Shown: in pieces, positions 1 through 64,000 of the stretch | How the letters are laid out: every line of letters starts with the position of its first letter | Numbering within the stretch: position 1 is the stretch's first letter | Assembly: GCF_902713615.1 (NCBI RefSeq) | Contig: NC_052154.1 | Span: 91,767,030-91,831,029 of the forward strand | Direction of reading: 5' to 3' | Length of the DNA stretch: 64,000 nucleotides | Source: Scyliorhinus canicula | Lineage: Eukaryota | Program-made: the position numbers and the translations under genes | The notes under the pieces: generated by a model | Told to the model about the DNA's origin: nothing | Databases searched by the model: none | What the model saw: the letters and a program-made list of their open reading frames with translations, nothing else

Positions 1-300
1 ATTTACTGGTGTTCTTTGAAGGGGTAACGTGTGCTTATAGAGGGGATCCTGTCGACGTAATGTATCTGAATCTCCAGATAGTATTTAATAAGGTGCCACA
101 TCAAAGGTCATTGCAAACAATAAAAGCTTATGGTCTACTGTGTAGCATATTATCCTGGATTGATGATTGGCTGGCTGGCATAAAACAGATAAACGGGCTT
201 TGTCTGATTGACAGGATGTGAAGTGTGAGTTCCCACAGGGGCCTGTGCTGGCTCCTCAACGTTTTAGAATTTCTATTAATGATTTAGATGGGGGGCTCCA
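1..300 (+). mobile_element. Degraded CR1 LINE RT fragment
   Basis: ORF 9..221 FFEGVT...DPVDVMYLNLQIVFNKVPHQR matches the CR1 RT motif (FFEEVT...VDVVYLDFQKAFDKVPH) seen intact elsewhere in the window. Confidence 0.75.
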
Positions 301-348
301 TCTAAATCATTAATAGAATCCTGGGGGGGGTGGGGGGGGGGGGGGGGG

Positions 349-668
349 GGCACGTCGGCACAGTGAGTAGCACCGCTGCCTCAGACCGCCAGGAACACAG
401 GTTCAATTCCGACCTCGGGTGACTACGTGGAGTTTGCACTTTCTCTCCGTGTCTGCGTTGGTTTCCTGCGGGTGCTCCGCTTTCCTCCTGCTATCCACAA
501 TGTGCAGGTTAGTTGGATTGGCCATGCTAAACTTTCCTTAATGTCCAAAGGTTAGATCAGATTACTGGAATTGGGTGGGGGAGTGAGCACAGGTAGGGTG
601 CTCTTTTGGAGGGTTGGTGCAGATTATGTGGGCCAAATGGCCTGTTTTTGCACTGTCGGGGTTCTATC
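349..668 (+). mobile_element. HE1-like tRNA-derived V-SINE
   Basis: A/B-box head (ggcacagtgagtagcac...ggttcaattcc), central GGGTTTCCT..GGGTGCTCC core, CR1-derived tail. Confidence 0.85.
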
Positions 669-689
669 ATTCACATCTACCCTAACTAT

Positions 690-1240
690 GCTCCTCATAA
701 CATCATGCACTTCTATCAGGCCCCCTGCTCCAAGGAAAAGAGCACTAGCTTAGCCAATCTTTACTCGTAACTCGGAACCTCCAGCCCAGGCAGCATCCTG
801 GTAATCATCTTCTGCACCCTCTCCAGTGAAATTGTATCCTTACTATAATGTGTGTACTAGAAATGCGTGCAGTTGTGGCATAACCCGCATTTCATGAAGT
901 TCCAGCATGACGTCCCTGCTCTTGAATTCTTTGTGTCGGCTAATAAAGGCAAGTATCCCATGTACCTTCTTACCAACATTATTTACCTGCAGTCCCACCT
1001 TCAGGGACCTGTGGATGTGCAGTTCAAGGTCCTTTTGATCTTTAATAATTTCGAGGGTCCAGAGTTTAATCATTTGCTTTTCCAGCCCTCTCCAACTGCA
1101 TGACCTCACATTTTTCCAGATAGAATTCCATTTGCCACTCCTTTGCCAACATGACCTGTCCGTTCATTCCTCCTGCGTCTATGGTTATATATCTTACACT
1201 TTACCACCCTGTTAATTTTAATGTAATTCGCAGATCTGTC
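690..1240 (-). mobile_element. Degraded CR1 LINE 3' RT fragment
   Basis: ORF 843..1109(-) ...SLKVGLQVNNVGKKVHGILAFISRHKEFKSRDVMLEL resembles the CR1 ORF2 C-terminus. Confidence 0.75.
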
Positions 1241-1371
1241 ATCATACCATCCCCTCCCCATCCCCTAACTCAATGTACGTCACAAATAGCAAGGGCACCA
1301 AGCCCCACTTGAAACAAATTTCCAGTGTCAGAAACATAACTCCCCCATCAGCCCCTGCTTCCCTGCTTTGT

Positions 1372-1712
1372 GGGCAGCACGGTAGCACAAGTGGATCACA
1401 CTGTGGCTTCACAGCGCTAGGGTCCCAGGTTCAATTCCCCGCTGGGTTACTGTCTGTGCAGAGTCTGCATGTTCTCCCCGTGTCTGCGTGGGTTTCCTCT
1501 GGGTGCTCCGGTTTCCTCCCACAGTCCAAAGACGTGCAGGTTAGGTGGATTGGCCATGCTAAATTGCCATTAGTGTCCTAATAAATAAGGTTAATGGGGG
1601 TTGTTGGGTTAGTGGTATCGGGTGAATACGTGGGCTTGAGTAGGGTGATCATTGCTCGGCACAACATTGAGGGCCGAAGGGCCTGTTCTGTGCTGTACTC
1701 TTCTTTGTTCTA
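1372..1712 (+). mobile_element. HE1-like V-SINE
   Basis: gggcagcacggtagcacaagtgg head, conserved core, tail gggccgaagggcctgttctgtgctgtac. Confidence 0.9.
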
Positions 1713-1958
1713 TAAAATGTCAAGGACGTCAGTCGCATGGAACCAGACGGACCCCCAACTTTCCTCCACGTGAGGCGTCATTCTGAGGTGGTTATATATT
1801 ACCGTTCGGGATGAAACTCCAGGGAATTTAGATATGATAGTAATTAGCTTGCACATTCAAACCATGGACTGCTGCCTTCCATTACTTTACTTATATATTC
1901 TCTGACATTCACCTGCATAATGTTACACAGGCCCATTCCCCCCTCTATTTCCACTTAC

Positions 1959-2279
1959 CATGTACAATAAGCTCAGTCCCATTGCCATTGGAAACCTTTC
2001 CTACTTCTTCTTTGACGCTGCAATAATAGAAACCTGAGTCTTCGAAACTCACATTCAGCAGGTGCAACTCGACTGAACCTTGTTTAAAAGGTGTCACTAA
2101 TTTCCTTTCATCTGCAGTCCGATTTAATATCGCCTCCGATAAGTCTTTCCACCAATAGGTATCCACCTTTGCGCTGGCAAACAAAAGCTTCACAGAACAA
2201 TTCATGGTTACATTTGTACCTTCCACCGGAGTCAGACGGTCGGGCATCTGAACCACTGAGAGCGCGGCCGCGTCAGGAG
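1959..2279 (-). CDS. Ig V-set exon with germline-joined J-like G strand (NCR3/NKp30-like or non-rearranging antigen-receptor-like), receptor gene 1, exon 2
   Basis: Acceptor tgtttgtgtttatctctggcag| at 2280 and donor G|GTAAGT at 1958; 321 nt, phase 1/1. Encodes APDAAALSVVQMP...VTMNC...TYWWK...LHLLNVSFEDSGFYYCSV...SNGNGTELIVH, with B-strand Cys, C-strand Trp, DSGxYYC and GxGTxL motifs. Confidence 0.92.
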
Positions 2280-2464
2280 CTGCCAGAGATAAACACAAAC
2301 AGGGATTATTGGCGTAATCGGTGATTGGCAGAATTAAAAGTGAATGACAAAAAAGATGTGAAATATAACGAAGTAGTGGAAACTGCAAACAAGATTGAAA
2401 ATAAATGACCTCCATACAGTTCTTATTCCGATTTCTATTTTATCAAGCTCCCGCAAATATATAC

Positions 2465-2519
2465 CTGTGTAAATTATACCGAGTACTGAGAGGTAATGCA
2501 CGAGATGGAACAGAGACAT
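2465..2519 (-). CDS. Signal-peptide (leader) exon of receptor gene 1
   Basis: ATG at 2519; MSLFHLVHYLSVLGIIYT(G) is hydrophobic; 55 nt, phase-1 donor G|GTATAT; 185-nt intron joins in frame to the V exon. Confidence 0.8.
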
Positions 2520-3611
2520 GCTGTGGAAAGACGATCAACTCGGTCACTCGCGCTGCAAGTTAAACACCGAGGGTGGGATGGAGAGATTTGAAGGGAACCA
2601 GACGTTGGACCTGCTGAAAAATGGAGCATCACGAGTTATCGGAAGCTTCACATCAATACACTGGCTTCATCTTTCAATCAGATGTCAGAACATTCAGTGG
2701 TCGTTGCAACCGCCCACACCTCATTGTTTTTCAAGATAACATGAACATGTTGGAATGACGTGAACATTTCCGGATTGGTGCAACTCTGAGTTAATTCAAA
2801 CTGGCACACATATTTACATACGTGTTCCTGCAGGCACGGTGAATACTATTTTCTTCTAGTCGCTGCAGAGTTAGCTTAGATTGCAAAGAGAATATTCAGT
2901 GAAAACGCAGTCGGATAACTGCAAACATACTGCTGTTTATCAGTGCACCATTTGCTATCGAGACCCTTACATCGGAATTGAAGATAACCCGTCACTGTTT
3001 TAGCAGAAACAATACTTTGAAATCGATAAGCATTTAGCACACCAAAAAGAAATAAATTGTAGAATTAAGTCTCAGTCCGAATTACTGTACACGGTTTTCA
3101 GAGGTTAGTCAACATTTGTTAATTGACTGAGAAAACGGATTTTAATTGATTAAAGCCGGCTACCTGATGTGGCGGGTGACCGCGTAGTGCCCCTGATGAT
3201 TGCAGCTAGCTGATCATTGGCGATTGATGCTGCTGCTTGCAACTAATTGATGTTCCTCTCGTGACTGCAATTAGTGGCGACTGGTGTCCAGAGGAGCATA
3301 TGGCATAGGAGCAGAAGTCGGCAATTCGGCCCATCGAGTCTGCTCCATCATTCAATAAGATCATGGCTGATCGTGACTGCACGCTGCTTCTTCTATCTCG
3401 AGGATGGAGCTGTTAACGATTGAAATTATGCTGTTGGCACGGGTTCACGGTTGCGAACTAAGTAATGGTGTTCGTAAATAGATACATCTTCTGCTGAATG
3501 TTTGTTACTGTGCTGGTGACCTAGTACATTTGCTCCTGATGGTGCTGACGATGTTTTCTGCGACTGTTTAATGCTGTTTTATGGTAAGGTTTTGTTTGAG
3601 ACTGCAGGATA

Positions 3612-4546
3612 ATAGAACAAAGAACAAAGAAAATTACAGCACAGGAACAGGCCCTCCCAGCCTGCGCCGATCCAGATCCTTTATGTAACCTGTCGCCTAT
3701 TTTCCAAGGATCTACTTCCCTCTGTTCCCCACACGTTCATATATCTGTCTAGATGCATCTTAAATGATGCTATCGTGCCCGCCTCTACCACCTCTGCTGG
3801 CAAAGTGTTCCAGGCACCCACCACCCTCTGTGTAAAAAACTTTCCACGCTCATCTCCCTTAAACTTTCCCCCTCTCACCTTGAAATCGTGACCCCTTGTA
3901 ATTGACTCCCCCACTCTTGGGAAAAGCTTGTTGCTATCCACCCTGTCCATACCTCTCATAATTGTGTAGACCTTAATCAGGTCCCCCCTCAACCTCCATC
4001 TTTCCAACGAAAACAATCCTAATCTACTCAATCTTTCTTCATAGCTGGCACCCTCCATACCAGGCAACATCCTGGTGAACCTCCTCTGCACCCTCTCTAA
4101 AGCATCCACATCCTTCTGGTAATGTGGCGACCAGAACTGCACGCAGTATTCCAAATGTGGCCAAACCAAAGTCCTATACAACTGTAACGTGACCTGCTGA
4201 CTCTTGTACCCAATACCCCGTCCGATGAAGGCAAGCATGCTGTATGCCTTCTGGACCACTCTATCGACCTGCGTTGCCACCTTCAGGTTACCATGGACCT
4301 GAACCCCAGATCTCTCTGTACAACAATTTTCTCCAGGACTCCTCCATTGACCGTATAGTCGGCACTTGATCACCTCGCATTTGCCTGGATTGAACTCCAT
4401 CTGCCATTTCTCTGCCCAACTCTCCAATCTATCTATATTTTGCTGTATTCTCTGATAGTCCTCCTCGCTATCTGCGACTCCACCAATCTTAGTATCATCT
4501 GCAAACTTGCTAATCAGACCACCTATACCTTCGTCCAGATCATTTA
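3612..4546 (-). mobile_element. 5'-truncated CR1 LINE with 3' end
   Basis: ORF 3681..4604(-) contains SKFADDTK, WQMEFN and YCVQFWSPHY; 3' microsatellite tail seen as aacaaagaacaaag on +. Confidence 0.9.
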
Positions 4547-5097
4547 TGGACTTGGAAGTTCTGCGGATAAGTGGACAAAGTTGCTGGCGATGCTGCTGGG
4601 CCATTTTGCTGCGGGCAATGGTAACTCTGATTGAGCAATGCTGCTGGAGATTCTGTCTCGTTGTCAGTAATTTTCTACTGTTGTTTTTGCTGACTTGCTG
4701 AATTTGAGGTGATACTGTTCATAACTGGGCTATTTCTGCTCGTGACTGATACTTTGTGGTGGCGCTCCTGGTGCGCAGCTGGCGCTGCTGGTGTCTGCAC
4801 ACTTCTGCTGATGTATGAATGCACCTGCTGAAAGCTTGCTATGGTTCATTGTGCCCACCTTATTCTTTGGTAATTGGTTAATAGTGATGGTGTCTATTTG
4901 AATGCATTGATGGTAGTTTAATGACAGTGAAACTATAGTTTGATATGTATGTGTTGTTATCTTGGCTTCGTACTGTAGAAACGTAACTCTGCAGACAGTT
5001 TAACGTTGTTGTGTCAACACTGGAAGGTGCCCTGCTACTGCACGAATACCATCCAGTCGAAGACAATACTCAAATACCGTACTGATATGGTTGTACT

Positions 5098-5420
5098 CAG
5101 CACGGTAGCATTGTGGATAGCACAATTGCTTGACAGCTCCAGGATCCCAGGTTCAATTCCAGCTTGGGTCACTGTCTGCGGAGTCTGCACATCCTCCCCG
5201 CGTATGCATGGGTTTCCTCCCACAGTCCAAAGATGTGCAGGTTAGGTGGATTGGCCATGATCAATTTCCCTTAGTGTTCAAAATTACCCTTAGTGTTGGG
5301 TGGGCTCACTGGGATATGGGGATAGGTTGGAGGTGTTGACCTTGGGTAGGGTGCTCTTTCCAAGAGCCGGTGCAGACTCGATGGGCCGAATGGCCTCCTT
5401 CTGCAAGGTAAATTCTATAT
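5098..5420 (+). mobile_element. HE1-like V-SINE
   Basis: cagcacggtagcattgtggatagcac head; tail gatgggccgaatggcctccttctgca..aaattctat. Confidence 0.9.
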
Positions 5421-5439
5421 TTAAAAAATCACGCCAGTC

Positions 5440-5750
5440 TTTCAGAATCCTCCATCACCAGCTCGGGTATGTCCTGTCCAACTGGAAAGACAAGGAGACC
5501 ACAGGTGGTGACACAGATATGCGGTCGAAAATGGGCAGACAGGGTGGTTATCAGGATTGACGCCAGAGCTCATGAGATATAATGTGTTGAGTTTAAAATT
5601 GTGTAATATACATCTGCTGCTGATTATTACCAACCACACTACCTCAACCGATGAATCAGCACTTTTCCATGTTGGAAACCAAACAGAAGACGCATTGGGC
5701 ATTGCAAGGGCACATAATCTATAACGGATGACTGTCTTCAGGAATCTCAG
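5440..5750 (+). mobile_element. Endonuclease fragment of a CR1/L2-group LINE (same family as 51405-53430)
   Basis: ttattaccaaccacac...gatgaatcagcacttttccatgttggaaacc...gcaagggcacataatc resembles 51808-51900. Confidence 0.55.
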
Positions 5751-6989
5751 ATCAAGAGCGGCTCCATAACATTAATACGACCCAAAGGGGCCAAATCGAG
5801 ACTCATATGTGGGAATCTGGGCCTGTGAAAGGTAGTTTGAAAACCATCAAGAAGGAAGCAGTGCACTTTGCCTCACCCTCAACAAATGCCCTGTCGCAAA
5901 TGCATATGTCGACGACATGATTAGCCAAGAGTGAAAAACATACGCTTGCTCGAGAATGTCTTTCATTCTAACATACCCATGAACATTTTTTCATTTTTCA
6001 TTTTCTCACATGTGGGGTCAAACTGGATTCAGTTTGAAGCAGAGAGGCGGAGTCAGAAACGGTAACAAACACATACATAATAAGTTACCGTCATACTGAA
6101 GCTACAGCACATGATATGTATCCCACACAATGGAAACGACAGATGATAGGCGGATCGAATTGATGTAGAAATTAATGGATCAGATAAAAGCTCAGTTGTA
6201 CTTCCATAACTCAGGAAATTGAGAGATGGTTATTAAAGAGCCACCCGGAACAGAAAGTCCTACTAAAATCCTCACTTTGAATGATGAACGAGGCCAATGC
6301 ATTAGTATAAGCATTTGCAACCATCTTTAGTCAGATATTCATAACCTATGATGGATCTTGGCTTCTGCCTTATATACCAGTTTCGCAGAACACAGTCTTC
6401 AGCCATTTTGATTCACGGCCCGTTTTATAAATTAACGTCTGAAGTCACTGAATGCCATAAAGTGCATATGGCACAGCAACTTCATCGGTTTAGCGCATAG
6501 GACATGAACCCAGAGTTAACTTTGCCCTGAGTCAACCTGTTCCAATTCATATAGATTACAAGCATTTATCAAAAAATATGGATAATTGCCCAGGCATATT
6601 TCACGGGCTTTAGTTTTGTGAGGGCTCCTTAATTCTGTCTGTCTCCCTCCATCTCATGTGTTCAGCTCTTTTATACATGGTGACAGCCATGTTTAACGAG
6701 GGTAGGAGCCAGGTGGTTCTGGTGTGTGCTAAATATGACCATTAGTGAGCAGTTTCCTGCTCTTTACGCGTCGCTTGATAGCACAGTTGGTAGCACTATC
6801 CATTATTATTAGAGAGCAGAATGATGCGGGTGGAATTGGCTGTATTAGATTTGTGTGCACAATGATTGATATTACAGATGATCTATGAAAACGAAGCAGA
6901 ACATGTGTTGGAGAGAAAGGAAGGTTAACATTTGAATTTATTGAACTCAATCCCAATCCAGATAGCTGTAAAGTGCCGATAAAGCATGC

Positions 6990-7455
6990 ACATTTAAAAT
7001 GCATAGGGTTGGGGGCATGCATTGAGAATCGGTTAGAGGGCAGGAAAGAGAGAGTAGGAATATTGTGATAATTTTCGAAGTGGCAGGCATTTACTAGTGG
7101 GGTCCCGCAGGGACCCGTGCATAGAGCCCAGCTGGTTGGAATATACATCAATGATTTGGATGAGGGGACGAACAGTAATATTTCCAGGTATGGCGATGAC
7201 ACGAAACCTGGTGAGAAGGCGACGGCAAGCAGGACTTAGAGAGTTTAAGCGGATTTAGACAAGGTGAGTGAGTGAGTGCAAAAATATGGGCAGTATGACT
7301 TCGATTCATGATAAGTTATCCAGTTCGGAGAGAGAAACGGAATGGCAGTGTTTTTTAAATGGTGACAGATTTGGGAATATTGTGGAACAAAGCAAACTGG
7401 GTGTCCTTGTGCACGGGGCACTGAAAGCGAGAATGCAGGTCCAGCAAGCAGTTTT
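6990..7455 (+). mobile_element. Degraded CR1 RT fragment
   Basis: gtgactagtggggtcccgcaggg and gatgacacgaaac (SGVPQG / DDTK) remnants. Confidence 0.7.
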
Positions 7456-7643
7456 CATAAATGAATGAAATAAAAATCGCTTATTGTCACAAGTAGGCTT
7501 CAAATGAAGTTACTGTGAAAAGCCCCTAGTCGCCACATTCCGGCGGCTGTTCGGGGAGGCTGTTACGGGAATTGAACCGTGCTGCTGGCCTGCCTTGGTC
7601 TGCTTTCAAAGCCAGCGATTTAGCCCTGTGCTAAACAGTCCCC
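7455..7643 (-). mobile_element. tRNA-derived SINE, non-HE1 family (gggctgtttag...aggcgccggaatgtggcgactagggg...(ATTTC)n tail)
   Basis: Reverse complement is near-identical to copies at 19201-19396 and 60826-60995. Confidence 0.85.
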
Positions 7644-9771
7644 TTCATTGAAGGCCTTCATTGACTTCCGGTGGCAGCCATGGCGGAGGAGGTCGCATAT
7701 TTGATTGCTCCCGCCTGTGACGGACTTTTGCACCTTTTCCCCCATTTTTTCCGGATTTTATGGGAAAAATCGGTGAAGAGTCAGACAATGAAGAGAAATC
7801 CCCCTCCAGTGTATCGGGAATTGGCCCAGATGTGGCCGTGTGAGAAGACCCAAGTTCTACAAGGAAGACGCGAGCAGAGCTGGCAACGTGGGAAAGCATG
7901 GTGGAGCAGCAGGGCAGCGGGGAGACAGCACAGTGGTCGACGGAGCTTCTGGTGAAGTTTTTTGAAGATTGCTTCGCCATGCTTAAGAAGGACATGCTGG
8001 ACCCGATCAAGGCTTTGATTGATCAGGTGGTGGAGAATCAGGAAACCCACGGATATGTGACCCAGGAGGTGGAGAAAAAGGTGTCCAAGCACGAGGAATA
8101 CATAACTGTGCTGGACACCAAGGTGGAGGCGATGAATGGCTGCCAGAAAAGAATGCAGGAGAAGCTGGAGGACCTGGAGAGCAGGCTCAGGAGGCAGAAT
8201 CTGAGAATCATCTGCCTCCCTGAAGGCAGTGAGGGATTGGATGTGAGGGCCTATGTGAGGCGTGCCCTCGGCCCCTGGAAGTGGATAGAGCACACAGAGT
8301 CCTCGCGAAAAAGCACCGAGCGAACGATGCGCCGAGGGCGATGGTGGATCATTTGCATCGATTCCTGGACAAGGAACACGTTCTGCGGTGGGCCAAGAAA
8401 TAATGGAGCAGCAAGTGGGAGAACTGTGAGCTGCGCATTTATCAAGACCTGGGCGCGGATTTGGCCAGGAGTCGAGCTGGGTTTTTCCGGGCAAAAACGG
8501 CCCTCTTTAAGAAGGGGATGAAGTTCGGGATGTTGTACCCAGCCCATCTGTGGGTCACATATGAGGAACGGGATTTCTATTTTGAAACAACAGACGACGG
8601 ACGGACGTCCATCAAGAAAATAAAGACTGGAGGTGAATTAAAGACACTGAATCCTTGGAAATATTGTAGTGGCGATTTGTTGAAAATCACTTTTGTGCTG
8701 ATTTGAATAAGAAGTGCTGTGTGCAATGAGGGGCTGTTTCAATGACTAAAGTTAACTTTGTCTTACTGGGAGCGGGTTGGAAGGGTTTCAACTGTATTTT
8801 CTGATGTTTTTAACTGGGTAATGTGATGCTTTGAATATGTTTGTCCAAGTAGGGGTAGAGGCAAAAGAACAATGGTGAGACAGTCTGTTTGGTGCCATGT
8901 CTGGGAGCTGTCAAGTCAGCTTGGGTCAGCCGACTCAAGGAAGCACAGTGGGGGGAGAGCAGGTGTTAAGCTGGAGCTTGATAGGGGGGTTGAGCTTCTA
9001 GTGCTGTTACGAGAGGGGGGGCAGGGTAGGTCGGGGTGAGCTGCTTTGCTGACAGGGGAGGAACTGTTACTAGGGGACAAATGGGAGGACGGGGATTGCG
9101 AATTCCCGAGGGGGGTCTCGAGGAGGACGGGGGTGCGAGCTGGAGGCTGGCCTAAAATGAGTGATGGCTAGTCGGCAGAGGGGGGGTGGCAAGCCTCCCG
9201 ACCAGGCTGATTACGTCGAACGTGAGACGGTTGAATGGGCCAGTCATGCGTGTTTGCGCATTTGTGGGGGCTGAAGGTGGACGTGGCAATGCTATAAAAG
9301 ACACACCTAAAGGGTATAGACCGGATTAGATTGAGAAATGGGTGGGTTGGCCAAGTAGTCCATTCAGGGCTGGACTCAAAAACCAGGGGGTAGCGATCTT
9401 GATCAATAAACGTGTGGCATTTGAGGCAGGGAGAATCGTGTCAGACATGATGGGCAGGTACATAATGGTGAGTAGAATGCTGGATGGGGTGTGGGTTGTA
9501 CTCGTGAATGTATATGCTCTGAATTAGAACGATGTGGAATTTATGAGGCTGGTGTTAGGTAAGATCCCAGACTTCGAGTCACATAACTTGTTCGTGGGGA
9601 GATTTTAATACAGTCAATGATCCAGAATTGGATTGGTCAAAATCGAGGAGAGGGAGGGTGCCAGCCGCGGCAAAGGAATTGGAGGGGATTATGGTACAGA
9701 TGGGGGGAGTAGACCCATGGAGGTTTGCATGGCCAAGGGCAAAGGAGTTTTCCTTTTTTCTTCCATGTCCA

Positions 9772-9935
9772 CAAGGAACTTTGTACTGTGGGTGGAAACC
9801 GAAGCACCCGGAGGAAACCCACGCACACATAGGCAGAATGTGCAGACTCTGCACAGACAGTGACCCAAGCCGGGAATCGAACCTGGGACCCTGGAGCTGT
9901 GAAGCAATTGTGCTAACCACAATGCTACCGTGCTG
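9772..9935 (-). mobile_element. HE1-like SINE, 5' half
   Basis: Reverse complement of the HE1 head and core (ggaaaccgaagcacccggaggaaaccc). Confidence 0.85.
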
Positions 9936-9981
9936 ATATTGAGCTCACTGCTGGTGAGGGCATTTATTGAAGCAAGAGGGA

Positions 9982-10110
9982 AGGGCAGCACGGTAGCATT
10001 GTGGATAGCACAATTGCTTCACAGCTCCAGGTTCCGAGGCTCGATTCCAGCTTGAGTCACCATCTGTGCGGAGTCTGAACATCCTCCCCGTGTGTGCGTG
10101 GGTTTCCTCT
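9982..10110 (+). mobile_element. HE1-like SINE, 5' half, interrupted by CR1
   Basis: gggcagcacggtagcattgtggatagcac...gggtttcctct. Confidence 0.8.
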
Positions 10111-11995
10111 GCTCTCCCTGTTCCTCCACATTGCCAAGAACCGTATCATTAACCCTGTATTCCGCATTAATATTTGTCCTTCCAAAATGGTCAATCTCAC
10201 ACTTTTCAGGGTTAAACTCAATCTGCCACTTCTCAACCCAGCTCTGCATCCTATCTATGTCTTTTTGCAGCCGACAACAGCCCTTCTCACTATCCACAAC
10301 TCCACCAATCTTCGTATCGTCTGCAAATTTACTGACACACGCTTCAACTCCCTCATCCAAGTCATTAATGAAAATCACAAACAGCAGAGGACCCAGAACT
10401 GATCCCTGCAGTACGCCACTGGTAACTGGGCTCCAGGCTGAATATTTGCATTCCACCAGCACTCTCTGACTTCTATCAGTTAGCCAGTTCGTTATCCAAC
10501 TGGCCAAATGTTCCACTAGCCCATGCCTCCTTACGTTCTGCATAAGCCTACCATGGTGAAACGTATCAAATGCCTTACTAAAATCCATGGACTCTACATC
10601 CACTGCTTTACCTTCATCCATGTGCTTGGTCACCTCCTCAAAGAATTCAATAAGACTTGTGAGGCAAGACCTACCCCGTGCTGACTATCCCTAATCAAAC
10701 ATTGTCTTTCCATATACTCAGAAATCCTATCCCTCAGTACCGTTTCCATTACTTTCCCTCCCACTGAAGTATGACTAACTGGCCTATAATTCCAGGGGTT
10801 ATCCCTATTCCCTTTTTTGACAGGGACACGACATGCACCACTCTCCAATCCCCTGGTACCACCCCTGCTGACAGTCAGGACGAAAAGACAGTCAGAGCCA
10901 ACGGCTCTGTAATTTCATCTCTTGCTTCCCATAGAATCCTTGGATATATCCCGTCAGGCCCGGGGACTTGTCTATCCTCACGTTTTTCAAAATGCCCAAC
11001 ACATCTTACTTCCTAACTAGTATCTCCTCGAGCTGACCAGTCGGTTTCACACTGTCCTCTCCAACAATATGGCCCCGTTCACCCGTAAATACTGAAGAAA
11101 AGTACTCGTTGAAAACCTCTCCTATCTCTTCAGACTCCATACACAATCTCCCGCTACTGTCCTTGATTGGATCAACCCTCGCTCTAGTCAATCTCATATT
11201 TCTCACATATGTGAAAAAGGCCTTGGGGTTTTCCTTGATCCTACCCACCAAGTGTTCTTCACGCCCTCTCTTACCTCTTCTAATCCCTTTCTTCAGTTCC
11301 CTCCCGGCTATCTTGTATCCCTCCAGCTCCCTGACTGAATTTTATTTCCTCAGACTTAGCTAAGTATCCTTCTTCCTCTTACCAAGACATTCAACATCTC
11401 TTGTCAACCATGGTTCTCTCACTCGACCATCTCTACCCTGTCTGACAGGGACATACATATCAAGGGCACGTGGTATATGTTCCTTGAACAAGTTCCACAT
11501 TTGTGTCCTTCCCTGGCAGTCTATGTTCCCTACTTATGCACTTCAGTTCTTGTCTGACAGCATCGTATTTACCCTTCCTCCAATTGTAAACATTGTTCTG
11601 TTGCTCGCACCTATCCCTCTCCATTACTAAAGTGAAAGTCACAGAATTGTGGTCACTATCTCCAAAATGCTCCCCCACAAACAAATCTATCATTTGCCCT
11701 GGTTCATTACCAAGTACCAAATCCAATATGGCCTCCCCTCTGGTAGGACAATCTACATACTGTTTTAGAAAAGCTTCCTGGACACACTGCACAAACACCA
11801 CCCGATCCAAACTATTGATCTAAAGAGTTTCCACTCAATATTTGGGAAGTTGAAGTCACCCATGACTACTACTCTGTGTCTTCTGCACCTTTCCAAAATC
11901 TGTTTCCCAGTCTGTTCCTCCACATCTCTGCTGCTATTGGGGGGGCCTATAGAAAACTCCCTCAAGGTGACTGTTCCTTTCCTATTTCTGGCTTC
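10110..11995 (-). mobile_element. CR1 LINE ORF2 fragment (EN to RT) nested in L1
   Basis: ORFs 10019..10633, 11006..11251, 11460..11810(-): SGVLQGSVLGP, SKFADDTK, PTRGEAILDLVLGNE, VMGDFNFPNI. Confidence 0.9.
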
Positions 11996-13605
11996 AACCC
12001 ATAAATGGGAGAAGGATCCATAGAAAAGCGGGTCATGCAGGCCAATTTCTCTACTGAATGTGGACGCCAAACAGCTGGCTAAGATACTAGCCACAAGGAT
12101 AGAGGATTGTGTTCTGGCGGGTGATAGGCCAAGACCAGACAGTATTTGTAAAGGGCAGGCAACTCAAGGCCAATGTTCGCAGGCTTTAAAATTTTATTAT
12201 TTTGCCCTCAGAAAGAGGGGAGATGGGGGTGGTGGTAGCGATGGATGCAGAGAAGGGTTTTGATCAGATGGAGTGGGGTTACCTTTGAAAGGTGCTGGTA
12301 AGGTTTGGGGTTGGTGAGAGCTTCATTGACTGGGTGTGGTTGCTCTATCAGGCACCAGTAGCGCGTGTATGTATGAACCTGCTGAGGTTTGGCTATTTTA
12401 AAGTACACCGAGGGATGAGGCAAGGGTCTGCCTCTCCCCGCTACTGTTTGCTCTGGCCATAGAGCCATTGGCCATGGCGTTAAGAGCCTCTAGTAACTGG
12501 AAAAGGCTGGATCGTGGGGGGGTGGGGGGGGGGGGGGGGGTGATGGGGGGTAGCACCGTGTCTCGCTTTACACAGATGACCTGCTCTTGTATATTTCAGA
12601 CCCGTTGGAGGGGATGGGGGAAGTTATGCGGATCCTCAGGGAATTTGGTAATTTTTCAGGGTATTAATTGACATGGGGAAAGCGAGATGTTTGTGATACA
12701 GGCAAGATGGCAGGAGAAGAGACTGGGAGAGCTGCTGTTTAGGATGGTAGGAAGGAGCTTTTGATATCTGGGAATCCAGGTGGCCCAGGATTGGGGGGAA
12801 CTGCACAAGTTAAACCTATCCGGCTCGTAGAACAAATGAAAGAAAACTTTAAGAGATAGAACATGCTCCCGCTATCACTGATGGGGAGGGTACAGACAGA
12901 AAATGACGGTCTTGCTCAGTTTTCTGTTTGTGTTTCAGTGCCTCCGCATCGTCATCCCGAGGGCCTTTTTCAAGCTGGTGAATAATGTTATTTTGGGTTT
13001 GTGTGGGTGGGTAAAATGCGCAAGTGAAGAAAGTGTTGCTGGACCGTAGTCGGGCGGGGGGTTGGGGGGGGGGAGGGGGGAGAGGGGAGGGGGAGGAGAG
13101 TGGGTTGGCGCTGTGGAACGTTTGGAATTACTACTTGGTGGCTAATATAGTCATGATTATGAAGTGGGTAGTGGGGGTGCAGTCGGTCTGGGATGGATGG
13201 AGGCAGCGTCATGTAAAGACACAAGTTTGGGAGCACTTGTAATGGCGCATCGTCCGTTCTCGCTGGCCCGATACTCCACAAGTCCGGTGGTGGTGGCGGC
13301 TCTCAGAATCTGCGGGCTGTGAGGAGATATAAGAGAGTGGGGGGAGCATCGGTTTGGACCCCCATTGATAATAACCATCAGTTTGTACCGGGTAGGGTGG
13401 TAGTGGGTTCCTGATATGGCACAGGGCAGGGATTAGGAGGATGGGTGATCTATTTATAGACACGTGCGTCCCCACATTTTGTGGTTGGGGTGTGTGAAGA
13501 TTGTGATGGGGGTGGAAATGTTTATTGTACCATGTTTATGTCACTGTTATTGTTATTATAAAAACTTGCAAATACCCTAATAAAAATATTTTTTTGAAAA
13601 AGAAA

Positions 13606-14525
13606 GCCTTCATTACAAGGGTATTTGAGTACAACAGCAAGGATCACTTACTGTACCTGTACCAGGCCTTGGTGAATTCAAACCTGGAGTATTGACTGCC
13701 GTTTTGGTCTACTCATCTGAGAATTGATATATTTGCCATAGATGGAGTGCAACGAATGCTCCTCAGGCTGATTCTTGGGATGGAACGATTGTCCGATGAG
13801 GAGAGATAGGTTTGCCTGGCCTGTATTCACTGGGATTTGGAATAATTAGAGGGGACCTATGAGAGACATATGAAATTCTAACAGTTCTGGACAATCTCAG
13901 TGTAGGAATGTCGTTTCCTCTGCCAAAGGATGAAGAGCAAAGAGTCACTGTCACAGGACACACGGTCGGCTACTGAGAACATATATGCAGAGACATTTCT
14001 TCAATCAGAGCGGGGAACATATGGAATTCTTTACCAGATAAGTCTATGCAGAAAAGCCATTGAATATATTTAAGAAGGAATAATACAGTTCTCGAGGAGA
14101 GGTTGAATAAACTTGGTTTGTTCTCACTGGAACGAAGGAGGCTGAGGGGCGACCTGATAGAGATCTACAAAATTATGAGGGGCATAGACAGAGTGGATAG
14201 TCAGAGACTTTTTCCCAGGGTAGAGGGGTCGATTACTAGGGGACAGAGGTTGAAGTTGCGAGGGGCAAGGTTTAGAGGAGACGTATGAGGTAAGTGTTTA
14301 ACACAGAGGGTGCCTGGAACTCACTGCCGGATGAGATGGTGGAAGCAGGGACGATAGTGATGTTTAACGGGCATCTTGACAAGTACATGAATAGGATAGG
14401 AATAGAGGGATATGGACCACGGAAGTGTAGAAGATTTTAGTTTAGACGGGCAGCATGGTCTGCACAGGCTTGGATGGCCGAAGTGCCTGTTCGTGTGCTT
14501 TTCTTTGTTTTTTGTTATTTGACTC
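13606..14525 (+). mobile_element. Two adjacent CR1 3' fragments
   Basis: 13606-14040 degraded; 14085-14525 LFSLERRRLRGDLIEIYKIMRG followed by a 3' UTR. Confidence 0.75.
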
Positions 14526-14587
14526 CAAAGGTGACAAGCGTTATGAGGAGAGCATTGGAGTGTGCACCGGCTTGCTTAGATTTTACG

Positions 14588-15000
14588 TGTCTGGATTGGA
14601 TTGGATTGGATTTATTGTCACGTGTACCGAGGTGCAGTGGAAAGTATTGTTCTGCGTACCATCCAGACACATCGTTCCATACATGCAAAACCATGGGACA
14701 TTTATCAATACACAATGTAAATACATAGACACAGGCATCGGTTGAAGCACACAGGAGTGCAGTTCCACTCAGGAGAGAAGATGTGTGAAGAAATCAGTTC
14801 AGTCTATAAGAGGGTCATTCAGGAGTCTGGTAACAGAGGGGAAGAAGCTGTTTTTGAACCTTTTAGTGTGTGTTCTCAGACTTTTGGTTCCCGTGCCCGA
14901 TGGAAGAGGTTGTGAGAGAGAATAACCCGGGTGGGAGGGGTCTTTGATTATGCTGCCCGCTTTCCCAAGGCAGCGGCAGGTGTAGTCACAATCAATGCAT
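14588..15000 (-). mobile_element. Rex1/Babar- or L2-type LINE 3' end
   Basis: (GGATT)n tail on +; reverse complement matches the 3' end of the element at 22620-23200. Confidence 0.6.
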
Positions 15001-15506
15001 ATGCTGTACCAGATGTTGGTGCTTCTCTTTATTTGATCAGTTCAACGATCAGAGTGGCCACAGCAGAAATGGTGTGTGGAAACAAACTTATCGACATTGT
15101 GCTTTAGTGAATGGCACAACCAACTGAATTCCATAATCTGGTCACAAAATTAGCGTTGGTCTCCTCAATGTGGATGAAAAAGGTCTTCAACAGCAATTAG
15201 ATGTATTTTAAATAGGGGTAAATCCAGTTGAATCTCTTGTTCTGAGGAGGAATGTTTGGGACCTCCGATAGTGGGAAGATATGCGGGACAAAGGCTGGCA
15301 TTGCATCCCGCTTTGTTTGAAAACTAAAGTGTTTGGAAATGTGAGGGCGTGATTGTCGTGATTGATGAAATAATGCCGAATACATTTTGCCATTTTACCT
15401 CCCTAAGACCCACATCTGGTTTCTTGCATCACCAATGTCTCCATTTCCTTTAACCATCTTCCATTTTGTCCATTCATCTTTGCATTCTTCTAGACTATCA
15501 CACAGA

Positions 15507-15832
15507 CACGGTGGCACAGTGGTTAGCACTGTTGCTCCACAGCGCCTGGGACCCAGGTTTGATTCCTGGCTTGGGTCACTGTCAGTGTGGAGTCTGCACG
15601 TTCTCCCCGTGTCTGCGTGGGTTTCCTCCGGGTGCTCCAGTTTCCTCCCACAGTCCAAAGATGTGCAGGTTAGCCAGATTGGCCATGATAAATTGCCCTT
15701 AGTGACCAAAATGGTTAGGAGTGGTTATTGGGTTACCGGGATAGGTGGAAGTGAGGGCTTCAGTGGGTCGGTGCATACTCGATGGGCCGAATGGCCTCCT
15801 TCAGCACTGTATGTTCTATGTTCTATGTTCTA
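15507..15832 (+). mobile_element. HE1-like V-SINE
   Basis: Full head and core, (TGTTCTA)n tail. Confidence 0.9.
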
Positions 15833-16244
15833 ACACTGAGAACACAACAAAATTATTTTAACAGATGGAAAGATCTTTGAGATTTCATCTTGCAGTGAAA
15901 ATTTTAAATAATGTATGCATTTACCTCTGTTTAAGACATGTATAGATTTTTGGTTATGGAGGAATATGGGTATGGTGTGTGAAGGTGCAGTTGAGGGAAA
16001 ATATAATCGTGGATCTTGTTGAGTAGACTACCCCTGTTCACATTGTTGATGTTGCTGCGACAATGGGATGATCTGATAAAGGTTTGAAGTTTATTGGAAG
16101 GATTGGAAGGGTTGGCATGAAATAGGTATTGTTTTACGTGTGCGATATTAGAAATAAAGCACATAACATAAGATTGCCTTAATCTAATTAATCAGAAACA
16201 TCTTTACCCAGGGAAAATTCAGGTTGTGCAGTTCGCTCCCCTTG

Positions 16245-18925
16245 TGAATATTTTTTTAAATGATTTTATTGGCATTTTCAAAATTAATAAACAGTTACGT
16301 GCATTGTTGGCCGTGTTTATTCACTGTATCATACAGAAAGGTTTGTCTTGTCCTTCCCTTAATTTCCCCTATATACATTGTGCCGCCCTCTGTCTCGGCA
16401 TGTGGTCACCCACAACACCCCGTCCGCCCCTCCCTGCCCCCCTATCGGTGTCACCCCGGTCGGTTTTATTTTTTGGGGGGGTTGTTTCTCCCCATTCCAC
16501 TCCACTTCCTCCCCACTTTGTTTTCTTCCCCTGTCAACATTGGCTGTGTTTCCCCTGTGATTGTGTGTGTGTGTGTGTGGGCGGGGGGGGGGGGGGGGGA
16601 TTGTCCCCTCCCTCCCACGTTGTCCGTTTTGTGTCCCTCCAGCCTTTTCTCCTCTCCCCCACCTCAGGGTTTGCGCTTTCCTTTGGTTTCCCCCTTGTTT
16701 TTATTTTTTTAGTTTTCTTCTCCCTTTTCTTTCTAACTTTCCCGTTTCCACATCTTATTTGTCGTTGCTGGCCTTGAACAGGTTTTGGACTAGGTCAACA
16801 AAACTGCCTCCATCCGTTTGGGAAGCCTTCCGTCGACCCTCGATGGCATCTTCTCCAGGTGGAGAAATTCCGAGAGGTCAGCAAGTTTTGTGAAGGGTAG
16901 GTCATGCCTCACAAAACTTATTGAGTTTTTTGAGGAGGTGACCAAACAGGTGGATGAGGGTAAAGCGGTTGATGTGGTGTATATGGATTTCAGTAAGGCG
17001 TTTGATAAGGTTCCCCATGGTAGGCAATTGCAGAAAATACGGAAGTATGGGATTAAAGGTGATTTAGCAGTTTGGATCAGTAATTTGCGAGCTGAAAGAA
17101 GACAGAGGGTGGTGGTTGAAGGCAAATGTTCATACTGGAGTTCAGTTACTTGTGGTGTACCGCAAGGATCTGTTTTGGGGCCACTGCTGTTTGTCATTTT
17201 TATAAATTACCTGGAAGAGCGTGTAGAAGGATGGGTTAGTAAATTTGCAGATGACACGAAGGTCGGTGGAGTTGTGGATAGTGCTGAAGGATGTTATAGG
17301 TTACAGAGGGATATAGATAAGCTGCAGAGCTGGGCTGAGAGGTGGCAGATGGAGTTTAATGCGGAAAAGTGTGAGGTGGTTCACTTTGGAAGGAGTAACA
17401 GGAATGCAGAGTACTGGGCTAATGGCAGGATTCTTGGTAGTGTAGATGAACAGAGAGATCTCGGCATCCAGGTACATAAATCCCTGAAAGTTGCCACCCA
17501 GGTTAATAGGGCTGTTAAGAAGCCATATGGTGTGCTAGCCTTTATCAGTAGGGGGATTGAGTTTCGGAGCCACGAGGTCATGCTGCAGCTGTACAAAACT
17601 CTGGTGCGGCCGCTCCTGGAGTACTGGGTGCAGTTCTGGTCACCACATTATAGGAAGGATGTGGAAGCTTTGGAAAGGGTTCAGAGGAGGTTTACTAGGA
17701 TGTTGCCTGGTATGGAGGGAAGGTCTTACGAGGAAAGGCTCAGGGACTTGATGTTGTTTTCGTTAGAGAGGAGAAGGCTGAGAGGTGACTTAATAGAGAC
17801 ATATAACATAGTCAGAGGGTTAGATAGGGTGGACTGTGAGAGTCTTTTTCCTCGGATGGTGATGACCAACGCGAGGGGACATAGCTTTAATTGAGGGGTG
17901 GTAGATATAGGACGGATGCCAGAGGCAGTTTCTTTACTCAGAGAGTAGTAGGGGTGTGGAACGCCCTGCCTGCAACAGTAGTAGACTCGCCAAATTTAAG
18001 GGAATTTAAGTGGTCACTGGATAGACATATGGATGAAAATGGAATAGTTTAGGTCAGATAGGCATCAGATGGTTTCACGGGTCGGCGCAACATCGAGGGC
18101 CGAAGGGCCCATACTGAGCTGTAATGTTCTTAGTTCTAAGCCAGTCTGCAGCTGTGGGTGGTGCTGCTGATCGCCAACCTAGCTGGATTCTTCGGCGTGC
18201 GATCAGAGAAGCAAAAGCTGGGTCTTTGGCCCTCTTCCTCATGTGTAACTCTGGCTGTTCTGAAACCCGAAGATTGCCACGTTAAAGCATAGCTTCACCC
18301 TCACTCCCATCACCTTGGACATTGCCGCAGAGAAGACTGTCCAGAACCCAGCAAGTTTGGGATATGCCCAGAACATGTGGGTGTGGTTTCCCTGCCCCTC
18401 TAGCACAGTTCGCATTTGTCCTCCATCTCAGGGAAGAACTTGCTCATTCGGGTTCTGGTCAGGTGTGCTCTGTGCACCACTTTGAACTGCATGAAGCTAA
18501 GCCTTGTGCTGGAGGAGGTGAATTTGGCGATGCTCAGTGTCTCGCTCCAGAGTCCCACCCCACTTCTGTCCCCAGTTCGTCCCCCCATGTCCATCTGGTC
18601 TCATCCAGTGGTGTTCGGGCTCTGTCCAGTAGCTGTCCATACAATTTCCCACAGAGTCCCCCTTCTTTACTGTCTCTATTTATCACATCCTCTAATTGTG
18701 TAGTCTCTGGGGTTCCGGGCCACCCAACAGTCTCTCTGCGGAAGATGTGCTTTATTTGCAGGTGGCGCATTTCCGGTCATGTCGGCAGTTCCCACTCCTC
18801 CATCAGTTTGTCCAGTGTCGCCAGTCTCTGCCCTACTTAAAAGTCCCTAGTTGTCAGTGTTCCACCATCTTGTCTCCAGTTCCTGAAAGTAGCGTCTAGC
18901 ATGGCTGTGGGGAATTTGGGATTGC
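16245..18925 (-). mobile_element. L1/Tx1 3' portion split by a CR1 insertion
   Basis: Poly-T plus tttatt 3' end near 16250; L1 sequence stops at ...gagaggtcagc (~16882) and resumes at ccagtctgcagc (~18140); C-terminal LSFMQFKVVHRAHLT...CELC motif in 18400..18594(-). Confidence 0.75.
16885..18139 (+). mobile_element. Young 5'-truncated CR1 LINE
   Basis: ORF 16818..17894 with FVKGRSCLT, SKFADDTK and FWSPHY; highly similar by eye to 35826-37092. Confidence 0.93.
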
Positions 18926-18938
18926 CGCAGATGGGAGT

Positions 18939-19533
18939 TGTTATATTACATTGTGTAATATCTTATTACTCATTTGCTTTCTGCCAACATGATCATACAG
19001 TCGAGGTTCATTGACACTCGAAGTCTTCAAATAAAGCAAATACTGTTTATTGAGTAACGATAATAATTTAACTGTGAATTCGTTCTCTCTTCAACAACTA
19101 AACTATAGATTAAATTAACAAGACTAAATATATATCAACTATGATTAACGACACCTGCACACCATGCTATCTCTCTTTACCTCTGGTCACTGTTTAGCTG
19201 TTTAGGGGCTGTTTAGTACACTGGGCTAAATCGCTGGCTTTGAACGTAACCAAGGCAGGCCAGCAGCACGGTTCGACTCCTGTTACAGCCTCCCCGAACA
19301 GGCGCCGGAATGTGGTGACTAGGGGCTTTTCACAGTAACTTCATTGAAGCCTACTCGTGACAATAAGTGATTTTCATTTTAATTTCATTTAATTTCACTC
19401 CAAAGATGAACAGCGGTTACTCTCCTTGACTTTATCTTTTAAATCCATCTCTAGTGCTGCCATCTCGTCGTTATCTAGCTGCTACTTCTGTATATTAACC
19501 CTTTATATAGACACCGATATGTAGATCACGACA
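18939..19533 (-). mobile_element. Solo LTR (Gypsy-like) containing a SINE at 19201-19396
   Basis: TGT...ACA termini; flanks GGAGT and GGAGA (5-bp TSD with one mismatch); tatataaag and aataaa on the minus strand. Confidence 0.55.
19201..19396 (+). mobile_element. tRNA-derived SINE (non-HE1 family)
   Basis: ggggctgtttagtacactgggctaaatcgctggc...ttttcattttaatttcatt. Confidence 0.85.
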
Positions 19534-20226
19534 GGAGACACGGGGGAGATCCTAATCAGCCTGAATTGCTGTCTTAATCGGGCCCACATTTTCAATGAGG
19601 CAACTAACACTGGGCTTGATGTATATTTTGCCGAGGGAGGATGATAGTGCTGCTATAGCCAAGGCCCAGAGGGTCGTCCCTTTGCAGAAGGCCATCTCCA
19701 TCTGTACCCACTCTGAGTTGGTGTCTTTGATTATGCTGCCTTCTTTCCAAAGGCAGCGGGAGGTGTAGACAGAATCAATGGATAGCATGTATGATAACCA
19801 GGTGTGCTGTACCAGATGTTTATGCTTACATTTATTTGATCGATGCAACGGTCAGAGTGGCCAAAGCAGAAATCGTGTGTGGAAACAAATTTACAGACAT
19901 CGTGCTTTTTTGGTTGACATTAGCAACTGAACAACAGTAATTTCGTCACAAAATTAGTGTTGGCCTCCCGAATGTGGATGAAGCAGAGTCTTCAGCAGTA
20001 ATTAGATGTATGTTAAATTGGGGGTAAAACCAGGTCAATCTCTTGTTCTGAGGAGGGAATGCGAGGGTATGATTGTCGTTATTGATGAAATAATGATGCA
20101 TATATTTTGGCATTTTACCTCCCCGAGACCCCCATCTTGTTTCCTGTATCACCAATGTCTCTATTGCCTTGAACCATCATCCATTTCGTCCATTAATCTT
20201 TCCATTCTTATAGCCTATCACACATG

Positions 20227-20500
20227 CACGGTAGCACAGTGGTTAGCACTGGTCCTTCACAGCGCCAGGGACCCAGGTTTTATTCCCAGCATGGGTCACT
20301 GTGCTGTGTGGAGTCTGCTCCGGTGCCCTCCGGATGCTCCAATTTCCTCCCCCAAGTCCTGGAATATGTGTTTATTCGGTGAATTGGACATTTTGAATTC
20401 TCCCTCAGTGTACCCGAGCAGGTGCTGTAGTGTGGCAGCAAGGGGATTTTCACAGTCACTTCATTGTAGTGTTAATGGAAGTCCACTTGTAACACTGTTT
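20227..20500 (+). mobile_element. Diverged SINE with HE1-like head and ttttcacagt-type tail
   Basis: cacggtagcacagtggttagcac head; gggattttcacagtcacttcattgtagtgttaatg tail. Confidence 0.65.
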
Positions 20501-20864
20501 AAAATTATTAGATTCCTCATTGTTCTTTCTCACTGATGCACTTGCCCCCCTTTTTACTTTCTTGCACTGTTAGCAGTCGAAATTTACTTTAGTTCTGATC
20601 ACAGTTCATCGAATTACTTCATGATTGTGTTACTCTACTTACAGTTCCGTACACTACTGCTGCAATTTTTTGAACTTTTTTCAGTAATATTATTGGTTTC
20701 AAATGCATTCTGAAATTGGATTAAAATTCCTTAAATTTCTTTGCGGGATTTGAACTCTACTCTCCAGATAATTATTTCAGGCCTCTACAATTTCAGTTTC
20801 AACATTATAACCACGATGTTACCAAACCCTTAATTTACGAAATAGGTGAGGATACTGTAGTCAG

Positions 20865-21270
20865 GTTACAATCAACATGTTGGGGCTTACCATTGACACG
20901 AAATTGAACTGTAATAGCGATATTGATGTGATGGCTGCCACTATGTGACTTCACCTTATGTAACTGTATATCGTGAGGTTCCTTGTCAAAAGCTTTACTG
21001 AAGTCCATGTACACAACATCCACTGTCTTCCATCATCTATAATCTTTGCCACTTCCTCGAAAAACTCGATCAAATTAGTGAGGCATGATCTCCCCTTCCC
21101 AAAAACATCGCTGTCTGTCACTAATAAGTCCATTGATTTCCAAATGTGAGTAAATACTGTCTCTAAGAATCTTTTCCAATAATTTCCCTTCCACTGACTT
21201 AAGACTCACCTGCCTATAATTTCCTGGATGATCCTTGCTGCCCTTCTTAAACAATGTCATATACTCGTCT
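20865..21270 (-). mobile_element. CR1 RT fragment
   Basis: GKGRSCLTNLIEFFEEV and DVVYMDFSKAFDK in ORFs 20951..21133 and 20835..21023. Confidence 0.8.
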
Positions 21271-21274
21271 ATGG

Positions 21275-22600
21275 TCTGCGATATTTTCTCGCAGAATGCC
21301 TCGTCGGCCATGAGGGCCATGTCTAACCTTCATGGGGGGGGGGGGGGCAGTGGGCACAGACTGTCTCGAAAGTCACATCCACTAATGTGGAGCATGGTAG
21401 GAAATTACAATCGCAGAATATTCCACTCCCACTATCCCTGGAAGCACAGATTTCCCTACTACAAGGAAGTCGGTCCTTGTATACATTGTGAATGTGGGAA
21501 TTAATTCTGCTCTGCGTGGGTGAACCGCCATGGTTCCTCTGCATTCATCTGCTCCATGAAAAACCGAGTTCTTTCGCCATATTGGAGGACTTCCCCGTTT
21601 TGGGGTTCGATCTTTCTGTCGGTTGGTCATGTACAGAGTTAGAGCCACTCTCCCCCTCAACATAAGTCCGTTAATCTCTACGTCCGGGGGTTTCCATCAT
21701 GGTCTTATTTATGAACCCACAGATACATGAACTTACTACCCCACGCAGCTCTACCCTCTCCCTCAGCTCCTCCAGACTGGCGAACCCTTCCTCCAAATAA
21801 AGACCCTTCACCTTGATTAGACCCAATTCCCTCCATCTCCTGTGTAAACTATCCAACCACCCGGTTGAAACACATGATTCTGATAGGGCAGCGTTAACAA
21901 AGTCACCCCTTCCACATTAGAGTGCCTATCAGCTGATTCCATATCTTTACTGAAGACTGCACCACGGTCTCCCTGCTCGGGGTCATTGGCAACGCTGCCA
22001 TCACTGTTGCCCGGAAACTGGGCCCCTTACAAGATTCCTCCGACATCCTAACTCACTCTACCCCTTTTCCTCCCCACCATCGCAGCATCTTATCCACATT
22101 TTCTGCCCAATAATAATGAAGTGGATTCAGCAACGCCAACCCTTTCTGCTGCCTCTGCCTCTGTACCAGGATCCTTCGTACTCTCGGCACCTTCCCCACC
22201 CATACAAAGTCTGCAAAGAACGTGCCAATTTGCGAAAAACTGCCTTTGGTATAAAGATCGAGGGAAACTGAAAAATATTCATTTTCACTACTTTGACCCT
22301 CCCATCAACGTCAACTGCAGTGTATCCCACCTTCTGACACCCCCTTGGGTTCCTCCACCAGCTTCTTGAAGTTCCACTTATGGATCTCCCTCAATTCCCT
22401 CGCTTCCCGAACCCCCAAATACCGAAACCTATCCGTTGCTACTGTAAATGGCTAAATTACCTCGCTGTCCCAGCTCATTCACCGGGAAAACCTCACTTTT
22501 CCCTACATTCGGTTTGTACCCAAGAACTCTCCAAACCTTTCCAGCAGCCTCATAATCCTTCCCATACTCTCCAGCGGATCAGAAACAGCAACACTGGCCC
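21275..22600 (-). mobile_element. Degraded L1/Tx1 endonuclease-region fragment
   Basis: ALMADEAFCEKISQTI (21075..21320) and DSLHRRWRELGL (21671..21856) resemble L1 ORF2; similar to the L1 at 9200-9770. Confidence 0.55.
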
Positions 22601-22619
22601 ACCTACATCGACGCTACTA

Positions 22620-23200
22620 CCAAGAAAACACTGCAGCCTATACATTCTCAGGAATCTAAGGCAATTCGACATGTCCACATTGGCTCTCACTAAATTTTAC
22701 AGACGCACTCCAGAAAGCATCCCATCTGGCGTCATCACAGAATGAAACTACAGAGAGTAGTGAACACAGCTCAGTCCATCACGTGTACCCACCTCTCGTC
22801 CATTGGCTTTGTCTACACCTCCCGCTGCTTTGGGAAAGTGGACAGCACAATCAATGACCTTTCTTACTCGGGTTATTCTCTCTTCCAGCTTCTTCCACCG
22901 GGCAGAGATACAAAAGTCTGAGAACACGCATTAACTGATTCCAAAACAGCTGCTTCCCAGTTGTTGCATGACACCTGAATGACCCTCTTATGGACTCAAC
23001 TCATCTCTCCATGCATCTTCTCTACTGAGTAGTATAGGCACTCTGTATACTTCACCCGATCATTGTCTTTTTAATGACATTGTGTATCTACCGTATGTTG
23101 TATGTTTTATTCATGTGTGGAACAATGTGTCTGGACTGTATGCAGGACAATACTTTTCACCTCACATCGGGACAAATGACAATAAACCAAATCCAAATCA
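22620..23200 (+). mobile_element. Rex1/Babar- or L2-type LINE 3' fragment
   Basis: LYILRNLRQFDMSTLALTKFYRRTPESIPSGVIT at the end of ORF 22380..22745; aataaaccaaatccaaatc tail. Confidence 0.65.
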
Positions 23201-23454
23201 AATTTTGAACTCAGTAACAATCTTTGCTGAGTGTACGAACATACAAGCTGATCCACGACTGTCATGGAAGGAAGCGCATCCACCATTCCTACCTGGTCTG
23301 GCGTCGACATGACTCCAGACCTACAACAATATGGTTAACAACTAAGTACCCTGCAATATCCCTAGTAAGCCATTCATTTCAGAGCAATTAACCATGGACA
23401 ATAAAATGCAGGCCCAGGGAATGATGTCCAGATCCAATGAACTCATTCATAAAC

Positions 23455-23777
23455 ATAGAACAGTACAGCACAGAACAGGCCCTTCGGCCCTCGATGTTGT
23501 GCCGAGCAATGATCACCCTACTTAAACCCACATAACCTGTATACCCGTAACCCAACAATCCCCCCATTAACCTTACACTACGGGCAATTTAGCATGGCCA
23601 ATCCACCTAACCCGCACATCTTTGGACTGTGGGAGGAAACCGGAGCACCCGGAGGAAACCCACGCACACACGGGGAGGACGTGCAGACTCCACACAGACA
23701 GTGACCCAGCCGGGAATCGAACCTGGGACCCTGTAGCTGTGAAGCATTGATGCTAACCACCATGCTACCGTGAGGCC
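23455..23777 (-). mobile_element. HE1-like V-SINE
   Basis: Full-length reverse complement with (CATAGAA) tail. Confidence 0.9.
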
Positions 23778-23796
23778 CAACGTGAAGGATTGGTTA

Positions 23797-24356
23797 TGTT
23801 GTATTTTATATTTTCCCCGCGTCTTGACTGTGATAGAGAAAATCAAACAGCATTCATTAGGTAAGCAAAACTGAACTTTATTCACTAATTAGAACTGACT
23901 GCTAGCAGTATGGCTGAGATTTGAAGTCGGAAAGCAGTCAATTACAAACTGCTGAGTCCGTCCCAAGTCTGCGATATTACAGGAAAAGAAGGCGATTCTT
24001 ATACATTATAGGATCAAGATAACATGAATACAGCTTGGTCAGGAATTTGATTGAAAGTAAAACATAAGTAATAATCGTTACAATGGCGTCACCTTGCTGA
24101 CCTTTAGGGGAATGGAGTTTCATATCATTATCTTGTCTTTGTTTTAAGAACTGGACAAACTTGTTTACATACAGGAAGAGACAGTTGTTCAGCTTGTTAT
24201 TTATTGAGGCTGCTTCTAAGTTCAAGCCTTATCTAGACTCTCAGGACATGCTGTCTATGTGTATTCTGAATCTGTGTCTTAGGTTAAATTCAATTGTACC
24301 AAGAAGACTTGACTAGTTTTCCCATCATGCCATTATTTGCTTCACACAATACCACA
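23797..24356 (-). mobile_element. 3' LTR of a retrovirus-like element (560 bp)
   Basis: Minus strand: polypurine tract AAAAGGGGGAG (24357-24367) directly before TGTGG; ends CAACA at 23797; AATAAA at 23877-23882. Confidence 0.75.
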
Positions 24357-24387
24357 CTCCCCCCTTTTGTCATATCATTACAACTAG

Positions 24388-24726
24388 CTAAATAGGTATA
24401 TCCATGATTCGTTTGAAAATGCATTTACACAAGCAGGCAAGCAATCCTATCCCTAGTAGCATCAGTAGCAGTAGAAAAAAGGCCTTAAAGATCCAATCAA
24501 ATAATCCATGACCCAACCACCCTAGCCATCCCGGCGGGTTATAGTCGTGAAATTCACTGTCAATTTCTTGAATTTGAGCAGCCTGTTTCTTAATATGGTC
24601 GGCCAGGTTAGTGATATTTTCAGAGCCATCTGGAATGTAAGTACAGCACTCTTGGCCTATGATAGCGCACGTTCCTCCCTGTGAGGCTAACAGATAATCC
24701 AAAGGCAGTCGATTTTGTAATGCCAC
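24388..24726 (-). pseudogene. env: Gamma-type retroviral envelope TM subunit, C-terminal fragment
   Basis: LQNRLPLDYLLASQGGTC immunosuppressive domain, CAIIGQECC (CX6CC), membrane anchor FFLLLLMLLGIGLLACLC; stop codon ~20 nt before the PPT and LTR. Confidence 0.9.
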
Positions 24727-24789
24727 GGTCCGGAAAAATGCAATTTATGAAAGAATCATTAAAAGGGACCGTAAAATCTCGTATCGCGA

Positions 24790-25960
24790 TGTACAAAAGG
24801 ACACATTTGCAAAGGCCAAGCTGGATCCATTATAAGCAAAGGCCGGAGATTTTACAATGAGAAATAAGAAAATGGCAAACAAATATACTCATACTTCGTT
24901 TCTTCCTTCACAAAGAAAGGTACAAACACTCTCCAGGAGACACAAGACAAAAGGACTAACGATATTGAGGACTTAGCAGGAAAAGTACTGGAACTTGAAA
25001 ATTCCCTGCAATTATTGTTCTTTTTCCCAGAATACTGGGAAACTTGGCTGCAGAGATAATGAATGTGTTGCTGATCATAATTTACATTTGTAACGATTCT
25101 CTGACGTTTCCGGTACATTCGAAGTGTACAAGTATAGCTGCACTGAAATAAACACGAGGGAAGAGAAACGGTGAACGACAGGCCTTTTACCCATTAGACC
25201 GGCAGACCATAACATATAATCTATTGTGATGAATGTGGGAACTGGGCATTTAGAAAACAACTGTATCATTGAGCTGTGTGAACATGGACTTTTGGAAGGA
25301 AATTCACGGTTAGCAACATGGTAGGAAGACAGTTTTGAGGAAGCTACTGGCAAAATTAATGCGATGGGATCAGGGGACGTGTTCTATTCGATTTTGAGGA
25401 GGTTTTCCATATGGTCGCACAAGAGACGTTAGTGAGAAAAAAATGATTATATGGGATCAGGAACAATATACTGCATCGATTGTGAATTCACTGAGAGGCG
25501 AAAACATGGAATTGGAACAAACGGGTTATTCTCAGGTTGGCGACCCTGACCAATATCATCTGACTGCAGAAATCTCATCTTGGGCCCAAACTATTCAAAG
25601 TCTATGTAAATGATGTGGTTATAACAATGTAAACTGCTCAAGTTTGCTGAAGATGCAACATTAAATGGGAAAGTTTGTTGTCAGAACGATGCAAAGACCT
25701 GGCAAGGGGAGGCAGGCTGAATAAGTGTCAATAAAATGGCATGCGGAATAGAGTGTGAATAATGTGAAGTTATCTACCTTGACAGGAAAAATATATCAGC
25801 CGTTGATTAAAAAAAATAGTTTGGGAAGTGATGATCGCACGTGTGGTGCGTGTGGTATTCATAGATCCGCGAAAGTAAACCTGCAGGGTCAGAAACCTTT
25901 AAGGAAGGTAAGTCGTGTATCTGACATTATTGCACGATAATTTGAGTACGCAAATAAAAA
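24790..25960 (+). mobile_element. Old, highly degraded CR1 RT
   Basis: Remnants of YFxSxFT, PRILxxLA, SGxPxxxxLGP and KFAxD. Confidence 0.55.
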
Positions 25961-26084
25961 TAAAGCCTTCATGCAGTCGTAAGAACAGGCGCAGAGGCCC
26001 ACATACGAATTAGGAACTGGAGTCGGTCATTCGGCCAACCTGTCCACCTTTTGCCACTTAGTAAGGTCATGGTGCCGTAATCAC

Positions 26085-26200
26085 CACGTGCTTTCCCATC
26101 CCTGATGTGGAGATGCCGGCGTTGGACCGGGTGAGCACAGTAAGAAGTCTTACAACACCAGGTTAAAGTCCAACAGGTTTGATTCAAACACGAGCTTTTC
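26085..26200 (-). mobile_element. Penelope-like element terminal fragment
   Basis: gatgtggagatgccggcgttggac...aagaagtcttacaacaccaggttaaagtccaacagg, same as 47393-47480 and the reverse complement of 37860-37938. Confidence 0.6.
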
Positions 26201-26643
26201 CCATCCCCGTATCAATCGGTTCTTCTGTCAACAAAGATTCTATCTAATTCAAAAATAGTCAACAACCATTTTCCTCCGCTCTCTGGGGAAGAATGTTCCA
26301 GATATTTAGCACACTATGAGAGAAAAACAAATCCTTTCTTCATCTTAAATGGGGTCCCCTCATTTCATATTCTCACTGCTACGTTTATCCTCTTCACGTG
26401 ACCCTTCGACGAGCCATGCTAGACTCAGAATATTAACTCTGTTTCTCTGTCCAGCGATGCTTCCAGACCTGCGGAGTTCATATAGAATTTGCGGTGGTGA
26501 TTTGAAAGAACACAAGTGTTTTCAGAAGAGGTCAATATTGAACAGCCAGACTCGTGCACTTGGGGGTTTACAATTCGTTACCGAAGGGAATCAAAAATTA
26601 AGAACTATTTTCATGGTTGGGTGATCAGCCTGAAGTAAATATA

Positions 26644-27912
26644 TCGTGCCTGACGAACCTGTTAGAATTCTTTGAGGAGGTGACAAGTAGGTTAGACCAG
26701 GGAAACCCAGTGGATGTGGTCTATCTGGATTTCCAAAAGGCCTTTGATAAGGTGCCACACAGGAGGCTGCTGAGTAAGGTGAGGGCCCATGGTGTTCGAG
26801 GTGAGCTACTGGCATGGGATTGAGGATTGGCTGTCTGACAGAAGGCAGAGAGTTGGGATAAAAGGTTCTTTTTCGGAATGGCAGCCGGTGACCAGCGGTG
26901 TCCCACAGGATTCAGTGTTGGGGCCGCAGCTGTTCACCATATATATTAATGATCTGGATGAAGATACTGGGGGCATTCTAGCGAAGTTTGCCGATGATAC
27001 GAAGTTAGGTGGTCAGGCAGGTAGTGCTGAGGAAGTGGGGAGGCTGCAGAAGGATCTAGACAGTTTGGGAGAGTGGTGCAGGAAATGGCTGATGCAATTC
27101 AACGTGAGAAAATGTGAGGTCTTGCACTTTGGAAAAAAGAATCCAAGCATAGACTACTTTCTAAACGGTGAGAAAATTCATAATGCCAAAGTACAAAGGG
27201 ATCTGGGAGTGCTAGTCGAGGATTCCCTAAAGGTAAACATGCAGGTTGAATCTGTGATTAAGAAAGCGAATGCAATGTTGTCATTTATCTCAAGAGGGTT
27301 GGAATATAAAAGCAGCGATGTGCTACTGAGCCTTTATAAGGCTCTGGTTAGGCTCTGGAGTACTGTGTCCAGTTTTGGGCCCCACATCTCAGGAAGGACA
27401 TACTGGCACTGGAGCGTGTCCAGCGGAGATTCACACGGATGATCCCTGGAATGGCGGGTCTAACATATGATGAACGGCTGAGGATCCTGGGATTGTATTC
27501 ATTGGAGTTTAGAAGGTTAAGGGGAGATCTAATAGAAACTTACAAGATAATACATGGCTTAGAAAGGGTGGACGCAAAGAAACTGTTTCCATTAGGCGAG
27601 GAGACGAGGACCCGTGGGCACAGCCTTAGAATTAGAGGGGGTAAATTCAGAACAGAAATGCGGAGACATTTCTTCAGCCAGAGAGTGGTGGGCCTGTGGA
27701 ATTCATTGCCACGGAGTGCAGTGGAGGCCGGGACGCTAAATGGCTTCAAGGCAGAGATAGATAAATTCTTGATTTCGCGAGGAATTAAGGGCTACGAGGA
27801 GAATGCTGGTAGGTGGAGTTGAAATGCCCATCAGCCATGATTGAATGGCGCAGTGGACTTGATGGGCCGAATGGCCTTACTTCCACTCCTATGTCTTATG
27901 GTCTTATGGTCT
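26644..27912 (+). mobile_element. Young 5'-truncated CR1 LINE
   Basis: ORFs 26617..27822 with SGVPQ and AKFADDTK; near-identical to 49968-51232; (TTATGGTC)n tail. Confidence 0.93.
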
Positions 27913-28629
27913 TATCAGTGTTTTCTCTTCAGCTACGTGTACTTTCTCTTCGTGACTTTGAAGACGGCACCAAATGTGATATAACCAATTTTGCTCATTA
28001 TGCATAGTGTTGCGAACATAATTTACGAAGAGGTGAAACGTAGGCAGCAAAAGGTACAGTCCGATTCAGTGGACAGATAGTTAGAACATGTCATCCAACC
28101 GAACGAAGTGTGAGGTTGTGTACTTAAACAAAACATGAAAGAGAAGTTTTATTTAAGCAGAGGAAGACTGGAAAATCTCCGGTGTTCATTGGGGTTTCTA
28201 CTTTATTTGTGCACATAGCAGCTGACGTTACCATGATGGTACTGTAAGCAATCGATATAGTTGCCCGAGATTCTTTTTTTCTCAAATTAATTTGAACACA
28301 AGTGTGAATAATTATTCATGTGAGTTGACAGCGCTCTCGTGAGACCCCGTTTTTGGATCCTTCACTTAAGAAAGCACATGCGTGCTTCGGAGGGAGGGCC
28401 ACGACTGTTCACTTGACTGTCTCCTTGGGAGCAGTAGTTTGTCCTTTCAGGAAACTTTAAGGCAAAAGAGTATTCTTTACGCAACTTTTACCGAATGCGC
28501 GATGACTGCAGTGAAGCATTTAAAAGGATGAAGGGACTTTTTTGACGATTACAGATACTGGTAGGATCTTTCTCTGGCTACTTAATCCATAGCTGGAGGT
28601 TACGGAATTAATGAGCCTTGAAGGCGACG

Positions 28630-28985
28630 GCGGACTGTTACATTCACTTGGCTAGTAATGCAGAGACCCGGGTTTTCATTTTGGGATCCGGGTTCGAATA
28701 CCACAAAAGCAGATGGTGGAATTTGAGTTCAATAAACAAACTGGAATTGGAACCATTGTGAAATGGTGTAAACAGCCATCTGTTTCACTACTGTCCTTCA
28801 CGTAAGGAAACCTGTCCTTCTTACCTGATCTGGCAGTCATGTGACTCCAGACCCATAGCAAAGAGGTTGACTTTTGAATATGCGTTCAGAAATGCCGAAT
28901 AAGTCACTGCGCACAAGGAACCGGAGGGAGGGGCAATAAATGGTGGCCCACCAGTGACGCCTACATTCTATCAATTAATTGAAAG
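28630..28985 (+). mobile_element. SacSINE1-like Deu-domain SINE
   Basis: tRNA-like head (gggttcgaataccac), Deu core ccttcttacctgatctggcagtcatgtgactccagacccatagcaaagaggttgac, tail gggcaataaatggtggcc..cagtgacgcc; a further fragment at ~23270-23440. Confidence 0.7.
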
Positions 28986-30289
28986 AAATCACGACTGAGA
29001 TTAAGAAAAATATCTTCACTCAACGTTTCGTAGAGCTTGCAATGAACTATCGAGAAGAAATTGCTGAGAATATTGAAACTATCTATGTCGAGAATTTTGA
29101 ACGCTAAAGCAACCAATCGATATTTCAATAACAGTGGAAGGTGGAGCTGACGTAGAAGATCACTAATGATCGCCATGTGTTCCTCTTCCTATTGCTTATG
29201 CGTATTAAGCTGACAGCTGATCAGATACATTTTGTTTCGATATAGGAATTGATTAATAGGGTGGACATTGAGGAGGTTATCCAACTTGTGGGTAAGATAA
29301 CACGAGGGCTCATAGATAACATATGTTCATTGAAAGTAGTACAGTATATGCTTCAGGAGAAATACACACCCATAGTTATTAACCATCATGAACAGTGGGG
29401 AACAATACTGGGAAATCAAATGTGACCAAAGGCTCGTGTGTCTGCGTGACCTATGGCCTGCAACTTAGTGCTTCAAAAAAAGGTTTAGATAATGTGTCTG
29501 CCTTATTCATAATCCCCATAAATTAATTGGATTCTGCAGAAGACCGACTAGATCGGAAGATCTTAAATACAAGATTCCGTATTTTTCAGGTCAAAGACTG
29601 AAATGAACAACCGGAAATTATCGGCACGTTAGGCTAGCATCTATTTAATAAAAACCCCGTGAATCCATTCTGAAGGAGGGAATGGCTGCACATAGATACA
29701 ATTATAATATTATTAGCAAGTCAACGTTGGTTGCAAAGAAAATTGTTTTTGGCAAATGTATTATTGCTCCCTGATGAAATAACAATTCGGGCGGGGCATG
29801 GAGAACGTGGTAGATGTGATATATTTGGATTTCCAAAAGGCATTCAATAAGGTGCCAGGATGTGTTAGAAGGCATTATAAGATCCCTTGGTGTGCACATT
29901 TATTTAGGTAGAGCACTGGTTAGCTAACAGAGGGAATTACTGACAGAGCGTCTTGCTAAATGGATAGTTTTCAGGTTCGAAAACTAACTATTGGAGTGCC
30001 AGCTGAAGCATCAACTGTTTATAGTCCATATATAAGACCTGGATGAATAGATCGACTGTAGTACAGCTTAGTCTGCTGGTGACAGGATGGCAGGTTGGAA
30101 AACAAGTTGTGAAGATGGGACAAACTTATCAAAGCGATATCCGGAGGTAAATTGAATTGGCAGTCATTTGGCAGAACGATTATATTATTTGAAAATGTGA
30201 GGTGGCACGGTAGCATAGTGGTTAGCACTGTTGCTTCACAGCTCCATAGTCCCAGGTTCAATTTCCGGCCAGGGTCACTTTCTGTGGTG

Positions 30290-32050
30290 AGACCATTGAA
30301 GACCATGTTGAGTGGTTGCTGTTGCTGCTAGCGTTCGCTTGAAGTTGCCGAACAGTGGAAAGCTAGTCTGCTGACACACAGTTTGATCGGAAGCCTCATT
30401 TTCTTTCCAGAAGGAGTCCTGTGAAGACAGGGAAAATGCGGTAGTGCAGATTCGAGCAATTATCTTCCCGGGGGTGGAGAACAGGAAGATTCCTTGGTTA
30501 TTCTTAAAGTCCACTTTGTCCGCTTTCGTGATGATGATGGCGACAACGGGATTCCTGAAGTAAGTAGGAATGTTTCTCTCTCCCAGAGTATAGGAGCAGC
30601 TGTTGGAAATTACTGACAATCTCTTCTCCAAATTTGACAATCTTCACTGGAATATCGTCCACGACTGCAGCTTTTCCATCTTCACGCCTTTAATGGCAGT
30701 TTCGGCTTCAAACATGCTTCCTAGGACACTAAGATTATCTTGCATGGATGTTGGGGGGTTTCCTCAAACACGTTCTCATCTGTGATTGTAACACGGTTTC
30801 GAAGGTCTTTGAAGTAGCTTCATCATCAACGGACGCTGTTTTATCTGTCTCTCAAGAGAGTAGCATTGCATATTTTCATAGGTTTGAGGCCTATGGTGTT
30901 GGGTCCGTAGTTTGCGTTGATGACACTGAAGATTAACTAGTGCTTGGTGGCCACGTGTTGAGACTTGCTCGCTTTCTCAGCCGACTATTTGTTCTTGATT
31001 TCCCGAGTTTTTCTTTGTACCTCCGACTTGTCTGGTAGGTGAGTTCCGCTCTTTGCTTTGCTTGTTACGTAATTTGCCAGGAGTGGAGATCTTTTCTCTT
31101 CTTGTTAATAGGATATTGGATGATTTGGTCATTCTGGTCGAACCACTCTTGGTGTGTCCTGCTGTTTTAGCCGCTGGTTTCTTCAACGCTTGAGATTACG
31201 CTTGTATTCAAGTCTTCCGAGTTTTCCTCCACTCCACTAGGATGGACTCGTTCGAGATTTTGGAGAATACATGGTTGGGATTTCACTCGCATTCTTAGCG
31301 CTTGATGTCGTTCAATGTCGATATATTTTTCTGAGCTGTTTCTTTTTCTTCCACTGCTTCTGGTGGAGTTAAATGGACGTAGAGGAAGGGTTCGCTTTGC
31401 TGGTGACAGCGTCCTTTTGATCGCGCGAAATTAGACGATGACGAATTCGATTATGTGCCCGTGCTTTAGGTCGTGAATGTTTTCAGGTAGTCTTGAATTG
31501 GTCTTGTTGGCGTAACAGTGTGGTTCTAATGACAAGCTGGTGTCGCGCCCATTTTCTGAGCAATTGGAGTTGCAATCTCCAATTCCATCCTTTCCAATGG
31601 CTCCAAAACAGGAAGTCCTCTCCAAGCCTGAGTTTGAAAACTCCAAGGAGGATGACATTATCTTCCTTCAGAAGATTGGAGAGAGCAGTGTCCAGGGGGA
31701 ATAGAAGCCTTTGTTGGACGTAGCATTGGCATCAAGCATTGTGGCACAGGTACTCACGACTGTTGCCTTTTGGTTCTTGACAAATTGTAGACAAAGGGTC
31801 TTGAGGAGTTCGTTGATGCCGACAGAGAGGTCCGAGAGTAGATTGACGAGTTTGGGTTTGATGCTGAATCAATTCCCTTCGTCTTGGGCTTAGCGTCGAG
31901 TTTTCCTATCCATCGGAAGGTGTAACCACAACCGTCTTCTCTGAGCTGCACTTCGCATGCTCCTCGGGTCGCTTGCAGGGCAGCATCATCACGGTTGAAG
32001 TGCCTGTGCTCACGGGTAACAAGGAAACTCCACAGTTCCGGTCGATTCTT
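30290..32050 (-). mobile_element. Degraded RTE (BovB-like) LINE, EN to start of RT
   Basis: IPTYFRNPVVAIIITKADKVDFKNNQGIFLFSTPGKIIARI (30275..30640) matches RTE KKGDxxxCxNYRGISLLSxxGKILAR; KHGHIIEFVIV resembles the RTE EN motif KHWHLIDY. Confidence 0.7.
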
Positions 32051-33283
32051 TCATTCCTTTTACATCAGGGTTCCTAATATTCCTGTTAGATAAAAAGCCA
32101 AGTGCTGCAAACGCTGTTTAAGGGCCGTTCGTGAGGTATCAATTGGAGTAATGTGCGGAGTTTGATCTTACTCAAGGCCAGGAAGAATTGCATTGCAACC
32201 AGTTACGGGAAGGAACAATCAGCTGATTTCTTGGGTGAATATTTGTATTATGTAGAAAGATTTTGCCGTTTGAATTTGTTTTCTAGTTGTGGTTTAGAAG
32301 AAAAAGGGCTGAACATTCTAAAACATAAACGATCACTTGCGAACATAACAGGGTTCATGTAGGGACAATTTTACCTCTCCGGAGGACTATAGATGCAGAT
32401 TATGGAAATAAAAGCTCGACAATATTATAATGAGATGAGGAGAATTTTTTTCTCGAATCGGTTGGGGGGGGGGGGGGGGGGGGCGATGGATCGTCTTTGC
32501 GGTTATATTCCCGTGGGAGGAGGAGAGGTTGGGTCACTTCATAATTCGAGGCTGAATGCAACACGTTTTAGTTACATGGGTGTCATGGGTTGTAGATACG
32601 GGAAGTATCGTTATGTTCACATAATGCAAGATATCTGATCTTATATTATGTTACAAATGTTTGTAGGTCTGAACCGCCAACCACTGTTCACAATTCTCAT
32701 GATCCGTTAAGCTTATGCTAACCCAGGGAATGATTTTTTTTCCACTTACTCTGACATTATAATTTGACATCTATTACCCAGAATAACATTTTTATGACGA
32801 TCATAGGAGCATTAAATGAGGATGTAGACAGAAGCATGCAGTAGAATGTAATAGATGGATAGCTTTAAGTTATTCTTTCAAGAATTATGAGGAAATCCTT
32901 GTGCATCATAGATGGTTCATGGCGATAAGCCTTTTTTGTGTGCTGCTCCATAAAACTGCTACATGTTGCTATTTGCAGATGTGGCACAACTAATTCGCCT
33001 CATCTTCTTCTAACTGATTAGACAAAGCTGTTCCAAATTTATTTACTCCTACTTGAAACCTTTGATGAATACTACATTGATTATTCTAACTACTGGATTT
33101 TTAGATTTCAATAATTGTTGAATGTCCAAATCCCGGAATGCCCTTCTGCTATTGAACTTTCTGTTGCATATTTCCAATCCAATACATGGCAATACAATAA
33201 ATCAACAAGAAATAGATAGTTGCAGCTTTCAGACAACATGATGTCAGGACCCGCGTAAAACAGTCACAGAACATTGATACTGA

Positions 33284-33430
33284 TTATATTATATTGGGTT
33301 CGCCGATTGCATTGTGTATCTTGATTTCTGCATACTCCACCCCAATTTTCTGTTCCCTTTTCGTCCTTTTCTGGGAATCTGTGAAATCTACGGCCGCATA
33401 TGTCAATTTAACATCGGGACATTTTCTGGT
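33284..33430 (-). CDS. Terminal cytoplasmic exon of receptor gene 2 (two ITIMs)
   Basis: Acceptor cggtattgtttccacag|, phase 0; TRKCPDVKLTYAAVDFTDSQKRTKREQKIGVEYAEIKIHNAIGEPNII*; LTYAAV and VEYAEI fit (S/I/V/L)xYxx(I/V/L). Confidence 0.85.
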   Translation of the reverse strand, partial: TRKCPDVKLTYAAVDFTDSQKRTKREQKIGVEYAEIKIHNAIGEPNII

Positions 33431-33570
33431 CTGTGGAAACAATACCGAACGATCAATGGCGTATTTTTCTATAGCAAATTGCTCCAGACTTTGAATGTAC
33501 ATTACTGAGTTCAGAAACATGTGCCTGAGAGTTAATGTTCGGAACAGACTGCTCTATTTTTCGGACCTAC

Positions 33571-33669
33571 CTGTACATGGGCCGGCTCTATCGCACGTCT
33601 GGGCATCACAGATTTTCCCACCTCGCTGTAGTTGAGAGCAACATAAGACATCTGTTCACCGCGCACGAT
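33571..33669 (-). CDS. Cytoplasmic exon of receptor gene 2 (ITIM plus ITIM-like motif)
   Basis: Acceptor catttttccacatctttccttgag| and donor CAG|GTAGGT; 99 nt, phase 0/0; IVRGEQMSYVALNYSEVGKSVMPRRAIEPAHVQ. Confidence 0.8.
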
Positions 33670-33851
33670 CTCAAGGAAAGATGTGGAAAAATGGCAGGTA
33701 CATATTAAATCACAAAGCCAGGATGCAGATCACAAAAAGTAACAGCGATTCCAAGAATCGAAGCTGTATAATTAGTGCAGGCCGTAGCTGTTGTTAGCAT
33801 TACCTTTGTTAGTGTCGTCATGCAAGGAGATCAGATACAATATAACAGAGC

Positions 33852-36800
33852 TGTTATCTCTGGGTTGTTACCCGTGCCACGTGCTAGCGAAGTGAGAAAT
33901 AAGGAGAGAGAGGAGTTGAACTCGTGGCGACAGGGATGGTGCAGGAGGGAGGGTTTTGGTTTCCTGGATAATTGGGGCTCATTCTGGGGTAGGTGGGACC
34001 TCTACAAACAGGATGGTCTTCACCTGAACCAGAGGGGTACCAATATCCTGGGGGGGGGGGGGGTAGATTTGCGAGTGCTCTTCGGGGGGGGGGGGGGGGG
34101 GGTTTAAACTAATTCAGCAGGGGGATGGGAACCTAAATTGTAGTCCCAGTGTACAGGATATTGAGAGTAGTGAGGTCAGGGATAGGGTTAAAAGTTCGAA
34201 AGAGGGCACCGGCAAACAAGACGCTGGTTTGAAGTGTGTCTACTTCAACGCCAGGAGCATCTGGAATAAGGTGGGTGAGCTTGCAGCATGGGTTGGTACC
34301 TGGGATCTCGATGTTGTGGCGTTTTCGGAGACATGGGTAGAGCAAGGGACAGGAATGGTTGTTGCAGGTTCCAGGATTTAGGTGTTTCTGTAAGAACAGA
34401 GAAGATGGTAAAAGAGGTGGGGGGGGGTGGCATTGTTAATCAAGGAAAGTATTACGGCCGTAGAAAGGATGTTGAGGACTCGTCTACTGAGGTAGTATGG
34501 GCCGAGGTTAGGAACAGGAGAGGCGAGGTCACCCTGTTGGGAGTTGTCTATAGACTTCCGAATAGTTCCAGAGATGTAGAGGAAAGGATTGCAAAGATGA
34601 TTCTCGACAGGAGCGAGAGTAATAGGGTAGTTGTTATCGGGAACTTTAACTTTCCAAATATTGACTGGAAATACTATAGTTCGAGTACTATAGATGGGTC
34701 AGTTTTTGTGCAGTGTGTGCAGGAGGGTTTTCTGACACAGTATGTAGACAGGCCAACAAGGGGCGAGGCCACATTGGATTTGGTACTGGGTAATGAACCA
34801 GGGCAGGTGTTAGATTTAGATGTAGGTGAGCACTTTGGTGATAGTGATCACAATTCGGTTATGTTTACTTTAGCAATGGGCAGGGATAGGTATATACCGC
34901 AAGGCAAGAATTATAGCTGGGGGAAAGGCAATTATGATGCTATTCGTCAAGATTTCGAATGTATAGGATGGGGAAGGAAACTGCAGGGGATGGGTACAAT
35001 CGAAATGTGGAGCTTTTTCAAGGAGCAGCTACTGCGTGTCCTTGATAAGTATGCACCTGTCAGGCAGGGAGGAAGTTGTCGAGCAAGGGAACCGTGGTTT
35101 ACTAAGGAAGTTGAAGCACTTGTCAAGAGCAAGAAGAAGGGTTATGTTAGGATGAGACATGAAGGCTCAGTTGGGGCACTTGATAGTTACAAGTTAGCCA
35201 GGAAGAACCTAAAGGGAGAGTTAAGAAGAGCGAGGTGAGGACACGAAAAGTCATTGGCGGATAGGATCAAGGAAAACCCTAAGGCTTTCTATAGGTATAT
35301 CAGGAACAAAAGAATGACTAGAGTAAGATTAGGGCCAATCAAGGATAGTAGTGGAAAGTTGTGTGTGGAATCAGAGGAGATAGGGGAAGTGTTAAATGGA
35401 TATTTTTCGTCAGTGTTTACACTGGAGAAAGACAATGTTGTCGAGGACAATACTCAGGTTCAGTCGACCAGGCTAGATGGAATTGAGGTTCACAAGGAGG
35501 AGGTGTTAGCAATTTTGGAAAGTGTAAAAATAGATAAGTCCCCTGGGCCAGATGGTATTTACCCTAGGATTCTCTGGGAAGCCAGGGAGGAGATTGCAGA
35601 GCCTTTGTCCTTGATCTTTATGTCGTCTTTGGCGACAGGAATAGTGCCGGAAGACTGGAGGATAGCAAATGTTGTCCCCTTGTTCAAGAAGGGGAGTAGA
35701 GACAACCCTGGTAATTATAGACCTGTGAGCCTTACTTCGGTTGTGGGTAAAATGTTGGAAAAGGTTATAAGGGATAGGGTTTATAATCATCTTGAAAAGA
35801 ACAAGTTGATTAGAGATACTCAACACGGTTTTGTGAAGGGTAGGTCATGCCTCACAAACCTTATTGAGTTGTTTGAGAAGGTGACCAAACAGGTGGATGA
35901 GGGTAAAGCGGTTGATGTGGTGTATATGGATTTCAGTAGGGCATTTGATAAGGTGCCCCACGGTAGGCTATTGCAGAAAATACGGAAGTATGGGATTGAA
36001 GGTGATTTAGCGGTTTGGATCAGTAATTGGCTAGCTGAAAGAAGACAGAGGGTGGTGGTTGATGGCAAATGTTCATCCTGGAGTTCAGTTACTAGTGGTG
36101 TACCGCAAGGATCTGTTTTGGGGCTACTGCTGTTTGTCATTTTTATAAATGACCTGGAAGAGGGTGTAGAAGGATGGGTTAGTAAGTTTGCAGATGACAT
36201 GAAGGTCAGTGGAGTTGTGGATAGTGCTGAAGGATGTTATAGGATACAGAGGGACATAGATAAGCTGCAGAGCTGGGCTGAGAGGTGGCAGATGGAGTTT
36301 AATGCGGAAAAGTGTGAGGTGGTTCACTTTGGAAGGAGTAACAGGAATGCAGAGTACTGGGCTAATGGCAGGATTCTTGGTAGTGTAGATGAGCAGAGAG
36401 ATCTCGGCATCCAGGTACATAAATCCCTGAAAGTTGCCACCCAGGTTCATAGGGCTGTTAAGAAGGCATATGGTGTGCTAGCCTTTATCAGTAGGGGGAT
36501 TGAGTTTCGGAGCCACGAGATCATGCTGCAGCTGTACATAACTCTGGTGCGGCCACTCCTGGAGTACTGCGTGCAGTTCTGGTCGCCACATTATAGGAAG
36601 GATGTGGAAGCTTTGGAAAGGGTTCAGAGGAGATTTACTAGGATGTTGCCTGGTATGGAGGGAAGGTCTTATGAGGAAAGGCTCAGGGACTTGAGGTTGT
36701 TTTCGTTAGAGAGGAGCAGGCTGAGAGGTGACTTAATAGAGACATATAAGATAGTCAGAGGGTTAGATAGGGTGGACAGTGAGAGTCTCTTTCCTCGGAT

Positions 36801-37092
36801 GGTGATGACCAACGCGAGGGGACGGAGCTTTAAATTGAGGGGTGGTAGATATAGGACGGATGTCAGAGGCAATTTCTTTACTCAGAGAGTAGTAGGGGTG
36901 TGGAACGCCCTGCCTGCAACAATAGTAGACTCGCCAACTTTAAGGGCATTTAAGTGGTCACTGGATAGACATATGGATGAAAATGGAATAGTGTAGGTCA
37001 GATAGGCTTCAGATGGTTTCATGGGTCGACACAACATCGAGGGCCGATGGGCCCGTACTGCGCTGTACTGTTCTATGTTCTCTATGTTCTAA
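33852..37092 (+). mobile_element. Long CR1 LINE: ORF1 esterase (SGNH) 3' end plus near-complete ORF2 (APE-RT), intronic and antisense to gene 2
   Basis: VISGLLPVPRAS...DGLHLNQRG (33775..34107); ORF2 34288..35238 and 35254..36996 in the same frame, separated by one TGA; frameshifts near the EN N-terminus; (TGTTCTA)n tail. Confidence 0.95.
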
Positions 37093-37469
37093 TTCATTCC
37101 CAGCGGGAGTATTGCATGATGATATTAATTTATAAGATGGGTTCTATGACGTTATGATTGCACAGCAGACCAAAACATAATCTCTGGTGCTCCTGATCAA
37201 TTAACGCATTTCCAAACTTTGACTTTGTCAACTTCATTTAAACAAAATAGCCTTAGTGATCTTGGATGACTTTCATACGAGGATTCAAAAACTAGACTGC
37301 CCACAGAAGACCCGTATACAAGTTGGTGCTTGAGAATGTCGGTGGCCACATACTCGAGAGCAAGAGCAGGACTTTCCACGCATTTAAATAGCTTCCCAAC
37401 TGATAATGTCAGGCCGCAAACTTCAACATCGGTTGTTGCGAGGCCCCAAGGTCCCATTTGAGGCGTGCG

Positions 37470-37938
37470 GAACTTGGCTCCAAGTTTCTGCTCGGTGATT
37501 CTGCGTTGTCGAGTGTCCTGAAGGCCGCCTTGGAGAACGCTGACCCTAAGATCAGAGGCTGAATGCCCGTGACTGCTGAAGTGTTTCCTGACTGGGAGGG
37601 TCCCCACCAACTGGCCTGAGCTTGCGTAATCCTACTAATTGTCTTTGCTTGAGACAATTTACACCTCTTTAATCTGTGATTAACCCGTTCTTCAGTTGCT
37701 CCTTTTGGACCTGTCAAAACTTAATTACCTGAAAAGACTCACATTCAAAGTATCGTCTTGCATCTTTGACTTTGTCTATATAGATATCTGTTTCTGGAAC
37801 CTACCTCTTCATTCACCTGAGGAAGGAGCAGTGCTTTGACAGCTAGTCATTCGAAACATACCTGTTGGACTTTAATCTGATGCTGTAAGACTTCTTACTG
37901 TGCTTATCCCAGTCCAAAGCAAGCATCTCCACATCATA
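37470..37938. mobile_element. Penelope-like element fragment with internal inversion (GIY-YIG C-terminus on -, terminal repeat on +)
   Basis: PVRKHFSSHGHSASDLRVSVLQGGLQDTRQRRITEQKLGAKFRT (37197..37610, -); + strand end ...gtaagacttcttactgtgc...catctccacatcat. Confidence 0.75.
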
Positions 37939-38112
37939 GCTACATTATCAAAGGCGTTGGAGATAACGAGAACAAAAAAAAAACAGTCGGCAGATTGCGC
38001 CTGACCACAACCCTAAATTGAAGCAGACTTGATGTTCCATTAGTATTGGAATATCTAAGGTGTAAACGTGCAAGTACATTTCACGATATCAGTGCACGTG
38101 ATTGAGACTGAC

Positions 38113-38156
38113 CTGTTCCGCAAACTGGTCTTGAAAATTCGCTGTGATCGTTGAGC
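38113..38156 (-). CDS. Short juxtamembrane cytoplasmic exon of receptor gene 2
   Basis: Acceptor gcaaattccgttctcccatag| and donor CAG|GTCAGT; 44 nt converts phase 1 to phase 0, as needed to join the TM exon to 33669; (G)STITANFQDQFAEQ is open. Confidence 0.7.
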
Positions 38157-38630
38157 CTATGGGAGAACGGAATTTGCATGAGCGGTTAAGTTACTCCTGA
38201 ATTATATGCGTGACATGTCCAGCAAAACATTTCCAACATATGAGCAAATCGCGCATTCGGTTCGATTGTTTTCTGAGACCTAGTACATTCTGCAACCAGT
38301 ACATTACACGACAAGCTTCGCTCTTTTCACCGCAATATTGCACCCGTCTCCTGCCTCAAAATTCGGCACATTGAGTGCAGAGAGTTCAGATGTGAAGATC
38401 AGAAAACCCGGTTCAATTTAATATTCAAACATTTTAAATTATTCTGGCGTTCTGTTGAGTGTTTGGTCCCGCAGTCAGCACAACAATAAGCCTCGAAGGA
38501 CAATTGTTCTCACTGCAACTAAAGTGTTCTGAAAATGTGGAAACCAGAATGGAGAATTTAAGCTGCCCGCTATCGCAACGTTCACCGAGGCGATAAAGGT
38601 AATTCAGAATCAGGGTCCACTCAGTCTTAC

Positions 38631-38744
38631 CTTCAGTTTTGGCCGATCTCCATCGCATGATGAGAATTACCAGCAGTACAGTTATTAACCCGCCAGCCAA
38701 ACATCCAGATACCAGGAGATAGAGATACTTGTCATGAATGTTAC
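38631..38744 (-). CDS. Transmembrane exon of receptor gene 2
   Basis: Acceptor tctgtactactcttag| and donor G|GTAAGA; 114 nt, phase 1/1; GNIHDKYLYLLVSGCLAGGLITVLLVILIMRWRSAKTE, with an uncharged TM and an RWR stop-transfer. Confidence 0.88.
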
Positions 38745-39299
38745 CTAAGAGTAGTACAGAAAGTCGACAGTTCGTATTTGAATTGGGCTACATCAGCAAG
38801 CGATTTGAAAGTCATAGGCAAATGCCTCACAAGCGTAAGCGCTCCTAGAATTTAGAAATAAACGTCGTATTTAATTCTTTGTTATACCTTATTGTAGAAT
38901 CATTAATCTTGACAACATTTAACAATTATATATCACGCATTGAGTATACCTGAGCGATAATCTTGAACTTTAAGTGACTAGAAATTGTTAAAAATAAACA
39001 AATGATGCATAACTTTGCTCATGACGTGGAGGTGATTATGTGTTCGTATTTTACTACGGATATGGTTATTTGATTATCATTGTGGCAAGAAAGCTGGGCG
39101 ACGTTTCAAAAATAACTTGAAATGAAAATCCAAAGAGAATGGGGAATATTTTCACTTCCATGATGTTTGCCATTAATTATATAACATGAGATCCCATCTG
39201 AACATTAGGACACCATTTGTGGTTTGCGCACAATGTTTTGTTATGCGGATACTACTGAGTATAAGATCAGTCCTTTGGCACAATATCGGCTCTGGTCGT

Positions 39300-42215
39300 G
39301 AGGTCAAGGGATTTGATTAATAATTATGCGACTCTGTTTAAATAAAGAAATAGAAGGTCAAGGACAAAAACTACAGGTTAGAAAGCCTGACATGGCACAT
39401 AAAACATATAATGGTCCGCAGAATATGGCTGGAAGGGCAAAGTATATAAACATAAAACAAAATCAAAAACTGGATCAAAGGGAGAAAACTGTTAAAAAGG
39501 GGAAAGGACGGGCTCTTAAATGCAGCTATAATTTGGCACAAAATCAATTAAATAATGGAATAAATGAGGTTAATGGAATGAGCAGATGGCCATTAGAAAA
39601 GTTGCCACAAGAAATGAAAAATGGGAATTAAATGTTCAAGGGTATGTACCTTTTCGGAGGACAAACAAGGACGGAAGGGTTCTATTGTAGCTTTTTTCGT
39701 CCGAGATGGAGGACAATAAATACGTTTGAGGAGGAATATATGGAATCCACACGGCTTGATGGAAGAAATAACAAGTGGAAGTAAATACATCTGCGAGCTG
39801 ACTATAAGGTCTCTTACAACATCTAAACTGTATGACGGAGAAAAAATCGAGACAGGATATAGGCATGTAAAAAAGGTAGAATAGTAATCATGTTTGACTT
39901 TAATCTTCATGTGGACTGGGTGAATCAAATTGGCAGAAGTAGCCATGGAAATAATTATTAGCTTGTATTCTGGACAGTTTCTTAGCGAAATATGTAATGG
40001 AGCCAAGCAAGGATCATACCATTTCTAACCTGGCAATATGTAATTAGTCAGGTTTGGCAAATAATCACAGGGTAAAAGATGCACAAGGAACAGTGCCAAT
40101 AGCACTCTAATCTTCGTAACTCTGTTAAAGAGTGAGAATCTTGGGTTTGAAACAACTTTGTAAACTTAATTAAGGGTAATTGCAAATGAATGAGGGTGGA
40201 GTTGTCTAGAGTGGACTGGGAGAGGGGTTTAGCAGAAAAAAACGGTTAGTCAGCAATGGCAGACGATTTGGAAAATTGTTTATGCTTTATAACAATACAT
40301 ATCGCAGTGAGGAAGAAGGATGGTGAAAGGGGATGTTTTGATTATTGTAATCCAAGGAAGTTAAGCACATGGAAGACGAAAAAACGCACAGTGTGGCATA
40401 GAACTATATATAAGCGATAGGATTGTGGCAATTTAAAAAACAACATAAAGTGAGCAAAAAAAAAAGTAAAGAGCGATTCAAAATTCTACTATGCCGTGGT
40501 AAATTACGAAAGGAAACTAATATTACTGCAAAATCGGAAAGTAAGATATTCTTTATACATATAAAAGGAATAGTACAGACGTACATTAATTAAAGTGCTG
40601 AAGAAAGGATACTGAGGAAATAACAATGGGAAACCTATAGGAGTTAATTAAATACTTTGTGTCAGTTCTGACGGTGAGAGACACGGACAGCATTCCAAAA
40701 TTAATAAATAATCAAGAGGCCAAAGAGAACGAGGACATGAATACAGCAACTATCCTCTGTGAAAACGTACAAGAAACATTAATGGGATTAAGGCAGACCC
40801 TTGGACATGATGGGTTCCAGTCGAGAATACTGAAGGATTAGCTGCAGATTTAATGGATGCACTAGTCGTGCTCTTCCAAGAATCTTTAAATTCTGGAAAT
40901 GTGCAAGAGGACTGGAAAGATGCTAATGTAATAATCATACTATTATTCAAAAAAGTGGAGACAAAATAAAACAGATCACAATCGGCTACTTAATTTCTGT
41001 CACTGGAAAATTGATGGAGCCCATCATTGAGGATGCAATAACAGAGCATTACGACGTAGATAACATTCTTAATGTTCTGCAAATAGACTATATATTAAGA
41101 TAACAGAGCATGGTGCTTATGGGTAGTATATTAACATGGTTCGAGGCTTGGCTAATTAGTAGAAGACGGAGCGTTATGATAAGAGATACAGTTTCATGAT
41201 GACAACCTGCAGCTACTGGTTGCCATTTTGATCAGTGCCGGGGTCACAGTTATTTAGAGTATATGTTAATCACTTGATGATGGAAGTGGTGCATGATTGC
41301 CATGTTTGCAGACGACACAAAAATAGGTGTGATGACAAAGGGGAGGGTGACATAACTGATCTACAATGGCATGTAAACAGGTTAAGTAAGTGGGCAAAAC
41401 CTTGCCAGATAGAATATTATGCACGAAAATGTGAAGTTATGCACATTGGTGAGAAGGTTAAAAGAGTTGACTGTTATTTGAATTTTAAAAATGTTTGCCG
41501 AAGGCTGTAGCACAGACGAATTTCAGGATTCTTGTATATAATTCCCACAAGGTATCGTGTGAGTTGAGCATGATCGGGAAACAAATGGAATATGGAATTT
41601 TAGTTAAAAGGAAATGGGGTATAAATTAGGGAAGTCTTGATTACAAAAAGTATACAAAACGCCAGGTCGAACACACATGTAATAACCTTCTGCCATTATA
41701 TATTGGCACTGCCAGACAGTTAAGAGACGTTTCCCTGGATATAACATCGGGTACGAAGGGGTTTTCTTTTGCAGAGTGTTTGCGTAGGTTCGGCTTGTAC
41801 TCATTAGACTGTTGACGAATAAGCTGCAACCTTATTACGACGTACAGCATTCTCAGGGGGATTGACAGGGTAGACCCGGGAAAACTTTCTCCTTGTGGAG
41901 GAGTGCAGGACCAGAAGGCATAATCTCAGATTAATATATCATGCATAAAACAGATGAGAAGGCATTTCGTCTCTCAGACGGCTGTGAATGTATGGAGTTT
42001 TTATGGCAGAAGGCTGCAGGGGTTGGGGTGTTAATATGTTCAAGATTGAGGTCAATAGATTTTTAATCAGAACGGAATCAAGGGGTTATGGTGTTCAGGT
42101 GCTAAAGTGGAGTTGAATGTTCTTAAATAAGATCTGCTATGATTGTATTACAGAATAGAGTTGATAGGCTGAACGGCCTACACCATTCCTACATCTTTCG
42201 TCCTTATGTTCGAAA
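39300..42215 (+). mobile_element. Old degraded long CR1 LINE
   Basis: Remnants such as gtaatcatgtttgactttaatcttcatgtggactgg (GDFNxxxDW), LGHDGFQSRILK and gtttgcagacgacacaaaa (FADDTK); 3' UTR near 42180. Confidence 0.7.
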
Positions 42216-44087
42216 ATAATACAGGACAATATTAGTTTAAATTTATGAAAAAAATGTTTTGGTTGTTGAACATCGCAATCAAACGATAAAAACACTGCAG
42301 CAAAGAAACATGTCATTCAGTGCAGTGACTGCACTGGCAAAACAAAAAATCAAAAAATTAAATAACTGTTCATATTATTCCCACTTTTCAGCACCTGGTC
42401 GGACGTCTTGCAACAAAACAACGCTTCAGGTTTAGAATGAATTGAGCCTTTCAGCCTCAGCAAACAATTCATTCAGTGCAATCCAGACAACCACCAACCT
42501 TTTGGTGAAACCAATATTTCCAAATATCCCTGCTCAATATTTTACCAACGATCATAAATCTTTCATCACTGGTAATTGAACTCTCAGCGAGAGAAAAGTC
42601 TATTTCCTGTCTATCTTATTTAGGCCATTCCTACTTTACATAGACTTTTTCATAGCAGATAGGAGCGGAGGAGGTCTTTTGGCCCTTCGAATCTGCTCCG
42701 CGATTTATCACGATCATGGCTGATCATCCAACTCAATAGCCTAATCCTGCTTTTGTGCAGGTTAATTTGGTCACCCTGCACGCCGGCCCCAGTCTCTTCT
42801 GTTCGAAGGTGAACTCACTAGCCGATCCAATCTCTCTTATTACCGGGGAATCTCATGACCTGGCAGCATTTTGGAAAATACCTCTGCACGTCCTTCAGAT
42901 AAATCATCCCTTCATGTAATTTAGTGTTCAGAATTGAAAGCAAAGCACAAGCTGTTCCTAAAGAGTATTTTTTAAAGGTCCAACATCACATATTTGCTTT
43001 ATATCTGACAGATCGATCAATAAATAAAATGTTTGTATATGCTTTTTCTTACCAACTGATCTGCCTGACTTGTCACCTTCAGGGACCGATGGACATTCAT
43101 CTTAATGTCGTGCAATTCATCAACTCCCCTTAATATCGCCCGATGAAATCAGTATTCTTGAGTTTCATTGAGAGACAGCTCTCCCCACACAAATGGCACT
43201 TCACCTCATTCTTTTCCGGTTGAATTTAATTTGATACTTGTCTGCAGACTCAACAAACCCGTGAAATAATTTTGGAGACAACAAACCGTACTGGTGACTA
43301 TCAGCTACGTTACCAATTTCAGTAACTCCACAGCCCCTCAGGTTTAATTCCAAATCATTAACCCAGAAAATAGATAGAAAAGGCACTAGCACTGAGCCCA
43401 GTGGAAGGTAATTAGAAAGAACATTCCATTAGCTATTAATATACTATTGTCTTTTGTTCCTATTGCTGTGTAAATATTGGACCCCAATTCACCTGCTCCC
43501 TTTCATTCTCACTCCACAGTATACATATTTCCCACTCTCTCTGTCTGTTAACTTTGACAAAGAGTCATCGGACTCGAAACGTTAGCTCTTTTCTCTCCCG
43601 ACAGATGCTGCCAGACTTGCTGAGATTTTCCAGCATTTTCCCTTTCGCCCCATACGCCATAGAAATATACCTTTTCGCCCAGCCTGTCAAATGGGACCTT
43701 ATCCAGTGCCTACTAAAATACATGTGTAGCGCAGCATAAACATTATTCAAATCAATCATCCTGCTTACGTCTTCAGAAGTTTCTACTTTGTTTGTAAAAC
43801 ACGACTTTCCACGACAGAAACAATGCTGATTATCCTTGATACCATCATTTTCTAAGTGGCAGCTTAGATTTTGTCCCATTAATTTTCTCACCACCGTCGT
43901 CAGAGCAACCCATTTATAGTTATCAGGACTCTCTGTCGCTCACTACTTAAATGGTGATATATTCTCCAATGACCTCCATTCCACTTGAAGCTCGTTTGGA
44001 TCAAGCGAGTGAAGCGTTGGCATAGTGCATTTGTCACAAGGTTGGTATCCATTCTATTATGGGAGCGGCGTTTTCAGAACCCCAGAA

Positions 44088-44704
44088 TGTATCATGGAGT
44101 TCAACCAACCTCTCCCTTTAATGTATTGTTGCTTTTGAAGCACACGGCTTGGTCTCCAGATGTGGAATTACAAATATGGACACGTGAGTTTTTAAACACA
44201 AAACAATGTTCATTCCATGAATTCAACTTAACCTTTTTAAATAACCATTGGATCCCTTAACAGCCCTTACTTCAAAGATAACCCCGAAAATAACACAACT
44301 CTAAATAGTCCCTCAAAATGTTCCTTCAAACCTCCAAAAGAATTAACAACTTTAAACAGAAACACATCAGGTTAAAGACATTGCTATTATGAGTTTAAAT
44401 CACCCAAATGATTCAGAGATAGTTTTTCATGGCAGAGATCACGGCAGATCCAGCTTACTGCAAAAACACAGACACAACCAAGCTCTTTTCCTCAAAACTG
44501 GCTTTTCCTTTCAAACAGCTCACAGCAAACCAGACAGGCACTTTTCAGCTGCTCTCTCAAACTGAAAACAAAAGCACCGCAAAAAGCAGAAGTGAGCTCA
44601 GAAGCCCCCCCTCCCTCTGACATCACTTCAGTAATATGACCTGCTGCATTTCTTAAAGGTACATTGCTTAAACATCAATTTCTTAAAGGTACTCTCACAT
44701 GACA
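44088..44704 (-). mobile_element. Solo LTR (Gypsy-like)
   Basis: Termini TGT(AT)CATG ... CATGACA; internal direct repeat ATTTCTTAAAGGTAC x2 near 44648-44692; no convincing TSD. Confidence 0.55.
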
Positions 44705-45089
44705 ATTCTAATTCTCTTGGAACTCGGATTCGAATCGCTGCGCAGAAAATTATAAAAGCTGCGTTCCATAAAAATCCAGAAGTCAAAAACCTTATCTCGT
44801 TTACTGATGTCTTTTGCGGAATGAAACATGCCATCCTTAGCCAACCTAGCACGCATACAACTGCAGAACCACGCCAACGCGCTTAATGCTGAAATAGCCG
44901 AGCGAGTCTAGCAGTTCAAGGCCAATTCTGAATGGGAAATTCTTCCGTGGAACAAAAAATGTTTGCAAAATTATCTTCATAGTATCCGTTGTTTATCAAC
45001 CCAGGATCCCAAAGTTCAATCCTGCGGCCTCGTGAGGCACAGAGTTAAACCAACATAGTGTTTGGTAAACAGGGTTGGCTTATTTGTCA

Positions 45090-45900
45090 TATTAACTGAG
45101 AGGAGCAATTGAGATCGTGCAGTTGATACAGAGCAGCGCGAATTTGACATGGTATGTCACAAAATACAACAGGATTGTTTGCAAAGTTCAGGTGCAGGGG
45201 GTTAAGAATAAGTTGGCACATTGGATACAGACTTGGCTAACGGGTGGTTAAAGGGAGAGGTAGGCAATAGTTCACCAAATGTTTCAAATTAGATGCAGTG
45301 TTAATTTCGTTTACATTAAATACATAGCCTTGGCTAACATCGAACGAAAGAAAGCAGAAAATTCATAAATAACGAGGGAACTATTCACAGATTGCAGACA
45401 TCAATAGAATGATTGTCAAAACAGGTAAGCACGCTTTTGTTAGAAACATGTGACGAGACAGTATGAAGAAATGCATAACATCTTAATGGCATGATTGACC
45501 AAAGCGACGGAGTCAATTCAGAGAGGTAGGGTAGATTGAGAAGGGGCAAAATATATGGAATCAATATCTTTATTAATAGAACAAGAGGGTTCAAACTAAG
45601 GGAGCTAGGCTCAATATTTTGAAAAGCATTCACTATATATAATTTGGAATATTGCTTCAAATCTGGATGATGGACTTTCAAAGGTTCAGACGGATGTAAA
45701 AAAATGTTCCTATGACACGATGGATGGAATATTCAATTACCTGCAGCGACTGGTGAAGTTCGGATTGTATTCCATGAAGTAGAGATGCTAATGATATAAT
45801 GTACATATTATCTCAAAATCTTGACCTGTTTTGATGGAGTCACTGAGAAGCAGATTGCTAATAGCAACCGGTTTCAAAGGGAATTGAAACAGAACTTGGA
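45090..45900 (+). mobile_element. Old degraded CR1 RT fragment
   Basis: Remnants of FDMVCHK (AFDKVPH-like) and CR1 C-terminal motifs. Confidence 0.45.
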
Positions 45901-46911
45901 GGGTTAATTTGTGGGGTAGGGTGAAGTCAGAGGTAATGTGCCTTGCTCTACAAAAGTGTATGCAAACACACGATGGACAGATGACTCCCGCAGTTCCGTA
46001 TTATTTTAGGAAACATATGTACGAATTACAGAACCTATCCCAGGTTCTTGAAAACTTCCAACTAACAGTCACTCACATCAAAATTCGTGTTCTTTCAATT
46101 AATCGCTTACTGACCTTTTGGCAGAATATTGTAATACCTGCCAGTTGAAATTTTCAGTACACTCCCAATTTAATCATCCCAAATTATCAATTTCAAATAC
46201 TTTAACTACCTGTTCGCTGGGGAGAACTATCATTATGCAACTATAATTCGGCTCATGTCTGTTTCATGCAGTATAAATAATCATAATCAGAGCGGGACCT
46301 ATGAATATTCTTCACATTTTTAAAGAGCTTCAATTTTGGCTCCAGTCTCTTGCCAGTGAGTATAGTCCTTTTTTCATACACAATCACTCTCAGATTCGTT
46401 CCCCTTTTCACTAAATTTAATTCAGATCCTTGGTATTCGTCCATCGCATGAATATTACATTCCCAATAGATATGCTGATGAATCAGCATATAAAGATATC
46501 AGATATAAAGCCAGATCGCATATAATGCTATATATTCCGATTGTTTATCTAAACATTTCTAACACCAGAGAAAATATGTGAGTACGAGGAAGGACCTTGT
46601 CAACTGATCCATGCAGAACAGTCGTTAAAGTACTTAAATGTTGTTAGTATTACAGCAATGTCCATGAGATAAAATGACGAGCTAGCCTCTAAAGGGTGGC
46701 ACTGTCAGCATCCATAATACACTTTCCACGAGGCTGAAACCGGTAAACTATTGAAATCACAAATGATCTTCTGATCTCAAGACACTGAGCCTTACATACT
46801 GTCGAGCAGATAGGTAAAACACAAAACAATAACAAAAGCAATGTCCTCTACTGTCATACGATTAAAAAGTGTAACACATTTCAGAAGAATATTGAAAATC
46901 GTAAACCTTAC

Positions 46912-47193
46912 CCCGACTACGAACCGTGTAGTTGCCATAGGCTGGGGTCTCCAGAGAGCTATGCGAAACCCCGCAGCTATAAAACGAGTTGGTCTCCAAT
47001 TGAGTAAGACTGCTTGAAACTTGATATAATCCCTCTTCGTTCTTTAGTTCTCTGGTGCTCATCCCAGATGTAATTATGATGTTATTTCTATACCAAATGA
47101 GATCAAATTCCTCCGGGAAGAATCCAGCTGTCGTACAGAGGAGTGTGAGTGAGTGGGAGGGCACGAGAGTAATTTTCACTGGTGTTGGTGGCA
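46912..47193 (-). CDS. Ig C1-set domain exon of receptor gene 2
   Basis: Acceptor ttaatgtcattctcag| and donor G|GTAAGG; 282 nt, phase 1/1; VPPTPVKITL...LTLLCTTAGFFPEEFDLIWYRN...YQVSSSL...FYSCGVSHSSL, with the C1 hallmarks CxxxGFFP, W and YxCxVxHxSL. Confidence 0.92.
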
Positions 47194-47392
47194 CTGAGAA
47201 TGACATTAATGAGATAGATTAAAATTGCAATTTCCACGTTACAGCAGAAAATAAATGCAACATATCTTCAGAATTGTTTAGAAATATACATTTGTTGAGG
47301 ATTTTCGTCTTAAACTAATCGGAAACGTTTATAAATTTCTTGACTGAACATATTCCTTCATTTGTCTTCATCAAGCATTGATTAAGGGTCAT

Positions 47393-47590
47393 GATGTGGA
47401 GATGCTGGCCTTGGACAGGGCTGAGCACAGTAGGAAGTCTGACAACACCAGATTATAGTCCAACATGTTTGTTTCAAAGACTAGCTTTCGGAGCACTGCT
47501 CCTTCACCTGAGGAAGGCGCAGTGTTCCGAGAGCTAGTGTTTGAAATCAAACCTGTTGGACTTTAACCTGGTGTTGTAAGACTTCTTGCA
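47393..47590. repeat. Penelope-derived palindromic element (~70-bp inverted arms)
   Basis: 47435-47505 aagtctgacaacaccagattatagtccaacatg...gctttcggagcactgctccttc is the imperfect reverse complement of 47511-47584. Confidence 0.75.
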
Positions 47591-47744
47591 TTGATTAAGA
47601 GTGGTATTACTTCTGTGGACGAAAACCAATTTTCGTGGCGGTTTATTGAAATCTATCCATTCGGTCTCTTAATATTCAATGTGAATGCTTCATTGAAATG
47701 CAAAAGACATAATTAATTAATTAATTCATTTATTAATTCAGCTA

Positions 47745-48056
47745 GGCACAGTGGCACAGTGGAAAGCACTGTTGGCTCACAGCGCCAGAACGTTGGGTCA
47801 CTGTGTGAAGTTTGTACGTCCCCCATGTCTGCAAAGGTTTCCTCCGGGTACTTCAGTTTCCTCCTGCAGTCCAAAGAGGTGCAGGTTAGGCGGCTTAGGT
47901 ATGCAAAATCGTTCCTTATTGTCCAAAGATGTGCAGGTTAGTTTGGATTACAGGGATAGGGTGAGGACTCGGCATAGATAGGGTGCACTTTTAGAGGTTC
48001 GGTGCAGATCACGATGGGCTGAATGGCCTCCTTCTGCACTGTATAAATTTCTATTC
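47745..48056 (+). mobile_element. HE1-like V-SINE (diverged); a further HE1 tail at ~48432-48535
   Basis: ggcacagtggcacagtgg head, conserved core, gatgggctgaatggcctccttctgcactgta tail. Confidence 0.8.
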
Positions 48057-48879
48057 TACGGTTCCAGTCGTCATTGACAATGCCAAGATGTATTACACAT
48101 TAAATCATTTATTTGTGTTTCATTTTCCCCAGGGGGTGACAGGGTCTCGTTCATTTTCGCAGTCAGTATTATTTGCACGCCAAATGCACGGGGAAACCAT
48201 TTCAGCTATTGCAGTCTGGGATTAACCTTGCGGAAGCGATGCTGACCAGATAAAGCGAATTCATCGTCTTTGCGCAATAAGATTCTGGGCCGCGATTTTG
48301 ATCCACGTGAGAAAAGTCAAGCAGTCGTTACAATTTAGATATCACACATAGAAAAAGATAAATGAGTCAAAGAATATTTTTAAAAGCGTTATTCCAAGCC
48401 GGTGCATTGAGAGAAATCCGCGTCCAGCGTTCCTGGTATAGGGTGGATACGTTGGCTTGAGTAGGGTGATCATTGCTCGGCACAACATCGAGGCCGAAGG
48501 GCCTGTTCTGTGCTGTACTGTTCTATTTCTATGTCTATATTAATTCATCTACAGGACAATAAATGTCATACTTTAAAATCTCTGTCTGTTCTCCCCACTG
48601 AGAAAGGAGCCGATTGTCTGGAGGACAATTTCCCGTTTGAAAAAAAAATGAATTATTGATAACTGAGATTCAAGAAATGCATCGCCACGACAAGAAGGGA
48701 CGGTTTATAATTGCGTCACGTAATGCTTCGAGTTTCATAATGAAGTGGGACTTCGCAACCGCTGACAAATGTACTGAGTGTCGGCATTTTGTTCATTGCG
48801 CTATCTAGTTTCAGAATGTGGTTGCATAATTCAGCAATTTAACCGGATAACGGGCATGCAAATTAAATAGGATTTAAGG

Positions 48880-51232
48880 GAGCAGGCTATTCTGGACCTA
48901 GTGCTATGTAATGAACCAGACTTTATTAAAGATCTTAAAGTAAGGGAACACTTAGGAAGCAGCGATCATAATATGGTTGAGTTCAGTCTGCAGTTTGAAA
49001 GAGAGAAGGCAAAATCGGATGTAATGGTGTTACAGTTAAATAAAGGTAATTACGAGGGCATGAGAGAGGAACTGGTGAAAATCAACTGGAAGCAGACCCT
49101 AGCAGGGAAGACAGTAGAGCAAAAATGGCAGGAGTTTGTATGCATAATTGAGGACACTGTACAGAGGTTCATCCCCAAGAAAAGAAAGATTATCCAGGGA
49201 GGGATTAGACAGCCATGGCTGACAAAGGAGGTCAGGAAATGTATCAAAGAAAAAGAGAGATCCTATAAAGTGGCCAAAAGCACCGGGAAATCAGAAGATT
49301 GGGAAGGCTACAAAAACAAACAGAGGTTAACAAAGAGACAAATAAGGAAGGAGAGGATCAAATATGAAGGCAGGCTAGCCAGTAATATAAGAAATGATAG
49401 TAAAAGTTTCTTTCAATACATAAGAAACAAACGTCAGGCCAAAGTAGACATTGGGCCAATTCAAACTGATTCTGGAAGGCGAGTGATGGGAGATGAGGAA
49501 ATGGCTGGAGAACTTAATAAGTACTTTGCGTCTGTCTTCACAGTGGAAGACGTTAGTAATATCCCAAAAATTATAAAGGGTCAGGGGGCTGAGTTGAGTA
49601 TGGTTGCCATTACAAAAGAGATGGTGCTAAAAAAGCTAAAAGGTCTTAAAATTGACAAATCTCCTGGCCCCGATGGGCTACATCCTAGAGTTCTGAGGGA
49701 GGTGGCTGAAGAAATAGCGGAAGCGTTGGTTGAGATCTTTCAAAAATCACTGGAGTCAGGGAAAGTCCCGGACGATTGGAAGATCGCTGTTGTAACCCCC
49801 TTGTTCAAGAAAGGATCAAGACAAAAGATGGAAAATTATAGGCCAATTAGCCTAACCTCGGTTGTTGGTAAAATTCTAGAATCGATCCTTAAGGATGAGA
49901 TTTCTAATTTCTTGGAAGAGCAGGGTCGGATTAGAACAAGTCAACATGGATTTAGTAAGGGGAGGTCGTGCCTGACGAACCTGTTAGAATTCTTTGAGGA
50001 GGTGACAAGTAGGTTAGACCAGGGAAACCCAGTGGATGTGGTCTATCTGGATTTCCAAAAGGCCTTTGATAAGGTGCCACACAGGAGGCTGCTGAGTAAG
50101 GTGAGGGCCCATGCTGTTCGAGGTGAGCTACTGGCATGGGTTGAGGATTGGCTGTCTGACAGAAGGCAGAGAGTTGGGATAAAAGGTTCTTTTTCGGAAT
50201 GGCAGCCGGTGACCAGCGGTGTCCCACAGGGTTCAGTGTTGGGGCCGCAGCTGTTCACCATATATATTAATGATCTGGATGAAGGGACTGGGGGCATTCT
50301 AGCGAAGTTTGCTGATGATACGAAGTTAGGTGGTCAGACAGGTAGTGCTGAGGAAGTGGGGAGGCTGCAGAAGGATCTAGACAGTTTGGGAGAGTGGTGC
50401 AGGAAATGGCTGATGCATTTCAACGTGAGAAAATGTGAGGTCTTGCACTTTGGAAAAAAGAATCCAAGCATAGACTACTTTCTAAACGGTGAGAAAATTC
50501 ATAATACCAAAGTACAAAGGGATCTGGGAGTGCTAGTCGAGGATTCCCTAAAGGTAAACATGCAGGTTGAATCCGTGATTAAGAAAGCGAATGCTATGTT
50601 GTCATTTATCTGAAGAGGGTTGGAATATAAAAGCAGCGATGTGCTACTGAGCCTTTATAAGGCTCTGGTTAGGCCCCATTTGGAGTACTGTGTCCAGTTT
50701 TGGGCCCCACATCTCAGGAAGGACATACTGGCACTGGAGCGTGTCCAGCGGAGATTCACACGGATGATCCCTGGAATGGCGGGTCTAGCATATGAGGAAC
50801 GGCTGGCGTTCCTGGGATTGTATTCATTGGAGTTCAGAAGGTTAAGGGGAGATCTAATAAAAACTTACAAGATAATACATGGCTTAGAAAGGATGGACGC
50901 AAAGAAACTGTTTCCGTTAGGCGAGGAGTCGAGGACCCGTGGGCACAGCCTTAGAATTAGAGGGGGTAAATTCAAAACAGAAATGCGGAGACATTTCTTC
51001 AGCCAGAGAGTGGTGGGCCTGTGGAATTCATTGCCGCAGAGGGCAGTGGAGGCCGGGACGCTAAATGGCTTCAAGGCAGAGATAGATAAATTCTTGATGT
51101 CGCGAGGAATTAAGGGCTATGGGGAGAATGCTGGGAGGTGGAGTTGAAATGCCCATCAGCCATGATTGAATGGCGGAGTGGACTCGATGGGCCGAATGGC
51201 CTTACTTCCACTCCTATGTCTTATGGTCTTAA
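48880..51232 (+). mobile_element. Young CR1 LINE, ORF2 from late EN through RT, with one nonsense codon
   Basis: ORFs 48901..50613 and 50620..51147 are in frame, separated by TGA (TCA in the 26644 copy); intact RT motifs; (TTATGGTC) tail. Confidence 0.95.
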
Positions 51233-51404
51233 GTTGCACCAGTCGAATCCAATACAAACCTCGAGGATTTTGAGCAGGGTCCAGTGCAAATCCCACAGAC
51301 TCCCTTTAGTGCAGAAGGAGGCCATTTGGCTCATCGATTCTGCACCGATGGCGGTGTTATAACTCAATAAAAAAAATATGTGAATCGTACAAAAAGACAT
51401 CTGG

Positions 51405-53430
51405 GCCATTAATGCCCTGATTGACTCTTAAGTGCCCTCTGAAATTGCATACGCACTCAGCTGCATTAAACAATTGCGAAAACACAAAAAAGGAATGAAA
51501 CGGGGCATCAACCAGGGCACTGGAAACGACAATGGCAAACATTGCCGACCATGCAAAATTATCCTGACAACATGTGGGGGCTTGAGCCGAAGTTGGAAGA
51601 GTAATTGCATGACATAGAGCATACTCACAGAATAATAATTTACATAAAATATCCCAGACATATTACCATTACTGGATATGTCCTGTCTTTCCGGCAGAAT
51701 CGGTTGTACAGTCGGGACCGAATTAACTTGGGAGACATTAACATTAACTCTGGAACTAAGGAAGTCTCATGGCTTCAGGTTTAAAATAGGCAAGGAAACC
51801 TCTTGCTTATTACCACGTACCGGAAACTGACAGCTTATCAATCAGTATGTTGAACACTAATTGGAACAAGCACTGAAGGACGCTGGCAAAGACCCAGACT
51901 ATGCTTTCAGTGGGGGACATCAATGCTCATCGTGAAGTGTGGCTCAGTAGTACCACCACAGACTCAACCGATGAGGTCCGAGAGGAAATTCTTGCTGGAA
52001 TGGGACTGCAGCAGGTGGGGAGGGAACCGACCAGAGGGAAGACATATTTGGCCTCATGCTGATCAATCTGCCTGCAGCAGATGCATCTGTCGATGACAGT
52101 ATCAGTAGAAGTGACTACCAATTGGCCTTGTGGAGACAAATTCCCATCGTCGCATTGAGGCTACCCTCCACCGTGGTGCATGCTACTACCCCGTGCTGAA
52201 TGGAATAAACATCAAAAAGATCTAGCAACTCAAAACAAAACATCCATGAAGTGCTGAGGGCCATCAGCTGCTGCAGCATATTACTTAATCACAATCTGCA
52301 ATCTCCAGACTTGGCATAGCCCCCACTGTACCAATACCAACTAGCCAGGGCAAGAACCCTGCTTCAACGAAGAGGAGAGCAGAGCATGCCAGGAACATCA
52401 GCAAGCATACTTAAATAAATGCGGGGTCAACCTGATGAAGCTCTAACACAGACCTACCTGTGTGCCCAACAGCATAAGCAACAATCAATAGACAGAACTA
52501 AGGGATCCCGCAACAAACACATCAGATCTAAGCTCTGCAGCCCTGTCACAGCGAACCGTGCATTGTGGTGGACAATTAAGGAACTCACTGGATGAGGAGG
52601 AGGCTCCACATATATCCCCATCCTCAACAATGGAGGAACCCAGCACGTTAGTGCAATATACAAGGTTGAACGTTTTGCAACAATTTTCAGTCACAGATGC
52701 CGAATCTATCTCCATCTCTGCCCCAAGACCCCACCATCACAGATTTCAGTCTTCAGCTAATACGATTCACTCCACGTGATATCAATAAATGGCTGAAGGC
52801 ATTGGATGCTGCAAACGATATAGATGCAGAAAATATTTTGGAAAGAATACTGAAGACTTGTACTCCAGAACTTGTCACAACATTGGCTAAGCTGTTCAAG
52901 TATTGCCAGAATACTGGCATCTACCAAGCGATATGGAACATTGCGCAGTTGTATTAGCAGGAAAAATCTAACCCAGCGAAGTCTTTATTAGTCTACTCTT
53001 CATCAGCAGCAAAGGGATGAAAGGAGTCATCAACAGTGCTTTCACGAGACACTTACACAACAATAAGCTGCTCACAGATGCTCAGTTTGGGCTCCGGCCG
53101 GTCAGTCAACTCCTGACCTCATTACAGCCTTGGTTTAAACAATGGTAAAAGATCTGAAGTCAAGAGTAGAAGTGGAAGTGAGTACGCTCGACAACAAGGC
53201 AGCATTTCATCGTGTATGGCATCAAGGTGCCCTAGCAAAACTGGAGTAAATGGGAATCTGGGGAAGCGCTCGGCTGGTTAGAGTCATACCTGGCACAAAG
53301 GAATATGGTTGTGGTGGCTGAACGTCAATAATCGAAGCTCCAGGACATCATTGCAGGAGGTCCTCCTGGTAATGTCCTGGGCTCAACCAACTTCAACTGC
53401 TTCATTAACGACTTCCCTTCCATAGGATTT
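51405..53430 (+). mobile_element. Degraded CR1/L2-group LINE with a Deu-SINE-like 5' segment
   Basis: gattgactcttaagtgccctctgaaattgc..cactcag at 51420-51460, then EN remnants (GDINAHREVWLSSTTTD, QQVGREPTRGK) and RT remnants (TCTPELVTTLAKLF). Confidence 0.6.
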
Positions 53431-53431
53431 C

Positions 53432-53752
53432 ATAGAATTTACAGTGCAGAAGAAGGCCATTCGTAATATCTAGTCTTCACCGGCTCTTGGAAAGAGCACC
53501 CTACCCACGCCCACACCTCTACCCTATCCCCATAACCAAGTAACCTCAATCTTGGATACTAAGGTCAATTTAACGTGTCCAATCCACCTAAACTGTGCAT
53601 CTTTGGACTGTGGGAGGAAACCGGAGCACCTGGAGGAAACACACACACGGGGAGAACGTGCAGACTCCGCACAGAGAGTGACCCAAGCCAGAAATCGAAC
53701 CTTGGACCCTGGAGCTGTGAAGCAATTGTGCTAACAACTATGGTACCGTGCT
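53432..53752 (-). mobile_element. HE1-like V-SINE
   Basis: Full reverse complement, with catagaatttacagtgcag tail. Confidence 0.88.
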
Positions 53753-53814
53753 GCATAAGATGATCCTAAGGTGACAGCGGGGATGCTCTCAGATGGCTGT
53801 GCTGTGTTTAGAAC

Positions 53815-54468
53815 CATTCAGACAAATTTAGGAACACATAAAATAGGAAACGAAGGAGGCTATTTGGCCCTTTAATACTGCTGCGCCATTTATCATGATC
53901 ATGGCTGATCATCAAACTCAATAGCTTAATCCCACTTTTCTCCCACATCCTTTAATCCCTTACATCCTAAATGCTAATCCAACAACTCCTTGAAAATATA
54001 CAATGGTTTGGCCTCAGATACTTGCTATGGCAACTAATTCCACATCTTTGATACTCTCTGGGGGAATAGTATTCACCTAATCTCTGCCCCAAATGGTCTA
54101 CCCCGTATCCTCAGACTGTGACTCCTGGTTCTGGACGCACCGACCATCGGGAACATCCTTCCTGCATCTACACTGTCTAGTCCTGTTCGAATATTATTAG
54201 TTTCTATGAGATCCCCCGTCATTCATCTGAACTCCAGTGAATACAATCCTGTCCAATTCAATCTCTCCTCCGATGTCACTCCTGCGATTGCAGGAATCTG
54301 TTTGGTAAACCTCTACTGCACTGCCCCTATAGCAAGGACATCCTCACTCAGATAAGGAGACCAAAACTGCATCAATTTCCAGGTGTGGCCTCACCAAGGC
54401 CCTGTATAATTGCAGCAAGAAATCCCCGAGCCTGTACTCGAATCCTCTCGTAATGAAGGCCAGCATAT
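53815..54468 (-). mobile_element. CR1 3' fragment, interrupted at 54468 by the proviral LTR
   Basis: MLAFITRGFEYRLGDFLLQLYRALVRPHLE (54344..54538, -); sequence stops abruptly at gccagcatat|TGTGA. Confidence 0.8.
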
Positions 54469-55748
54469 TGTGATGAATATCACGTTCTCTGCAGAATTCC
54501 ATTTGAAATAAGGCAACAGAAATTAATACAATCAGCATTTTAGTTGAAAGTGGAATAAAACCACTTCAGCTAAAGGTCATGTAGAGGTTACCACCCGGTC
54601 GGAGAAACTCCGAGCTCGTTTCAAAGGATTATTAATACAAATAAATACGGAATAAGAAAGACCTTCCTTTGACACACCATAAATTATTTGGGACCACTCA
54701 CCTCCACCTATAATTATTCAAACCATGAGGATGAGAAAGATAAATAATACACAAATCCTTCCTTAACTATATAACACTTGACATTTAGAATAACACTCTC
54801 AAAGAAGTGTCTGTTTGACAATCTATATATCTAAGAAACATGGCAACATTGAAAAGGGACGGATCTCTATACGAGTCCCTCTTTGCTAATATATTTTAAG
54901 ACATATGACATTCACGCACACACTAAGATCATGAAAACGTATATTGATGATAATGCATCAAATTAGTAATTTGGCTATAGGCAATTCATCAGCAATCAGT
55001 GATAAGATAACAGAAGAAGTCCTTGACCGATTAGATTTCATGTATAAAAAGAGGGGCATTTTGGCAGAGAGGTACCTTCTCACTTCCCTGCAGGAGTGTG
55101 GGTCAACGCTCTGTTCTTCAAACTTGCTTCGTCAAACAAAGACATCATGGTTTTTGTAAGTATGTTTCTGTTAAACTTCGTAGAAATGTATTAGAAATTG
55201 ATAGGAGATACTTGAGGCTTTTCCATGTTTTAGATATCACATTCTCTAAAGAGAAGTTAATATGTTAGCAAGGTAACAACGGACTGTTAACGGGTTTTAT
55301 ATTATTCGCAGATAACAAAGGACTGTTAACGGGTTTTTATATTATTAACAGATGACTAAAGACTGTTAATCAATTTATATTTTTAACTCTGGAATTCTGT
55401 ATGTATCTACTGGGAGTATTTTTCAATAAAAGTACTTTGATTAAAGTTATACTGTGTGGACTTACTCTCAAAGTTTAAAATCCTAGACACTCATTCAGGA
55501 AGTCTGGAATTACGAGGACCCACGGCGACAGAGGTAACGATTTAGTTATGAGTGACGTATCTGAACTTTCCCATTAAAAAGTAACTGACATCTTGTTTAA
55601 CTGTCTGAGACCCGGAAAAGCATTCTTCCTTCGTGAGATCAATTTTGAGTTTTAGCAGAGAAACGGATTTCCCTCTATTGGTGGGTTAGTCTCGAGCATG
55701 GGTTACTAATAAAGTATTATGAGGTCAGAATAACCTAAATCCGTCACA
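54469..55748 (+). mobile_element. 5' LTR (1280 bp) of the foamy-like provirus
   Basis: TGTGA...TCACA terminal inverted repeat; TATAAAAA at 55043-55050; GTAAGT donor at 55156-55161; AATAAA at 55425 and 55708; followed by a 2-nt spacer and the PBS. Confidence 0.8.
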
Positions 55749-55750
55749 GT

Positions 55751-55770
55751 TGGCGCCCAGCAAGTGAGGC
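55751..55770 (+). promoter_or_regulatory. Primer-binding site, tRNA-Lys-type
   Basis: TGGCGCCCAGCAAGTGAGGC after ...GTCACA-GT; resembles the spumavirus Lys1,2 PBS TGGCGCCCAACGTGGGGC. Confidence 0.75.
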
Positions 55771-55881
55771 AAGAATAATGCCGTCATAAATATATTAAAT
55801 ATTAAAATATATATATATTTTAAATAAAAGCAGAGAAAAACCGTGTTATCCCTAAAATCGAAAGCGTTCGAATCTGTAAAC

Positions 55882-57020
55882 ATGGCAAACACAGGGAGAA
55901 TATATAAAGTTGCCCAAGAAATTAATGAAGTAATAAATACAACTGCCCTATTCCAAGTTGCGGACAATTAATTTTTTTACCCTGAAAATTTGAAAAGAAG
56001 GACGCATCCATTAGAAATGTATGCCGCATGATAGTTAAAGCAGAAGTCCCTCAAAGGGTTAACAGCAGCCAAAAGCTTTAGACTGCAGATTCAGTGCTCA
56101 TCAGGCAGCCTCCCCGAACAGGCGCCGGAATGTGGCGATTAGGGGCTTTTCACAGTAACTTAATTTGAGGTCTACTTGTAACAATAAGCAATTTTCTTTG
56201 AGATAACTGGTCCAACAGCCTGCGCTGTAATCCGATACCTTTCTTTCGAGTCAGAGAAATTCCAGTGAAGTTAAGTTTTAAATTACATAAAGGAAACCAG
56301 TGGATTGCTGTGTTCTCCATCCTTTGATAAATGTTCATTATTTTAGCAAGCAATTGATTGGAATTGCCAGAAACTTTGTTTGAATTACTTAAAATGATGC
56401 TTATTTGTGAATTGATAGAACCTTAATGACACCATTTTAAAACTGGATAACTGGAGATGTCAGTTGACTTTGCTACCGTATAAATCACCGCAGCTAATTG
56501 CTTCCTCCCGAAAGCAGCCAACATTTTTGTGAATGTAAGAAAAATTTAAAGATCAAGGATTAGGTTCTGAAAGTTATACAAGCTCTTGTGAAGGACATTT
56601 TAAATTCAGTTCTCAGTTTAGATCAGAGCTAAGCTTGCAGTTTTCCAGTAATTCAATTTGAATTTTCAAATATTCTAAGTTTTAAAAGAAAACTTTAAGC
56701 TTCTTTCAAACTTTGCTGAGTAACAAAAAAATCACATTGGTTATAAATAGATAAAGAAATAAATAAAAAGAGAGATAAAGATAGTGGACTCATAGCAGCA
56801 AACGATTTAGAAGACAATCTCCTAACAATGATAACTGTACATCACAGAGACCTCAGTCACATAAATGACGATTCCTCTCAGGAGAATCCCCTCGATAAAA
56901 AACAGCAAGAAATCAGCAGACCCCAGGCTGAAAGGGTAAAAATTAACCAGCCACGGAATTCCCAGCATCAGATTCAACAACAACAAATTGACGCACCGAG
57001 CCCAAGGCACTGAAATCATT
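55882..57020 (+). pseudogene. gag: Probable gag remnant (short, heavily decayed; SINE fragment at ~56103-56200)
   Basis: Lies between the PBS and PR; first ATG after the PBS gives MANTGRIYKVAQEINEVIN; Q/R-rich stretch at 56828..57013. Assignment is mainly positional. Confidence 0.45.
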
Positions 57021-60000
57021 ACCCTTCCGTAGACATTAAAATCAGGGATTTATTTGGAACAGCATTAATGACACACGGTCAGACATGTCAATTGTAGACT
57101 CTCAAGTCTACAAATTCCATGTGTTTGCTGAAAAGCCGCCTAGAACAAATTGAAATTGTGGAAATAACGGGACAATCACAGACAACTCAGATTTTTAACT
57201 GCTCTGTAGAATTAAATGGAATTCAGTACAACTTAAAAACTGCAATGTTAGACATCAATCAGACATCGCCTTCTGGTCAAAAGGTTTTGTTACTTATTGG
57301 AGCTAAAGGTTTAGGACTATAGTTTAACACATTCCCAGTTAATTCTGCCGTGGATTAAAGAGCTGAGCATGTGGTGGAACAGCTCGAATATCACATAGAT
57401 AGCACAGTGAGAGCTAAATTAAAACACCTTTTAAATCCCAATTGGGAATATTTACAGCAGCACGCAAATCATTACGGCAAGTTACAGACTGAACCAACCC
57501 CACTAGGGGTTAACCCATTCCCTGTCCAGAGGCAGTGGCACATCCCAGAACACCGAGGGCGGGCCAGTCTCATTAAAGCAATTGGCTGACTTGAACAACA
57601 AAGAGTCTCAATTAAAAAAAAACATTCACGGTACAATTCTCCAATGTTTGGTGTTGCTAAAGCAGACAACAAATGGCGTCTGGTCATTGATTATACAAAA
57701 TTAAACAAATACACTGAGCCAAACTCAGCACAGCAGGTAAATGCCCAACAGATGGTAAGCCAATTAGTTATAAAGAAGTACTAATTTTGTGTGGATTTAG
57801 CAAATAGTTTCTGGCCTCATCCTATTAAGGAAACAGATCAGCAGTATACTGTGTCCACTGTGCCTAATGGGTATCAATACCTATGGACCAGCCCTCCACA
57901 GGCTTTTAGACATTCCCCACAAATCTTATCAGCTACAGTAATGGACATATTGTCAGACTTACCACAAGTAACTAGTTATGTAGATGACATCTACCGAACA
58001 ACAGACGATTAAGACCAACACTTTGAACTTTTGAATGAAGTTTTTAAACGACTCACTGACAATAGCTATTTAATCAATCTAAAAAAAATCTCAGCTCTGC
58101 AGATCGACAGTAAAGTTCCTCGGCCTGTTTGTGTCAGACACCGACAGGGGTCTGACGAATGACTTCATGGAAAAAGTACCATGCCCACTAAACTCAAAGA
58201 GCTTCAGTCAATTTTAGGATAACTAAATTATGCTAAGGCATTCATCCCTAATTATTCGGAACCAGTTAAACCTCTTTATGACCGATGCTCACCAAAAAAC
58301 AACTCATTCCATTTCACCCATGAGGATTATCAATCCCTCGGGAAACTAATGGATGACGTGGAGAAAGCAATTGATTTAAACACAAGGACGGTCGGTTACA
58401 ACTGGTCCTTAGGATTAAAATCGGATCGAAAACAGGGGCAGGCATAGCCTATACCAAGGATGGAATGATCCAAGTTGCTTTTTATTCCTACAATTTTACT
58501 GCTACTGAACAGCGTGACAATGCTAGTGAACGTACTCTAACCTTTATTTTACAACTCCTAATCAAAGTCAGGCCTTGGCAAGGACAACTCCCAATTCTGA
58601 TACAGATTGCTTGTCACTCTTTGAAATATTTAAAGAGGCTGCCAGAGAATGAAAGGAAAGCAACAGCAGCTAGATACGGCAAAAGGCTAACATTACTTCA
58701 AGACCCAACACTTGAGTGGGAAGTTATTCCTGAACAATTGGATTTGTAATCGCTTCTTCGAATGGAGCACGGAGACCCAGAAAGAGAGAGGGAAAACAAA
58801 CCCCAACACAATCTCACAGACTATAAAGAAGTCTGGTATTTTGATGGCTCTTCAATGAAAATACTTCAACCAGATGGATGAATGAAATCCTCTGCGGGGT
58901 TAGGACTAATCAAAAGGCAATTTCAGGAGTCTAGATTTGTCCCAGAGCAAAACATTGCAATCCCTTTGGGACCCCACATTGCACTATCTGCAGACATAAT
59001 GGCATTAAAAGAAGCAATGCAACGGACAGATTCTAAAAATGCAGTACTAATATGTACCAATTCAGCACATGCAAGAAACGCATATGAAAGAGACCTCCCC
59101 ATAGGGGGAAGAACTAAATGGAAGACAAATCGAAATAAGTATATCAATCATAAATCCATATGGCAAACAGTAGCTATGTTGAGAGGAGACATGCCAAACA
59201 TTCAGGAATTACACATTCCCGGACACACCAAGGGCCAACAGCACAGCTACGGAAATAATTTAGCAGACGAGCAAGCAAAACAAGCAGTAGGGATGGACCC
59301 AACTGAGGTAAGGGAGGCCAGGGTCAATGCCATAACAAGACAGCAAATAGCAGAAAATCAAGATGAAGAATTAGAAATACTGCTAGACCCATGTACCGCA
59401 TTTACCTGGTTAGTCCGAACCGTCCGCTGTTCAAAACTAACAACGACCACCGTAATCTCGTCTTTGCTGTTCCCTGTTACTGGATTACCAACCTGCAAAC
59501 ATGCCGATCGAGGCTCAGCCTTCATTGGTAAGGTTTTCAGAGACATGTGTGAACGATCAGGTGTACAATTGGAATTCAGTACTCCTTACCATCCCAGATC
59601 TAGTGGGATAGTGGAACGTAGAAGTAAAGAGAGGTCTGACAAAACTGATTATGATCAGGGGATCAAAGAGAGCTAACCTGGTACGTGAGGTGCAAATGTG
59701 TCTTAATAACATACCTTTATCTAAGTTTGGCCAGCATCGAAATCTTACACCCTACCGTTTAATGTATGGGATACACATGAATACCCCTTTTCCCAATATG
59801 CTTCAATACCCCTTCCGGAGCCTGAGCCAGAGCTCACTAAGTAACTGAGATCGCTAACTTCTGTAACCCTGAAGTGACAATTCCCCCACCGGACACTTGG
59901 ATGCCTCAAGTAGGTGAATGGGTCCAGGAGAAAAAACAGTCAAATAAATCAGGATTAAGAGTTAAATGGAAACCCTCTTGTGTCATCTCGTAGGTACTCA

Positions 60001-60104
60001 ACGAGGGAACTGTGGTGACTGAAGCAGGAAGAGGGGATCGAACTACTCAGAGAACAGTATTTGTGGATAATTTAAAGCCAGCACCTAGGTACTTTGAACC
60101 TTAA
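57020..60104 (+). pseudogene. pol: Foamy-like pol (protease-RT-RNase H-integrase), disrupted
   Basis: PR ALxDT(R)SDMSIV near 57065; NSPMFGVAKADNKWRLVIDY; DLANSFWPHPI; YVDD at 57977-57988; LKELQSILG*LNYAKAFIPNY; RH WYFDGSS and HIPGH; IN HADRGSAF...LEFSTPYHPRSSGIVER; C-terminal WxPQVGEWVQEK...VFVDNLKP, stop at 60102-60104. Confidence 0.92.
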
Positions 60105-60109
60105 AAGAA

Positions 60110-63100
60110 ATGGATAATGACAATCCATATTTAGGTCTGTATGGACCTCCAATAGAACGAAATCCTCCCTAAGCTAATGATTAAGTAAAAGAAAATAAAC
60201 AATCCAACGGAATTCTTATAAAGACGGCTCACCAGCCTTTCACAATTCACCAGGTTAAAGATCAACCCTTACAGGCAACCAGTACAACTGCAGCCAGTCC
60301 GCCCCCACGGCAGACTGATAGCTCAGCTACCACAGAACATACTTCTGTGGAAATGATTCTTGACAATTTAAATCCATCAGCAGCGTCTGACGAGAGGCAA
60401 AAAACATGTTGCACCCTCAGAAGATGGGTACATAAGAAAGGATGCCACAATTTTTGTTGACATTGTACACTCATGTTACTTTTTATGCTGGTTACCATAA
60501 CTTTAATTGTATGGACAGGAGTATTCGTGATAGGGAATGAAGCCTTCCATCACAGTTTTTCTCAGTGAAGAACCCCAGGTCCCGACACAATTAACTTCGG
60601 GCCACACTATTCAAAGAGTTGCACGATCCGCACCTCATAAATTTGACTAGACAATATTTTCCATTCCCAACGGAAATATATGGACTCCAGTCTTGGAGCC
60701 TACCTGTCTTTCACCAGGAAAGATTGTCATTCCACTAAATTTAATTGTCAATTTAGGAAAATTGATAGATAATCACCAAATAATTTCCCATGACGGCCAA
60801 ACCAGGGGTTGGTTTAGCTCACTGGGCTAAATCGCTGGCTTTTAAAGCAGACCAAGCAGGCCAGCAGCACGGTTCGATTCCCGTATCAGCCTCCCCGGAC
60901 AGGCGCCGGAATGTGGCGACTAGGGGCTTTTCACAGTAACTTCATTGAAGCCTACTCGTGACAATAAGCAATTTTCATTTCATTTTTCATTTCAAATTTT
61001 CCAAATGAAGCAATGAGAGGAAACGATTAAGTTTCTAAAAAAAAAAATCTTCTCCAGAAATATCCTATGATATCGCTCACAGATCCCCAGGAACACCTTT
61101 TGGATCTGTATGGACATTGCTATTTCATAGAATGGACAGGAATCAAAAAGATAGAACCATCTCTCGGCTCTAATTTTAAAGTCTCTAATTGCACACCTGT
61201 ACTAGGTGACTATGAAGGCAATGTCATAGGACATGATTGTCCCATAAATCTCTTATTACAACTTAGTATATTATTGGTCAATCCCAGCCTGGAATCAGGT
61301 AATGTTTGGAGAATATAAATTTTAAAAACAAAATGTACTCGAAAACCCTGGCAACGTCACTATAGTTTGTTCATCTTTACTATATGTCAGCTGATACTAT
61401 CAATCGGGAGATCCAGATAAAAAAACATGGGAAGAAAACGTTTCACAATGCCTAGATCAAGGTGGTCAAGAAACAAATGACACTAATTTTACGGGAAAAC
61501 GTAGAAGAAAATGTTATTCCTCCTGCCTCACAGATCGAGTTGAGACGCGACAAAAGAATAGTAATCACAGCAATCAGTAGGATGAAAACACCCTCATGGC
61601 TCTGTTCCACATCTTGGGACCAAAACAGATATGTGCCCTATATGATATAGTATTTGGAGTAAACAAAACTATTTATGAGAGTCATTGTTACCCTAATGAT
61701 TCTAACCCGACTAGACCCTCTAATCGATATTCAATATTCTGTAAACCACACTATCGAAGCACAGTCGAGGAATGTCACTGTGACAAACCTGGATGGCTGA
61801 CTAGCGAAGATGCTCCACGTGTGGCATGGGTATCTAATAACTTTTCCATTTATGATTGGAAACCTGCTAATTATTCTAGTCACGTCATTCAAGCCGTCTG
61901 CTCCATAGGATGGTATTTTAAACAGAATCCATCAGTCAAGAGGACAGATTTGTTTTAAAATCTTCTTGTATTAACGCTGAGCTAATCCATCGAAATCTTA
62001 AATTACATTCTGCAGGTAGACTGCGAGGATGCTTAAGCAGCTATCCTAACTGTGGAAATAGTACCTCAGCAATCAATAGTACGCAGGAATCTTCTCTGAT
62101 TTCGTTCCTTGAGGTTCCACCACCTTTTAGGGTCATAATGAGAAATTACACTTGGCAGAATTTTGGCGCCCCTAAATCGAAGAAACCAAAAACACCATAT
62201 TTGGTACAAGCTCGGCTCATCAAAGACGGTAACTGATGAGTGTACAGTTAAAAAACACTAAACTTCTAACCTCAGCTTCCTCTTCAGTCATACAAGCCTT
62301 AGGAATTTCCTCACGGTGGTTAAGTGGTTAAAAAACATATCTCCATATTTCACCATAATGACGAGTCTGACTACAGACTCACTGGTAGTACTTCGGGATG
62401 AAACACTGGCAAATAATGATCTCGTTAAAGCTAACTATATGGCCAAAGCAATCAAAAATAACCGACTTCAAATAGTTAGAGGAGAGCTTCCAGATCCTCT
62501 TGTTTCCGCAATATTTAAATATCTCACGACTATTCGCCAGTTGAAAGCACTGCAGAAATCCATTTCTCGAGTCATGTTACTCAGAGTGAGCGAAATTGAA
62601 CAGCATAAACCTGACAGAGTTGATACTCTGTGGTGGTTCAAATACAGAGTATGGAGAATTTCTTTAATAGTGTCCGTGTCAAGTATGCAACCGGACAAAA
62701 GTTATTTTCGAATTTGTAACTGTGTCCAACTCGGACAAATTGCTTCCAGAGGAAATTTTAAATCACATGTATGAGTTCACACTCCATACACTTTAATTGA
62801 CCAGGCTGGATTTAATAGAACTTCCTTGCAGCGATTAGAATATTTTTCCGCTGACATGTGTATACGGACAACCCTGTGCCTATGCTTTGATTGGCAAAAA
62901 CACCATGATTGTAAGAATACATCATGTTCAGTGATTGCAAGCCCTATCTTTGAAAAACTATCTAGAATTCACATTATGGGCAATGGATCAGTAGCGATCC
63001 TTACCTCTGAGTATTGTGATGATTGTCAACTTGCTCCAAGAACATGGATGTTGATGCCGCATGAAAATGTAACTTGCCGTGGCTGTGGCCTTAAAAAAAG

Positions 63101-63540
63101 ACCACGTACACGCAGCAGCAGTCTCCATATCCGCAGAAAATCACTTCCCATCCACCATTAGGATTTGTCTATTGACCGCTCTCAGCGCACATATGTATCA
63201 TACTCACCTCATGGTCACTTACACTAACTATGACGTAACTGAGCATATTAGGCATGCCAAACATTCATTATCACAAGTTCAGATTTTCGATCCTGTCCAT
63301 GCCCCAGACTGGATGCGTGCCCTTGGTTTGGCTGCGGAACATGTTTTTCCCAAAATGGGTTCCACCTTTCAAGGAATTACTCACCCTGCTAGTGGTGTTA
63401 TTTCCTATTTTTCAAGGTTCTATGGATCCTTTAGTAAAGTTCTACATTATGCACTGCCTATCGGTGGCACAATTTGTTTGGTTTTACACATTTCCTGTCT
63501 CCGCAGATGGATCCTCACCATGTTCACAGTCTTTACAGTC
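60110..63540 (+). pseudogene. env: Foamy-like env (leader peptide, SU, TM), disrupted; SINE at 60826-60995
   Basis: TCCTL...LMLLFMLVTITLIVW leader helix (~60405-60520); Cys- and N-glycan-rich SU; TM motifs LKNIS...LVVLRD, SHVxVHTPYTLI, NGSVAILTSEYCDDCQL, APDWMRALG...VFP, and anchor LHYALPIGGTICLVL, which parallel prototype foamy Env. Confidence 0.8.
60826..60995 (+). mobile_element. tRNA-derived SINE (non-HE1 family) inserted in env
   Basis: ggggttggtttagctcactgggctaaatcgctggc...(TTTCA)n. Confidence 0.88.
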
Positions 63541-63615
63541 CACCTTAAGGATTGGGCCGACCACATGCAATTCCTTATTGATCCTAGAACTAGCAGTGAT
63601 CATCAATGGGAATTT

Positions 63616-63792
63616 TTTTTTGCGTAATTGGTTAGACAGCTGGTTTGTAATACAGAACAAGGCCAGCAGCACAGGTTGCAATTCCCGTACCAGCTTACCC
63701 GAAGAGGCGCCAGCTTGTGGTGACTAGGGACTTTTCACAGTACCTTCATACTTGTGCCAATGGAAGATTATTATTATCATTATTAATAATTT
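63616..63792 (+). mobile_element. Diverged SINE inserted in the post-env region
   Basis: aaggccagcagcac...ggcgcc..tgtggtgactagggacttttcacagt...(ATT)n tail; flanked by an AATTT direct repeat (63611-63615 and 63788-63792). Confidence 0.75.
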
Positions 63793-64000
63793 CCTTCTGC
63801 ACATGAGGATATGTGTACGAAATATCAATCAACTGACTCTTCCAACCCGGAAATCCTTCCGTGTTTTGATTTTCGTATAGCCCCAAGAGCTTATGGCCTT
63901 TTCCAAATGATGACTCATCAACGTATTGATAGAAATCCCTATAGAATTATTAACTTTCATGAAGAAGGATACCTCTGCGCCTCTATGGCAATTGTAGTGC

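What the first reader, a model, noticed from the sequence alone, without database searches (positions are those of the whole stretch)
33284..47193. Reconstructable shark inhibitory Ig receptor: C1-set, uncharged TM and a tail with four tyrosine motifs
Seen: five minus-strand exons with canonical AG/GT sites and consistent phases (1-1, 1-1, 1-0, 0-0, 0-stop) splice into ~228 aa: C1 domain | GNIHDK-YLYLLVSGCLAGGLITVLLVILIM-RWRSAKTE | GSTITANFQDQFAEQ | IVRGEQMSYVALNYSEVGKSVMPRRAIEPAHVQ | TRKCPDVKLTYAAVDFTDSQKRTKREQKIGVEYAEIKIHNAIGEPNII*. LNYSEV, LTYAAV and VEYAEI fit the ITIM consensus and MSYVAL is ITIM-like. Two of these exons are invisible in the ORF track. Established: C1-set domains are largely restricted to adaptive-immune molecules (Ig, TCR, MHC, b2m, tapasin, SIRP, B7H6), and the LTYAxxD...EYAxI/V tail pattern resembles SIRP-alpha. 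Inference: with the neighbouring VJ-type paralogue, this is a clustered family of non-rearranging (V)J-C1 inhibitory receptors, a candidate shark NK or myeloid checkpoint system with antigen-receptor-like architecture.
Basis: partly seen in the sequence, partly recalled or inferred. Interest (0 to 1): 0.8.

Follow-up and report, generated by a model that had tools for sequence, protein, structure and literature searches.

The report
Catshark SIRP-like V-C1 inhibitory receptor gene
The five exons are real and spliced as predicted: they are the back two-thirds of an expressed small-spotted catshark gene, already in RefSeq as "SIRP-alpha-like", that belongs to a large shark, ray and chimaera family of receptors with one variable-type and one constant-type antibody domain and an inhibitory-type tail.

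Summary
Observation confirmed. The five minus-strand exons (C1 46912-47193, TM 38631-38744, 38113-38156, 33571-33669, 33284-33430) have AG/GT sites and matching phases. Three of the four predicted junctions occur in spliced transcript contigs from two studies.

The gene is not new. It is RefSeq LOC119970986 of Scyliorhinus canicula (XP isoform X1, [quoted passage not shown]). Its leader and VJ exons lie about 31 kb upstream, outside the window.

RefSeq ends both isoforms with an alternative exon at 30275-30418, which removes VEYAEI.

The family has V with a J-like motif, one C1, TM and a four-tyrosine tail. In my searches it is confined to Chondrichthyes. It includes twins with an Arg-bearing TM and a short tail, of the kind activating receptors have.

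Its second tail module aligns in register with the SHP-2-binding BTAM of SIRP-alpha. This copy is somewhat degenerate: the second conserved tyrosine is His, the first Gly of the J motif is Glu, and LNYSEV is not kept in the sister species.

SIRP orthology, ligand, cell type and phosphatase recruitment remain untested. This scan already found the same family at other loci of this genome.

The parts
46912..47193 (-). C1-set Ig domain exon (phase 1-1), residues 127-220 of RefSeq product P0165
   Evidence: AG/GT sites and frame. Pfam C1-set E=1.9e-11. Identical to P0165. AF2 model of V-C1 has pLDDT 87.9.
38631..38744 (-). Connecting peptide, uncharged transmembrane helix and start of the tail (phase 1-1)
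   Evidence: Joint 38155/6|38630/1 in transcript contigs of X1 and X15. Both contigs reach the acceptor at 38744/5.
38113..38156 (-). Small cytoplasmic exon GSTITANFQDQFAEQ (phase 1-0)
   Evidence: Joints 33669|38113 and 38155|38630 in X1 and X15. A matching small exon ending in EEQ is present in the Callorhinchus gene in L001.
33571..33669 (-). Cytoplasmic module A exon. It holds the conserved Tyr1 (MSYVAL) and the lineage-specific LNYSEV. The family's Tyr2 position is His here (PAHVQ).
   Evidence: Joints in X1, X15 and X3. Tyr1 is 95% and Tyr2 63% conserved in 19 family members.
33284..33430 (-). Last coding exon, module B: LTYAAV ... VEYAEI, stop at 33284-33286. This is the BTAM-like pair of tyrosines, 22 residues apart.
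   Evidence: X1 and X15 contigs cover it without splicing. The C-terminus HNAIGEPNII is identical in the S. torazame orthologue P0174. In-register alignment to the SIRP-alpha BTAM peptide.
32900..33283 (-). 3' untranslated region (continues below 32900). AATAAA at 33043.
   Evidence: X1 record 1 and X15 records cover 32900-33430 contiguously; the X1 contig has about 147 nt more. Hexamer found.
33340..33341 (-). Internal GT donor (ATTGGG|GTGGAG) inside the last exon. RefSeq isoforms X1 and X2 use it, which removes VEYAEI.
   Evidence: P0165 and P0201 switch after ...REQKIG. Located. The transcript contigs run through this site unspliced.
30275..30418 (-). Alternative terminal coding exon of RefSeq isoforms X1 and X2 (DSFWKEN...HHRK*). 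It has no tyrosine motif, and its last 12 nt lie in a SINE-like repeat.
   Evidence: Exact match to the P0165 C-terminus, acceptor TTCACAG|. Repeat copies found. No Pfam match.
1960..2298 (-). VJ exon of the downstream tandem paralogue (RefSeq XP_038661939.1, P0029). It ends in GNGTELIVH.
   Evidence: Pfam V-set E=5.6e-11. Read by eye, the P0029 V domain is the same as the exon translation; tblastn gives 94.7% over residues 12-125, a span that begins upstream of the exon.
2460..2519 (-). Leader exon of the same paralogue
   Evidence: tblastn of P0029 residues 1-47 and P0003 residues 1-20.

Best explanation
What it is. The stretch is exons 3 to 7 of an intact, transcribed small-spotted catshark gene, RefSeq LOC119970986, currently named 'tyrosine-protein phosphatase non-receptor type substrate 1-like'. 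The gene encodes a type I membrane receptor in this order: signal peptide, a germline-joined V domain with a J-like strand, one C1-set domain, an uncharged TM helix, and a tail of about 100 residues.

The tail is built from two exon-encoded modules. Module A is xSYxAL ... (T)VYAQ, and here its second Tyr is replaced by His. Module B is LTYAxL/V ... xEYAxI. Leader and V exons lie about 31 kb upstream, beyond the window.

Family. The gene is one member of a multigene family found across Chondrichthyes. The family is tandemly clustered and also scattered along this chromosome. It contains inhibitory-type members like this one, and twins with nearly the same ectodomain but an Arg-containing TM (R...DH) and a short tail.

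Inferred mechanism, not shown. Ligand binding by the V domain leads to Src-family phosphorylation of the tail tyrosines. The two tyrosines of module B are 22 residues apart, as in the BTAM of SIRP-alpha. They would engage the tandem SH2 domains of an SHP-1/SHP-2-type phosphatase and dampen activation. The Arg-TM twins would signal through an ITAM adaptor.

Splicing could tune this. Skipping the C1 exon gives isoform X2. Using the internal donor at 33341 removes the last tyrosine.
For: Gene structure and expression:
- Exon structure and frames were verified.
- RefSeq product P0165 contains the C1, TM and tail exons verbatim, plus a V domain.
- The gene spans 48,154 nt, which puts the ATG near window coordinate 78,428.
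- The S. torazame orthologue is 89% identical and has the same C-terminus.
- The same exon layout is found in Callorhinchus locus L001.

Family:
- Members occur in sharks, rays, skates and chimaera.
- The C1 profile gives 90 bits or more for the family, apart from two partial models at 62-63 bits, and 59 or less for everything else I held.
- Tail tyrosines are conserved 95/63/95/89% across 19 members.
- The SIRP-alpha BTAM peptide, printed in PMC5589908, aligns end to end with module B. It reaches z=7-8.6 in six members, among them three from Callorhinchus and one from Heptranchias, with 0 of 500 shuffles reaching the score.
- Arg-TM, short-tail twins sit beside inhibitory members on the C1 tree: P0169 with P0160/P0161, and P0011 with P0173. 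S. canicula has its own, P0142.

SIRP facts used for comparison: ITIM tail recruits SHP-1/2, SIRP-beta has a charged TM residue that binds DAP12, and D1-only splice variants exist. These come from PMC12975943.
Against: - No functional data of any kind exist here. Phosphorylation, SHP binding, ligand and expressing cell type are all unknown.
- This copy is weaker than the family consensus. Tyr2 is His. The first Gly of the J-like G-x-G is Glu (SENGTELIV). Its BTAM alignment reaches only z=2.0, with 23 of 500 shuffles matching it.
- Both RefSeq isoforms end in an alternative exon that lacks VEYAEI, so the share of mRNA that keeps the full module B is unknown.
- Raw oligo-dT reads of run X20 put nothing on the exons.
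- The ectodomain does not single out SIRP. By sequence and by fold it is about as close to B7-H3/B7-H6/PD-L1, TAPBPR, Ig/TCR constant regions and UrIg2.
Confidence: 0.8

Rival explanations
1. It is a true SIRP-alpha orthologue or co-orthologue. On this view the chondrichthyan family is the cartilaginous-fish SIRP locus, with one C1 domain instead of two, and its V domain binds a CD47-like ligand to give a 'self' signal to phagocytes.
For: - NCBI's automatic names are often SIRP-alpha-like or SIRP-beta-like.
- The alignment to the coelacanth SIRP-like protein P0236 is colinear through J and C1: 30% identity, E=5e-15.
- The nearest bony-vertebrate C1 domains to the family profile include lungfish and coelacanth SIRP-like proteins.
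- The tail module aligns in register with the SIRP-alpha BTAM.
- The paired activating and inhibitory design matches SIRP-alpha/beta.
- Fold TM-scores to human SIRP-alpha and SIRP-beta1 are 0.74-0.76.
Against: - There is one C1 domain, not two.
- The family C1 profile scores sarcopterygian SIRP-like domains at only about 55 bits, against 90 or more within the family. Unrelated multi-C1 proteins score the same.
- B7-H3, B7-H6, TAPBPR and Ig score as well or better by sequence and fold.
- Synteny with the SIRP locus and CD47 binding were not tested.
- Short tyrosine modules can converge.
Confidence: 0.3
2. This particular copy is a decaying or regulatory member, not an effective inhibitory receptor. 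It has lost one conserved tyrosine and part of the J motif. Its annotated mRNAs replace the last tyrosine with a tail that ends in a repeat. It may act as a weak signaller, a decoy, or be on the way to becoming a pseudogene.
For: - Tyr2 is His in both Scyliorhinus species.
- The first J-motif Gly, at least 90% conserved in the family, is Glu here.
- RefSeq isoforms X1 and X2 lose VEYAEI through an alternative exon that ends in a SINE-like repeat.
- No reads fell on the exons in one oligo-dT RNA run.
Against: - The open frame is intact.
- The gene is transcribed and correctly spliced in at least two studies.
- It is 89% identical to the S. torazame orthologue, with Tyr1, Tyr3, Tyr4 and the whole C-terminus kept.
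- The transcript contigs keep the full last exon.
Confidence: 0.15
3. It is a relic of the antigen-receptor precursor lineage, related to PRARP or UrIg and not to SIRP. Its main interest would then be for the origin of Ig and TCR, not for checkpoint signalling.
For: - The ectodomain is VJ plus C1.
- UrIg2 (9dmx) is among the PDB sequence hits, at E=6e-10 with the protein and 1.9e-29 with the C1 profile.
- TCR beta chains top the Foldseek E-value list.
- The literature treats VJ-C1 genes as possible remnants of such precursors (PMC10751288).
Against: - UrIg and UrIg2 are V-C1-C2-C3 molecules (PMC12227049). This gene has a single C1 and an ITIM tail.
- The TCR and Ig matches have low TM-scores (0.4) because their V-C elbow is bent.
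- No PRARP sequence was available for comparison.
- Similarity to Ig C domains is generic to the C1-set.
Confidence: 0.1
4. The five exons are mis-joined pieces of different genes, or a pseudogene.
For: None found. The V exon is absent from the window.
Against: - Spliced contigs exist.
- RefSeq and S. torazame models agree.
- The exon layout is conserved in Callorhinchus.
- The V exon is accounted for about 31 kb upstream (and note s1-243650).
Confidence: 0.02

Closest known systems
SIRP family (SIRP-alpha inhibitory, SIRP-beta activating)
   Same: - V domain with a J-like strand, followed directly by a C1-set domain.
- Uncharged TM, and a tail with four tyrosines in two pairs.
- Module B aligns in register with the SHP-2-binding BTAM of SIRP-alpha (ITYADL...TEYASI), with similar spacing (22-23 against 24 residues).
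- Family twins have a basic TM residue and a short tail.
- Splice forms lack the C domain.
- Fold TM-score 0.74-0.76.

   Different: - One C1 domain instead of two.
- Only about 30% identity to a coelacanth SIRP-like ectodomain.
- The C1 domains form their own chondrichthyan group, far above the next-best scores.
- The activating twins carry Arg near the outer end of the TM and a conserved Asp-His at the inner end; by my recollection SIRP-beta has a mid-membrane Lys instead.
- CD47 binding and synteny are untested.
B7 family ectodomains (CD276/B7-H3, B7-H6, PD-L1)
   Same: They are the best PDB sequence match (CD276, 3e-20 summed over its two V-C repeats) and the top Swiss-Prot fold matches (PD-L1, B7-H6, CD276, TM 0.65-0.71). 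They share the extended V-C arrangement.
   Different: From my own knowledge, B7 proteins are ligands without paired ITIM/BTAM tails and without the J-like G-x-G-T/S-x-L-x-V strand. PMC11599192 lists SIRP, CD8, NKp30, NITR, CD79 and PRARP, but not B7, among the joined-VJ families.
UrIg / UrIg2 and PRARP (non-rearranging VJ-C1 genes)
   Same: A germline-joined VJ followed by C1. UrIg2 is among the sequence hits. All are discussed as relatives of antigen-receptor precursors.
   Different: UrIg and UrIg2 have three C domains and an antibody-like design, with no ITIM tail. PRARP could not be compared, because neither the paper nor the sequences are held.
Other paired ITIM/charged-TM Ig receptor families (fish NITR and LITR, mammalian KIR and LILR)
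   Same: Multigene, clustered, fast-evolving, with inhibitory and activating twins that share ectodomains. This comparison rests on my own knowledge.
   Different: Those families use V-only, I-set or C2-type domains, not a C1-set domain.

Membership tests
Ig C1-set domain (Pfam PF07654) | Profile match above the curated gathering score | tested here: met
   44.6 bits against a cut-off of 21, E=1.9e-11 for the exon alone. 47.8 bits in the full protein P0165.
SIRP family | N-terminal V-set domain with a J-like strand, followed by a C1-set domain | tested here: met
   P0165 has V-set plus C1-set. Colinear BLASTP to coelacanth SIRP-like P0236 through J and C1, E=5e-15. The family consensus is NGTGSxLxV; this gene reads SENGTELIV.
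SIRP family | Three Ig domains: V plus two C1-set (PMC12975943) | tested here: not met
   There is one C1 exon between V and TM in this gene and in most members. A few models, such as P0033, have two.
SIRP family | SIRP-alpha-type tail: paired tyrosine motifs (ITIM/BTAM) that recruit SHP-1/SHP-2 | tested here: inconclusive
   The sequence pattern is present. Module B aligns in register with the BTAM peptide: family z up to 8.6, this gene z=2.0. Tyr1, Tyr3 and Tyr4 are conserved and Tyr2 is lost here. Binding is not testable with these tools.
SIRP family | Paired activating members with a positively charged TM residue and a short tail | tested here: met
   Met at family level. P0142 (S. canicula), P0169, P0011 and P0185 have R...DH TM segments and 6-33 residues after them. 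They sit beside inhibitory members on the C1 tree. Association with an adaptor was not tested.
SIRP family | Orthology: conserved synteny with the SIRP locus, or a tree joining it to bony-vertebrate SIRPs | not tested
The Callorhinchus flanks held no other called gene. The tree was rooted on the outgroups, so it does not test this.
SIRP family | V domain binds CD47 | not testable with these tools
   Needs protein binding assays.
ITIM-bearing inhibitory receptor (functional class) | Uncharged TM and at least one cytoplasmic [ILVS]xYxx[ILV] conserved in orthologues | tested here: met
   LTYAAV and VEYAEI are kept as LTYAAL and MEYAEI in S. torazame. MSYVAL/VSYVAL is kept. LNYSEV is not kept (LSYSEE).
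ITIM-bearing inhibitory receptor (functional class) | Phosphotyrosine-dependent recruitment of SHP-1, SHP-2 or SHIP, and inhibition of activation | not testable with these tools
   Complex prediction takes references only for bacteria, archaea and phages, and no shark SHP sequence was in hand, so it was not run.
UrIg / UrIg2 | V-C1-C2-C3 antibody-like architecture (PMC12227049) | tested here: not met
   This gene has a single C1, then TM and a tyrosine tail.
PRARP | Membership in the VJ-C1-TM pair described in chicken (Fu et al. 2019, cited in PMC10751288) | not tested
   Neither the paper nor the sequences are held.

The most novel reading that the evidence does not exclude
The chondrichthyan V-C1 family is the sister or ancestral form of SIRP. 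On this reading a single-C1 receptor already carried the BTAM-type double-tyrosine module and an Arg-TM activating twin before cartilaginous and bony vertebrates split. The SIRP-type 'paired checkpoint' would then be as old as jawed vertebrates and would share its VJ-C1 ectodomain plan with antigen receptors.
Probability: 0.3. Interest if true: 0.55.

Novelty: new member of a known kind. Interest (0 to 1): 0.35.

Why it matters
For annotation:
It is better supported than the C-terminus of the two RefSeq isoforms.
- A separately flagged 'orphan' VJ exon about 14 kb beyond the window is this gene's first coding part.

For biology:
- The family gives sharks, rays and chimaeras a large set of paired receptors, some inhibitory-type and some activating-type, built on a V-plus-C1 plan.
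- Their tail module resembles the SHP-2 docking site of SIRP-alpha.
- I found no paper describing the family, and databases give it half a dozen unrelated automatic names.
- A proper phylogeny and synteny study could date the origin of SIRP-type signalling. It could also show how these genes relate to antigen-receptor precursors.

This single locus adds one somewhat degenerate member. It does not add a new principle.

Tried and rejected
- V exon inside the window: pattern search and tblastn with 15 family proteins found none upstream of 47193. It lies outside the window.
- First run search with the 5.5-kb stretch: shares of about 0.24 reflected the intronic LINE, not the gene.
- Raw oligo-dT run X20: no reads on the exons, so it is uninformative.
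- Literature: searches for PRARP, shark SIRP and VJ-C1 found no description of this family. Ohta 2019 and Flajnik 2023 are not held.
- ESM Atlas search with the TM plus tail: only low scores on a disordered tail.
- Profile search of PDB with the C1 alignment: swamped by multi-domain Ig heavy chains, so it gave no ranking of SIRP against the others.
- Fold searches: V-C proteins of many families score alike, with no discrimination.
- Synteny: there is no DNA for the catshark chromosome, and no neighbouring genes within 10 kb in Callorhinchus.
- Complex prediction with SHP-2 SH2 domains: not run, for want of an admissible SHP sequence.
- A conserved GxxxG-type TM motif was considered and dropped. 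A strict search pattern, G[CS]xxGG or GCxxG, matched only 5 of 19 members.
Full report
**1. The observation**

Reading the minus strand at the given coordinates shows five exons:
- 46912-47193
- 38631-38744
- 38113-38156
- 33571-33669
- 33284-33430

Each has an AG acceptor, and the four internal exons have GT donors.

The first exon passes Pfam's C1-set threshold on its own: 44.6 bits against 21, E=1.9e-11. The window has no assembly gaps.

**2. Transcript evidence**

I laid four runs on 32900-38800.
- A 936-nt contig of run X1 (depth 50) and a 790-nt contig of run X15 (depth 58) come from different studies. Both skip exactly 33431-33570, 33670-38112 and 38156/7-38629/30. The skipped ends read CT..AC, which is GT..AG on the minus strand.
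- Run X3 also has the 140-nt skip.
- Both contigs cover the last exon continuously, through the stop codon at 33284 and into the 3'UTR.
- The X15 contig carries a further 311 nt beyond the TM exon acceptor that do not lie on the laid stretch. This is what either a C1 exon (282 nt) plus the start of V, or a V exon, would give. I could not read those letters.
- The X1 contig stops exactly at the TM exon acceptor. As an inference, that is the expected breakpoint if mRNAs with and without the C1 exon coexist.
- The raw oligo-dT run X20 put no reads on the exons.

**3. Identity of the gene**

A phmmer search of the C1 exon against 1.84 billion representatives gave 152 hits below 1e-10. The closest single-domain hits were 240-490-residue proteins.

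One of them, P0029, is XP_038661939.1 of Scyliorhinus canicula. Read side by side, its V domain is the same as the translated V exon at 1960-2298; tblastn reports 94.7% over residues 12-125, a span that starts upstream of the exon. That fixes the species and shows that the 'neighbouring VJ paralogue' is a V-C1-TM-tail gene.

A search with a full-length homologue then returned P0165, also from S. canicula and named 'tyrosine-protein phosphatase non-receptor type substrate 1-like isoform X1' (382 aa).
- Ahead of them come a signal peptide and a V domain ending in SENGTELIVQ.
- The called gene spans 48,154 nt. That places its start near window coordinate 78,428.
- So the V-to-C1 intron is about 31 kb.
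- Within the window that intron holds a LINE and retroviral fragments. The intron between cytoplasmic exons 38113-38156 and 33571-33669 holds another LINE.

P0201, 'LOC119970986 isoform X2', is the same gene with the C1 exon skipped. The skip is phase 1-1, so the frame is preserved.

**4. The 3' end**

Both RefSeq isoforms leave the last exon at an internal donor (ATTGGG|GTGGAG, last exon base 33341). They continue in an exon at 30275-30418 that encodes 47 residues with no motif. The last 12 nt of that exon lie in a SINE-like repeat with eight copies in the window. This removes VEYAEI.

- The transcript contigs keep the whole exon.
- The S. torazame orthologue P0174 is 89% identical over the 227 residues (91% in C1).

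**5. The family**

Full-length relatives occur in these genera:
- Sharks: Heterodontus, Heptranchias, Hemiscyllium, Chiloscyllium, Carcharodon, Cetorhinus, Mustelus and Scyliorhinus.
- Rays and skates: Mobula, Amblyraja, Leucoraja, Narcine, Hypanus and Hemitrygon.
- The chimaera Callorhinchus.

NCBI's automatic names for them include SIRP-alpha-like, SIRP-beta-like, tapasin-related, B7-H6-like, CD276 homolog, FcRn-like, lambda light chain-like and MHC class I- and class II-like.

A profile of the family's C1 domain separates it cleanly. Apart from two partial models at 62-63 bits, members score 90-142 bits, and everything else I held scores 59 or less. All sixteen-plus members whose source I looked up are chondrichthyan. 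The nearest others are multi-C1 proteins and lungfish or coelacanth 'SIRP-like' proteins.

The Callorhinchus gene in L001 has the same exon plan: leader, V, C1, TM, a small exon ending in EEQ, then tail modules. A second V exon lies 18 kb downstream. Gene structure and tandem clustering are therefore old.

**6. The tail**

Across 19 diverse long-tailed members there are four conserved tyrosines:
- Tyr1, xSYAAL: 95%
- Tyr2, TVYAQ: 63%
- Tyr3, LTYAxL: 95%
- Tyr4, xEYAxI: 89%

This gene keeps Tyr1 (MSYVAL), Tyr3 (LTYAAV) and Tyr4 (VEYAEI). It has His at Tyr2. Its extra LNYSEV is lineage-specific and reads LSYSEE in S. torazame.

The SIRP-alpha BTAM peptide, as printed in PMC5589908, aligns end to end with module B, with both tyrosines in register. 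Its scores against 500 shuffles of each tail were:
- z=7-8.6 (0 of 500 shuffles reaching the score) in six members, among them three from Callorhinchus and one from Heptranchias
- z about 5 in several sharks
- z=2.0 (23 of 500) for this gene

The spacing is 22 residues here, 23 in Callorhinchus and 24 in SIRP-alpha. PMC5413580 confirms ITYADL and LTYADL as the conserved SIRP-alpha ITIMs.

**7. Activating-type twins**

Several members replace the uncharged TM and long tail with R[FL][LI]L[GS]...[IV][IVM][VM]DH and only 6-33 further residues. These are P0142 (S. canicula), P0169/P0170 (Heptranchias), P0011 (Chiloscyllium) and P0185 (Heterodontus).

On a C1 tree (quick method, 101 columns, many forks open) they sit next to inhibitory members of the same species on very short branches. 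This is the pattern of paired receptors. The window gene pairs with its S. torazame orthologue (SH-aLRT 100).

**8. Ectodomain affinities**

An AF2 model of residues 19-222 is confident, with pLDDT 87.9 and pTM 0.80.
- By sequence the best solved relatives are CD276, Ig heavy chains, SIRP-alpha (2wng, 2e-10), UrIg2 (9dmx, 6e-10), B7-H6 and TAPBPR.
- By fold the extended V-C proteins all reach TM 0.65-0.76: PD-L1, B7-H6, CD276, TAPBPR, SIRP-beta1 and SIRP-alpha. TCR and Ig chains have good E-values but TM of about 0.4, because of their bent elbow.
- BLASTP to a coelacanth SIRP-like protein is colinear through J and C1: 30% identity, E=5e-15.

None of this singles out one family. Membership in SIRP proper fails on domain number and is untested for synteny and ligand.

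**9. Verdict**

This is one expressed member of a clustered, non-rearranging VJ-C1 receptor family with inhibitory-type tails and activating-type twins.

It is not a discovery of an unannotated gene, because RefSeq models it. This scan has already followed up the same family at other loci of this genome: s1-240101, 0.6 Mb away, plus s1-258541 and s1-278421.

What this locus adds:
- a better-supported C-terminus than RefSeq's;
- the link to the 'orphan' V exon;
- a quantified similarity between the family tail and the SIRP-alpha BTAM.

The inhibitory mechanism, the expressing cell type and the ligand remain inference.

Noticed in passing
window 1948-2519 (-) and beyond the window start: The RefSeq model of the downstream paralogue (P0029, 450 aa) contains the TM-plus-tail block twice, almost identically (KPEENFPSALLVGFAAGGL... 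twice). This is either a tandem duplication of the 3' exons read through by the model, or a mis-annotation.
   Followed up: no
window 58882-59676 (+) and 61596-63727 (+): Retroviral remains inside the V-to-C1 intron: an RNase H plus integrase ORF, and an ORF matching the foamy-virus envelope family (PF03408, E=1.3e-7). It looks like a foamy-like endogenous retrovirus. I only noted it and reconstructed nothing.
   Followed up: partly
window 24388-24726 (-): An ORF matching the transmembrane part of a gamma-type retroviral envelope (TLV_coat, E=3.2e-9), in the intergenic region between the two receptor genes.
   Followed up: no
window 34288-36996 (+), 48901-51147 (+), 16818-17894 (+), 26789-27822 (+): Several LINE copies, antisense to the receptor gene. 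Endonuclease and/or reverse-transcriptase domains were confirmed by Pfam for the first two; the other two were read from the ORF list only. The one at 34.3-37.0 kb has long open frames and very high depth in the RNA-type runs.
   Followed up: partly
window 30205-30287 and eight other places (e.g. 9852-9933, 53670-53751): An 82-nt SINE-like repeat at 79-88% identity. One copy supplies the stop codon of the alternative last exon used by RefSeq.
   Followed up: partly
P0001, P0002, P0015 (Mobula, Carcharodon, Narcine proteins): Elasmobranch proteins of 1100-1400 residues hold 7-10 C1-set domains in a row and are auto-named 'titin-like' or left uncharacterized. They had the highest summed scores to the C1 exon. 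I do not know what they are.
   Followed up: no
L001:28189-28530 (Callorhinchus milii, MU249845.1): A second V exon, 85% identical to that of P0191, lies 18 kb downstream of the first in the same orientation. The family is therefore tandemly clustered in the chimaera too.
   Followed up: no
P0201 (RefSeq isoform X2 of this gene): A predicted mRNA skips the C1 exon, joining V directly to the TM exon in frame. This resembles the D1-only splice variants described for SIRP (PMC12975943).
   Followed up: partly
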